A DNA stretch of 64,000 nt, from positions 15,720 to 79,719 of the forward strand of contig NIVC01003733.1 of NCBI GenBank assembly GCA_002269645.1, given 5' to 3'. Both the position numbers and the translations under genes were made by a program. This document shows positions 1-64,000 of this stretch, in pieces. The notes beneath the pieces were generated by a model. It saw nothing but the letters and a program-made list of their open reading frames with translations. It made no database searches and had not been told where the DNA came from. The first letter of the stretch is position 1, and every line of letters starts with the position of its first letter. This DNA is from Macrostomum lignano. Its lineage: Eukaryota.

Positions 1-146
1 TTTGTGTCAGTAGTATGTGTCAGTGGTTTGTGTCAGTAGTTTGTGTCACTGGTTTGTGTCAGTAGTATGTGTCAGTAGTTTGTGTCATTAGTTTGTGTCG
101 GTGGTTGTGTCAGTAGTTTGTGTCAGTAGTTTGTGTCAGTAGTTTG
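1..146. repeat. ~13-bp tandem minisatellite (TTTGTGTCAGTAG), truncated by window start
   Basis: Direct reading: repeated tgtgtcagtagt units. Confidence 0.9.
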
Positions 147-183
147 CGTCAGCAACAGAAACTGCACAGCCAGCAGGACTCAC

Positions 184-285
184 CGTGTTGCAGGTGTCGA
201 TCCGGGTGCCGCAGTTCAGGTAGTCCAGCACCTTCGCCAGATTGCCAGCCCGGGCCACTCGTAGGAAGTTCTGACTGGGATCCGC
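184..285 (-). CDS. ANK: Ankyrin (ANK1/2/3, UNC-44-like) conserved second coding exon; gene continues off the left end of the window
   Basis: Translates to ADPSQNFLRVARAGNLAKVLDYLNCGTRIDTCNT, matching the ankyrin N-terminal motif ([34 protein letters not shown] in ankyrin-B). Bounded by TTTTTTAAG acceptor and GTGAGT donor; 102 nt, phase 0/0. Confidence 0.9.
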
Positions 286-362
286 CTTAAAAAATTGAGT
301 GTGATTGTATAAGATTTTTTTGGGATTGCTAAAATTGTACTTCGATATCTGCACATTTTAAG

Positions 363-490
363 CAACATCGTCACACAACCGGCGAGAGGCATCGCTGCCC
401 ATTCCGCCGACTCCCCTGAGCAGGCACACAAGCGCGCGGATACGTACGCAGTCACACGCACAGGCACACAGTCACACAGGAGTGTACAGT
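363..490 (+). repeat. Dispersed repeat, copy 1 (homologous to 34775-34910 on the minus strand)
   Basis: Shares collinear blocks GTCACACAA, CTGCCCATTCCGC, CTGAGCA and CACACAAGCGC with the reverse complement of the 34.8-kb region. Confidence 0.6.
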
Positions 491-1332
491 GGCCCTAACT
501 GTATTTATCGTTAGGCATGTACGCTTCAAGGGTGTTAATTGCACGAGCAGAGCCAAGCCGAGATTCCAATTTAGCTCTAAAATTAATGTGACTGCACTTG
601 GAATCGAGCCTGGGCCGCCCCTAAAGCGATCTTGCTCATGTTTGGATGAATCTTTACACGCTGGAGACACATTGAGAAGCAGAATAGCTGGGAGAAACTG
701 GGACGCACCAGCAGCTGCAAGCGTGCAAGTCTAAATCGGTCTTGCCCTCCCTGAAACTTTCCCAGGTCAGCTAGTAGGGGAATTTCACTACACCAGAAGC
801 AGAACGCCTTAACACACTTTAAAAAACGTACAAACACACGTGCTAGCGGACGGCCAACAGATGCTAAGAGGCATTGGGGCCAGCTACAGAACGAAAGAGT
901 GATGAGGAATAGGGAGAGACTGGGGAACAAGGAAAGTAGTTTTGCCCGATGCCCAGGCCGAGGCCACTGCTGCAGTGAAACCCAACACTGATGGGACTGC
1001 AGGGTTGGCCGAAGTAGCATTGCCTAACCAAGCCACTGCTACCGTGCTGGCTGTGTGCTGTCAAAGTGTTCCACAGCGGTTGCGGTTGCAAATCCGCTTA
1101 TACACTTCCCGTTCCTTCCCTTCCCCCACAGGCGCTGGGCGAGATCAACGGCCGTGTTAATTTTGCTCTCCAGTGTCTCCCTATCGTTTCTGTATCTCCT
1201 GCACAGACTGGCTTTTGTTTGACCACCAGAAATTGAAAACTTTCCTTTACACCGTAGCCTAAAATAGCAGAATCCGTTCCTGCCTGCGCAGCCTGCAGGG
1301 CTTGGCCATAGACATAGCAGCGGCTAAGGCTC

Positions 1333-2426
1333 AAGGACCACTGTAGCATAACAGGATCAAGGACCACTGTAGCATAACAGGATCAAGGACCACTGTAGTA
1401 TAACAGGATCAAGAACCACTGTAGCATAACAGGATCAAGGACCACTGTAGTATAACAGGATCAAGAACCACTGTAGTATAACAGGATCAAGGACCACTGT
1501 AGCATAACAGGATCAAGGACCACTGTAGCATAACAGGATCAAGGACCACTGTAGCATAACAGGATCAAGGACCACTGTAGCATAACAGGATCAAGGACCA
1601 CTGTAGCATAACAGGATCAAAGACCACTGTAGTATAACAGGATCAAGGACCACTGTAGCATAACAGGATCAAGGACCACTGTAGCATAACAGGATCAAGG
1701 ACCACTGTAGCATAACAGGATCAAGGACCACTGTAGCATAACAGGATCAAGGACCACTGTAGCATAACAGGATCAAGGACCACTGTAGTATAACAGGATC
1801 AAGGACCACTGTAGTATAACAGGATCAAGGACCACTGTAGCATAACAGGATCAAGGACCACTGTAGCATAACAGGATCAAGGACCACTGTAGCATAACAG
1901 GATCAAGGACCACTGTAGCATAGCAGGATCAAGAACCACTGTAGCATAACAGGATCAAGGACCACTGTAGCATAACAGGATCAAGGACCACTGTAGCATA
2001 ACAGGATCAAGGACCACTGTAGTATAACAGGATCAAGGACCACTGTAGCATAACAGGATCAAGGACCACTGTAGCATAACAGGATCAAGGACCACTGTAG
2101 CATAACAGGATCAAGGACCACTGTAGCATAGCAGGATCAAGAACCACTGTAGCATAACAGGATCAAGGACCACTGTAGCATAACAGGATCAAGGACCACT
2201 GTAGCATAACAGGATCAAGGACCACTGTAGCATAACAGGATCAAGGACCACTGTAGCATAACAGGATCAAGGACCACTGTAGCATAACAGGATCAAGGAC
2301 CACTGTAGCATAACAGGATCAAGGACCACTGTAGCATAACAGGATCAAGGACCACTGTAGCATAACAGGATCAAGGACCACTGTAGCATAACAGGATCAA
2401 GGACCACTGTAGTATAACAGGATCAA
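1333..2426. repeat. 26-bp tandem minisatellite (AAGGACCACTGTAGCATAACAGGATC), ~42 copies, in ankyrin intron
   Basis: Direct reading; near-identical units without spacers. Confidence 0.95.
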
Positions 2427-2504
2427 CGACCAATTTGATCCTGTATAAGTACCTGTAATACCTGTATAATTCCCTAATTCATATTGAACCATTTTGACTC
2501 TCAC

Positions 2505-2528
2505 CTGTTGAGCGACAGTGTTTCCCAT
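2505..2528 (-). CDS. ANK: Candidate alternative first coding exon of ankyrin, MGNTVAQQ (N-myristoylation-like)
   Basis: ATG GGA AAC ACT GTC GCT CAA CAG followed by GTGAGA donor; phase 0, in frame with the 184-285 exon. Confidence 0.5.
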
Positions 2529-3688
2529 ATGTGCAGATGCAGTTCTTATAATCTTTTAGAGTCACAAATTTCTTTTATTTTAGTAAAAATATATTCAAAG
2601 AAATTGTCGAAAAAAGGAGATCAGCTGCTTGCTCAAAGAAAGTCCGAGCAAAAAAGGTGAGGAGACAAAAGCTTTCTTCTCCTAGCCGAAATAGTAATTA
2701 TAATTCTCGCCAGGCGGGAAGAAGAAAGATGCTGAGCTGAGAAAATACTTTAATAGTGGACTTCGGGTAAGAAAGAGGCGGATAAAAAGGCGCTTTTTAA
2801 AGGTCCTACTTGGATCTTTTGCGGAGCAGCGACTTCTCCGAATTTTGCTACTCAAGCCTCTTCTCTCTCTGTCTCTCCTCTCTCCTTCTCTCTGTCGCCT
2901 TCGCGACTCGCTCCGGAATAAAAAACTTTCCCAGCAATTGACGTGATTCACCTTAAAAGATCCAGGAGGAAAACAGGGCGGAGGGATGCCAACAGGAAGA
3001 ATTGGACGCAGATGCTACCTGGGAGCGGCAGCAGCGGAGGCGGGTGGAACTGCCGGAGTTCGACCCCTCCCCTAGAAGGAAAAATAAGAAAGAGGCGTAT
3101 TGGGGGCCTAGCTGTTATCTGGGCTGCGCCTTCGGTAGAAGAAGATGTTCCGCACGCTTTCGGCTGATAGGGAGAAGACAATTGCGGATATCCGTGTCCC
3201 TTGGACGATTTTTCACCAACACAAATTTCCTCGAGCTTCGCTTTTTTGTTATACTGAACAGCATTTTTTTCTCTGGGCAGAAGCTGGCCGTCCATCTCCC
3301 TGACCCAGCTGCGCACGGATTGTGCTGAATCAGTACATCAGTACACGGTGGGTCGAACTCTGGTTGGACAGGGAGGGGGCTGTGGCTCTGGGGTGCATTC
3401 GGCCAAGACAGTTCAGCCGAATCTTCCATCACTGTCTTGTGCAATAAATGACTGCGCTGGACTATGCTACGCTGCGCAACATCAAAGATGGGATTGCTTC
3501 TAGAAGAGAGAAAGAAAGCGCTGTTCGAAGCGCTGTAAAGCCTTCCAACCGTCAATTAATTAACCGCAGATTCCAATTATAAAGCAGAGCGCAAGACCCA
3601 GCCGTCATAATAAACTGTTATTGCAGGCCGTTCGGAATCGGAATACAAAATCTATGGAAACAATGAAGGGAAGTCACGAACGCCTCAC

Positions 3689-3745
3689 CGGCTTCTGCTG
3701 TTGCTGTTGCCGCAAGTCCCTTGCTGCTTCATTGGCAGCAGCCAT
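3689..3745 (-). CDS. ANK: Candidate alternative first coding exon of ankyrin, MAAANEAARDLRQQQQQKP
   Basis: ATG to CCG|GTGAGG donor, 57 nt, phase 0. Confidence 0.55.
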
Positions 3746-4393
3746 GTTTAGCAGCTGAAAGCAGCCAACTGAATTATTTCTTCGACTTCGCTACTTGACA
3801 ATTGTTTAACAGACACGTCAGGACTCCAACGCCTTTGGGATGCTTTTTTTACACAACATCCCCGCGTATATACGCTATTCCTACTCACTGTACGGAGTGG
3901 CGAGAAAGCGTGGTTGAGACGAGCGGATCGGGATACTGAGCAGGCATGTACTTGCTCAGCACACTCTCTGTGCCAGTCTGGGGGATTGGGGAGATGGCGA
4001 GACAGGGAGAATCCCACTTTCTTCCCGAGCCAGTCTACCTCATTCCCCCGCTGTCGTTTCCCCCGTCTCGCTCGCATGGGCTCACCCTGCTTTTAGTCTG
4101 CTCCAGTGGCCTCTCTCAAGAGCCAATCTTTTCTTTGCAACACGCTTTCTCCCCGGCACTAATGTGCTTCTTTTTTGGCTCAGCTCAGAGCCGGAGAACA
4201 GAGTAAGAGAAACAACGGATGTCATGAAATGCTGAATACGCGGCAGCACCAGCAGGAGGACTGAATGCTTGTACAATGGCGGTTGCCTCTGTTGGTGTCA
4301 AGCTGGAAGCTCTCACACAAGCTCTGGATTGCCAAGACACCTGCCCCCCCCCCCTATGGGCTAATGATGGCACCTGAACATTCAATTAAATTC

Positions 4394-4402
4394 TGTCTGT
4401 CC

Positions 4403-4478
<76 letters not shown>

Positions 4479-4481
4479 GCC

Positions 4482-4514
<33 letters not shown>

Positions 4515-4680
4515 TTGTGTCTTAGTGTCTGTCTGTATTTGTGTCTTAGTGTCTGTCTGTCTGTCTGCTTTTGTGTCTTAGTGTCTGTCTGTCTGTCTGC
4601 TTTTGTGTCTTAGTGTCTGTCTGCTTTTGTGTCTGTCTGTCTGTCTATGTGTCTTAGTGTCTGTCTGTCTGCCTGCCTGC
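4394..4680. repeat. (CTGT)n microsatellite with GTGTCTTA variants
   Basis: Direct reading. Confidence 0.95.
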
Positions 4681-5216
4681 CTTAATTACTCAATTCGCTC
4701 TAATTAGTGTCAGACACATGCTCTCCTTGACTATTACCCTGCTTCCATCCTTCAATTATTGGACAAACTCATTTGTCAGCGGACAGGCTGTTGCAGAGAG
4801 GCAGCAGATGCCTCTGAGGCAGCAGCAGACCCTCGCACCGACACCCCCACCCACCCGCCTCACTGTGAGACCTCTTGAGCTGCCCTAATTCAATACTTGG
4901 ACTGGGAATCGCCAGCGTTTGGGACAGCAACGATAGAATTGAGAAGGAAGCAAAGTCAGCGCTAGTGAGTTCGGAAACAGTTGGAGCAGAGGAGAACTGA
5001 AATTACAGAGGCGCTCAAAGTTCATGGGAAGTTATATAAAATAATTCGTATTATTTTGTATAGACTGTACGCTGATATAGATGGCTACAATTATTCTGAA
5101 GTTTTTTGAACTTTCCGAGCTGCCGCTCAGTTGGTTGACAGATATTTTTACTGCACTGTGCATGAGACTGAATTGACTGGGCTCGCTTGATATGACTGCA
5201 AACACAGAAATGTGTT

Positions 5217-6280
<1,064 letters not shown>

Positions 6281-6811
6281 AATTTCGCATCCTGCTCAGA
6301 GCTGCGTACAGCATGACAGCTCAAACTCAATAAATATTGGATAAACACTCACCATACTAAGAGCTTTTGGCAGAGATGTTTTTCTCACCCAACCGCGCCT
6401 CTTGAATGCAGCAACTGGCAGCTGGGACTGCCAAAATAATATTCGCCTCGCGTTAAAAAGGCAAATTATTATGAAGAGCAGACAGAGTGAGATCCGCAGC
6501 AACTTGCCAGCAACCCCCAGGCAGTGTGACACCAAATTTCTGCATTTCCTGCCCCAGCCTACACAGCACTCCGACAGTCAGTAATCCCGGATCAGGGCGG
6601 CTCCTTCTTACGACCCGCCTGTCTGCTGTATCGATCAATCACCAACCTCCACTCCGCCAGCCTCTGATGAGGTGCCAAATGCTCTTGCCTGGCTTGATTC
6701 CAAATATCTTCCGAATCCAAATCTCTGTCAGCTCAAGCTTAGGCTTGAGACAAATCTCTTATTAACTCTCGGAGTACATTGCGGCCAGCTCTATCACTGT
6801 AACTGAGCAAA

Positions 6812-9340
6812 GTCTCTCTGAGTCTTTCTCTGAGTATCTTTGAGTGTCTCTCTGAGTCTTTCTCTGAGTATCTTTGAGTGTCTCTCTGAGTCTTTCTCTG
6901 AGTATCTTTGAGTGTCTCTCTGAATTTTTCTCTGAGTATCTTTGAGCGTCTCTCTGAGTCTTTCTCTGAGTATCTTTGAGCGTCTCTCTGAGTCTTTCTC
7001 TGAGTATCTTTGAGTGTCTCTCTGAGTCTTTCTCTGAGTATCTTTGAGTGTCTCTCTGAGTCTTTCTCTGAGTATCTTTGAGTCTCTCTGAGTCTCTCCG
7101 AGTCTCTCTGAGTCTCTCCGAGTCTCCCTGAGTCTCTCCGAGTCTCTCTGAGTCTCTCTGAGTCTCTCTGAGTCTCTCCGAGTCTCTCTGAGTCTCTCTG
7201 AGTCTCTCTGAGTCTCTCCGAGTCTCTCTGAGTCTCTCTGAGTCTCTCTGAGTCTCTCTGAGTCTCTCTGAGTCTCTCTCAGTCTCTCTGAGTCTCTCTC
7301 AGTCTCTCTGAGTCTCTCTGAGTCTCTCTGAGTCTCTCTCAGTCTCTCTGAGTCTCTCTCAGTCTCTCTGAGTCTCTCTGAGTCTCTCTGAGTCTCTATG
7401 AGTCTCTCTCAGTCTCTCTGAGTCTCTCTGAGTCTCTCTGAGTCTCTCTGAGTCTCTCTGAGTCTCTATGAGTCTCTCTCAGTCTCTCTCAGTCTCTCTC
7501 AGTCTCTCTGAGTCTCTCTGAGTCTCTCTCAGTCTCTCTGAGTCTCTCTGAGTCTCTCTCAGTCTCTCTGAGTCTCTCTGAGTCTCTCTGAGTCTCTCTC
7601 AGTCTCTCTGAGTCTCTCTGAGTCTCTCTGAGTCTCTCTGAGTCTCTCTGAGTCTCTGAATCTCTCTGAGTCTCTCTGAGTCTCTATGAGGTTCCCTCTG
7701 AGTCTCCGCGGTCATCGCAAATCGCATTCAACTTATTTTAATCAAAGCTCAAGCAAGTGTATGAAACCCATAAGTATTCTTCCTTAAAAATCGATTTTCA
7801 GAAGGCCTGCATCCGAATCTCGATCTCTGAGTCTTCTTATATTGCCCGAGGGCAGATGGGCTACTCAGCTACTCAATTCAATTGAGTTCGGGCCAAGCTG
7901 CATAGAGAAGGCTGCGAAATCGAGATTGAAATTGAAGTCCTGGTCTTTTTTATCCGGGCTACAAATCAGTTGGGAAAATTGTAGATCGTATACCGAGGGG
8001 ATTTGAGCAGAGGAGAGAGGAGTATCTCCTGAGCAACTAATCTTACTTCTTTGATTTACTTGATGGAAGTTCCGCCCTCTCGAGTTGAAGTTATCCCGTG
8101 GAGACCTGTACTTTGGTGAATTATCCAAATTAGGCCGCTAAAACTTTCAGAAGGAGTCTTTCTGAGTCTCTCTGAGTCTCTCTGAGTCTCTCTGAGTCTC
8201 TCTGAGTCTCTCTGAGTCTCTCTGAGTCTCTCTCAGTCTCTCTGAGTCTCTCTCAGTCTCTCTGAGTCTCTCTGAGTCTCTCTGAGTCTCTCTCAGTCTC
8301 TCTGAGTCTCTCTCAGTCTCTCTGAGTCTCTCTGAGTCTCTCTGAGTCTCTATGAGTCTCTCTCAGTCTCTCTGAGTCTCTCTGAGTCTCTCTGAGTCTC
8401 TCTGAGTCTCTCTGAGTCTCTATGAGTCTCTCTCAGTCTCTCTCAGTCTCTCTCAGTCTCTCTGAGTCTCTCTGAGTCTCTCTCAGTCTCTCTGAGTCTC
8501 TCTGAGTCTCTCTCAGTCTCTCTGAGTCTCTCTGAGTCTCTCTGAGTCTCTCTCAGTCTCTCTGAGTCTCTCTGAGTCTCTCTGAGTCTCTCTGAGTCTC
8601 TCTGAGTCTCTGAATCTCTCTGAGTCTCTCTGAGTCTCTATGAGGTTCCCTCTGAGTCTCCGCGGTCATCGCAAATCGCATTCAACTTATTTTAATCAAA
8701 GCTCAAGCAAGTGTATGAAACCCATAAGTATTCTTCCTTAAAAATCGATTTTCAGAAGGCCTGCATCCGAATCTCGATCTCTGAGTCTTCTTATATTGCC
8801 CGAGGGCAGATGGGCTACTCAGCTACTCAATTCAATTGAGTTCGGGCCAAGCTGCATAGAGAAGGCTGCGAAATCGAGATTGAAATTGAAGTCCTGGTCT
8901 TTTTTATCCGGGCTACAAATCAGTTGGGAAAATTGTAGATCGTATACGAGGGGATTTGAGCAGAGGAGAGAGGAGTATCTCCTGAGCAACTAATCTTACT
9001 TCTTTGATTTACTTGATGGAAGTTCCGCCCTCTCGAGTTGAAGTTATCCCGTGGAGACCTGTACTTTGGTGAATTATCCAAATTAGGCCGCTAAAACTTT
9101 CAGAAGGAGTCTTTCTGAGTCTCTCTGAGTCTCTCTGAGTCGTTTTGAGTCTCTCTGAGTCTCTCTGAGTCTCTCGGAGTCTCTGAGTCTCTCTGAGTCT
9201 CTCTGAGTCTCTTTGAGTCTCTCTGAGTCTCTCTGAGTCTCTGAGTCTCTCTGAGTCTCTCTGAGTCTCTGAGTCTCTCTGAGTCTCTCTGAGTCTCTCT
9301 GAGTCTCTCTGAGTCTCTCTGAGTCTCTCTGGGTGTCTAT
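6812..9340. repeat. Composite satellite (34-bp unit, then 10-bp AGTCTCTCTG) containing a ~954-bp tandem segmental duplication
   Basis: Unique core 7688-8165 recurs at 8642-9118, identical by eye except one 1-nt indel (CGTATACCGAG vs CGTATACGAG). Confidence 0.9.
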
Positions 9341-9359
9341 TAGTGTCTCTGAGAGACGT

Positions 9360-9930
9360 GGTGAGAGGTAGGGAGAGAGATAGGGGGAGACGTAGGGGGA
9401 GAGAGAGATAGGGGGAGAGATAGGGTAAAAGATAGTGGGAGAGATAAGAGAGATAGGGGGAGAGATAGGGGGAGAGATAGGGGGAGAGATAGGGGGAGAG
9501 ATAGGGGAGAGATAGGGGGAGAGATAGGGGGAGAGATAGGGGGAGAGATAGGGGAGAGATAGGGGAGAGAGATAGGGGGAGAGATAGGGGGAGAGATAGG
9601 GGAGAGATAGGGGAGAGATAGGGGGAGAGATAAGGGGAGAGATAGGGGAGAGATAGGGGGAGAGATAGGGGAGAGATAGGGGGAGAGATAGGGGGAGAGA
9701 TAGGGGGAGAGATAGGGGGAGAGATAGGGTAAGAGATAGGGGGAGAGATAGGGGAGAGAGAGAGATAGGGGGAGAGATAGGGGAGAGAGAGAGATAGGGG
9801 GAGAGATAGGGGGAGAGATAGGGGGAGAGATAGGGGGAGAGATAGGGGAGAGATAGGGGGAGAGATAGGGGGAGAGATAGGGGGAGAGATAGGGGGAGAG
9901 ATAGGGGGAGAGATAGGGGGAGAGATAGGG
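9360..9930. repeat. ~13-bp purine-rich minisatellite (GAGAGATAGGGGG)
   Basis: Direct reading. Confidence 0.9.
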
Positions 9931-10389
9931 AGGCAGAGAAATCATTAGAGAAAGAGTTCAGTTTGACTTGCACACGAGCACAGAACAGATTCAGCACTGC
10001 AAAATAATATTGTGTAACACGAGCGGAACCCGCACGAGACTCATGACTTCATATGCATGCATACTGTGTGATTCCAGCAGCGCAAGTCTCCCTGGCTGTC
10101 TCAGTCTATCACGGGGCTGAGGCTGGCCCGAAAGCAATTCTAATTCGATAGAACGACTCTCGGAATCATGATTGATGAGACCTGCCCGAGGCATAGCGGT
10201 CCTATGTAAGGATAATATTACCAAACTATTATTATTACCGTCTGGTGTGCTCTGGCATATGCCTCGATAGAGCCATTCTCTATACATTCAGTTCGAATTC
10301 TTGCCGCAGTTCATTGTCCTGCATCTGGGATCCAAGTTGCCAGGAACTTAGGAGATTTATCCCACTTGAAAACGATGGGGTGAGGCATG

Positions 10390-10952
10390 AGAGACACGGG
10401 AGGTTGAAAGATGATGGGAGAGAGATGATGGGAGAGAGATGATGGGAGAGAGATGATGGGAGGGAGATGATGGGAGGGAGATGATGGGAGAGAGATGATG
10501 GGAGGGAGATGATGGGAGGGAGATGATGGGAGAGAGATGATGGGAGGGAGATGATGGGAGAGAGATGATGGGAGGGAGATGATGGGAGGGAGATGATGGG
10601 AGGGAGGTGATGGGAGAGAGATGATGGGAGGGAGATGATGGGAGGAAGATGATGGGAGGGAGATGATGGGAGGGAGATGATGGAGAGAGATGATGGGAGA
10701 GAGATGATGGGAGGGAGATGATGGGAGGGAGATGATGGGAGGGAGATGATGGGAGGGAGATGATGGGAGGGAGATGATGGGAGGGAGATAATGGGAGGGA
10801 GATGATAGGAGAGAGATGATGGGAGGGAGATGATGGGAGGGAGATGATGGGAGGGATATGATGGGAGGGAGATGATGGGAGGGAGATAATGGGAGGGAGA
10901 TGATAGGAGAGAGATGATGGGAGAGAGATGATGGGAGAGAGATGATGGGAGG
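10390..10952. repeat. 14-bp minisatellite (GATGATGGGAGRGA)
   Basis: Direct reading. Confidence 0.9.
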
Positions 10953-11539
10953 GAAGGAGGAGAATTCTTTGCCTATTTGAGCTCATTTCGCTCTGCATGA
11001 ATCTGGATTTAAATTCTAGTCTCAAATTTCCGAGTTGGAACTGCTTGGGAATTTTATCCCACTCAGATAGCAGACAGTTCCCTGTTCTATCAAACAATTT
11101 TCTGCTCATTGGCACTATTCACAGCCCCTATTATGCGGTGACATGGGCAGGTTTTTCGGGGATTCAGGATCCCATTGGGGGAAGAGAATTTACATGAGTT
11201 GCCTCTTTTTTCTGGGCTCTGCTCAGTTGACTCCGGCTTTTTCTTGAAACGAGCTGAAAGCAGCTTCAGAACTGCCTTTGAAAGCAGCTGAAAGCTAACT
11301 TGTCTGCTCTCTTCTTCTTTGCCGAGGCAGTTCAATTTGTATGCAAATGTCAGCTTCTGCGGTCGGGTTTGCTGACTGAACTCGACTGAAAAAATACGTT
11401 AACTTTATTGAATTTAAAAAAAATTGTGGTAAAACTGAGCATCCAAAAAAATTGGATTCTGTGCACGCAGCAAACTACTGTATAGTAGGAATAGCGATTT
11501 ATGCAATAGGAAATGTTTTTGGTCTTCGGCGATGAGTAG

Positions 11540-13897
11540 AGGAGAGAGGAGAGATGAGACGTAGAGGGAGAGTGAGAGGGAGAGAAAGAAAGGAGGGGAG
11601 AGAGGAGAGGGAGGAGAGGAGAGGGAGAGATAAGAGGGAAATAGGAGGAGTAGAGGGAGAGAGGAGAGCAGATAGAGAAGTTGAGTAATGGATGAGGAGA
11701 GGAGAGGGAGAGAGGGAGGGAGAGAGGAGAGGGAGAGAGGAGAGGGAGAGAGGAGAGGGAGAGAGAGGAGGGAGAGAGAGGAGAGGGAGAGAGGAGAGAG
11801 GGAGAGAGGAGAGGGAGAGAGGAGAGGGAGAGAGGAGAGGGAGAGAGGAGAGGGAGAGAGAGGAGAGGGAGAGAGAGGAGAGGGAGAGAGGAGAGGGAGA
11901 GAGGGGAGGGAGAGAGGAGAGGGAGAGAGAGGAGAGGGAGAGAGGAGATGGAGGGATGAGAGGAGAGGAAGAAAGGAGGGAGAGAGAGGAGAGGGAGAGA
12001 GAGGAGAGGGAGAGAGGAGAGGGAGAGAGGAGAGGGAGAGAGGAGAGGGAGAGAGGAGAGGGAGAGAGGAGAGGAAGAGAGGAGAGAGAGAGAGAGAGGA
12101 GAGGGAGAGAGGAGAGAGAGAGAGGAGAGGGAAGGAGGAGAGGGAGAGAGAGGAGAGGGAGAGAGGAGAGGGAGAGAGGAGAGGGAGAGAGAGAAGAGGG
12201 AGAGAGGAGAGCAGATAGAGAAGCTGACTAATGGATGAGGAGAGGAGAGGGAGAGAGGAGAGGGAGAGAGAGGAGAGGGAGAGAGAGGAGAGGGAGAGAG
12301 AGGAGAGGGAGAGAGAGGAGAGGGAGAGAGGAGAGGGAGAGAGGAGAGGGAGAGAGAGGAGAGGGAGAGAGAGGAGAGGGAGAGAGAGGAGAGGGAGAGA
12401 GGAGAGGGAGAGAGGAGAGGGAGAGAGGAGAGGGAGAGAGGAGAGGGAGAGAGGAGAGGGAGAGAGAGGAGAGGGAGAGAGGAGAGGGAGAGAGAGGAGA
12501 GGGAGAGAGAGGAGAGGGAGAGAGAGGAGAGGGAGAGAGAGGAGAGGGAGAGAGAGGAGAGGGAGAGAGAGGAGAGGGAGAGAGGAGAGGGAGAGAGGAG
12601 AGGGAGAGAGGAGAGGGAGAGAGAGGAGAGGAGAGAGAGAGGAGAGGAGAGAGGAGAGGGAGAGAGAGGAGAGGGAGAGAGAGGAGAGGAGAGAGAGGAG
12701 AGGGAGAGAGGAGAGGGAGAGAGAGGAGAGGGAGAGAGAGGAGAGGAGAGAGAGGAGAGGGAGAGAGGAGAGGGAGAGAGGAGAGGGAGAGGAGAGGAGA
12801 GAGAGAGGGAGAGAGGAGAGGGAGAGAGAGGAGAGGGAGAGAGGAGAGGGAGAGAGAGGAGAGGGAGAGAGAGGAGAGGGAGAGAGAGGAGAGGGAGAGA
12901 GAGGAGAGGGAGAGAGAGGAGAGGGAGAGAGAGGAGAGGGAGAGAGGAGAGGGAGAGAGAGAAGAGGGAGAGAGGAGAGCAGATAGAGAAGTTGACTAAT
13001 GGATGCGGAGAGGAGAGGGAGAGAGGAGAGGGAGAGAGGAGAGGGAGAGAGAGGAGAGGGAGAGAGGAGAGGGAGAGAGAGGAGAGGGAGAGAGGAGAGG
13101 GAGAGAGAGGAGAGGGAGAGAGGAGAGGGAGAGAGAGGAGAGGGAGAGAGGAGAGGGAGAGAGGAGAGGGAGAGAGAGGAGAGGGAGAGAGAGGAGAGGA
13201 GAGAGAGGAGAGGGAGAGAGGAGAGGGAGAGAGGAGAGGGAGAGAGGAGAGGGAGAGAGGAGAGGGAGAGAGGAGAGGGAGAGAGAGGAGAGGGAGAGAG
13301 GAGAGGGAGAGAGAGGAGAGGGAGAGAGAGGAGAGGGAGAGAGAGGAGAGGGAGAGAGAGGAGAGGGAGAGAGAGGAGAGGAGAGAGAGAGAGGGAGAGA
13401 GAGGAGAGGGAGAGAGGAGAGGGAGAGAGGAGAGGGAGAGAGGAGAGGGAGAGAGAGGAGAGGGAGAGAGAGGAGAGGGAGAGGAGGAGAGGAGAGAGGA
13501 GAGGGAGAGAGAGAGGGAGAGAGGAGAGGGAGAGAGAGGAGAGGGAGAGAGAGGAGAGGGAGAGAGAGGAGAGGGAGAGAGGAGAGGGAAGGAGGAGAGG
13601 GAGAGAGAGGAGAGGGAGAGAGGAGAGGGAGAGAGGAGAGGGAGAGAGAGAAGAGGGAGAGAGGAGAGCAGATAGAGAAGCTGACTAATGGATGAGGAGA
13701 GGAGAGGGAGAGAGAGGAGAGGGAGAGAGAGGAGAGGGAGAGAGAGGAGAGGGAGAGAGGAGAGGGAGAGAGGAGAGGGAGAGAGGAGAGGGAGAGAGGA
13801 GAGGGAGAGAGAGGAGAGGGAGAGAGGAGAGGAGAGAGAGGAGAGGGAGAGAGGAGAGGGAGAGAGGAGAGCAGATAGAGAAGCTGACTAATGGATG
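11540..13897. repeat. Polypurine (GAGAG/GGAGA) tract punctuated five times by GCAGATAGAGAAGYTGASTAATGGATG
   Basis: Island recurs near 11669, 12210, 12979, 13668 and 13870; the intervening sequence is purine-only repeat. Confidence 0.9.
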
Positions 13898-14547
13898 AGG
13901 GAAAGCAGAAGTGGACAAAGTGAATCTAGGGCAGAGGAATGGGGAGACTCAGCACAGATATCTGTAACATTTGAACACGAGTTGCGCATGCCAACGGGGC
14001 CCATGAAGCGCGAGACAGCCGCCATCTGGCGGTCTCTTGGATTAGAGCCGGAGCCATCCTCCCTACTTCTAGACAGTAGTACTGCCCGGAGCAGTAGGCA
14101 TTAGAATAATCCCCTCTACAATCCTTGATAATCCTAAACTGCTCCAGCCAAGGCGGTACAGCGAGTGATTGATGCGGTGGGGCTTGAACTGGAGCCTGAG
14201 CCCCGGACTCAACATAATTGCTGGCGGGGCTTCATCAAATCTTCGGAACCGCCCTCGCATGTTCCCGGCTTGCAGCCCGGCCGGCTCGTTAAGGCCACTC
14301 TGGAAAATCTGCTTTTGCTGCTACTGCTGCGGAGTCCTGCAACGCTGTTAAATTCTCTGTCGCCCAGAAGAGAAAAAATGTTCTCTAGAAATTCTCCTCC
14401 TCCTAGAAGCGACAGACTCTTCGCGAGATTATTCAAATTAACCAATCAGATTTCGGAGGATTGAGGATGACTTGGTAAGCCGTGAGGCAGGAGGCACTCT
14501 CTGGATTGATTTTTATCTCTGAGGTTCTCAGTTGGAAATCTAAAGAT

Positions 14548-15322
14548 TCACTCTAGGAAATCTCTAGATTCACTCTAGGAAATCTCTAGATTCACTCTAG
14601 GAAATCTCTAGATTCACTCTAGGAAATCTCTAGATTCACTTTAGGAAATCTCTAGATTCAATCTAGGAAATCTCTTGATCCACTTTAGGATATCTCTAGA
14701 TTCGCTCTATGAAATCCCAAGATCCACTCTAGGAAATCTCTAGATTCAATCTAGGAAATCTCTAAATCCACTCTAGGAAATCTCTAGATTCGCTCTATGA
14801 AATCCCAAGATCCACTCTAGGAAATCTCTAGATTCAATCTAGGAAATCTCTAAATCCACTCTAGGAAATCTCTAGATCCATTCTAAGAAATCTCTACATA
14901 TAGATTCACTCTAGATAATCTCTAGATTCGCTCTAAGAAATCTCTAGATTCATTCTAGGAAATCTCTAGATCCATTTTAGGAAATCTCTAGATCCATTCT
15001 AGGAAATATCTACATATAGATCCATTCTAGGAAATATCTACATATAGATCCATTCTAGGAAATCTCTAAATTCACCCTAGGAAATTTCTAGATCCATTCT
15101 AGGAAATCTCTACATATAGATTCACAGTAGGAAATCTCTAGATTCGCTCTCTAAAAAATCTCTAGATCCATTCTAGGAAATCTCTAAATCCATTCTGTGA
15201 AATCTCTAGATCCACTCTAGGAAGTTTCTAGATATAGTTTAGGAAATCTCTACATCCATTCTTGTAAATCTCAAGATCCACTCTAGGAAATCTCTAGATC
15301 CACTCCAGGAAATCTCTAGATC
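14548..15322. repeat. ~22-bp diverged minisatellite (CTAGGAAATCTCTAGATTCACT)
   Basis: Direct reading. Confidence 0.9.
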
Positions 15323-16004
15323 CGCAAAAATCTTACATGACTCTTCCAAATCTTAGAAATTATGTAAGATGTAGGTCCCTATTATCTAGTAATAAATCTA
15401 GGTTTATATATTAATATATGGCTCGTATTCTATATAAGAGCAGACCATAGAGCCATGATCATCTCTGTGCACATAAAATAGCTTGTCTGGACAAGCGGGC
15501 TCCCGAAGGGATTCAAATCCAATTGTCATGAAGCAGGCAGGATTCACTGCCCAGCAACTAAATCGGATTAGGCCTGTGGCTGTGGCGGTGTCTATCTGGG
15601 GGGGGATTAAGCTAGAAGGCGGTGCGTGAGCAGTCGGACTCAAACTGGATTCCCGAGTTCGAGCTGAAATCCAGGAAAAAAAATTATAGCATGAAACAGC
15701 TCCTCAGACATGTGCTTGTTAGCGTTTGGGTTACCGCCTCCAGAGTAAAATGTAAGTAAGAATCTACATGCACATGAGAAACAGAATCCAATGTGAATAA
15801 ATAAGCTGGGCACGGCTCGGATTCTTTGTGGTCGATCGATGCTCTGAGGGGGGCAGCTGCCGCTCAGACCGACAGGCTCACCGGTGCGTGCATTAATAAT
15901 TGTGCGCCCCACCGACATCTTGGTGAGGGAGATCTGATCAGAGTTTGAGCTACACTTGAGGGATTTGTCCTCAAGGCTGACTAGTTGAGAGCATAGGTTT
16001 GATG

Positions 16005-16089
<85 letters not shown>

Positions 16090-16181
16090 CTCTGACAGAC
16101 AGACAGACAGACAGACAGACACTCTGACAGACAGACAGACAGACACTCTGACAGGCAGACAGACAGACAGACAGACACTCT

Positions 16182-16219
<38 letters not shown>

Positions 16220-16220
16220 A

Positions 16221-16265
<45 letters not shown>

Positions 16266-16266
16266 G
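16005..16266. repeat. (GACA)n microsatellite
   Basis: Direct reading. Confidence 0.95.
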
Positions 16267-16277
16267 CCCGAGCTCAC

Positions 16278-16364
16278 CTGAGCTTCCGACTGCAAGTCAC
16301 CAATGGTTTGTGAAGCCACCAGCCGAGACGCGGCCCCAGATTGAGGCTGCGGAGCCGCCGACAT
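16278..16364 (-). CDS. ANK: Candidate distal alternative first coding exon of ankyrin, [29 protein letters not shown]
   Basis: ATG at 16364, CAG|GTGAGC donor, 87 nt, phase 0; low-complexity P/Q/A composition as in ankyrin N-termini. Confidence 0.45.
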
Positions 16365-16570
16365 CCCTCGCTAGATAATGACTGGATTATCTAGGGAGAT
16401 TATTGAGGAGGCTTAACAATACGCCAATTCGGCAAAGTGCCAAAATGCTTTGAATGATTGCTTCTAAAAAGAGACGTCTGAATCTCGCCTGGAGGTTTTG
16501 ACCAGTGCGGCAACCCCAGCTGCCTACTATAATATCCTGCTCAGCTGCCCCACCCGTCATCCGGTCTCAC

Positions 16571-16636
16571 CGCGCCCAGCCTCTCCGCGTCAGTCGGTCT
16601 TAGCCAACAGACTGTCCTGTTCTCCTCTACTGACAT
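16571..16636 (-). CDS. Candidate distal alternative first coding exon of ankyrin, MSVEENRTVCWLRPTDAERLGA
   Basis: ATG to GCG|GTGAGA donor, 66 nt, phase 0; no homology support. Confidence 0.3.
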
Positions 16637-17059
16637 CCTTGAGCTGTTATTGGACCATAGAAGAGTGCGAGAAGGGGAGGAGAGAGGGAGTGGCAGACAG
16701 AATTCCGGACGCACTAATTCCCCCCCCCCCAACGCTGAGACGGATTTTAGGGTTGCCGGAGAAGTGCTTCACTGATGCATATTTTTGGTCTGGCAGGGAG
16801 TCTTGTTGTCTGCGTCTGTCTGGCTGTCTGTGCGGTCTGTCTCCTTCCTGTCCTTCATCTCCGTGTAGCCTGAATTGCGCGTTAAGTGTTCTTCAACCTC
16901 TGTGGGTGCCAATGGTTTCGGCATTCAAGAGCGCCGTGGAGAAGCTTGGCTGAGCAAACCAATAAAATGGGAAAACTTCTGGCGTCTAGGGATTATGGAA
17001 AGGGATTTTAGATTGTCTTCTTTAGAGCTCGTCTGTTTGAGGTCTGTTTTTTCTCACTT

Positions 17060-17395
17060 TCTTAGTGTCTGTTTTAATGTCTGTCTAAGTGTCAATTTCC
17101 TCAGTGTCTGTCTGAGTGTCTGTCTGAGTGTCTGTCTGAGTATCTGTCTGAGTGTCTGTCTGAGTGTCTGTCTGAGTGTCTGTCTGTCTGTCTGTCTGAG
17201 TGTCTGTCTGAGTATCTGTCTGAGTGTCTGTCTGAGTGTCTGTCTGAGTGTCTGTCTGAGTGTCTGTCTGTCTGTCTGTCTGAGTGTCTGTCTGAGTGTC
17301 TGTCTGAGTGTCTGTCTGAGTGTCTGTCTGAGTGTCTGTCCGAGTGTCTGTCTGAGTGTCTGATTGTCTGTCTGAGTGTCTGTCTGAGTGTCTTT
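17060..17395. repeat. 12-bp minisatellite (GTGTCTGTCTGA)
   Basis: Direct reading. Confidence 0.9.
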
Positions 17396-18150
17396 CAGCC
17401 TGTCCGCCACATGACCCAGTGCAGCTGGGTGATCATCTCCCCAGCCGCAGATGAAGCTTCGGTGCCTGCTAAAAAATACATGCTCAGCTTGAATATTTAA
17501 AATTTTGTTCCTCAGCAGCAGCTGTCGGACTAAGTAAAGCAGCAAATGGCTCTTTTGCTTCCAGGAGAGAAGAAATGACACAAGGAGTCGGAGCCGACAG
17601 GGCTGCATCTTGAGGAGATTGGTTTGCTCAGAGAATTCCTCGCTCTAGTTGCCTCCGAAGCTGCCACTCAGCCGTCCCTCTTGGCCGCGCGGCTTTTCCA
17701 AGAAACCTCTCTTGTGTCCGGGCAAAGTTCAATAATTAACTTCCCCTTGGCAACTCCTCCTGCCGAGGACTAAGGTTCTAGAATAGATTTGCTTTCTACC
17801 ACTGCCGGCCCTCCCGCCTCCTTCATCCAACAGGCACCCATCTCCCATCTCAGCCACTCTGTCTCGCGTGGCCAATTTCCTTGCGGCTTCTAAAATGGCT
17901 GACTAGGGGGCAGTCGGGGAGTGAAAGACTGGGAAAGTAATTTGCCCGACTGACTTTGTTTCGACCGGATCTGTCGCTAGAGACTGTGGCTGCGTCTTTT
18001 GGGTTTTATTTTTCTAGAAGATTTCTGAATTTTATGGTTTCGATTAGACTTTTCCATTTGAAGAGTAGACATGCTCGTAGATGATGGGAGATGAGAGATG
18101 AGGATATCAATGAATGATAGCTAATGTTAGACGATTGGTGAATGATTATA

Positions 18151-21100
18151 GGTGATGGCAGATGATGGTAGATGATAGTAGATGATGGTAGATGATAGTA
18201 GATGATGGTAGATGATGGTAGATGATGGTAGAAGATGGTAGATGATGGTAGATGATAGTAGATGATAGTAGATGATGGTAGATGATGGTAGATGATAGTA
18301 GATGATAGTAGATGATGGTAGATGATGATAGATGATGGTAGATGATGGTAGATGATAGTAGATGATGGTAGATGATGGTAGATGATGGTAAATGATAGTA
18401 GATGATGGTAGATGATAGTAGATGATGGTAGATGATGGTAGATGATAGTAGATGATAGTAGATAATGGTAGATGATAGTAGATGATAGTAGATGATGGTA
18501 GATGATGGTAGATGATGGTAGATGATGGTAGATGATGGTAGATGATGGTAGATGATAGTAGATGATGGTAGATGATAGTAGATGATGGTAGATGATAGTA
18601 GATGATAGTAGATGATGGTAGATGATGGTAGATGATGGTAGATGATGGTAGATGATGGTAGATGATGGTAGATGATAGTAGATGATGGTAGATGATAGTA
18701 GATGATAGTAGATGATAGTAGATGATGGTAGATGATGGTAGATGATGGTAGATGATTGTAGATGATGGTAGATGATGGTAGATGATGGTACATGATAGTA
18801 GATGATGGTAGATGATAGTAGATGATAGTAGATGATAGTAGATGATGGTAGATGATGGTAGATGATGGTAGATGATGGTAGATGATGGTAGATGATGGTA
18901 GATGATGGAAGATGATGGTAGATGATAGTAGATGATGGTAGATGATGGTAGATGATGGTAGATGACGGTAGATGATGGTAGATGATGGTAGATGATGGTA
19001 GATGATGGTAGATGATAGTAGTTGATAGTAGATGATGGTAGATGATAGTAGATGATGGTAGATGATAGTAAATGATAGTAGATGATGGTAGATGATAGTA
19101 GATGATGGTAGATGATGGTAGATGATGGTAGATGATGGTAGATGATGGTAGATGATGGTAGATGATGGAAGATGATGGTAGAGGATAGTAGATGATGGTA
19201 GATGATGGTAGATGATGGTAGATGATGGTAGATGACGGTAGATGGTGGTAGATGATGGTAGATGATGGTAGATGATGGTAGATGATAGTAGATGATGGTA
19301 GATGATAGTAGATGATGGTAGATGATGGTAGATGATGCTAGATGATGCTAGATGATGCTAGATGATGGTAGATGATAGTAGATGATGGTAGATGATGGTA
19401 GATGATGATAGATGATGGTAGATGATGGTAGATGATAGTAGATGATGGTAGATGATGGTAGATGATAGTAGTTGATAGTAGATGATAGTAGATGATGGTA
19501 GATGATGGTAGATGATGGTAGATGATGGTAGATGATGATAGATGATAGTAGATGATGGTAGATGATGGTAGATGATGGTAGATGATGGTAGATGATGGTA
19601 GATGATAGTAGATGACGGTAGATGATGGTAGATGATGGTAGATGATAGTAGATGATGGTAGATGATGGTAGATGATGGTAGATGATGATAGATGATGATA
19701 GATGATGGTAGATGATGGTAGATGATGGTAGATGATAGTAGATGATGGTAGATGATGGTAGATGATGGTAGATGATGATAGATGATGATAGATGATGGTA
19801 GATGATGGTAGATGATGGTAGATGATGGAAGATGATGGTAGATGATAGTAGATGATGGTAGATGATGGTAGATGATGGTAGATGATGGTAGATGATGGTA
19901 GATGATGGTAGATGATGGTAGATGATGGTAGATGATGGTAGATGATGCTAGATGATGGTAGATGATAGTAGATGATGGTAGATGATGGTAGATGATGGCA
20001 GATGATGGTAGATGATGGTAGATGATAGTAGATGATGGTAGATGATGGTAGATGATGGCAGATGATGGTAGATGATGGTAGATGATAGTAGATGATGGTA
20101 GATGATAGTAGATGATAGTAGATGATGGTAGATGATGGTAGATGATGATAGATGATGATAGATGATGGTAGATGATGGTAGATGATGGTAGATGATAGTA
20201 GATGATGGTAGATGATGGTAGATGATGGTAGATGATGATAGATGATGATAGATGATGGTAGATGATGGTAGATGATGGTAGATGATGGAAGATGATGGTA
20301 GATGATAGTAGATGATGGTAGATGATGGTAGATGATGGTAGATGATGGTAGATGACGGTAGATGATGGTAGATGATGGTAGATGATGGTAGATGATGGTA
20401 GATGATGGTAGATGATGGTAGATGATGGTAGATGATGGTAGATGATGGTAGATGATAGTAGATGATGGTAGATGATGGTAGATGATGGTAGATGATGGTA
20501 GATGATAGTAGATGATGGTAGATGATGGTAGATGATGGTAGATGATAGTAGATGATGGTAGATGATAGTAGATGATAGTAGATAATGGTAGATGATAGTA
20601 GATTATAGTAGATGATGGTAGATGATGGTAGATGATGGTAGATGATAGTAGATGATGGTAGATGATAGTAGATGATGGTAGATGATAGTAGATGATGGTA
20701 GATGATGGTAGATGATGGTAGATGATGGTAGATGATGGTAGATGATGGTAGATGATAGTAGATGATGGTAGATGATAGTAGATGATAGTAGATAATGGTA
20801 GATGATAGTAGATGATAGTAGATGATGGTAGATGATGGTAGATGATGGTAGATGATGGTAGATGATGGTAGATGATAGTAGATGATGGTAGATGATAGTA
20901 GATGATAGTAGATGATGGTAGATGATGGTAGATGATGGTAGATGATAGTAGATGATGGTAGATGATAGTAGATGATGGTAGATGATGGTAGATGATGGTA
21001 GATGATGGTAGATGATGGTAGATGATGGTAGATGATGGTAGATGATGGTAGATGATGGTAGATGATGGTAGATGATGGTAGATGATGGTAGATGATGGTA

Positions 21101-24100
21101 GATGATAGTAGATGATGGTAGATGATAGTAGATGATGGTAGATGATAGTAGATGATGATAGATGATGGTAGATGATGGTAGATGATGATAGATGATGATA
21201 GATGATGGTAGATGATGGTAGATGATGGTGGATGATGGTAGATGATAGTAGATGATGGTAGATGATGGTAGATGATAGTAGATGATAGTAGATGATGGTA
21301 GATGATGGTAGATGATGCTAGATGATGGTAGATGATAGTAGATGATGGTAGATGATGGTAGATGATGGCAGATGATGGTAGATGATGGTAGATGATAGTA
21401 GATGATGGTAGATGATGGTAGATGATAGTAGTTGATAGTAGATGATAGTAGATGATGGTAGATGATGGTAGATGATGGTAGATGATGGTAGATGATGATA
21501 GATGATAGTAGATGATGGTAGATGATGGTAGATGATGGTAGATGATGGTAGATGATGGTAGATGATAGTAGATGACGGTAGATGATAGTAGATGATGGTA
21601 GATGATGGTAGATGATGGTAGATGATGGTAGATGATGGTAGATGATGGTAGATGATGGTAGATGATGATAGATGATGATAGATGATGGTAGATGATGGTA
21701 GATGATGGTAGATGATAGTAGATGATGGTAGATGATGGTAGATGATGGTAGATGATGATAGATGATGATAGATGATAGTAGATGATGGTAGATGATAGTA
21801 GATGATGGTAGATGATGGTAGATGATGGTAGATGATGGTAGATGACGGTAGATGATGGTAGATGATGGTAGATGATAGTAGATGACGGTAGATGATGGTA
21901 GATGATGGTAGATGATAGTAGATGATGGTAGATGATAGTAGATGATGGTAGATGATGGTAGATGATGGTAGATGATAGTAAATGATGGTAGATGATAGTA
22001 GATGATAGTAGATGATAGTAGATGATGGTAGATGATGGTAGATGATGGTAGATGATGGTAGATGATGATAGATGATAGTAGATGATGGTAGATGATGGTA
22101 GATGATGGTAGATGATGGTAGATGATGGTAGATGATAGTAGATGACGGTAGATGATGGTAGATGATGGTAGATGATAGTAGATGATGGTAGATGATAGTA
22201 GATGATGGTAGATGATGATAGATGATGATAGATGATGGTAGATGATGGTAGATGATGATAGATGATGATAGATGATGGTAGATGATGGTAGATGATGGTG
22301 GATGATGGTAGATGATGGTAGATGATGGTAGATGATGCTAGATGATGGTAGATGATAGTAGATGATGGTAGATGATGGTAGATGATGGCAGATGATGGTA
22401 GATGATGGTAGATGATAGTAGATGATGGTAGATGATGGTAGATGATAGTAGTTGATAGTAGATGATAGTAGATGATGGTAGATGATGGTAGATGATGGTA
22501 GATGATGGTAGATGATGGTAGATGATAGTAGATGATGGTAGATGATAGTAGATGATGGTAGATGATGGTAGATGATGGTAGATGATAGTAGATGACGGTA
22601 GATGATGGTAGATGATGGTAGATGATAGTAGATGATGGTAGATGATGGTAGATGATGATAGATGATGATAGATGATAGTAGATGATGGTAGATGATGGTA
22701 GATGATAGTAGATGATGGTAGATGATGGTAGATGATGGTAGATGATGATAGATGATGATAGATGATGGTAGATGATGGTAGATGATGGTAGATGATGGAA
22801 GATGATGGTAGATGATAGTAGATGATGGTAGATGATGGTAGATGATGGTAGATGATGGTAGATGACGGTAGATGATGGTAGATGATGGTAGATGATGGTA
22901 GATGATGGTAGATGATGGTAGATGATGGTAGATGATAGTAGATGATGGTAGATGATAGTAGATGATGGTAGATGATGGTAGATGATGCTAGATGATGGTA
23001 GATGATAGTAGATGATGGTAGATGATGGTAGATGATGGCAGATGATGGTAGATGATGGTAGATGATAGTAGATGATGGTAGATGATGGTAGATGATGGCA
23101 GATGATGGTAGATGATGGTAGATGATAGTAGATGATGGTAGATGATGGTAGATGATAGTAGATGATGGTAGATGATGGTAGATGATGATAGATGATGATA
23201 GATGATGGTAGATGATGGTAGATGATGGTAGATGATAGTAGATGATGGTAGATGATGGTAGATGATGATAGATGATGATAGATGATGATAGATGATGGTA
23301 GATGATGGTAGATGATGGTAGATGATGGTAGATGATGGTAGATGATGGTAGATGATGGTAGATGATGGTAGATGATGGTAGATGATGGTAGATGATGGTA
23401 GATGATGGTAGATGATGGTAGATGATGGTAGATGATGGTAGATGATGGTAGATGATGGTAGATGATAGTAGATGATGGTAGATGATAGTAGATGATGGTA
23501 GATGATGGTAGATGATAGTAGATGATGGTAGATGATGGTAGATGATGGCAGATGATGGTAGATGATGGTAGATGATAGTAGATGATGGTAGATGATGGTA
23601 GATGATAGTAGATGATGGTAGATGATGGTAGATGATAGTAGATGATGGTAGATGATGGTAGATGATAGTAGATGATGGTAGATGATGGTAGATGATAGTA
23701 GATGATGGTAGATGATAGTAGATGATAGTAGATGATGGTAGATGATAGTAGATGATAGTAGATGATGGTAGATGATAGTAGATGATAGTAGATGATGGTA
23801 GATGATAGTAGATGATAGTAGATGATGGTAGATGATAGTAGATGATAGTAGATGATGGTAGATGATGGTAGATGATGGTAGATGATGGTAGATGATGGTA
23901 GATGATGGTAGATGATGGTAGATGATGGTAGATGATGGTAGATGATGGTAGATGATGGTAGATGATGGTAGATGATGGTAGATGATGGTAGATGATGGTA
24001 GATGATGGTAGATGATGGTAGATGATGGTAGATGATGTAGATGATGGTAGATGATGTAGATGATAGTAGATGATGGTAGATGATAGTAGATGATAGTAGA

Positions 24101-24940
24101 TGATGGTAGATGATAGTAGATGATGGTAGATGATAGTAGATGATGGTAGATGATGGTAGATGATGGTAGATGATAGTAGATGATGGTAGATGATGGTAGA
24201 TGATGGTAGATGATGGTAGATGATAGTAGATGATGGTAGATGATAGTAGATGATGGTAGATGATAGTAGATGATAGTAGATGATGGTAGATGATGGTAGA
24301 TGATAGTAGTTGATAGTAGATGATAGTAGATGATGGTAGATGATGGTAGATGATGGTAGATGATAGTAGATGATGGTAGATGATGGTAGATGATAGTAGA
24401 TGATGGTAGATGATAGTAGATGATGGTAGATGATAGTAGATGATGTAGATGATGGTAGATGATAGTAGATGATGGTAGATGATGGTAGATGATGGTAGAT
24501 GATAGTAGATGATGGTAGATGATAGTAGATGATAGTAGATGATAGTAGATGATGGTAGATGATAGTAGATGGCGGTAGATGATGGTAGATGATGGTAGAT
24601 GATAGTAGATGATGGTAGATGATAGTAGATGATGGTAGATGATGATAGATGATGGTAGATGATAGTAGATGATGGTAGATGATGGTAGATGATGATAGAT
24701 GATGGTAGATGATGGTAGATGATGGTAGATGATGGTAGATGATGGTAGATGATGGTAGATGATGGTAGATGATGATAGATGATGATAGATGATGGTAGAT
24801 GATGGTAGATGATGGTGGATGATGGTAGATGATAGTAGATGATGGTAGATGATGGTAGATGATGGTAGATGATGATAGATGATGATAGATGATGATAGAT
24901 GATGGTAGATGATGGTGGATGATGGTAGATGATGGTAGAT
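18151..24940. repeat. 10-bp satellite (GATGATGGTA / GATGATAGTA), ~6.8 kb, ~680 copies
   Basis: Direct reading; explains the 1687-aa and 877-aa HHLPSSTIIY pseudo-ORFs. Confidence 0.97.
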
Positions 24941-25714
24941 AATAATGAATCCAGCCTGAAACTCCTTTCATTCAATTTAAAAAAAATACATCGGCTTGAT
25001 ATTTTCCTCAACTAAAGTTTTTAAAATCCATCACTTGTGCCAGAGCAGCATTGATGGGAGAGCATTGTAAAAACTGTCAAATTTGTCTGTCAATTACTCA
25101 AATTGGTGTTGAAATGACAGGGCAGAGGGGGACCCAGGAGACTAATAGGAACGAGAAGGCAGTTAAAATATAAAATAATTGCAATATTTATATCCTTAGT
25201 ATTGGAATTCCTGCAGTGTATATTTTCTGCCCATCTAGCCCAATATAGGATAAAAATCCCAGACATTACGAGTAAATCCTATAAATTAATCACCCGCCCG
25301 GAAACCAAAGGGGTCCCATTTTATGGACACACGCAAGTCTGCGATCGGAATTGCTTGGCAAACATTAGAAAGTCGGGGGAGATTGGAGAGAGAAAACCGG
25401 GAAGACTGGCTCGCTACCCATTGGAAAGATCATTGATTTAATTGGCGAAAGTCAGATAAATAGAAAACTGGGTTGGTAGTACGGCTCAGCTGTCGAGGCT
25501 ACTGCATCAATAATATAACTGTGTCATGCACAATTGCGGCACATTGCAGTCCTGTCTCTTTTTTACCGGGTAGCTCCGCTATGCGCACTGACTGGGATCT
25601 GGCAAAAATTGTGGAATGGGACTAGCAGAGGGAGCGGAGAGAAGAGGAGGCAGATGGGAGAGGGGAGAGAATAGAGGGGTGAGTAGAGGGGTAAGAGCAG
25701 AGAAGGGAGAGTGG

Positions 25715-26470
25715 AGACGAGAGAGGAGAGGAGAAAAGAGGAGAGGAGAGGAGAGGAGAGGAGAGGAGAGGAGAGGAGAAGAGAGGAGAGGAGAGGAGAG
25801 GAGAGGAGAGGAGAAGAGAGGAGAGGAGAGGAGAGGAGAGGAGAAGAGAGGAGAGGAGAGGAGAGGAGAGGAGAGGAGACGAGAGGAGAGGAGAGGAGAG
25901 GAGACGAGAGGAGAGGAGACGAGAGGAGAGGAGAGGAGAGGAGAGGAGACGAGAGGAGACGAGAGGAGAGGAGACGAGAGGAGAGGAGACGAGAGGAGAG
26001 GAGAGGAGAGGAGAGGAGAAGAGAGGAGAGGAGAGGAGAGGAGAGGAGAGGAGAGGAGACGAGAGGAGAGGAGAGGAGAGGAGACGAGACGAGACGAGAG
26101 GAGAGGAGAGGAGAGGAGAGGAGAGGAGAGGAGAGGAGAGGAGAGGAGAGGAGAGGAGAGGAGAGGAGAGGAGAGGAGAGGAGAGGAGAGGAGAGGAGAG
26201 GAGAGGAGAGGAGAGGAGAGGAGAGGAGAGGAGAGGAGAGGAGAGGAGAGGAGAGGAGAGGAGAGGAGAGGAGAGGAGAGGAGAGGAGAGGAGAGGAGAG
26301 GAGAGGAGATGAGAGGAGAGGAGAGGAGAGGAGAGGAGATGAGAGGAGAGGAGATGAGAGGAGAGGAGACGAGAGGAGAGTAGAGAGAAGAGGAGAGAGT
26401 GGAGCGGAGCGAGGAGAGGAGAGAGGGGAGAAGAGAAGAGATAGTGGAGAGAAGAGGAGAGAGAGAGGGC
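25715..26470. repeat. (GAGAG)n pentamer microsatellite
   Basis: Direct reading. Confidence 0.95.
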
Positions 26471-26827
26471 GAGAGAGCGGAGTTATCCAACCCCAAAAGC
26501 AGTACCACGGCAACGCAGCTGTTTAAGCAAGTAAGTGCTGATATTTCGAATATTTCATAATCTTCCTCCGGCCTAATAATTGAGAGGAGAGGAGGAGACA
26601 GTTAACAAAGAGACGGAATCAAGAATCCAATTAGGTTAGAAACTCATCACAGACAGGAAAATGACCCTTGACAATTTTCCCGCCTCTGTCTATTTACCTT
26701 CAGCGTAACGGTGGGAATGAATATCCTGTTTTGGGACAATCTGTTTCTTTTGCTCAGCCAGAGTTTTAGGCTGCCTTGCATCTTTCAAGAGAAACACCAT
26801 GAGGCACCCAATTCGAGTACAGATTAA

Positions 26828-26848
26828 CTGACAGACAGACAGACAGGC

Positions 26849-26945
<97 letters not shown>

Positions 26946-26948
26946 GGC

Positions 26949-26989
<41 letters not shown>

Positions 26990-26996
26990 GGCAGGC

Positions 26997-27037
<41 letters not shown>

Positions 27038-27096
27038 CTAAGACAGACAGACAGACAGACACTAAGACAGACAGACAGACAGACAGACAGGCAGGC

Positions 27097-27133
<37 letters not shown>

Positions 27134-27160
27134 CTAAGACAGACAGACAGACAGACACTA

Positions 27161-27235
<75 letters not shown>
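26828..27235. repeat. (GACA)n microsatellite
   Basis: Direct reading. Confidence 0.95.
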
Positions 27236-27238
<3 letters not shown>

Positions 27239-27695
27239 CCTATCTCATGACTCCCTAAGCCTCCCCCATCAGCTGACATTAAAGGTGCTCATGAACAGTT
27301 CAATGGCTAGAGGAGGGTATCCCGGCTGCAATAATTCCCGGCCAGATCACTGAACTGAGAGACTATAATACTTTGCCTAGACTGGAACATAAAAACGTAG
27401 ATGGTAATCAGATGCCTAAGCGGATGATGATTATTACTTTTTATTTGAGTCCGCAGCAACTCAGCGTTGAGTGGCGGCTTGCGTGAGCGAGAGAGAGCGA
27501 GAGAGAGAGAGAGAGAATGAAAACAGTTCCAGCAGGCAGGAAGGCTGGCTGATTGAGAGATAAGGATGATAAATTATAGATTTGGCTACTGACTCAATAA
27601 GTTGCACGAATCAATTCATGCACGTTCATTTTTAAAGGATCAGCTAGTCGCGACCAATTCGTTTGTTAACGAAAATAATTTCTTTGCACATGTGC

Positions 27696-28672
27696 TTTTG
27701 CGCTTCTGTTTTGGCGCTTCTGTTTTGGCGCTTCTGTTTTGGCGCTTCTGTTTTGGCGCTTCTGTTTTGGCGCTATTGTTTTTGCGCTTCTGTTTTGGCG
27801 CTATTGTTTTGGCGCTATTGTTTTGGCGCTACTGTATTGGCGCCAAACTGTTTTGGCGCTTTTGTTTTGGCGCTTCTGTATTGGCGCCAAACTGTTTTGG
27901 CGCTTCTGTTTTAGCGCTTCTGTTTTGGCTCCAAACTGTTTTGGCGCTACTGTTTTGGCGCTTCTGTTTTGGCGCTTCTGTTTTGGCGCTTCTGTTTTGG
28001 CGCTTCTGTTTTGGCGCTTCTGTTTTGGCGCTTCTGTTTTGGCGCTTCTGTTTTGGCGCTTCTGTTTTGGCGCCAAACTGTTTTGGCGCTGTTGTTTTGG
28101 CGCTACTGTTTTGGCGCTTCTGTTTTGACGCTACTGTTTTGGCGCTTCTGTTTTGGCGCTTCTGTTTTGGCGCCAAACTGTTTTGGCGCTGTTGTTTTGG
28201 CGCTACTGTTTTGGTGCTTCTGTTTTGGCGCTTCTGTTTTGGCGCTGTTGTTTTGGCGCTACTGTTTTGGTGCTTCTGTTTTGGTGCTTCTGTTTTGGCG
28301 CTTCTGTTTTGGCGCTTCTGTTTTGGCGCTGTTGTTTTGGCGCTTCTGTTTTGGCGCTTCTGTTTTGGCGCTGTTGTTTTGGCGCTACTGTTTTAGCGCT
28401 TCTGTTTTGACGCTACTGTTTTGGCGCTTCTGTTTTGGCGCTTCTGTTTTGGCGCTTCTGTTTTGGCGCTTCTGTTTTAGCGCTTCTGTTTTGGCTCCAA
28501 ACTGTTTTGGCGCTACTGTTTTGGCGCTTCTGTTTTGGCGCTTCTGTTTTGGCGCTGTTGTTTTGGCGCTTCTGTTTTGGCGCTTCTGTTTTGGCGCCAA
28601 ACTGTTTTGGCGCTGTTGTTTTGGCGCTACTGCTTTGGCGCTTCTGTTTTGGCGCTGCTGTTTTGGCGCTAT
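27696..28672. repeat. 14-bp minisatellite (TTTTGGCGCTTCTG), ~70 units, with palindromic TTTGGCGCCAAA variants
   Basis: Direct reading. Confidence 0.95.
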
Positions 28673-29271
28673 TATTTTGAAATCCCGACCATGGTTAGGC
28701 TCAAGATTTAGGGTCAAGCTTAATATCAAAGAACTTTTAGAGAGATTTTGCTTTTCGAGTCTTTGCTGTTCGACTGCAGACACGAAACTGCTTGTAAAGA
28801 GGAAAATTTGCATCCAAACTCCTCTTTCTACTCGTCTCTGTCAATCTCTTCCTCTCCTCTTCCCATCTTCTTACAGCCTCCACTTTGTAATCCTATAGCC
28901 CTTCGCTTCAGCTTACGAGTTTTTGCAGATTTCTGCAACAAGACGAGGCGAGCAACTCGCAAGCATTATTTAACTCACCAAGGTCAGGCTCTTGACTGGT
29001 AAACACTTGTAGATACTTTCGATAGTTGTTTTTATTTCCAGAAGATATTGGTTTCCTACTGACAGGTACGCGATGTACTTTTAAAAAAACACTTTTTACA
29101 AATGTCATTGCAATCAATATTGCTGAATATACTGCAAAGCGGAGCTATGTACATTGAATTTAATGAAATTAAGGGCTGACGCTATTGACGACTGAAGCAG
29201 AAGGCTGCTGCACAGAATGCATTGGCGAGGTAGAAGATATGAAATTTTTAGTGCTGAATTCACAATTCACA

Positions 29272-29570
<299 letters not shown>

Positions 29571-30187
29571 TAGAATTTTTAGCGCTTAAAAACTGCTAAC
29601 GTCCTGCCTCGGTGACGCATTTTGCAGCAAAAAACCGCGGCCTCCAGCAAAATTTTCACGATCTCAGAGTTCAGCGCCCTTCTGCTTTAAGTTGTTTTTA
29701 CACAGATTGGGGGTGATGCAGTCCCAATTACTGTTGCTATGAGGGTCACAGTGCGGTCTCTCGCACGCCAGCGTTGGTCATCAGAAAAATCTCGCACGCT
29801 GGGAAGCCGCTGTCCGAGGAGAAACTCACAGCGGGGTGCCTCTGTGAGCGATGATTTCGTTTCCGGTTATCTTCAGCCTCGCAGTTGGTCTCGGCCGCGG
29901 TGATGGCGGTGGTGTCGAAGGTCCGGCCTGCGGTCAGGCAACCGGGGCAGAAGGTTGGGACGTCATCATGACTCTCACGAGTTAAAGCAGGAATCTTTCG
30001 TTTTTACTTATAGTAGTATTATTTCACAGTCATTGTATCGTTTCATTGTGCTGAATTTGATGTTATTGCAACCTCACATCCGTCATATGGTCGTGAACAC
30101 GTTCAATGTAGCTTAGTTTTAGCCGCTATAGAAACTATAACAAAGTCTACTGAAGAGTAGCTAAAAAAGAATTTAAAGGCTGTATAT

Positions 30188-30430
30188 GTGTCTGTCTTAG
30201 TGTCTGTCTTAGTGTTTGTCTTAGTGTCTGTCTGAGTGTCTGTCTGAGTGTCTGTCTGTCTTAGTGTCTGTATTAGTGTCTGTCTTAGTGTCTGTCTTAG
30301 TGTCTGTCTTAGTGTCTGTCTGAGTGTCTGTCTGTCTTAGTGTCTGTATTAGTGTCTGTCTGTCTGTCTTAGTGTCTGTCTTAGTGTCTGTCTGTCTGTC
30401 TGTCTGTCTGTCTGCCTGCCTGTCTGCCTG
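30188..30430. repeat. 12-bp minisatellite (GTGTCTGTCTTA)
   Basis: Direct reading. Confidence 0.9.
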
Positions 30431-30557
30431 TGATTGTGCTGCCATCTGTCAAACATTGGTTTGCTTCGTCCATATTGTTTCTCATTGGAATTCTCAGCGA
30501 GCTACCAAGAGTTTCTGGTTCCTGGTTCAGAAAGTAGACGAAGCTGTTTTGCGTAAT

Positions 30558-39078
<8,521 letters not shown>

Positions 39079-39399
39079 GGTGAACAGCTGCAGACTTAAA
39101 CTCAGTAGCCGCATAGCCTAGAATTTTATATAAGACAAGCTAAACTTTGTTGACCTTGGCATTCTATTGGCCCAATGAGGCAGTCGGAATTCTCCATATG
39201 ATGCCCAGCAGGAGCTGGCAATATTGGTTCAATACACTGGAGAGTATCTGATTCGCTTGTGCAGTTGTAAGGAGGAGGGATTAACTCCTGCGGCAGATTT
39301 TCAAAAAGAAGTTCAAAATACTACTATCTATAGTAGCATTCTTAGAAATCTGTCCTTGAAAAATACAGAAAGTTGGCAAAAATAGTGGATACACAAGAG

Positions 39400-40140
39400 A
39401 GAAAGGGGGAGGGGAAGGGAGAGATGAAAAGGAAGAGAAGAAGGGGAGAGAGGAAGGGAGAGATAAAAAGGAAGAAAAGAAGGGGGGAGAGGAAGGGAGA
39501 GAGGAAGGGAGATAAGAAGGGGAGAGAGGAAGGGAGAGAGGAAGGGAAATAAGAAGGGAGAGAGGAAGGGAAATAAGAAGGGAGAGAGGAAGGGAGAGAC
39601 GAAGGGAGAGAGGTAGGGAGAGAGGAAGGGAGAGAGGAAGGGAGAGAGGAAGGGAGAGAGGAAGGGAGATAAGAAGGGGAGAGAGGAAGGGAGAGAGGAA
39701 GGGAGAGAGGAAGGGAGATAAGAAGGGAAGAGAGGAAGGGAGAGAGGAAGGGAGAGAAGAAGGGGAGAGAGGAAGGGAGAGAGGAAGGGAGATAAGAAGG
39801 GGAGAGAGGAAGGGAGAGAGGAAGGGAGAGAGGAAGGGAGAGAGAGAAGGGGTGAGAGAAGGGGGAGAGGAAGGAAGAGAGAAGAATGGGAGAGAGAAGG
39901 GGTGAGAGAAGGGGTGAGAGGAAGGGAGAGAGAAGGGGAGAGAGGAAGGGAGAGAGAAGGGGAGAGAGGAAGGGAGAGAGGAAGGGAGAGAGGAAGGGAG
40001 AGAGAGAAGGGGTGAGAGAAGGGGGAGAGGAAGGAAGAGAGAAGAATGAGAGAGAGAAGGGGTGAGAGAAGGGGTGAGAGGAAGGGAGAGAGAAGGGGAG
40101 AGAGGAAGGGAGAGAAAAGGGGAAAAGAAGGAGGACAAAG
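39400..40140. repeat. Polypurine minisatellite (GAGAGAGGAAGG)
   Basis: Direct reading. Confidence 0.9.
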
Positions 40141-40509
40141 GGGAGAGAGAATTAATAGAGAAGGTGAGATGGGTTTGTCAATAAATGTATTTGCTTTATT
40201 GAATAGTAGGAAAGTAGAAAAACTTTAGCATTTTTTTCATCCAGGCATCATATCCACCGCTTCTATCAAACTGCAGAATCAGCTGTTTAACCTAAATTAG
40301 AAAATCTTAAACAGATTTAAAACAAGATTGATGATTTTGCGAAGTTTCTTCACGAATATTTCGCCTGTTGTAATTTGAATAAACTTTCCCTGGCTTAGCT
40401 CGGCTGTGGTAGAACCACACAGCAGCGGTTTGGGTATCTTAGATGCAGCACCACAGCACCAGTCGCTTTCGCACATTCATAAGTGTTATGTTAATATGCA
40501 AATGCTTAA

Positions 40510-40776
40510 CCCTGTCACCCTGTCACCCCGTCACTGTCACCCTGTCACTCTGTCACTCTGTCACTCTGTCACCCTGTCACTCTGTCACTCTGTCACCCTG
40601 TCCCTCTGTCACCCTGTCACTCTATCACCCTGTCACCCTGTCACCCTGTCACCCTGTCACTCTGTCACTCTGTCCCTCTGTCCCCCTGTCACCCTGTCAC
40701 CCTGTCACTCTATCACCCTGTCACTCTGTCCCTCTGTCACCCTGTCCCTCTGTCACACTGTCACTCTGTCACCCTG
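40510..40776. repeat. 8-bp tandem repeat (TGTCACYC)
   Basis: Direct reading. Confidence 0.92.
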
Positions 40777-41009
40777 TCATTATTTCTCCATGTATGTTTT
40801 GCATATGATGAGAAAGATATTTATTTAATGCTCGTATTTACAAAAAAATCATAGCCAAACAAGGATAGCGCTTGACGCAGGTGTCTAACAGAATTTAACA
40901 GCAAACTTGTGTTCCATTTCGTATTTATTCGACACCTGTGCTCAGCAGTTTTCAGCTGATGGCAATTTTTTATAAACCATGGATAATTTCAAGAAATAGG
41001 AATCGTGTT

Positions 41010-41466
41010 TATAAGAGATTGATAGAGAGTTTAAGAGATTGATAGAGTGTTTGAGAGATTGATAGAGAGTTTGAGAGATTGATAGAGAGTTTGAGAGATT
41101 GATAGAGAGTTTGAGAGATTGATAGAGAGTTTGAGAGATTGATAGAGAGTTTGAGAGATTGATAGAGAGTTCGAGAGATTGATAGAGAGTTTGAGAGATT
41201 GATAGAGAGTTCGAGAGATTTAAAGAGAGTTTGAGAGATTGATAGAGAGTTTGAGAGATTGATAGAGAGTTTGAGAGATTGATAGAGAGTTCGAGAGATT
41301 GATAGAGAGTTCGAGAGATTGATAGAGAGTTTGAGAGATTGATAGAGAGTTCGAGAGATTGATAGAGAGTTTGAGAGATTGATAGAGAGTTCGAGAGATT
41401 TAAAGAGAGTGTGAGATATTGATAGAGAGTTTGAGAGATTGATAGAGTTTGAGAGATTGATAGAGC
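41010..41466. repeat. 20-bp minisatellite (GAGAGATTGATAGAGAGTTT)
   Basis: Direct reading. Confidence 0.92.
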
Positions 41467-41903
41467 GTTATACCATACAAAATCACCAGCAATCCATGGC
41501 CAGCAACCAAACTAATTTTAATGTTGTTAAGGTAAAATTATAAATTTTTCGCTTCATTTTCGCTCGTCTTCACTTCGCTCAACTCGCTCCGCTCATCCTC
41601 GTTTCATTTCGGTAAAAATGTATAATTTTACCTTAACAACATCAAAATTACCTTTTGTTTCTGAAATTTCGCTCTCGTCGTTCGCTTGTGGTTTGCTGGT
41701 GATTTTGTATGCTTCCAATACTTCCAACACTTCCAACACTTCTAACACTTCCAAACAATTCCAACACTTCCAACACTTCAAACACTTCTAATACTTCCAA
41801 CACAACCAACACCAACTAACTGATAATAAACCTCACCCGCCCGTGCCGCAGGCACGCGGACGAAGTCCGACCGCCCCGAAGGGGCTTGGGGCACAGAAAA
41901 GCA

Positions 41904-42210
41904 TGATTTTTCTGTTAGTAAAAATAAACCGAGTTTACAACTTTTCAGTAAGTGATACTTCGAAACTGTTGCTAAAAATGCTGAGATAATAAAACAGCAT
42001 ATATTGAATGGAATAATCGATGAGGTTTTTTTAAAATACAACAACGGCGAGGAACTAAAACTTTATCCACTAGAGTTAGACGGTTTATATGATTTAGAAC
42101 AGGAGGGAGAGCTAATTTTTCAACTTGGTGATTATTTAAATTCAGACGATTGGGAGGTTCGTTCAACGGATTCTGAGTCAACAAATAGTTCGTTTGAAAC
42201 TAGTGAATGA
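41904..42210 (+). pseudogene. Viral-type small acidic ORF, paralog A (one frameshift)
   Basis: FSVSDTS/ETVAKNAEIIKQHILNGIIDEVFLKYNNGEELKLYPLELDGL aligns with paralog B. Confidence 0.6.
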
Positions 42211-42284
42211 AGTGAATAGAGAATGAAAGTGAAATTTTTATGTAAAAAAATGGAATTAGGCAGCAGACCCCACTTTTCAATAAC

Positions 42285-43534
42285 CAGTGTTGGGCACTTC
42301 CGTTACCGAGTAACTTGTAAATGGTAACGCAAGTTACTTTTTCGTAAAGCGTTCCTTACGCAAGTTACTTTCCTATTTTGGTAACGGAGTAACGGTAAGT
42401 TACTCAAATTTCGGAAGTCCGTTACAGTTACTTTGCAACAATCGCAATATTTAAATTTAAAACTGATATGCTTAGCTATTACTCCAGTTGTCACATTTTT
42501 AGCATTTTTCATTCCTAAATTCAAAACTAAGTGAATAATATCATACGGTATTACGCTGTAATTAATAAAGAAATACTTGAAACATGTTTTTACTTTGTTA
42601 TTTTCGGTAAAATATTTTTGCTTTTCGTTTTTAAGTTAATAAAAATATTTTGTTTAGTTCTTAGAAACAAACAACCAAAGAAAGAAATTCATCTGTAGTC
42701 TCCACAAATCCACTCAGTGATCGACGTAGCCAGGAATTTTAATTGGGGGGGGGCGGGTTGGCCTGGCTGGCCATGCCTCATGCCATTGCCACTTTTAGCG
42801 CCGCAGGCACTCATTTAAGCGCCGCAAGCACTCATTTAAGCGCCGCAGGCACTCATTTAAGCGCCGCAGGCACTCAATCGCCTCATGGTTTTTGGTACCC
42901 GCCACGCCCAACCCCACCCCCCCAGGTGGGGTGTCTTGCAGGTGGGGTGAAGTTGCCGCCCCAACGATTGTTAAGGCGGCCTCCCTGGCTACACCACTAA
43001 AGTCCACTGGCACTGCACTGCACTGCACAATAATTTAATATTATGATAAATTGAAAATAAATAAAAAGACTAGTAAAGCAGACTATAGAGTGGAGTAAAG
43101 CCAGGTACTTATTACGAGCGATGTATTATCAAGGACAACTGAAGTTACGTTAAGTTGTCCTTGTGTATTATAACTTATAATGTTATTAAAAATTAAATTG
43201 CGTTTTGCATTTAACGTTTCTGACCTTCAGCTTCTCTTCTTTTACGGAAAGGGCCTAAAGTGATTAAAATTTAATACAGTTACTGAAATTAATATTGTTT
43301 TATTCTTCCTCCTGGCTTTCGCGATCATTTGTGCTGTTCCAGCGCATTTGCAATGTTAAAAAAGCAGAAAATTTTGTTAATAACATAGGTAACGGAAGTA
43401 AGTAACGGAAGTAACTTAAAAGTTACCGGGTTTTTGTATAAAGTTACTAGGCTAACGTAAGTTACTTTTTAAAAAGTGGTAACTTAAGTTACAGTAACGC
43501 AAGTTACTTTTTTTGAGTAACTTGCCCAACACTG
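42285..43534. mobile_element. Non-autonomous hAT-superfamily DNA transposon, 1250 bp
   Basis: 12-bp perfect TIR CAGTGTTGGGCA / TGCCCAACACTG, perfect 8-bp TSD TCAATAAC (42277-42284 and 43535-43542), many subterminal GTAAC/GTTAC repeats, no transposase. Confidence 0.93.
42720..42998. mobile_element. GC-rich MITE-like element nested inside the hAT element
   Basis: Degenerate inverted ends (GTAGCCAGG / CCTGGCTAC), four 21-bp GCGCCGCAGGCACTCATTTAA repeats at 42798-42880, sharp GC contrast with flanks; TSD unclear. Confidence 0.55.
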
Positions 43535-43807
43535 TCAATAACTGAATCAACTCAAACAATATTTAATGCACTCGATTCAATAAAAAAACTTATAAAGGAT
43601 GAAATACTCGATGAAGTATATATATACAACCAAATAAAAAGATATATCCACTTGAAATTGGAGAATTAGATTATATTTGGGATAAGGGGGAAGAAAGTCT
43701 TCTTCTAGCACAATGTTTAAACTGTTAAAAATTATAACTAAAAATCACCCCGATGAATTACTATTCAGTGACAAAAACAAATTTATTGCGAAAAATATAA
43801 GTAAAAA

Positions 43808-43975
43808 ATGAACTTAAATTATTCCTACATTGGCAAAGTGCCAATTAAAGATTTTCAAGATAATGTTAGTTTGATAGCAGTTGAACAAGTTACAATAATA
43901 TTTTTAGTTCTAGTATTAATAATAATATTGTTTTTATTTGTTATAATTTTTTTATTACCTTGTTGCCTTAAGTAA
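43808..43975 (+). CDS. Intact 55-aa single-pass membrane micropeptide (below the ORF-track length cutoff)
   Basis: MNLNYSYIGKVPIKDFQDNVSLIAVEQVTIIFLVLVLIIILFLFVIIFLLPCCLK*; long hydrophobic run followed by CC. Confidence 0.45.
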   Translation: MNLNYSYIGKVPIKDFQDNVSLIAVEQVTIIFLVLVLIIILFLFVIIFLLPCCLK

Positions 43976-44706
43976 TTGATTCTTATAAAACGATCCTAAT
44001 ATTTCTTCAAGTCCTATATACTAAAAATGGTCTGTCTGTGTCTATCTATCTATCTATCTATCTATCTATGTGATCGATTAGAGAAAAAATGGCTTAACCG
44101 ATTTTCATGAGACTTGCACTGTTCGATCAGAAATTTTCCCGTGACGGTACATGCATCGTGGCTAAGAAATTGCTCGATGCTAAAGGCATTTCCTATATAC
44201 TAAAAATGGTCTGTCTGTGTCTATCTATCTATCTATCTATCTATCTATGTGATCGATTAGAGAAAAAATGGCTTAACCGATTTTCATGAGACTTGCACTG
44301 TTCGATCAGAAATTTTCCCGTGACGGTACATGCATCGTGGCTAAGAAATTGCTCGATGCTAAAGGCATTAAATATTCGAAAAACATGCTCTTTGCAAAGG
44401 TCAAGCAAACTTTTCAACTTGAAATGCATTGTAAGAATGCTAGAGAAAAAATTGACTGGTTGATTCTGATACTGAAATAGATTGCATCATAACTGAATTG
44501 TAACTCCAACTTGAATTGCGTCACAGTATTGAAAATGCAGTGTGGAAGCGTAGCACCAGACTTGATTTAGATTGTGTAACCATATTGTCAACTTTAATTG
44601 AGACTGATACTGACTTGCCTGGGAAATTGATTATGTCATAACTGCTTCGTGAGTGAGTGTTGAATTATATAAGTGCTACAATTTCACTTATAAATTCGAT
44701 AAGATC

Positions 44707-44763
44707 TAGCCTAGAAGTTAACAGACTGGACTGCTAATGCAGCGACCTGGGTTCGAATCTTAG
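44707..44763 (+). pseudogene. Degenerate tRNA-like sequence (SINE-head or tRNA relic) inside the Helitron
   Basis: A-box-like TAGCCTAGAAGTTAA, imperfect anticodon arm with 7-nt loop CTGCTAA, T-arm CTGGG-TTCGAAT-CTTAG; the acceptor stem does not pair. Confidence 0.4.
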
Positions 44764-44819
44764 TAGTAAATTTTTTTATTAAAAGCTTTTATTAAAAAAA
44801 AAATAAATTAAAGGACTAA

Positions 44820-47530
44820 AGGCGTCATGTAAAAAATCATAGAATAGTCATGCAAAAAATCATAGAAGCGTCATGTAAACAATCATAGAAGCGTCATGTA
44901 AAAAATCATAGAAGCGTCATGTAAACAATCATAGAAGCGTCATGTAAAAAATCATAGAAGCGTCATGTAAAAAATCATAGAAGCGTCATGTAAACAATCA
45001 TTGAAGCGTCATGTAAAAATCATTGAAGCGTCATGTAAAAATCATGGAAGCGTCATAAAAAATCATAGAAGCGTCAAGTAAAAAATCATAGAAGCGTCAT
45101 GTAAACAATCATAGAAGCGTCACGTAAAAAATCATAGAAGCGTGATGTAAAAAATCATAGAAGCGTCATGTAAACAATCATAGAAGTGTCATGTAAAATC
45201 ATAGATGCGTCATGTAAACAATCATAGAAGCGTCATGTAAAAAATCATAGAAGCGTCATGTAAAAAATCATAGAAGCGTCATGTAAACAATCATTGAAGC
45301 GTCATGTAAAAATCATTGAAGCGTCATAAAAAATCATAGAAGCGTCATGTAAAAAATCATAGAAGCGTCATGTAAACAATCATAGAAGTGTCATGTAAAA
45401 AATCGTAGAAGCGTCATGAAAAAATCATAGAAGCGTCATGTAAACAATCATAGAAGTGTCATGTAAAATCATAGATGCGTCATGTAAACAATCATAGAAG
45501 CGTCATGTAAAAATCATAGAAGCGTCATGTAAAAAATCATAGAAGCGTCATGTAAACAATCATTGAAGCGTCATGTAAACAATCATAGAAGCGTCATAAA
45601 AAATCATAGAAGCGTCATGTAAAAAATCATAGAAGCGTCATGTAAACAATCATAGAAGCGTCATGTAAAAAATCGTAGAAGCGTCATGAAAAAATCATAG
45701 AAGCGTCATGTAAACAATCATAGAAGCGTCATGTAAAAAATCATAGAAGCGTCATGTAAAAAATCATAGAAGCGTAATGTAAACAATCATAGACGTGTCA
45801 TGTAAAAATCATAGAAGCGTCATGTAAAAATCATAGAAGCGTCATGTAAACAATCATAGAAGCGTCATGTAAAAATCATAGAAGCGTCATGTAAACAATC
45901 ATTGAAGCGTCATGTAAAAATCATTTAAGCGTCATGTAAAAATCATAGAAGCGTCATGTAAACAATCATAGAAGCGTAATGTAAAAGCAAAGAAGCGTCA
46001 TGTAAAGATCATAGAAGCGTCATGTAAAAAAATCATAGAAGCGTCATGTAAAAAATCATAGAAGCGTCATTTAAAAAATCATAGAAGCGTCATGTAAAAA
46101 TCATGGAAGCGTCATGAAAAAATCATAGAAGCGTAATGTAAAAAATCATAGAAGCGTCATGTAAAAAATCATAGAAGCGTCATGTAAAAAATCATAGAAG
46201 CGTGATGTAAAAAATCATAGAAGCGTCATGTAAACAATCATAGAAGTGTCATGTAAAATCATAGATGCGTCATGTAAACAATCATAGAAGCGTCATGTAA
46301 AAAATCATAGAAGCGTCATGTAAAAAATCATAGAAGCGTCATGTAAACAATCATTGAAGCGTCATGTAAAAATCATTGAAGCGTCATAAAAAATCATAGA
46401 AGCGTCATGTAAAAAATCATAGAAGCGTGATGTAAAAAATCATAGAAGCGTCATGTAAACAATCATAGAAGTGTCATGTAAAATCATAGATGCGTCATGT
46501 AAACAATCATAGAAGCGTCATGTAAAAAATCATAGAAGCGTCATGTAAAAAATCATAGAAGCGTCATGTAAACAATCATTGAAGCGTCATGTAAAAATCA
46601 TTGAAGCGTCATAAAAAATCATAGAAGCGTCATGTAAAAAATCATAGAAGCGTCATGTAAACAATCATAGAAGTGTCATGTAAAAAATCGTAGAAGCGTC
46701 ATGAAAAAATCATAGAAGCGTCATGTAAACAATCATAGAAGCGTCATGTAAAAAATCATAGAAGCGTCATGTAAAAAATCATAGAAGCGTCATGTAAACA
46801 ATCATAGAAGTGTCATGTAAAAATCATAGAAGCGTCATGTAAAAATCATAGAAGCGTCATGTAAACAATCATTGAAGCGTCATGTAAAAATCATAGAAGC
46901 GTCATGTAAACAATCATTGAAGCGTCATGTAAAAATCATTTAAGCGTCATGTAAAAATCATAGAAGCGTCATGTAAACAATCATAGAAGCGTAATGTAAA
47001 AGCAAAGAAGCGTCATGTAAAGATCATAGAAGCGTCATGTAAAAAAATCATAGAAGCGTCATGTAAAAAATCATAGAAGCGTCATGTAAAAAATCATAGA
47101 AGCGTCATGTAAAAATCATGGAAGCGTCATGAAAAAATCATAGAAGCGTAATGTAAAAAATCATAGAAGCGTCAAGTAAAAATCATAGAAGCGTCAAGTA
47201 AAAAATCATAGAAGCGTCATGTAAAAAATCATAGAAGCGTCATGAAAAAATCATTAAAGCGTCATGTAAAAATCATGAAAGCGTCATGTAAAAGGCATAG
47301 AAGCGTCATGAAAAAATCATAGAAGCGTCAAGTAAAAAATCATAGAAGCGTCAAGTAAAAATCATTAAAGCGTCATGTAAAAATCATAGAAGCGTCATGT
47401 AAAAATCATAGAAGCGTCATGTAAAAAATCATAGAAGCGTCATGTAAAAATCATGGAAGCGTCATGAAAAAATCATAGAAGCGTCATTTAAAAAATAAGG
47501 AAGCATCATGGTAGAATAAAAGAAGCGTCA
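44820..47530. repeat. 22-23-bp satellite (AAAAAATCATAGAAGCGTCATGT), ~120 copies, inside the Helitron
   Basis: Direct reading. Confidence 0.95.
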
Positions 47531-48348
47531 TGTCAGACATGAAGGGTTCATGTAAAAATTAAATGCAGCTATAATGCTGTGCTGGGGAGAAAAACAGACG
47601 TAAAGGCTCTCAGAGAATAACTGAGATTACAGGGGGGGGGTTTCTGAGATGTCAAAGCAAAAGCCGGAAGCTACTTCAAAGTTCATGTACTTTACTCAAT
47701 TTTTTTATTGCATTCTTTGTTGGCTCGCCACGGGGTGAGGCGCTGATAGAAGAAGAGTCATGTAAAAAATAAAAGTGGCACTATGTATACATAAAAGAAA
47801 AGTCATGTCGAAGTTAAAAGATTCATTTGGGAATTGCTACGATGTCAAAGCTTGGTGGAAATCGTTATAGTGCTTGATTCTTAAAGAAGGAATCACTAAA
47901 ATGTCAAGGCTTAGGGGAGAAGAATTGCTGAGATTTCAAGACTTTAGGTTGGGTTAAAGTTAGGTTTAGGTCAGGTGTGGGTTGAGGGTTATATTTTATC
48001 GGGTTTCAAGTTTAACAGGGGGTTTTTTAGATGTCAAGGTTTTTTGGGGGCCATCGCTGACATGTCAAGGCTTACGGGGGGAATAGCTGAGATGTCAAGG
48101 CTCACGGGGGTATAAATGAGATTTCAAGGCTAAAGTCAGAAGCTACATGTAGTTTATTGAAAACTTTTTATTACATTATTTGATGCCTCGTCAGGGGAGG
48201 GATCGCTGATAAAAATAAAAAAAGCTTCATGTCGAAGTTAAGAGATTCATTTGGGAATCCCTACGATGTCGAGGCTTGCAGGGAATCGCTATAATGCTGT
48301 AGTAGTGCTATAATGACTCTTAGAGAGAATTACTGAAATTTCAATGCT

Positions 48349-48423
48349 TTAGGGTTAGGGTTAGGGTTAGGGTTAGGTTAGGGTTATGGTTAGGGTTAGG
48401 GTTAGGTTTAGGGTTAGGGTTAG
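48349..48423 (+). repeat. Interstitial telomeric repeat, ~12 imperfect TTAGGG units
   Basis: Direct reading; a more degenerate copy lies at ~47944-47990. Confidence 0.9.
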
Positions 48424-48650
48424 AAGGTTGATTGACAGATATTTTTAGATTTCCAAGGCTTATTGGGGGCATTGCTGAGATGTCAAGGGGGGAAGTTGAT
48501 ATGTTAAAGCTTGTGGGGGGGAATTACTGACATGTCAAGGCTTACAAGGTTTGACAGGAGATTTTTTAAGATTTCAAGGATACATGTAGCTTATTAAAAA
48601 AACGTGTATTGCATTTCTTTGGCTCCCCAACGGGGGGCGTAGATTGCTAG

Positions 48651-48945
48651 TAAAACATCTAATATGGTTAAAATATACTTATACCCTCCGTCGTTCGGCA
48701 TAGCCATTAAATCAGCATACCAAATTTCATTCTTTTTAAAGTCCATGATTTTTCGATAAAATTTAGATTTTCGGTATTCTCTATGAAGATTTTTGCCTCA
48801 TCAGAACTTAACCCACCACCACTTAATACTCGTAACAAACATTCAACACAATTATTTCCATGTTGATTGTAATTAATTCCTAAACCAAATTTAACTTTAG
48901 ATTGCAGAATCTTATTAACGATGCACCGAGTTAATCTTTGGCCAA
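48651..48945 (-). pseudogene. int: Polinton-type rve integrase N-terminal fragment preceded by a PLA2-like-domain C-terminal motif
   Basis: Minus strand reads VNKILQSKVKFGLG...SDEAK/LHREYRKSKFYRKIMDFKKNEIWYADLMAMPNDGGYKYILTILDV. This matches the Polinton integrase pattern LHK..R.KF.RR.V....DE.W.ADL......GYKYLLT.IDVF; first catalytic Asp at 48711-48713. Not listed in the ORF track. Confidence 0.8.
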
Positions 48946-48949
48946 CCGG

Positions 48950-50227
48950 GTTACATGGGTTATATACCAGAAACGATGGAACCGCTCTTACAGCTCCCGA
49001 TATCGCCGATCGTTCAGGTATTGTTATAGAAAATGATTGGTTTTATAAATGTTTTTCCCAAGCGCAACTAAGAATTGATGGAGCCGAGGTTGAGACATCT
49101 AGCAATCCCGAGGAGATTAATGGAGTTTTGAAACATTTAAATTATACCTATTTAACAAAACAGGTTGGTGACAATGTTGGATGGATGCCAGATAAGGGTG
49201 ATGGTGGAGCAATTAATTTCTCTCAAGTACCACCGGCAGCCGGAGCCGATACGGCAGCACTCATTAACTATCTGAATACGAATATAGTTCCAGTTGTAAC
49301 TACTCTAACCAACCCTAAAAACATGAACACCGGATTCATAGATCGTCAGAATAAATTCCCAGTAGCAGTTTTAACCGATGCAGCCGCATATGAGCAGGAC
49401 TTTTAAATCTTCCCATTATTAGGTTTCTTCTCACCAAATCGTGTTTGGAAAGGATTAAGATTTGGTGTACAATTGAAAATATTTGGCGGGTATCTGGGCA
49501 GAATACTTTTTGGAAATTCAACCTCAACCGATTTAGCAGCTAGAATAGTTTCAATTCAATTAGTTTTCCCAACGATTGAGGTAACAGCTCCACTTATCTC
49601 TTATAAACGATCAGTTAATGAAGGATCAGGAAATGTTCTATTTGAATCGTCGGCACTTTATGCGAACTATAAATAAAATCAGGATTCATTCCAGAGGCAA
49701 ATTCTCACATCAAAACGTCGCGTGAGATATATTTTTGCTTGGTTTAAAATCACAAACAGAACTAGCAAAAGAGCTAATGGAGATTTATATTGGATTCAAT
49801 CTGATGCAGTAGCAGTTCAAGCCGCCACCGAAACTGACACCGCAGCCTTAGCAATTACCGCATTTAATCTCCAGAATATTCGCTTGCAGGTTGATGACCA
49901 ATATTATCCTGTAAAGATGCCCTTAATCTAAACATGGCTAATAATGACGTTAATGATTTGATAAAATATTATCAGGATTATGCCAAAAACGAGGTGTATG
50001 CAGTACCACAATATACTCCCACAGAGTTTCTAAACATTCATCCTTTTGGTTTCTAAACATTCATCTAACTGCAAAAAAAAGAAAATGTAGCCAATATTGG
50101 TTTGAATTATATGTTAGAGATTAATAAAACCGGAAATCAGGCGGTTGACGCACATGTTTTGTTTCTCGAGGAGTATTTGTCAATTGCTGGCGCCGATGGA
50201 ACAATTATTCAGGACACCCCGCTGTAG
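48950..50227 (+). pseudogene. Polinton/adintovirus-type major capsid protein (double jelly roll), N-terminally truncated, with two in-frame stops and frameshifts
   Basis: FSQAQLRIDGAEVETSSNP, GW, NTGFIDR, PLLGFF, RYIFAWF, NIRLQVDDQYYP, P.EF.NIHPF motifs in family order. ORFs 48921, 49473 and 49722 share one frame separated by TAA at 49404 and 49674; frameshift near 49925. Confidence 0.8.
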
Positions 50228-50312
50228 GCGGTGCAGGACATAGTCCGTCGCGCCATTGTAAATGTCGCAGTTCTCCGAACGTCGCACCAATGTAAATTTT
50301 TTTTCCTAAAAA

Positions 50313-50519
50313 ATGGTAAAAGCAAAACACAATAAAATATTTCCAAATGATCCCTTTTTATGTTTAGTAATTGGAGGATCAGGTAAAGGCAAAACTCACT
50401 TTGTTTATGACCTATTAACAACCGATGGAATGTTGAATTATAATAATTTAATAATATATACTAATAAACCGCGAATTAAATATTATGAATTTCTTGAGCA
50501 TGGATTAAGACAAAAATAA
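50313..50519 (+). pseudogene. Polinton-type packaging ATPase (A32-like, FtsK-HerA superfamily), N-terminal 68 aa only
   Basis: HNKIFPNDPFLCLVIGGSGKGKTHFVYDLL...LNYNNLIIY with Walker A GxxGxGKT; cut off by the LTR 9 nt after a TAA. Confidence 0.8.
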
Positions 50520-50528
50520 AAAATATAT

Positions 50529-51398
50529 TGTAGTGCATGCGCCCTTGTCAGTTGGCAGGGCGCGTTGCACTTTGGGGCTGGTTGGGGGGGGTTGGCGGGC
50601 GTGGCAGGGTCTGGCCCCGGCCGGGCTTTGCGCGTGCCCCTCCCTAGCCGTGCCCCTGCCCCGTGCTCAGGGCTGGTTGGCTGCGGCCGGGCCAGCTTTG
50701 GCGCGGGTGCAGCCCCTCCCCCCTTAGGCGGGGTTTTGATTGGCTGGGCCGGCGTGGTTTGTTTTGGTGAGCTTAGCCGGTGGGGCCGTCTGCCCCAGGG
50801 TTTGGGTGCTATTTATGGTGCGACTCTGGCTCTTGCCCACCACCTGCGTGCTTTTTGTGTTTTGGTGTGCTCCGAGAGTGCAAGCGCTAGACCTGATAAA
50901 AGAAACAGCAACATTAGCTACTTGGATAAAAGAAACACAATAGCCTAATTGAGAAGAGTCTTGGAGAATTAAGAAGAAGTCGGAAACTGCGCTTGAGACC
51001 TGCGAATAATAAACGGTGAACAGTCATCTGGCCACTGGTAAGCCGCCTGCTGTTTGAGTCCTTTCTTTCCGGGAAGCTTGCTAGGCCGAATTCTTGCCAG
51101 AGCGTCATAACGCCGGAAGACCATATAGCTTCTGTAGTACGGTACCGTTTACCATATATATTGCGTACGCCCTACGGTATAGAGAATAGAAGCACTCGAG
51201 AGTGTCACCACACCTCGAGCCGCAGCGTGAACTCTGAGTGTCACAACACCAGAGGGATCGAATTATTATCGCAGAGCGTCGCCACGCCTGCTCGTCGTAT
51301 TCATAAAAGTACAGACAGAGCGTCACAACGCCTGTTATATCACATATAATATATATTGTACTCGGGACTGGGCACCCAAGCCGACCCGGGTTACAACA
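50529..51398 (+). repeat. 5' LTR (~870 bp)
   Basis: TGTAGT...TTACAACA; direct repeat of 59469-60338. GATAAAAG TATA-like motifs at ~50.9 kb, AATAAA at 51008-51013, CTG|GTAAGC donor at 51038. Confidence 0.95.
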
Positions 51399-51401
51399 AA
51401 T

Positions 51402-51419
51402 TGGCGCCCGAACAGGGAC
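51402..51419 (+). promoter_or_regulatory. Primer-binding site complementary to tRNA-Lys(UUU)
   Basis: TGGCGCCCGAACAGGGAC, the 18-nt Lys3-type PBS, 3 nt after the LTR. Confidence 0.95.
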
Positions 51420-51643
51420 CCTGTCCCCAAAGATTGAAAGTCGGCTCAGTTGCTTTCTATGAAAATTGCTGTCATATTGTGAGCGTTTTTTCTTATTAAA
51501 ACGACTGTTGCTTATCGCTTGCGGCTATTGCCCTACCGCAAAAGACATTGATCACGGTGACAGACAACTGATTGGTTATCAGAGATCGATAGCTATCACC
51601 ACCTCAGAGTAAAGAGTAGCAACGGTATTCAGTGACTTCGGCC

Positions 51644-52564
51644 ATGGGTGATCAAGCTATGGACCAACTGATCGATGCGCTGGCTGCGCGCCTCAGAGCC
51701 AACGCCGACCGAGCAGCGCCACGACTCTCGAAGCCGCCCAAGTACATACCAACGATGAATTTCAGCCTATGGCTGCAGAGTTTCAACGAGTACTGCGAGG
51801 CTGTCGGTATAGAAGAAGAAGCCAGGCGGCCGCACCTGATCGGCCTACTCGACCTCACAACAGCCTACGCTGCCGTTGATAAGCTGGACTTGGCAGACGA
51901 CATCGAGTACGGGGAATTCACGGATGCACTACTGGCGCGGTTCACCATGAACAGAACAGCCCAGGACTACCGTTTTGAATTATCGAATCGAGATCAGCTA
52001 GACAAGGAGTCTGTGGAGACCTACGGGGACGAGCTGCTGGAGTTGGTGCGCAATGCCTTCCCCACCGCGGATGCCGACACCAGGACAGAGCTGGCGAAAG
52101 ACAGATTTCTAAAAGGCGTTCGAGTAACCGACACTGTCCGAGAAAGACTGTACCTGCAGCAGCCGGCCAACCTCACCGATGCCATTCGAACAGTAAGACA
52201 ACTTGAAGCAGCCCAGAAGGCGTCTTCGACCCAGTCCAAAGCCAGACCCAGGGCTGGGCTGAATGCCTTTGCCACCGAAACGTCGACAGGTGACACCGGC
52301 AAAGACGAGGAGCTACGCCAACTGCGTCAAAAAGTAAAGGAAATGGAAGAAAAGATCCGACGGATGGAGCAGATGCAGCAGGGCCAGCAGGAGCCGCCCG
52401 AACCCGGCCTTCAAGACAAGCAACAATCCAAGCAGGCGGCTCCGTCCAGCTCGAAGCAGCGTAGCGGTGTCAAGTGCTACAACTGCGGGGAGATAGGCCA
52501 TCTCTCATTCCAGTGCCCAAAGCCGGGAAAAGGCAAGAGGGGCCCACCAGCTGGAGGCAAGTGA
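51644..52564 (+). CDS. gag: Gag with CCHC zinc knuckle
   Basis: ATG in GCCATGG context; capsid-like helical region; CYNCGEIGHLSFQC. Confidence 0.92.
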   Translation: MGDQAMDQLIDALAARLRANADRAAPRLSKPPKYIPTMNFSLWLQSFNEYCEAVGIEEEARRPHLIGLLDLTTAYAAVDKLDLADDIEYGEFTDALLARFTMNRTAQDYRFELSNRDQLDKESVETYGDELLELVRNAFPTADADTRTELAKDRFLKGVRVTDTVRERLYLQQPANLTDAIRTVRQLEAAQKASSTQSKARPRAGLNAFATETSTGDTGKDEELRQLRQKVKEMEEKIRRMEQMQQGQQEPPEPGLQDKQQSKQAAPSSSKQRSGVKCYNCGEIGHLSFQCPKPGKGKRGPPAGGK

Positions 52565-52572
52565 GCCCCTGC
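52525..52572 (+). promoter_or_regulatory. -1 programmed ribosomal frameshift signal (gag-pol)
   Basis: Slippery heptamer G GGA AAA (52525-52531) in the gag frame, 6-nt spacer, then hairpin AGGGG(G)C-C-CAC / GTG-A-GCCCCT; the -1 frame is the open pol frame. Confidence 0.75.
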
Positions 52573-55500
52573 AATTCGTCAGCCTCCGAACAAGCCGTCA
52601 TCTCATCTCATCATCATCAAACGCCCGGTACCGCATCTCATCAGCCTCCAGTGTCCGGTACTGCGCCTCATCAGAATCCAGTGTCCGGTACTGCGCCTCA
52701 TCAGCATCCAGTGTCCGGTACCGCGCTTCATCAGCCTCCAGTGTCCGGTACTGCGTCTCGTCAGCCTCCAGTGTCCGGTACAGTACCTCATCAGCATCCA
52801 GTGTCCGGTACTGCGGCTCATCAGCATCCAGTGTCCGATACTGCGCCTCATCAGCATCCAGTGTCCGGTACAGCGTCTCATCAGCCTCCAGTGTCCGGTA
52901 CTGCGTCTCATCAGCATCCAGTGTCCGGTACTGCGCCTCATCAGCATCCAGTGTCCGGTACAGCGTCTCATCAGCCTCCAGTGTCCGGTACTGCGTCTCA
53001 TCAGCATCCAGTGTTCGGTACAGTACCTCATCAGCATCCAGTGTCCGGTACTGCGCCTCATCAGCATCCAGTGTCCGGTACTGCGCCTCATCAGCATCCA
53101 GTGTCCGGTACAGCGTCTCATCAGCCTCCAGTGTCCGGTACTGCGTCTCATCAGCCTCCAGTGTCCGGTACAGTATCTCATCAGCATCCAGTGTCCGGTA
53201 CTGCGTCTCATCAGCCTCCAGTGTCCGGTACAGTATCTCATCAGCATCCAGTGTCCGGTACTGCGTCTCATCAGCCTCCAGTGTCCGGTACTGCGTCTCA
53301 TCAGCATCTAGTGTCCGGTACAGTGCCTCATCAGCCCCAGCGTCCGGTACTGCACCTCACCATCAACTAGCCGGTTTTGCACAGTCGCAGCGCCCAATCA
53401 CCGTCAACGCACCTCAGTCAATTCAAATCAATCCTGCGTCGATATATGTTACGGCCTCAATCGCAGGGCGGAGGGTGAACGCGCTAGTGGACTCGGGAGC
53501 TTCCTGCACCATTATCTCACGGGAAGCTTACCAAAGTATGCCGAAACAGAGCGTCAGAGATTTGGCCGGTGCTGAAGGCTACGTTAGCTTAGCAAACGGC
53601 AGCCCGATCGAAATCGAGAGGACAGTCCTGTTGCGACTGTCAATCGCTGATAAAGTAATAGATACTCCAGCCTTGGTAGTCAGCGGAGTGAAGTACCAAC
53701 TGGTATTGGGATCCGACTTCTGCAGGGACAACAGTTGCGTCATCGACTACAAGAGAGCTGTCTTTTCAGTGCAGGACTCTGCAATCCCGTTCCGATGGCA
53801 AGCTGAGCGCCCGATCGTTTGCAGAATTTTGGCGACAAGGTCCAGCACAATACCGCCAGGTCATCAAGCAGTGCTGTCAGCAAGGCTGGAGAGCAAAGGA
53901 CGACGGAACAGAGGGTGTGTCGGTCTAACTGAGAATCTCGGGGCGAACGATTTGGCAGCTGGCCGCTGGCTTGCTAAGGCCTTAGTGATCCCAAATAGCG
54001 GCAGCCGTCTGCCGACTCGACTCATCAATATCACGGAGGAGCCAGTCAGAATTCGCCAAGGTTGTACGCTCGGGTGGTTCTGCCCCCTAGAATCCACCGA
54101 ACCGTTGAACACCATCAAGCTCTTAGCCGTAGAGTCAGGAGACGATCCACAGGAAGAGCCGAAGTTCCAAGGCAGCGACAGCCCTTCGGAAGCAGACTTG
54201 CTACCAAACTCGTACGGCGACTGTGGACTGTCGACGAAAGAAGACGAAGAATTTAGAATCCTTGTCCGGAGTTACGGCGATGTGTTCACGACCAAGCAGA
54301 CTTCAAGCAAGTTAACTACCGTGGTGGAGCATGAAATTAACACCGAGAATGCGCGCCCAATCAAGATCCCACCGCGTCGTCTGCCTCCCCACTTACAGCC
54401 AGAAGTAGATCGTCAAGTCAACGAGTTGCTGGAAAAGGGGCAGATCGAAGAAGCACAGTCACCATGGTGCTTTCCTTTGGTGTGCGTAAAGAAGAAATCA
54501 GGGGAAATGAGGATGTGCGTCGATTATCGGAAGTTGAATGAGGTCACCGTCAAGGATGCAGTGCCGATGCCGAGGGTCGATGATGCGCTGGAGGCAGTAC
54601 ACGGCGCCAAGATCTTCTCGACAATGGACCTTCACAGCGGGTTTTGGCAAGTAGGGGTGAGACCTCAGGATCAGGACAAGACGGCGTTTGCAGTGCCGCA
54701 TCGCGGACAATTTCGATGGAAGGTTATGCCGTTCGGCTTAGTGAACAGCCCAGCAACATTCACCAGGTTGATGGCAGCCGTTTTGGACAAGCAGATGTGG
54801 AAAACCTGTCTCGTCTACATCGACGATCTACTGGTTTGGTCAACCGACGTGGATGAACACCTGAGAAGACTGGAGGAAATATTCAGCAAGTTGCGGCAAG
54901 CAAATTTGTGCCTGAAGCCCCAGAAGTGTCACTTTTTGCAAAAGCAAGTGAAATTTCTCGGTCACACGCTGTCGGCTGCTGGCATCAGTACCGATGAGGA
55001 GAAAGTTCAAGAAGTGAAGAACTGGCCAACACCGCGATCCTCGACGGAGCTGCATTCATTCTTGGGCCTGTGTGGCTATTACAGAAAGTTTATTAAAGAT
55101 TTCGCCGCAATAGCAGCGCCTCTAACTCGGTTGACAACAAAAGACGCAAAGTTTGAATGGAAAACGGAACAGCAGCTGGCGTTCGAAACATTGAAGGAAC
55201 GAATGACAAGTTCAGAGGTTATGGCTCATCCGGATTTCTCCCCGGATGCCGGAGAGTTTATCCTCGATACTGATGGCAGTTCGAAGATGGGCATAGGAGC
55301 GGTACTTTCTCAAGTCCAGCCAGATGGAGCAGAACGAGTGATCGCCTATGGGTCCAAGACACTAAATCAAGCCGAACGCAACTATTGTACGACTCGTTTA
55401 GAACTACTAGCGGTTGTGACTTTCATCATGAAGTTCAGATACTATCTGCTGGAAAAGCGTTCTGTCTGCGAACGGACCACAGCAGCCTGCAATGGTTAAA

Positions 55501-57259
55501 AAACTTCAGTGACGCCGAGGGACAGGTTGCTCGCTGGTTGGAGAAGTTGGCTCCATTTCAGTACCGCATCGTTCACAGACCAGGTCGATCGCATGGCAAC
55601 GCGGACGCAATGTCGAGGAAGCCAGTACGGAGACATTTCGGAGCGGAGACATGCCCGGCATGTGCGCAGCATCCAGAAGGACTAAATGCAGTCGAATTTG
55701 AACGATTCTCAGCCGGCAATCTGGCAAGCGAGCAGGATCAAGACGACGATTTGAGAACAGTAAAGGAAGCGCTTGGCTCAAACCCAGTTCCAGATAAAAG
55801 CGAGACAGCTTGGAGTCCACTGGCTAGAGCCGTCTGGACTCGAAAAGACGACCTGGTGCTGCAAGAGAACGTGCTCCTTGTGAGAAACAAAGACAGGCGC
55901 GATGAGTATCAAATGGTGCTGCCACGAAAGGCATTGGATCGTATCTTGAAAACCCTACACGAGGGAGTGGGAGGTGGCCACATGGGCTTTGCGAAGACAA
56001 AATTTAAAGTGCTTCAGCGCTACTGGCGTCCAGGATTGTCTCGTGCCATTGAAGAATATATTCGCGGTTGTGCCACCTGCTGCAAGTCAAAGCCGGGCAA
56101 GCGAAACCGAGCACCCCTGCAACCGTTGACATTCGCAGCACCATTCGATTGCGTCATGATGGACATTGTCGGGCCGCTACCGCGGAGTAAGGCTGGAAAC
56201 ATTTATCTCCTGACAGTCCAAGATTCGTTTACGAAGTGGCCTGACGCGTACCCGCTTCGCAACCAGAAGGCAAGGACGGTGGCAAGGGCGCTTTTCAATC
56301 GATGGATTAGCCAGCATGGATGTCCGAGTACTTTGCACAGTGACCAAGGAAGGAACTTCGAATCGCAAGTGATGCGCGAAATGTGCAGGATACTCGAGAT
56401 CCGCAAGTCCAGAACCACAGCTTATCATCCGAGCGGAAATGGACAAGTAGAAAACTTCAATAAAAGTTTAAAATCCATCCTCAAGTGCTGCCTAGAGGAC
56501 TCAGGACGAAACGACTGGGAAGAATTCGTCAGCTCTGCGTTAATGGCGTACCGATCAAGCGTGCATCGAGCAACGGGTTATACTCCCCACTACATGGTCT
56601 ATGGCACGGAGATGCGCCTACCGATAGACTTGACTGACCAGCCGCCACAGCCTGTCGATTCGCATGTAAATTTCGTCAAGGAGCTAGAAGACAAATTGCA
56701 GACAGCTCATCGCGCTGCTCGACAGCAGTTGAATACTTATCAGCGGCGACAGAAGGACCAGTACGATAAAAGAACCCGAGGATCCGATATTCAGGAGGGT
56801 GACCATGTCTTCGTCTACAGCCCCGCCCTGAAACCAGACGAAGCCGCAAAGTTTCACGTAAGCTGGCTCGGCCCAGTGAAGGTGCTCGAAAGAAGATCCG
56901 AGGTGCTCTTCAAAGTGGAAAACCCGTCAAATCGTAAAAAGTCGAAGTTCGTCCACTTCAACAACCTCCGGAAGTTCGCTCGACCGGCCGCCCTGGAAAC
57001 ACCAGTTAGGACCGCGGCACCGCCGGAGGTGGTCGACGAGACGGACTCGGAGACAGAGGCGGAATGCGAGACTTGGACTCGGCCTCAACTGATGCCGCCA
57101 CAGGACGCCGAGGAAGTCGCCGAGGTGCTGGAAGAGCAGATGGAGTTGGTTGACGACCCGCAGCCTACTCATAACCCGGTGGAAGCTGCACCTGAGCCTC
57201 GAAGGTCCGGAAGGTTGCGACGGCCGCCGGATCGCTACGGCCAGCCAGTGACATTCTAA
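52525..57259 (+). CDS. pol: Pol polyprotein (repeat linker, protease, RT, RNase H, integrase), broken by two single-base deletions (~53337 and ~55451)
   Basis: LVDSGAS (53484-53504), CVDYRKLN, YIDD (54816-54827), DTDGS RNase H, RTDHSSL, integrase H-H-C-C and DIVGP/DQG/ENFN triad. Confidence 0.93.
52615..53365 (+). repeat. 30-bp in-frame coding tandem repeat, ~24 units, encoding HQ(H/P)PVSGT(A/V)(P/S)
   Basis: CATCAG unit starts every 30 nt from 52639 to 53329. Confidence 0.95.
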
Positions 57260-57682
57260 TGGGTTACTCGTCATCGTGAAGTCTCATCAGTTTCATATGC
57301 GATTATCGTTAAAAGCCAGAAAAATATTTCGCGAATGCGTCATTCATCATAAATACGAGTACTTCATCAATGCATCATTCATCATGAGTACGAGCAGTTC
57401 GCCAATGCGTCATTCAAGAAATTCGTTAATGCGTCATTAAGTCATTTTAATCGCATCTTCATCGAAGTTTTGACGAGAATCAAATTTTGCCTACAAAATC
57501 TATGCATCGGTGGAGGGTATTCGGACTGGCATCCGGTGACAACTCGAATTTGCGCTGGGACTTTACGATGCAGGGTACCGCGGGCCACGGTCCGAGGAGA
57601 TGACGCTCTGGCAAGAGGGGAGCAGGAGTAGAATCTGGAGTCAGGGACAGTGTGTCGCAGGTTTGAGTACGTTGCTTTGCAG

Positions 57683-58630
57683 ATGGATTTGTACGCTGTC
57701 CTCCAAGTCGGACACACAGCCGAACGTGCCGAGATCAGGCGAGTCTATCGACAGCTAGCGCTCTTCTGGCACCCGGACAAGCACCCGGACAAGGAACTCG
57801 CAGGACGCCGTTTCCAAGAAATTGAGACTGCTGGTAGAATTCTATCGTGTCCATATCGCCGAGCGATGTACGACCAGTTGGGCGATAAATCAATCCCGTA
57901 TGACGAGGCTGTAACCTTCGCAATGACGTTCATACCTCCTACTGGTGTAAGAATGCCGGCGGACATCGAAGAGGGAGTACAGCAAAGGCGAGAAGTTGAA
58001 GAAGCTCAGCGCAAGGAAGCTGGTCTCAGGCAGGGGAGACAGGGACAGAGGAACGATTACGAAGCGGATGGCTACATTCTAATCTCGGACGACGATGAGA
58101 GCGAGGAGTCGGATGAGTGTAGCATCGACACAGAAGAAGAAGACGAGTTGCTGGCATCGGATGGCTCCTCCGGAAGTAGTGAGTCAGAAGCTATGGAGAT
58201 CGATGTACCGGAAAGCAAGGAGGTTGTCTCACATCGCGCGTCGGGAGCAATATGGGATGATGAAAAGCTGTCGTTATCGGCAGCTGCGCGTCAGCTCCGC
58301 CATCGTTTGATGAAGCATATTTTGGCTGGACAGTCGGACGGAATCGTGTCAGTGCTCACGGCTATGAGACGGCTGTTTCGAGACTCGCAGCGAGAACCGA
58401 GGAGCGCACTGTCAATGGTCCTGCTGCAGGCGTTGTTCTTCATCCGCAGAGATATCGCTCCGGTAAAGCGTCAGAGAGCAGGCCGCCGTTACTGGTCTAG
58501 GCAGAGTTTTGATTGTTTCGTCCGACAGCTCTGTCACGAGCTCATCCCGCTGTTCGGTTTGCGCCGGCCCGGCAGGCTGCTCGAGGTCCTGAAAAGCTGC
58601 GTCGGTCTCCCTGGACTTCGGGTTCGCTAG
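57683..58630 (+). CDS. ORF3: DnaJ/Hsp40 J-domain protein (315 aa) with acidic/SIM-like tract and unknown helical C-terminal domain
   Basis: MDLYAVLQV...EIRRVYRQLALFWHPDKHP...RRFQEI..A.RILS....RAMYDQLG matches the four-helix J-domain with HPD at 57770-57778; uninterrupted, intronless, inside the LTRs. Confidence 0.9.
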   Translation: MDLYAVLQVGHTAERAEIRRVYRQLALFWHPDKHPDKELAGRRFQEIETAGRILSCPYRRAMYDQLGDKSIPYDEAVTFAMTFIPPTGVRMPADIEEGVQQRREVEEAQRKEAGLRQGRQGQRNDYEADGYILISDDDESEESDECSIDTEEEDELLASDGSSGSSESEAMEIDVPESKEVVSHRASGAIWDDEKLSLSAAARQLRHRLMKHILAGQSDGIVSVLTAMRRLFRDSQREPRSALSMVLLQALFFIRRDIAPVKRQRAGRRYWSRQSFDCFVRQLCHELIPLFGLRRPGRLLEVLKSCVGLPGLRVR

Positions 58631-58755
58631 GGTGCCCAGTTCCGATTCATACTGTATTTTCTGCTTACTTGTATGTATGTTGTTACGCTCGTACTGTATG
58701 GGTTTATTTGCATGCTAGTGGGGTCAAGCTTCCTGGGGGAATGGCTCAGCAGCTG

Positions 58756-64000: not shown

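Follow-up and report, generated by a model that had tools for sequence, protein, structure and literature searches.

The Macrostomum lignano contig NIVC01003733.1 almost certainly carries the relic of a Polinton/Maverick (Eupolintoviridae-like). We analysed a 64,000-nt stretch of this contig, hereafter the window. Its relic is very probably the left third of one decayed copy from a high-copy flatworm Polinton family in which each polymerase class has its own terminal hairpin, likely its matching replication origin. The window copy itself is an ordinary fossil.

A decayed Polinton copy

The hidden Polinton/adintovirus-like virus that a first-pass annotation placed at 41474..50528 is borne out, with a canonical gene set, size, ends and target-site duplication (TSD). 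Within it lie the left end, the small ORFs, pieces of the integrase, residues 70–490 of the capsid and the start of the ATPase. All the pieces named earlier are present, but as a viral stretch the interval shrinks: 3,166 of its 9,055 bases (about 3.2 of 9 kb) are viral, and most belong to hAT-like and Helitron-like inserts.

41014..41469, no strand: 20-bp tandem array, host DNA, the element's insertion site, with the 6-bp target duplication AGCGTT at its end
41470..41925, plus: left terminal inverted repeat (TIR), type B, outermost bases missing
41930..42210, plus: small conserved ORF, frame broken close to the start, 91% to sister (about 104 aa in sister copies; no Pfam match)
42250..43666, plus: second small ORF, split by the hAT-like insert and weakly paralogous to the preceding one (35% over 31 aa, E 4e-5)
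42285..43534, no strand: non-viral insert, presumably hAT-like, bounded by 12-bp terminal inverted repeats and flanked by an 8-bp target duplication
43808..43972, plus: small ORF with hydrophobic C-terminal stretch, broken, 65% to sister
43960..44011, minus: C-terminal scrap of the integrase gene
44012..48650, plus: non-viral insert, largely a 23-bp tandem array, with 5' TC, 3' CTAG and a subterminal hairpin, which we take to be Helitron hallmarks
48651..48946, minus: PLA2X tail (KxKFGLG) and N-terminal part of the rve integrase
48960..50227, plus: double-jelly-roll major capsid pseudogene, residues 70–490
50313..50528, plus: A32-like packaging ATPase, residues 1–70, interrupted by an LTR element
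50529..60338, plus: Ty3/gypsy LTR retrotransposon inside the ATPase gene, the proximal breakpoint of an inversion

The rest of the insertion survives nearby. Its remaining two-thirds were found in C1075, a near-identical contig that is probably allelic to the window contig, inverted about 5 kb beyond the LTR element; deletion of the right part was thereby rejected. The AGCGTT duplication recurs outside the right end, and the two TIRs are 95.8% identical over 424 aligned bases. Both small inserts (42285–43534 and 44012–48650) are missing from C1075 and are later insertions. Damage to the insertion comprises two internal deletions, point breaks, the two small transposon inserts and the gypsy element in the ATPase gene. 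The capsid–integrase join spans a 2.1-kb deletion seen only in the window copy and C1075; a mobile non-autonomous family of the deleted form was rejected, the junction being present in these two places only. The inverted two-thirds adjoin a second gypsy copy in opposite orientation, and the inversion may have arisen when the two gypsy copies recombined or were repaired against each other.

The capsid is, by its predicted fold, a divergent double-jelly-roll protein. The window gene (48960–50224) covers residues 70–490 of a 490-aa sister protein at 75–77% identity. It had been described as split across four frames or stops; it is indeed broken, but more often than that: a single premature stop lies near 49404, and the frame is interrupted near 49594, 49677, 49912, 50055 and 50073. 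Sequence searches of Pfam and PDB with the capsid gave no match. The intact sister protein was modelled as a double jelly roll (pLDDT 86.5), and its best Foldseek matches in PDB were mavirus, iridovirus and Sputnik capsids (E 1e-16 to 2e-14). The divergence noted earlier stands, the nearest relatives being 41–49% identical, and the two Ala-rich loops are real insertions relative to distant relatives (gap fractions 0.4–0.6 and 0.8–0.9) that the three nearest relatives share.

The other hallmark genes survive as fragments. The rve integrase lies on the minus strand as annotated, at 48946–48657 (residues 88–182 of a 400-aa sister protein, 68–85% identity; Pfam rve E 0.035 alone), with a C-terminal scrap near 43960–44011; the catalytic core between them and the intron site are deleted. 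A sister-copy integrase matches rve at E 1.9e-7 and 31.7 bits, slightly below the 32.6 cut-off. The PLA2-type KxKFGLG motif near 48890 is genuine, but it sits in the tail after the PLA2 domain, whose catalytic part is deleted here; a sister copy has a PF08398 match upstream of the integrase domain (E 0.011, below cut-off). The packaging ATPase (50313–50522) retains residues 1–70 at 90% identity to its sister, with Pox_A32 E 0.0011 in the window and 29.9 bits, over the cut-off, in a sister copy. The small ORFs are likewise present and conserved in sister copies.

Class-specific ends and shuffled genes

The family is abundant and partly intact. At least 150 capsid matches occur in the genome (151 counted), and by hand count about 60 of the 150 listed have open frames of at least 490 aa. 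We looked for TIRs, AGTAGT ends, a 6-bp TSD and a length of 13–25 kb, marks taken from PMC8097293 and 10.1101/2023.08.22.554363. Five elements recovered with both ends (10 end pairs compared) measure 17.1–19.1 kb, with TIRs of 320–380 bp and AGTAGT ends; four of the five have a 6-bp TSD, the exception being copy C506. The family as described here consists of integrated copies alone. It may also encode a single-jelly-roll penton and an adenain-like protease. The protease candidate matches no protease family in Pfam; its His and Asp are invariant (13/13), its Gln and Cys occur in at least 90%, and adenain chains are the top three of its four PDB matches, at E 0.5–0.7 only. The penton candidate occupies the expected gene position and matches unnamed viral clusters (Atlas 0.97); folded from its single sequence without alignment, it reached pLDDT 32.6. 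The family is covered by contigs from four runs, three guessed to be RNA and the fourth untyped, and this speaks neither for nor against expression.

Family ends are hairpins of 240–310 nt. The window's left end, 41474–41711, folds into a long hairpin (z -9.8, 0/200 shuffles), and such a terminal hairpin was found in all 32 of the 38 left ends that have an AGTAGT terminus. Alignments indicate that the hairpin arms change together. In type A they match better within copies (0.90) than between them (0.755; 13 distinct pairs, permutation p 5e-5), and covariation is not significant in type B (p 0.06, 5 pairs) or type C (p 0.17, 3 pairs); because copies are related and some identical (haplotype duplicates), these p-values and those below overstate independence. 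The two TIRs of the window insertion also show a difference that is mirrored within each hairpin.

Hairpin type tracks polymerase class. The family has two classes, about 22% identical to each other: a PF03175-type polymerase (68 bits in a sister copy) and one with an endonuclease VII (HNH) insert and PolB motifs and no PF03175 match. One class is 46% identical to Lottia Polintons. We examined 39 copies, 12 without a polymerase call and 4 with an untyped end, taking the phase of end and polymerase from one assembly. Type A ends accompany the HNH-bearing polymerase in 14/14 copies, type B the PF03175 type in 8/8 and type C the HNH type in 1/1, so the two main end types agree with polymerase class in 22/22. 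The window lacks a polymerase gene; its type-B end predicted one of PF03175 type, and the displaced part of the same insertion, once found, held a frameshifted gene of that type.

The genes between appear to move freely. On a capsid tree of 37 rows the two end types need 8 changes, at least 5 of them forced, and a single clade is rejected (p-AU 1.8e-72), which indicates that capsid genes are shuffled between end/polymerase types. The end-type label is weakly clustered (29–33 of 500 shuffles as low), which fits gene shuffling but also mis-assembly. Shared genes spanning 1.5 kb separate end from polymerase, and there two type-B copies are just 86% identical. C506 (type B) and C1776 (type A) share 91–96% identity everywhere outside the outermost 280 nt at the ends, a stretch coinciding exactly with the polymerase ORF, and a portion of a repetitive fibre-like gene; this is our sharpest boundary comparison, and C506, the sole copy of five without a TSD, could be a chimera.

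Functional matching of hairpin and polymerase is a reasonably likely explanation for the coupling. A passive match is unlikely, though it deserves weight. Gene conversion between two ancestral Polinton backbones would exchange homologous genes, leave non-homologous parts unconverted and copy one TIR onto the other, without functional recognition, and assembly chimeras may add to the shuffling. The parts kept together are indeed those without homology between types, and the missing TSD of C506 is in line with such chimeras. Yet a single crossover, or a random chimera, falling between end and polymerase ought to produce mismatches, and none was seen (0/22), even though shuffling affects the interval to either side of the polymerase. 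The four TSD-bounded elements and the window's own TSD-bounded insertion obey the rule as well.

A proposed model of origin recognition

Functional matching suggests how intact members might replicate. The rve integrase would insert both AGTAGT ends, giving the 6-bp duplication; pPolB would replicate the element through protein-primed strand displacement; and putative particles would form through the action of capsid, penton, protease and ATPase. On the displaced single strand each end would fold into its own 240–310-nt hairpin, locally restoring a duplex origin for the terminal-protein domain of the matching polymerase to read. A molecule whose end and polymerase do not match would replicate poorly, which would tie the polymerase ORF to both ends yet leave the intervening genes free to recombine. 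We tentatively propose, at slightly less than even confidence, that two interchangeable lock-and-key replicons serve one gene pool, each polymerase class recognising only its own long hairpin, with ends and polymerase ORF forming one unit across 17 kb and the rest recombining.

Hairpins that self-prime from a folded 3' end, as in parvoviruses or poxviruses, instead of serving as protein-priming origins, are improbable. In type A the inner arm is a mirror image of the terminus right up to the final base, which would let a 3' end pair flush, and 10.64898/2026.07.28.741278 proposes a similar model for 52-nt terminal palindromes of protist virophages and PLVs. Against this, the last 8–10 bases of type B ends, including those of the window insertion, are unmirrored; the asymmetric stem of type A always has one orientation, with no flip/flop; and no Rep or resolvase occurs among the 24 sister-copy ORFs scanned.

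If each polymerase does recognise only its own hairpin, the family would offer a first sequence-level handle on origin recognition by Polinton polymerases, whose replication has so far been modelled largely from gene content. With two polymerases, two matched and covarying hairpins and many capsid genes that look intact, this family of a laboratory flatworm lets recognition be tested directly, using purified domains and short DNA substrates. It also illustrates what swapping one polymerase for another might entail.

Rank and comparison with known systems

The family is an undescribed lineage, unusual in its replicon organisation, of an already known kind, and not a new viral family. The first-pass inference of a probably undescribed viral family was overstated, and a family outside Polintons is very unlikely. 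The capsid itself lacks a Pfam double-jelly-roll (DJR) match, only three relatives above 40% identity, none named, occur among 5.8 billion clusters, and IMG/VR and JGI contigs held no related loci. However, gene set, size, ends and TSD are Polinton-canonical, of 47 capsid relatives scanned, 31 exceed the cut-off of the Polinton-type DJR profile PF21738, and the polymerase lies near known animal Polintons, one class having many ordinary relatives. An Rfam search of window positions 40000–61000 gave no match. A search of openly available articles and preprints found no description of the family or of polymerase-matched Polinton hairpins; in one preprint (10.1101/2025.04.19.649669), insertions of Orthopolintovirales are mentioned for flatworms of the Rhabditophora. 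An origin of the fragments from unrelated pieces, or by chance matching, is refuted: each alone falls under its Pfam cut-off, but together they are colinear with single sister copies, unbroken in C1075 and bounded by one TSD, and the window is matched by 6/6 tested relatives taken from unrelated public assemblies (E 1e-106 to 1e-11).

Polintons/Mavericks, or adintoviruses (Eupolintoviridae, Amphintovirales; PMC8502044, PMC12451622, PMC8097293), share with this family pPolB, rve integrase, DJR capsid, A32 ATPase, AGTAGT ends, a 6-bp TSD and a length of 17–19 kb; the family's putative PLA2-like gene and its candidate penton and adenain protease would fit as well. PMC8502044 counts a PLA2X gene in the alpha-class virion module and an N-terminal OTU domain among the features of adintovirus PolB. 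Unlike these known Polintons, the family has a capsid too divergent for PF21738, with two extra loops, and holds two polymerase classes. Its TIRs form long hairpins by self-complementarity; neither 'palindrome' nor 'hairpin' occurs as a word in PMC8097293.

Three further systems come close. Nematode Polintons (10.1101/2023.08.22.554363) also have two distant polymerase classes, pPolB1 and pPolB2, of which one carries an HNH-type insertion, in elements that are nearly identical apart from this and whose other genes are interspersed on trees. Their TIRs are reportedly highly conserved across classes, whereas the flatworm family has class-specific sequence in the outermost 280 nt at either end; matched ends thus seem not to be a general need. 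Halocafeteria virophages and PLVs (10.64898/2026.07.28.741278) resemble the family in having palindromic termini that correlate with replication-gene type, with a hairpin role proposed, but their palindromes are 52 nt long, in a protist host and mostly in non-pPolB elements, as against 240–310 nt, an animal host and pPolB in both classes. The end-module turnover model for PLVs (PMC11296320), in which ends and replication genes are replaced as a unit and the morphogenetic module is kept, likewise has ends change with the replication gene. There, helicase/recombinase modules beside the TIR replace pPolB; here, pPolB replaces pPolB, with 1.5 kb of shared genes in between. Polymerase swapping itself was already known from nematodes; what is new here is the covarying hairpin ends and their coupling to the polymerase.

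A dismembered Polinton insertion

A decayed Polinton copy lies at 41474..50528. Integrase, capsid and ATPase fragments and a KxKFGLG motif are present where the first-pass annotation had placed them, as we confirmed by reading all six frames and by alignment to sister copies (other, partly intact members of the family). Most of the interval is non-viral, with 3,166 of 9,055 bases derived from the element. C1075, a contig near-identical to the window contig and probably the other haplotype of this locus, lacks two inserts found here.

Features in and around the element (window coordinates)
34700-39117, minus strand: exons of an mGluR-like (metabotropic glutamate receptor) gene with an ANF_receptor domain; first coding exon about 2.3 kb from the left end of the element
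42285-43534: insert 1, missing from C1075; 12-bp TIRs, 8-bp duplication; we take it to be hAT-like
44012-48650: insert 2, missing from C1075; TC...CTAG termini; presumably Helitron-like
48349-48423: about 13 TTAGGG repeats within insert 2
50529-60338: gypsy element, whose two LTRs agree at 862 of 868 positions; primer site presumably tRNA-Lys-type
57632-58630: extra ORF of the gypsy element, lying after pol and before the 3' LTR; 332 aa, with a DnaJ domain (E 6e-18)
60343-60532: 189-bp inverted duplication at the distal inversion breakpoint, also at L145:1316-1504
about 62790-63180, minus strand: possible small cysteine-rich gene; no Pfam match in one candidate frame

The element has suffered two internal deletions. 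One took out about 0.6 kb of the integrase core; the other, of about 2.1 kb and with a junction confined to the window copy and C1075, extends over the catalytic part of PLA2, two ORFs and the N-terminus of the capsid. Insert 2 (44011/48651) sits within about 2 bases of the integrase deletion junction, which C1075 carries without the insert. What is left of the capsid gene is interrupted by one premature stop and about five frame breaks. Its differences from nine sister copies fall mostly at third positions, and therefore divergence under selection preceded decay.

The rest of the insertion has been displaced. Window and window contig stop at the same point, and the right two-thirds lie inverted at C1075 235282-247646, with the right TIR, polymerase, fibre-like, protease-like and penton-like genes and the 3' part of the ATPase gene, several of them frameshifted. 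The two parts are one insertion: the left and right TIRs are 95.8% identical, both border the same array of tandem repeats and carry the duplication AGCGTT, and a short ATAT duplication lies on either side of the gypsy element in the ATPase gene. The displaced part adjoins a second gypsy copy in opposite orientation to the first, and we infer that these two copies gave rise to the inversion.

A Polinton family with a divergent capsid

A capsid search of the genome returned at least 151 matches, a lower bound with 150 of 236 candidates scored; by hand count, about 60 of 150 listed matches lie in frames that stay open for 490 aa or more. Ten end pairs were compared, yielding five elements complete at both ends (17.1-19.1 kb, TIRs of 320-380 bp, AGTAGT termini; 6-bp TSD in four), in line with Polinton size, ends and TSD in the available text of two descriptions (PMC8097293; 10.1101/2023.08.22.554363). 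The best polymerase match (95%) is labelled Macrostomum lignano and the next named is Lottia gigantea, at up to 50%, which makes the former flatworm the probable host.

An intact sister capsid had no double-jelly-roll match in Pfam and no sequence match in PDB. Its structural model (57 sequences, pLDDT 86.5) resembles mavirus, iridovirus and Sputnik capsids, bearing out the proposed divergent double jelly roll, and also matches adintovirus, MELD and virophage models. The suspected loop insertions proved to be two Ala-rich, lineage-wide insertions. The sister capsid has three relatives at 41-49% identity and 73 cluster representatives at E up to 0.001; among 47 relatives scanned out of 74, PF21738 scored above cut-off in 31, below it in five and not at all in 11. 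For the protease-like protein we found 12 relatives (39-69%), of which two have longest contigs of the same size as those of capsid relatives, a hint of a wider undescribed lineage.

Gene set, ends and TSD uphold the call of a Polinton relic; the undescribed family proposed with it narrows to a new lineage of Polintons, of which the window copy is a real but ordinary fossil.

In other copies, group I introns (RF00028) occur in the PLA2 gene at two of 11 loci, and an Eco47II-like nuclease ORF (E 0.0012) lies near them (L022:3550-3853, L023:8142-8475 and L024:75-572 for introns and ORF together), in a region deleted from the window copy. Three RING-finger ORFs stand upstream of the capsid module in the C1063 copy (L035:5859-8000, minus strand). 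A conserved 328-aa ORF, weakly similar to adenovirus pX (E 1.4e-4), lies between right TIR and polymerase at L041:6125-7108.

End type matches polymerase class

The family's ends can fold into long hairpins. For window 41470-41720 the folding energy is -47.3 kcal/mol (z -9.8). An AGTAGT terminus marks 32 of 38 left ends examined and is missing from six; in all 32, the first 40 bases pair with an inverted copy of themselves lying 237-314 nt further in, with at least 27 pairs in 31 ends and 19 in one truncated call. Type A arms change together, each outer arm agreeing with its own inner arm at 0.90 vs 0.755 with those of other copies (13 distinct pairs, p 5e-5); covariation was not significant in type B (5 pairs, p 0.06) or type C (3 pairs, p 0.17), and relatedness of copies inflates all three tests. 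At one site differing between the left and right TIRs of the window insertion, the change is mirrored within each hairpin. Both TIRs of this insertion also carry a double-hairpin insertion of about 30 bases (window about 41857-41890), missing from eight sister ends compared.

Hairpin type goes with polymerase class. By motif inspection the family has two polymerase classes, PF03175-type and endonuclease VII/HNH-insert type, whose best local alignment shows about 22% identity. Of 39 copies examined, 12 gave no polymerase call and four had untyped ends; in the others, all 14 copies with type A ends carry the HNH class, all eight with type B ends the PF03175 class, and the one with type C ends the HNH class. 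The displaced part of the window insertion, whose type B end had predicted a PF03175-type polymerase beforehand, contains one.

The pairing recurs across capsid lineages. On a capsid DNA tree that retains all 37 rows, the labels require eight changes, at least five forced by starred branches, with the capsid-to-end pairing of one copy, C926, uncertain; a monophyletic B/PF03175 group is rejected whether one takes the 12 rows with a label from either trait or the eight fully typed rows. Two copies of unlike type, C506 (B) and C1776 (A), are 91-96% identical up to the polymerase ORF start and from its stop; the TIR aligns equally well over its inner 60 bp, the outer hairpin does not, and part of a repetitive fibre-like gene is unalignable. 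Within this pair, the two genes that separate the right end from the polymerase share 96% identity, vs 86% between two type B copies. Gene conversion that links end and polymerase passively, or chimeric assembly, might produce such a match, an account we consider less likely.

A proposed origin and its relatives

We favor recognition of the end by the polymerase. By analogy with protein-primed replicons, each end of a displaced single strand would fold back to form a local duplex origin, to be read by the matching terminal-protein/polymerase; pPolB contains a TP domain (PMC11161782). Such recognition would select against mismatched molecules and keep hairpin arms alike. That the folded 3' end instead primes its own synthesis strikes us as quite improbable.

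Parts of this organization have precedents. Adintoviruses exchange polymerase and virion modules (PMC8502044), PLVs turn over their end modules (PMC11296320), and protist virophages and PLVs have short terminal palindromes tied to replication genes (10.64898/2026.07.28.741278). Our literature searches, which also covered related papers (PMC12451622; 10.1101/2023.10.06.561300; 10.64898/2026.10.13.758929), turned up no account of long polymerase-matched hairpins in animal Polintons; supplements to a report of Orthopolintovirales insertions in flatworms may list this family (10.1101/2025.04.19.649669). Nematode Polintons swap polymerases in otherwise similar elements, and their TIRs are described as highly conserved (10.1101/2023.08.22.554363), whereas in the flatworm family the ends differ by polymerase class. 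Its replicon organization is a new variant.

What the first reader, a model, noticed from the sequence alone, without database searches (positions are those of the whole stretch)
57683..58630. Gypsy LTR retrotransposon carrying an intact Hsp40 J-domain accessory gene in the env position
Seen: between the integrase stop (57259) and the PPT/3' LTR lies a 315-aa uninterrupted ORF beginning with a complete J-domain (HPD intact, closest in pattern to DNAJB6-type J-domains). A charged linker, an acidic tract and a ~120-aa helical domain I cannot assign follow. It has no signal peptide, TM segment or furin site, so it is not env. Known: J-domains recruit and activate Hsp70; polyomavirus T antigens use a viral J-domain to remodel host complexes; Hsp70/Hsp90 chaperones load Argonaute/PIWI proteins. 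Inference: the element encodes its own Hsp70 co-chaperone for particle assembly/disassembly or to counter host silencing. I know of no described Metaviridae lineage with this cargo.
Basis: partly seen in the sequence, partly recalled or inferred. Interest (0 to 1): 0.92.

Follow-up and report, generated by a model that had tools for sequence, protein, structure and literature searches.

The report
Retrotransposon-encoded Hsp70 co-chaperone gene
A jumping gene of the retrovirus-like Gypsy type in the flatworm Macrostomum lignano carries, where an envelope gene would sit, a conserved gene for a J-domain protein (the kind that switches on the cell's Hsp70 chaperone), and I found no published description of such a passenger in this class of elements.

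Summary
Window 57683-58630 is an intact 315-codon ORF between the integrase stop (57259) and the PPT and 3' LTR (59457, 59469) of a 9.8-kb Ty3/Gypsy element (50529-60336). The host is Macrostomum lignano.

ORF3 has three parts:
- A complete J-domain (Pfam DnaJ, E 5.8e-18, HPD intact).
- A disordered acidic linker of about 75-120 residues.
- An arginine-rich five-helix C-terminal domain with no Pfam, PDB or viral structural match.

It is not a one-off capture. Homologous ORF3s lie directly after integrase in two other M. lignano families and in Logan assemblies of four sequencing runs, and one more is on a short metagenome contig without context. These elements share only 46-69% integrase identity with the window.

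HPD is invariant. Synonymous sites are saturated (pS 0.68-0.84) while pN is 0.30-0.51, and the frames stay open. ORF3 divergence tracks integrase divergence. No near-identical host DNAJ exists. A YAG abuts the ATG in 5 of 7 families, which suggests a splice or trans-splice acceptor. One relative has a chromodomain inside ORF3.

More distant relatives (42-43% integrase identity) lack the gene. This copy's pol has one frameshift.

Hsp70 recruitment and the client are inferred, not shown. I found no prior description, so I class it as a new variant of a known kind (accessory-gene-bearing LTR retrotransposons).

The parts
50529..51395 (+). 5' LTR (TGTA...TACA termini)
   Evidence: blastn of the two ends gives 99.2% identity over 871 columns. 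Sequence read. No canonical heat-shock element lies inside it.
51402..51419 (+). Primer-binding-site-like 18-mer starting TGG, 6 nt after the 5' LTR
   Evidence: Read directly. The tRNA partner was not tested, because no tRNA gene is present in the window or in the loci scanned.
51632..52564 (+). gag (310 codons as listed) with a CCHC zinc knuckle
   Evidence: Pfam zf-CCHC E 7.7e-8, with sub-threshold Retrotrans_gag and PNMA matches. It is 42% identical to gag of the M. lignano relative L001.
52606..53353 (+). 30-nt minisatellite (25 copies) filling the gag-pol junction
   Evidence: TRF: period 30, 25.0 copies, 88% matches. It is open in one frame as a decapeptide repeat. The relative L001 has only about 200 nt between gag and PR.
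53475..57259 (+). pol (PR-RT-RNase H-integrase), broken in this copy by one frameshift and no in-frame stops
   Evidence: Pfam finds Asp_protease_2, RVT_1, RT_RNaseH_2, Integrase_H2C2, rve and Integrase_p58_C. tblastn of five intact relatives onto the element shows one frame switch; four of the five show no stop inside the aligned parts and one (P0033) shows a single stop. A single-base assembly error cannot be excluded.
57334..57438 (+). Four copies of AATGCRTCATT in the integrase-ORF3 spacer
   Evidence: 4 matches in the whole window, all here, against 0.05 expected. The motif is not conserved in relatives' spacers. Role unknown.
57671..57682 (+). Candidate 3' splice or trans-splice acceptor (pyrimidine-rich run ending CAG) abutting the ORF3 ATG
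   Evidence: YAG lies immediately before the ATG in 5 of 7 diverged families and is shifted by one base in the other two. Binomial P is 9e-7 to 4e-5. No RNA evidence is available.
57683..58630 (+). ORF3: 315-aa J-domain protein (whole gene, including the stop)
57686..57874 (+). J-domain (residues 2-64), with HPD at 57770-57778
   Evidence: Pfam DnaJ E 5.8e-18. PDB sequence hits run to 4.5e-12. Foldseek superposes it at about 1 A rmsd on solved J-domains. HPDK is invariant in 8 homologues.
58034..58261 (+). Disordered acidic linker (residues 118-193)
   Evidence: pLDDT is below 50. Residues 73-193 carry net charge -25, and the linker is acidic in the homologues too (-16 to -48 in five, -5 in L005).
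58271..58612 (+). Arginine-rich five-helix C-terminal domain (residues 197-310), found only in this family
   Evidence: AF2 pLDDT 83, pTM 0.79. pI 11.8, net +17. No Pfam hit and no PDB sequence hit. Foldseek best E is 0.49 against PDB and 0.82 against BFVD. Only 5 relatives appear among 1.84 billion representatives.
58756..59217 (+). GC-rich minisatellites (32-nt and 20/41-nt units) in the 3' untranslated part
   Evidence: TRF.
59457..59468 (+). Polypurine tract AGGAGGGGAGGG directly before the 3' LTR
   Evidence: Read.
59469..60336 (+). 3' LTR
   Evidence: No matching target-site duplication is visible next to the two LTRs.

Best explanation
ORF3 is a conserved accessory gene of a flatworm sub-lineage of Ty3/Gypsy LTR retrotransposons. 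It encodes a class-C (type III) J-domain protein.

Proposed working:
1. ORF3 is expressed from a processed RNA. That RNA is either cis-spliced subgenomic, as for env genes in the same position, or spliced-leader trans-spliced, which is common in M. lignano. The acceptor would be the YAG that abuts the ATG.
2. The basic five-helix C-terminal domain binds a specific target. The most likely target is a nucleoprotein of the element itself (Gag/RNA particle or integrase-cDNA complex) or chromatin.
3. The N-terminal J-domain, through its HPD loop, docks host Hsp70 and triggers its ATPase, so the chaperone clamps onto that target.
4. Hsp70 then drives an assembly, disassembly or remodelling step that helps the element. 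The logic is that of auxilin (J-domain plus lattice-binding module) and of polyomavirus T antigens (viral J-domain plus target-binding modules).

Shown:
- the gene, its domains and its position;
- its presence across diverged families;
- purifying selection and co-divergence with integrase.

Inferred:
- Hsp70 recruitment (from established J-domain biochemistry);
- the splicing route;
- the identity of the client.

My estimates are about 0.85 that this is a selected, functional element gene, about 0.7 that it acts through Hsp70, and about 0.35-0.4 that the client is the element's own particle or integration complex rather than a host complex.
For: Position:
- ORF3 lies between the integrase stop and the PPT and 3' LTR.
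- Homologues occupy the same slot in M. lignano L001, which is a complete element with about 100% identical LTRs (ORF3 at 10953-11933), and in L005.
- They also follow integrase in Logan contigs L002, L006 and L007.

Domains:
- Pfam DnaJ matches every homologue at E 1e-12 to 1e-18.
- HPDK is invariant, and helix II basic residues align with DNAJB2.
- The J-domain model fits solved J-domains at about 1 A.
- The C-terminal domain has 14-21 invariant columns and models confidently.

Selection:
- pS is 0.68-0.84 (saturated) against pN of 0.30-0.51.
- dN/dS is 0.24-0.30 in the two pairs where dS could be estimated.
- All compared frames are open over 283-351 codons.

Vertical inheritance:
- Integrase identity ranks L006 69% > L007 56% > L001/L005 51-54% > L002 48%.
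- This parallels ORF3 J-domain identity of 61 > 53 > 45 > 38 > 27%.

Not a recent capture:
- No close host DNAJ exists among 5.8 billion proteins, a set that includes the M. lignano proteome.
- A second copy of the same family keeps ORF3 residues 1-313 identical while its PR and IN pieces differ.

Expression route:
- The YAG|ATG junction is conserved.
- M. lignano trans-splices about 39% of its transcripts, including polycistronic precursors (PMC5730564).

Target hint:
- The C-terminal domain has pI 9.7-12 in six of the seven homologues measured (8.1 in L005), behind an acidic linker.
- L001's ORF3 carries a Pfam chromodomain (E 9e-9) between the J-domain and the C-terminal domain.
Against: - No RNA, protein or biochemical evidence was available, so Hsp70 stimulation and the client are untested.
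- The window copy is itself probably not autonomous, because pol has one frameshift. gag and PR are in different frames, separated by a minisatellite.
- One homologue (L006) is broken in its J-domain part, and L010 has no start codon in the J-domain frame.
- The L005/L002 branch aligns poorly in the C-terminal domain, so the 'specific target' module may not be the same throughout.
- The structure models rest on a shallow alignment of 6 sequences.
- The number of copies per genome could not be counted with these tools.
- The species behind the Logan runs are unknown.
Confidence: 0.75

Rival explanations
1. Counter-silencing or chromatin reading. The J-protein is aimed at host chromatin or silencing machinery rather than at the element's own particle. 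Possible targets are HP1/H3K9me-type heterochromatin or Hsp70/Hsp90-dependent Argonaute/PIWI loading. It would bring Hsp70 there to loosen repression, or would steer integration.
For: - A true chromodomain (Pfam E 9e-9, above cut-off) sits inside ORF3 of the M. lignano relative L001.
- The C-terminal domain is very basic (pI up to 12), which is compatible with binding to nucleic acid or nucleosomes.
- Integrase in these elements has no chromodomain of its own.
Against: - The chromodomain is found in only one of seven families, and the window ORF3 lacks it.
- Nothing links the C-terminal domain to any known chromatin or small-RNA factor.
Confidence: 0.2
2. Heat-shock circuit tuning. The element's J-protein perturbs the Hsp70-HSF1 feedback loop, by titrating or redirecting Hsp70, and so raises stress-type transcription of the element. 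This would fit the reported heat activation of M. lignano LTR retrotransposons.
For: Several M. lignano Ty3 families have acquired heat-shock elements and are induced more than 250-fold by heat (PMC12801592). A J-domain is by nature part of that circuit.
Against: - No canonical HSE, even allowing one mismatch, lies in either LTR of this element.
- The paper reports HSEs in only 6 of 137 families and does not mention a J-domain gene.
- A conserved, specific C-terminal domain argues for a defined client rather than bulk titration.
Confidence: 0.08
3. Passive passenger. ORF3 is a recently transduced fragment of a host DNAJ mRNA, or a host gene or gene-model artefact that merely lies next to the element, and it has no function for the element.
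For: - Automatic annotation has merged it into chimeric 'J domain-containing protein' gene models (A0A1I8G8I7 of 3375 aa, and A0A1I8G7E4).
- This copy's pol is frameshifted.
Against: - It lies inside the LTR pair in three M. lignano families.
- It is conserved in position and architecture across elements with saturated synonymous divergence.
- There is no close host donor.
- The C-terminal domain occurs nowhere else among 1.84 billion representatives.
Confidence: 0.03

Closest known systems
Env-type third ORFs of Ty3/Gypsy elements (errantiviruses such as Drosophila gypsy) and other extra ORFs of LTR retrotransposons
   Same: It is a separate third reading frame between integrase and the PPT and 3' LTR. 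A likely splice acceptor lies just upstream of its start, as expected for a subgenomic mRNA.
   Different: - It has no signal peptide, transmembrane segment or glycoprotein features.
- The product is a soluble J-domain protein.
- A more distant relative (L011) has yet another, unrelated ORF in this slot.
Polyomavirus large and small T antigens (viral N-terminal J-domain)
   Same: It is a J-domain encoded by a mobile genetic parasite, has HPD, sits at the N-terminus and is followed by target-binding modules. The presumed logic is to recruit host Hsc70 to remodel a chosen complex (established knowledge, not tested here).
   Different: - T antigens belong to a DNA virus, not a retroelement.
- There is no homology outside the J-domain.
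- The closest solved J-domains to ORF3 are cellular DNAJB2/B6/B8 and DnaJ, not T antigens.
Cellular class-C J-domain proteins with a dedicated client module (for example auxilin/DNAJC6), and the small class-B proteins DNAJB2/B6/B8
   Same: It has the J-domain fold and HPD. The J-domain is closest in sequence to DNAJB2/B6/B8 (E about 5e-12 to 6e-11). The architecture of a J-domain plus one private targeting domain matches class C.
   Different: - It has no G/F region, zinc finger or class A/B C-terminal domains (DnaJ is the only Pfam hit).
- The C-terminal domain has no cellular relative.
LTR retrotransposon lineages that fixed an extra host-derived domain (chromoviruses with an integrase chromodomain; orchid Ty3/Gypsy with an ALKB m6A-demethylase domain, PMC9289625)
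   Same: A rare capture of a host domain that then became a conserved, lineage-defining feature. One relative (L001) even has a chromodomain.
   Different: - The captured domain is a J-domain.
- It sits in a separate ORF rather than fused to pol.
- The chromodomain of L001 is in ORF3, not at the integrase C-terminus.

Membership tests
J-domain protein (Hsp40/DNAJ) family | J-domain sequence signature (about 65-70 residues) above the curated threshold | tested here: met
   Pfam PF00226 at 65.2 bits against a cut-off of 27.8, full model 1-63. All homologues also pass.
J-domain protein (Hsp40/DNAJ) family | His-Pro-Asp loop between helices II and III | tested here: met
   H30-P31-D32 are present and invariant in 8 aligned homologues.
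J-domain protein (Hsp40/DNAJ) family | Helical J-domain fold | tested here: met
   The AF2 model has pLDDT 82-89 over the domain. Foldseek gives rmsd 0.9-1.3 A to 2ej7, 2dmx and 6rzy.
J-domain protein (Hsp40/DNAJ) family | Stimulates Hsp70 ATPase in an HPD-dependent way | not testable with these tools
   Biochemical property, inferred only from the intact signature.
Class A or class B DNAJ proteins | G/F-rich region, with or without a zinc-finger domain, and DnaJ C-terminal substrate-binding domains | tested here: not met
   DnaJ is the only Pfam hit for ORF3, and the PDB sequence matches stop at residue 75 or before. It is therefore class C by exclusion.
Ty3/Gypsy (Metaviridae) LTR retrotransposon | Two long terminal repeats with TG...CA ends flanking the coding region | tested here: met
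   867/868-nt LTRs, 99.2% identical, with TGTA...TACA termini.
Ty3/Gypsy (Metaviridae) LTR retrotransposon | gag with a zinc knuckle, and pol in the order PR-RT-RNase H-IN | tested here: met
   Pfam domains appear in that order. The best relatives are Ty3-type Pol proteins.
Ty3/Gypsy (Metaviridae) LTR retrotransposon | PBS next to the 5' LTR and PPT next to the 3' LTR | tested here: inconclusive
   A TGG-initiated 18-mer (51402-51419) and a 12-nt purine run (59457-59468) are in the right places. Complementarity to a host tRNA could not be tested.
Ty3/Gypsy (Metaviridae) LTR retrotransposon | Target-site duplication flanking the insertion | tested here: not met
   The 4-6 bases outside the two LTRs do not match. 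This speaks to the history of this copy, not to the family assignment.
Retroviral or errantiviral env | Signal peptide, transmembrane anchor and surface/TM glycoprotein organisation | tested here: not met
   Maximum 19-residue hydropathy is 1.33, the N-terminus is J-domain helix I, and there is no env-type Pfam hit.
Chromoviruses | Chromodomain at the C-terminus of integrase | tested here: not met
   No Chromo hit in the integrase ORF. A chromodomain occurs instead inside ORF3 of relative L001.

The most novel reading that the evidence does not exclude
A whole sub-lineage of flatworm Ty3/Gypsy elements has evolved its own chaperone-targeting factor. This is a J-protein whose private basic domain (plus a chromodomain in one family) takes host Hsp70 to chromatin or to silencing complexes. 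The effect would be to undo repression or to choose and clear integration sites. That would be a retroelement counter-defence or integration mechanism based on hijacking the Hsp70 cycle, with no described parallel in Metaviridae or Retroviridae.
Probability: 0.18. Interest if true: 0.9.

Novelty: new variant of a known kind. Interest (0 to 1): 0.72.

Why it matters
LTR retrotransposons and retroviruses depend on host chaperones, but they are not known to encode their own Hsp70 co-chaperone. Fixation of extra protein domains in these elements is regarded as rare (PMC9289625).

A J-domain gene that has travelled with a Gypsy lineage long enough to saturate synonymous sites implies a chaperone-dependent step worth encoding. 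It also gives a handle on which step of the retroelement cycle needs Hsp70.

The host adds to the interest:
- LTR retrotransposons make up about 21% of the M. lignano genome (PMC5730564).
- Some M. lignano families have already been shown to plug into the heat-shock response (PMC12801592).
- M. lignano is a stem-cell and regeneration model with existing expression atlases, so expression questions can be answered from existing data.

There is a practical point too. Current annotation hides the gene inside chimeric 'J domain-containing protein' models.

Tried and rejected
- A word-indexed search of 5.8 billion proteins with ORF3 alone found only weak J-domain hits. The family surfaced only through integrase relatives and their contigs and through an exhaustive HMMER search with the C-terminal part.
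- The profile search with alignment A1 added only one chimeric M. lignano model.
- The search for related loci failed on the C-terminal alignment because it is too divergent. With the L010 protein it found nothing in metagenome contigs.
- The exact ORF3 product is not on record as a called gene, so copies in the genome could not be counted.
- Pfam, PDB sequence search and Foldseek against PDB and BFVD gave nothing for the C-terminal domain.
The models therefore use only 6 sequences.
- dN/dS ratios could mostly not be computed because dS is saturated. The one near-identical pair (L006 and L009) has no differences at all over 260 codons.
- HSE scan of the LTRs was negative.
- The tRNA scan to identify the PBS partner found no tRNA genes.
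- The AATGCRTCATT repeat in the spacer is not shared by relatives.
- No other copy or solo LTR of this family lies in the window.
- Readthrough from integrase into ORF3 is rejected, because three in-frame stops lie between them.
- Clade assignment within Ty3/Gypsy (Mag, Mdg3 and so on) was not attempted, because no reference set was obtainable from the tools.
Full report
**1. What is at the coordinates**

The mechanical ORF list shows an open frame at 57650-58630 on the + strand.

- Pfam places a complete DnaJ domain at the N-terminus: model positions 1-63 of 63, E 5.8e-18, 65 bits against a cut-off of 27.8.
- His-Pro-Asp is at residues 30-32.
- Against solved structures, only the first 75 residues or fewer match. 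The best matches are DNAJB2, HCG3, E. coli DnaJ, DNAJB6 and DNAJB8, at E 5e-12 to 6e-11. The basic helix II residues align.
- AlphaFold2 on a six-sequence family alignment gives three regions:
  - a confident J-domain (pLDDT 82-89);
  - a disordered stretch at residues 118-193;
  - a five-helix C-terminal domain at residues 197-310.
- Modelled alone, the C-terminal domain reaches pLDDT 83 and pTM 0.79.
- The J-domain model superposes on solved J-domains at about 1 A.
- There is no transmembrane-grade hydrophobic segment and no signal peptide.

**2. The setting**

Two 867/868-nt LTRs (50529-51395 and 59469-60336) are 99.2% identical. Between them, in order, lie:

- a TGG-initiated PBS-like 18-mer, 6 nt after the 5' LTR;
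- gag with a CCHC knuckle;
- a 30-nt minisatellite of 25 copies;
- PR-RT-RNase H-integrase;
- a 423-nt spacer;
- ORF3;
- GC-rich minisatellites;
- a 12-nt polypurine tract that abuts the 3' LTR.

Compared with five intact relatives, pol of this copy shows one frame switch (four of the five alignments contain no stop, one contains a single stop). gag and PR are in different frames on either side of the minisatellite. I saw no target-site duplication. This copy is therefore probably not autonomous, although a single-base assembly error cannot be excluded.

Three in-frame stops separate integrase from ORF3, so ORF3 is not a readthrough extension.

**3. Host**

An exhaustive HMMER search with the C-terminal 161 residues found a 3375-aa UniProt model from Macrostomum lignano (A0A1I8G8I7, 'J domain-containing protein') that is 100% identical over the matched stretch (residues 1-159 of the query).

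- The model is a chimera of PR pieces, IN pieces, ORF3 and translated satellite.
- It contains ORF3 residues 1-313 unchanged, while its PR and IN pieces differ from the window.
- It therefore comes from another copy or allele of the same family.

**4. Is the gene a one-off?**

No. The integrase search found the closest relatives at only 46-50% identity. I read the contigs behind them.

- M. lignano L001:
  - It is a complete element with about 100% identical LTRs.
  - It has a 326-codon ORF directly after integrase.
  - That ORF aligns with window ORF3 over residues 2-304 (28% identity, E about 1e-17).
- M. lignano L005 has a 283-codon J-domain ORF in the same slot.
- Logan contigs L002, L006 and L007 show integrase followed by the J-domain ORF.
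- L008, L009 and the metagenome contig L010 carry further homologues with the same three-part architecture.

In the eight-sequence alignment HPDK is invariant. The C-terminal domain has 14-21 invariant columns, depending on the set aligned.

More distant relatives lack the gene. A sea-anemone element (L004, pol 43%) has no J-domain ORF. A metagenome element (L011, integrase 42%) has a different, unassignable 251-codon ORF with a hydrophobic stretch in that slot.

**5. Selection and inheritance**

- In every between-family pair, the proportion of synonymous differences is at or near saturation (pS 0.68-0.84), while pN is 0.30-0.51.
- Where dS could still be estimated, dN/dS is 0.24-0.30.
- Frames of 283-351 codons that stay open at this divergence cannot be neutral sequence.
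- Among the homologues read end to end, one (L006) is clearly broken in its J-domain part. L010 has no start codon in the J-domain frame on its contig.
- Identity in integrase and identity in ORF3 fall in the same rank order across the loci. This fits vertical descent with the element rather than repeated captures.
- The best non-element matches are generic J-domains at 33-50% identity over about 20% of the protein, even though the database holds M. lignano proteins. There is therefore no recent host donor.

**6. How it may be expressed**

- In five of seven independent families a YAG lies immediately before the ATG that opens the J-domain. In the other two it is displaced by one base.
- Given the AG and YAG frequencies in these spacers, the binomial probability is 4e-5 and 9e-7 respectively.
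- The -3 base is a pyrimidine, so this is not a Kozak-type preference.
- I read it as a 3' splice acceptor.
- M. lignano trans-splices about 39% of its transcripts and processes polycistronic precursors this way (PMC5730564). Either a cis-spliced subgenomic RNA or spliced-leader trans-splicing would do.
- This is inference. No RNA data were available to me.

**7. What the protein probably does**

- The intact J-domain signature implies docking to Hsp70 and stimulation of its ATPase. This is established for the family but was not tested here.
- The absence of G/F, zinc-finger and class A/B C-terminal domains makes it a class-C protein, in which a private module chooses the client.
- That module here is a very basic helical bundle (pI 9.7-12 in six of seven homologues) behind a strongly acidic linker (net -16 to -48 in the same six).
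- It has no Pfam family, no PDB sequence relative and no structural neighbour in PDB or BFVD (best E 0.49 and 0.82).
- Only five relatives, all of this family, appear among 1.84 billion representative proteins.
- In L001 a genuine chromodomain (E 9e-9) is inserted between the J-domain and the C-terminal domain. This points to chromatin or nucleoprotein as the field of action in at least one family.

My best account is an element-encoded adaptor that brings Hsp70 to an element nucleoprotein (particle or integration complex) or to chromatin, in order to drive an assembly or disassembly step. The chromatin or counter-silencing version is the more novel rival. A heat-shock-circuit role is less likely, because neither LTR has a heat-shock element.

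**8. Comparison with what is known**

- The slot is that of env in errantiviruses, but the product is not env.
- The logic resembles polyomavirus T-antigen J-domains and auxilin-type class-C proteins.
- The evolutionary pattern resembles chromoviruses and the orchid ALKB-bearing Gypsy elements (PMC9289625).
- The 2025 catalogue of M. lignano LTR retrotransposons (PMC12801592) does not mention a DnaJ or J-domain gene in its main text, and its supplements were not available.
- Five further full-text searches for J-domain or DnaJ genes in LTR retrotransposons or transposable elements found nothing relevant.
- The library is open-access only, so absence is not proof.

**9. Verdict**

This is a real, conserved, selected accessory gene. 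It is a new variant of a known kind (LTR retrotransposons with an extra gene) with an undescribed cargo. Interest is high for mobile-element and chaperone biologists. The biochemical role and the client remain to be shown.

Noticed in passing
L001:10953-11933 (M. lignano NIVC01000975): The ORF3 homologue of this related element has a bona fide chromodomain (Pfam Chromo, E 9.2e-9) inserted between the J-domain and the C-terminal domain. The integrase itself has none. This is an unusual place for a retrotransposon chromodomain.
   Followed up: partly
window 52606-53353: A 30-nt minisatellite (25 copies, 88% matches) fills the gag-pol junction. It is open in one frame as a (HQHPVSGTAS)-like decapeptide repeat. 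The relative L001 has only about 200 nt there.
   Followed up: partly
window 57334-57438: There are four exact copies of AATGCRTCATT, spaced 35, 35 and 24 nt apart, and they occur only in the integrase-ORF3 spacer (0.05 expected by chance). The motif is not shared by relatives. It could be a family-specific regulatory or RNA-processing element.
   Followed up: partly
window 58756-59217: GC-rich minisatellites (32-nt unit x5.8; 20/41-nt units) lie between the ORF3 stop and the polypurine tract. The UniProt gene model translates them as protein.
   Followed up: no
window 50524-50528 and 60337-60341: No target-site duplication flanks the element although the LTRs are 99.2% identical. The copy may result from recombination between copies or from rearrangement in this satellite-rich region.
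   Followed up: no
window 18149-24940 (also 1327-2432, 5218-6280, 6811-8660, 11538-13871, 44822-47533): The window is dominated by tandem repeats, including a 6.8-kb (TAGATGATGG)n array with extreme GC skew and a 2.7-kb 23-nt satellite just upstream of the element. The long ORFs listed there are repeat artefacts.
   Followed up: no
L005:7970-14914 (M. lignano NIVC01000020): This related element has an internal duplication of about 3.3 kb that repeats RT-IN and places a truncated J-domain copy upstream of the second RT. UniProt model A0A1I8G7E4 (P0131) fuses these pieces.
   Followed up: partly
L011:3549-4304 (JGI metagenome 3300040954): A more distant relative (integrase 42% identical) carries a different 251-codon ORF after integrase. 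It has no Pfam match and one hydrophobic stretch, so the third-ORF slot of this lineage holds different cargo in different branches.
   Followed up: partly
P0125 = UniProt A0A1I8G8I7; P0131 = A0A1I8G7E4: Public gene models named 'J domain-containing protein' in M. lignano are chimeras of retrotransposon PR and IN pieces, ORF3 and translated satellites. They could mislead counts of host DNAJ genes.
   Followed up: partly
window 51035-51044 (and the same site in the 3' LTR): A GGTAAG-type sequence lies about 20-30 nt downstream of an AATAAA in the LTR. It is a possible 5' splice donor for a subgenomic RNA joining to the acceptor at 57682. No evidence beyond the motif.
   Followed up: no
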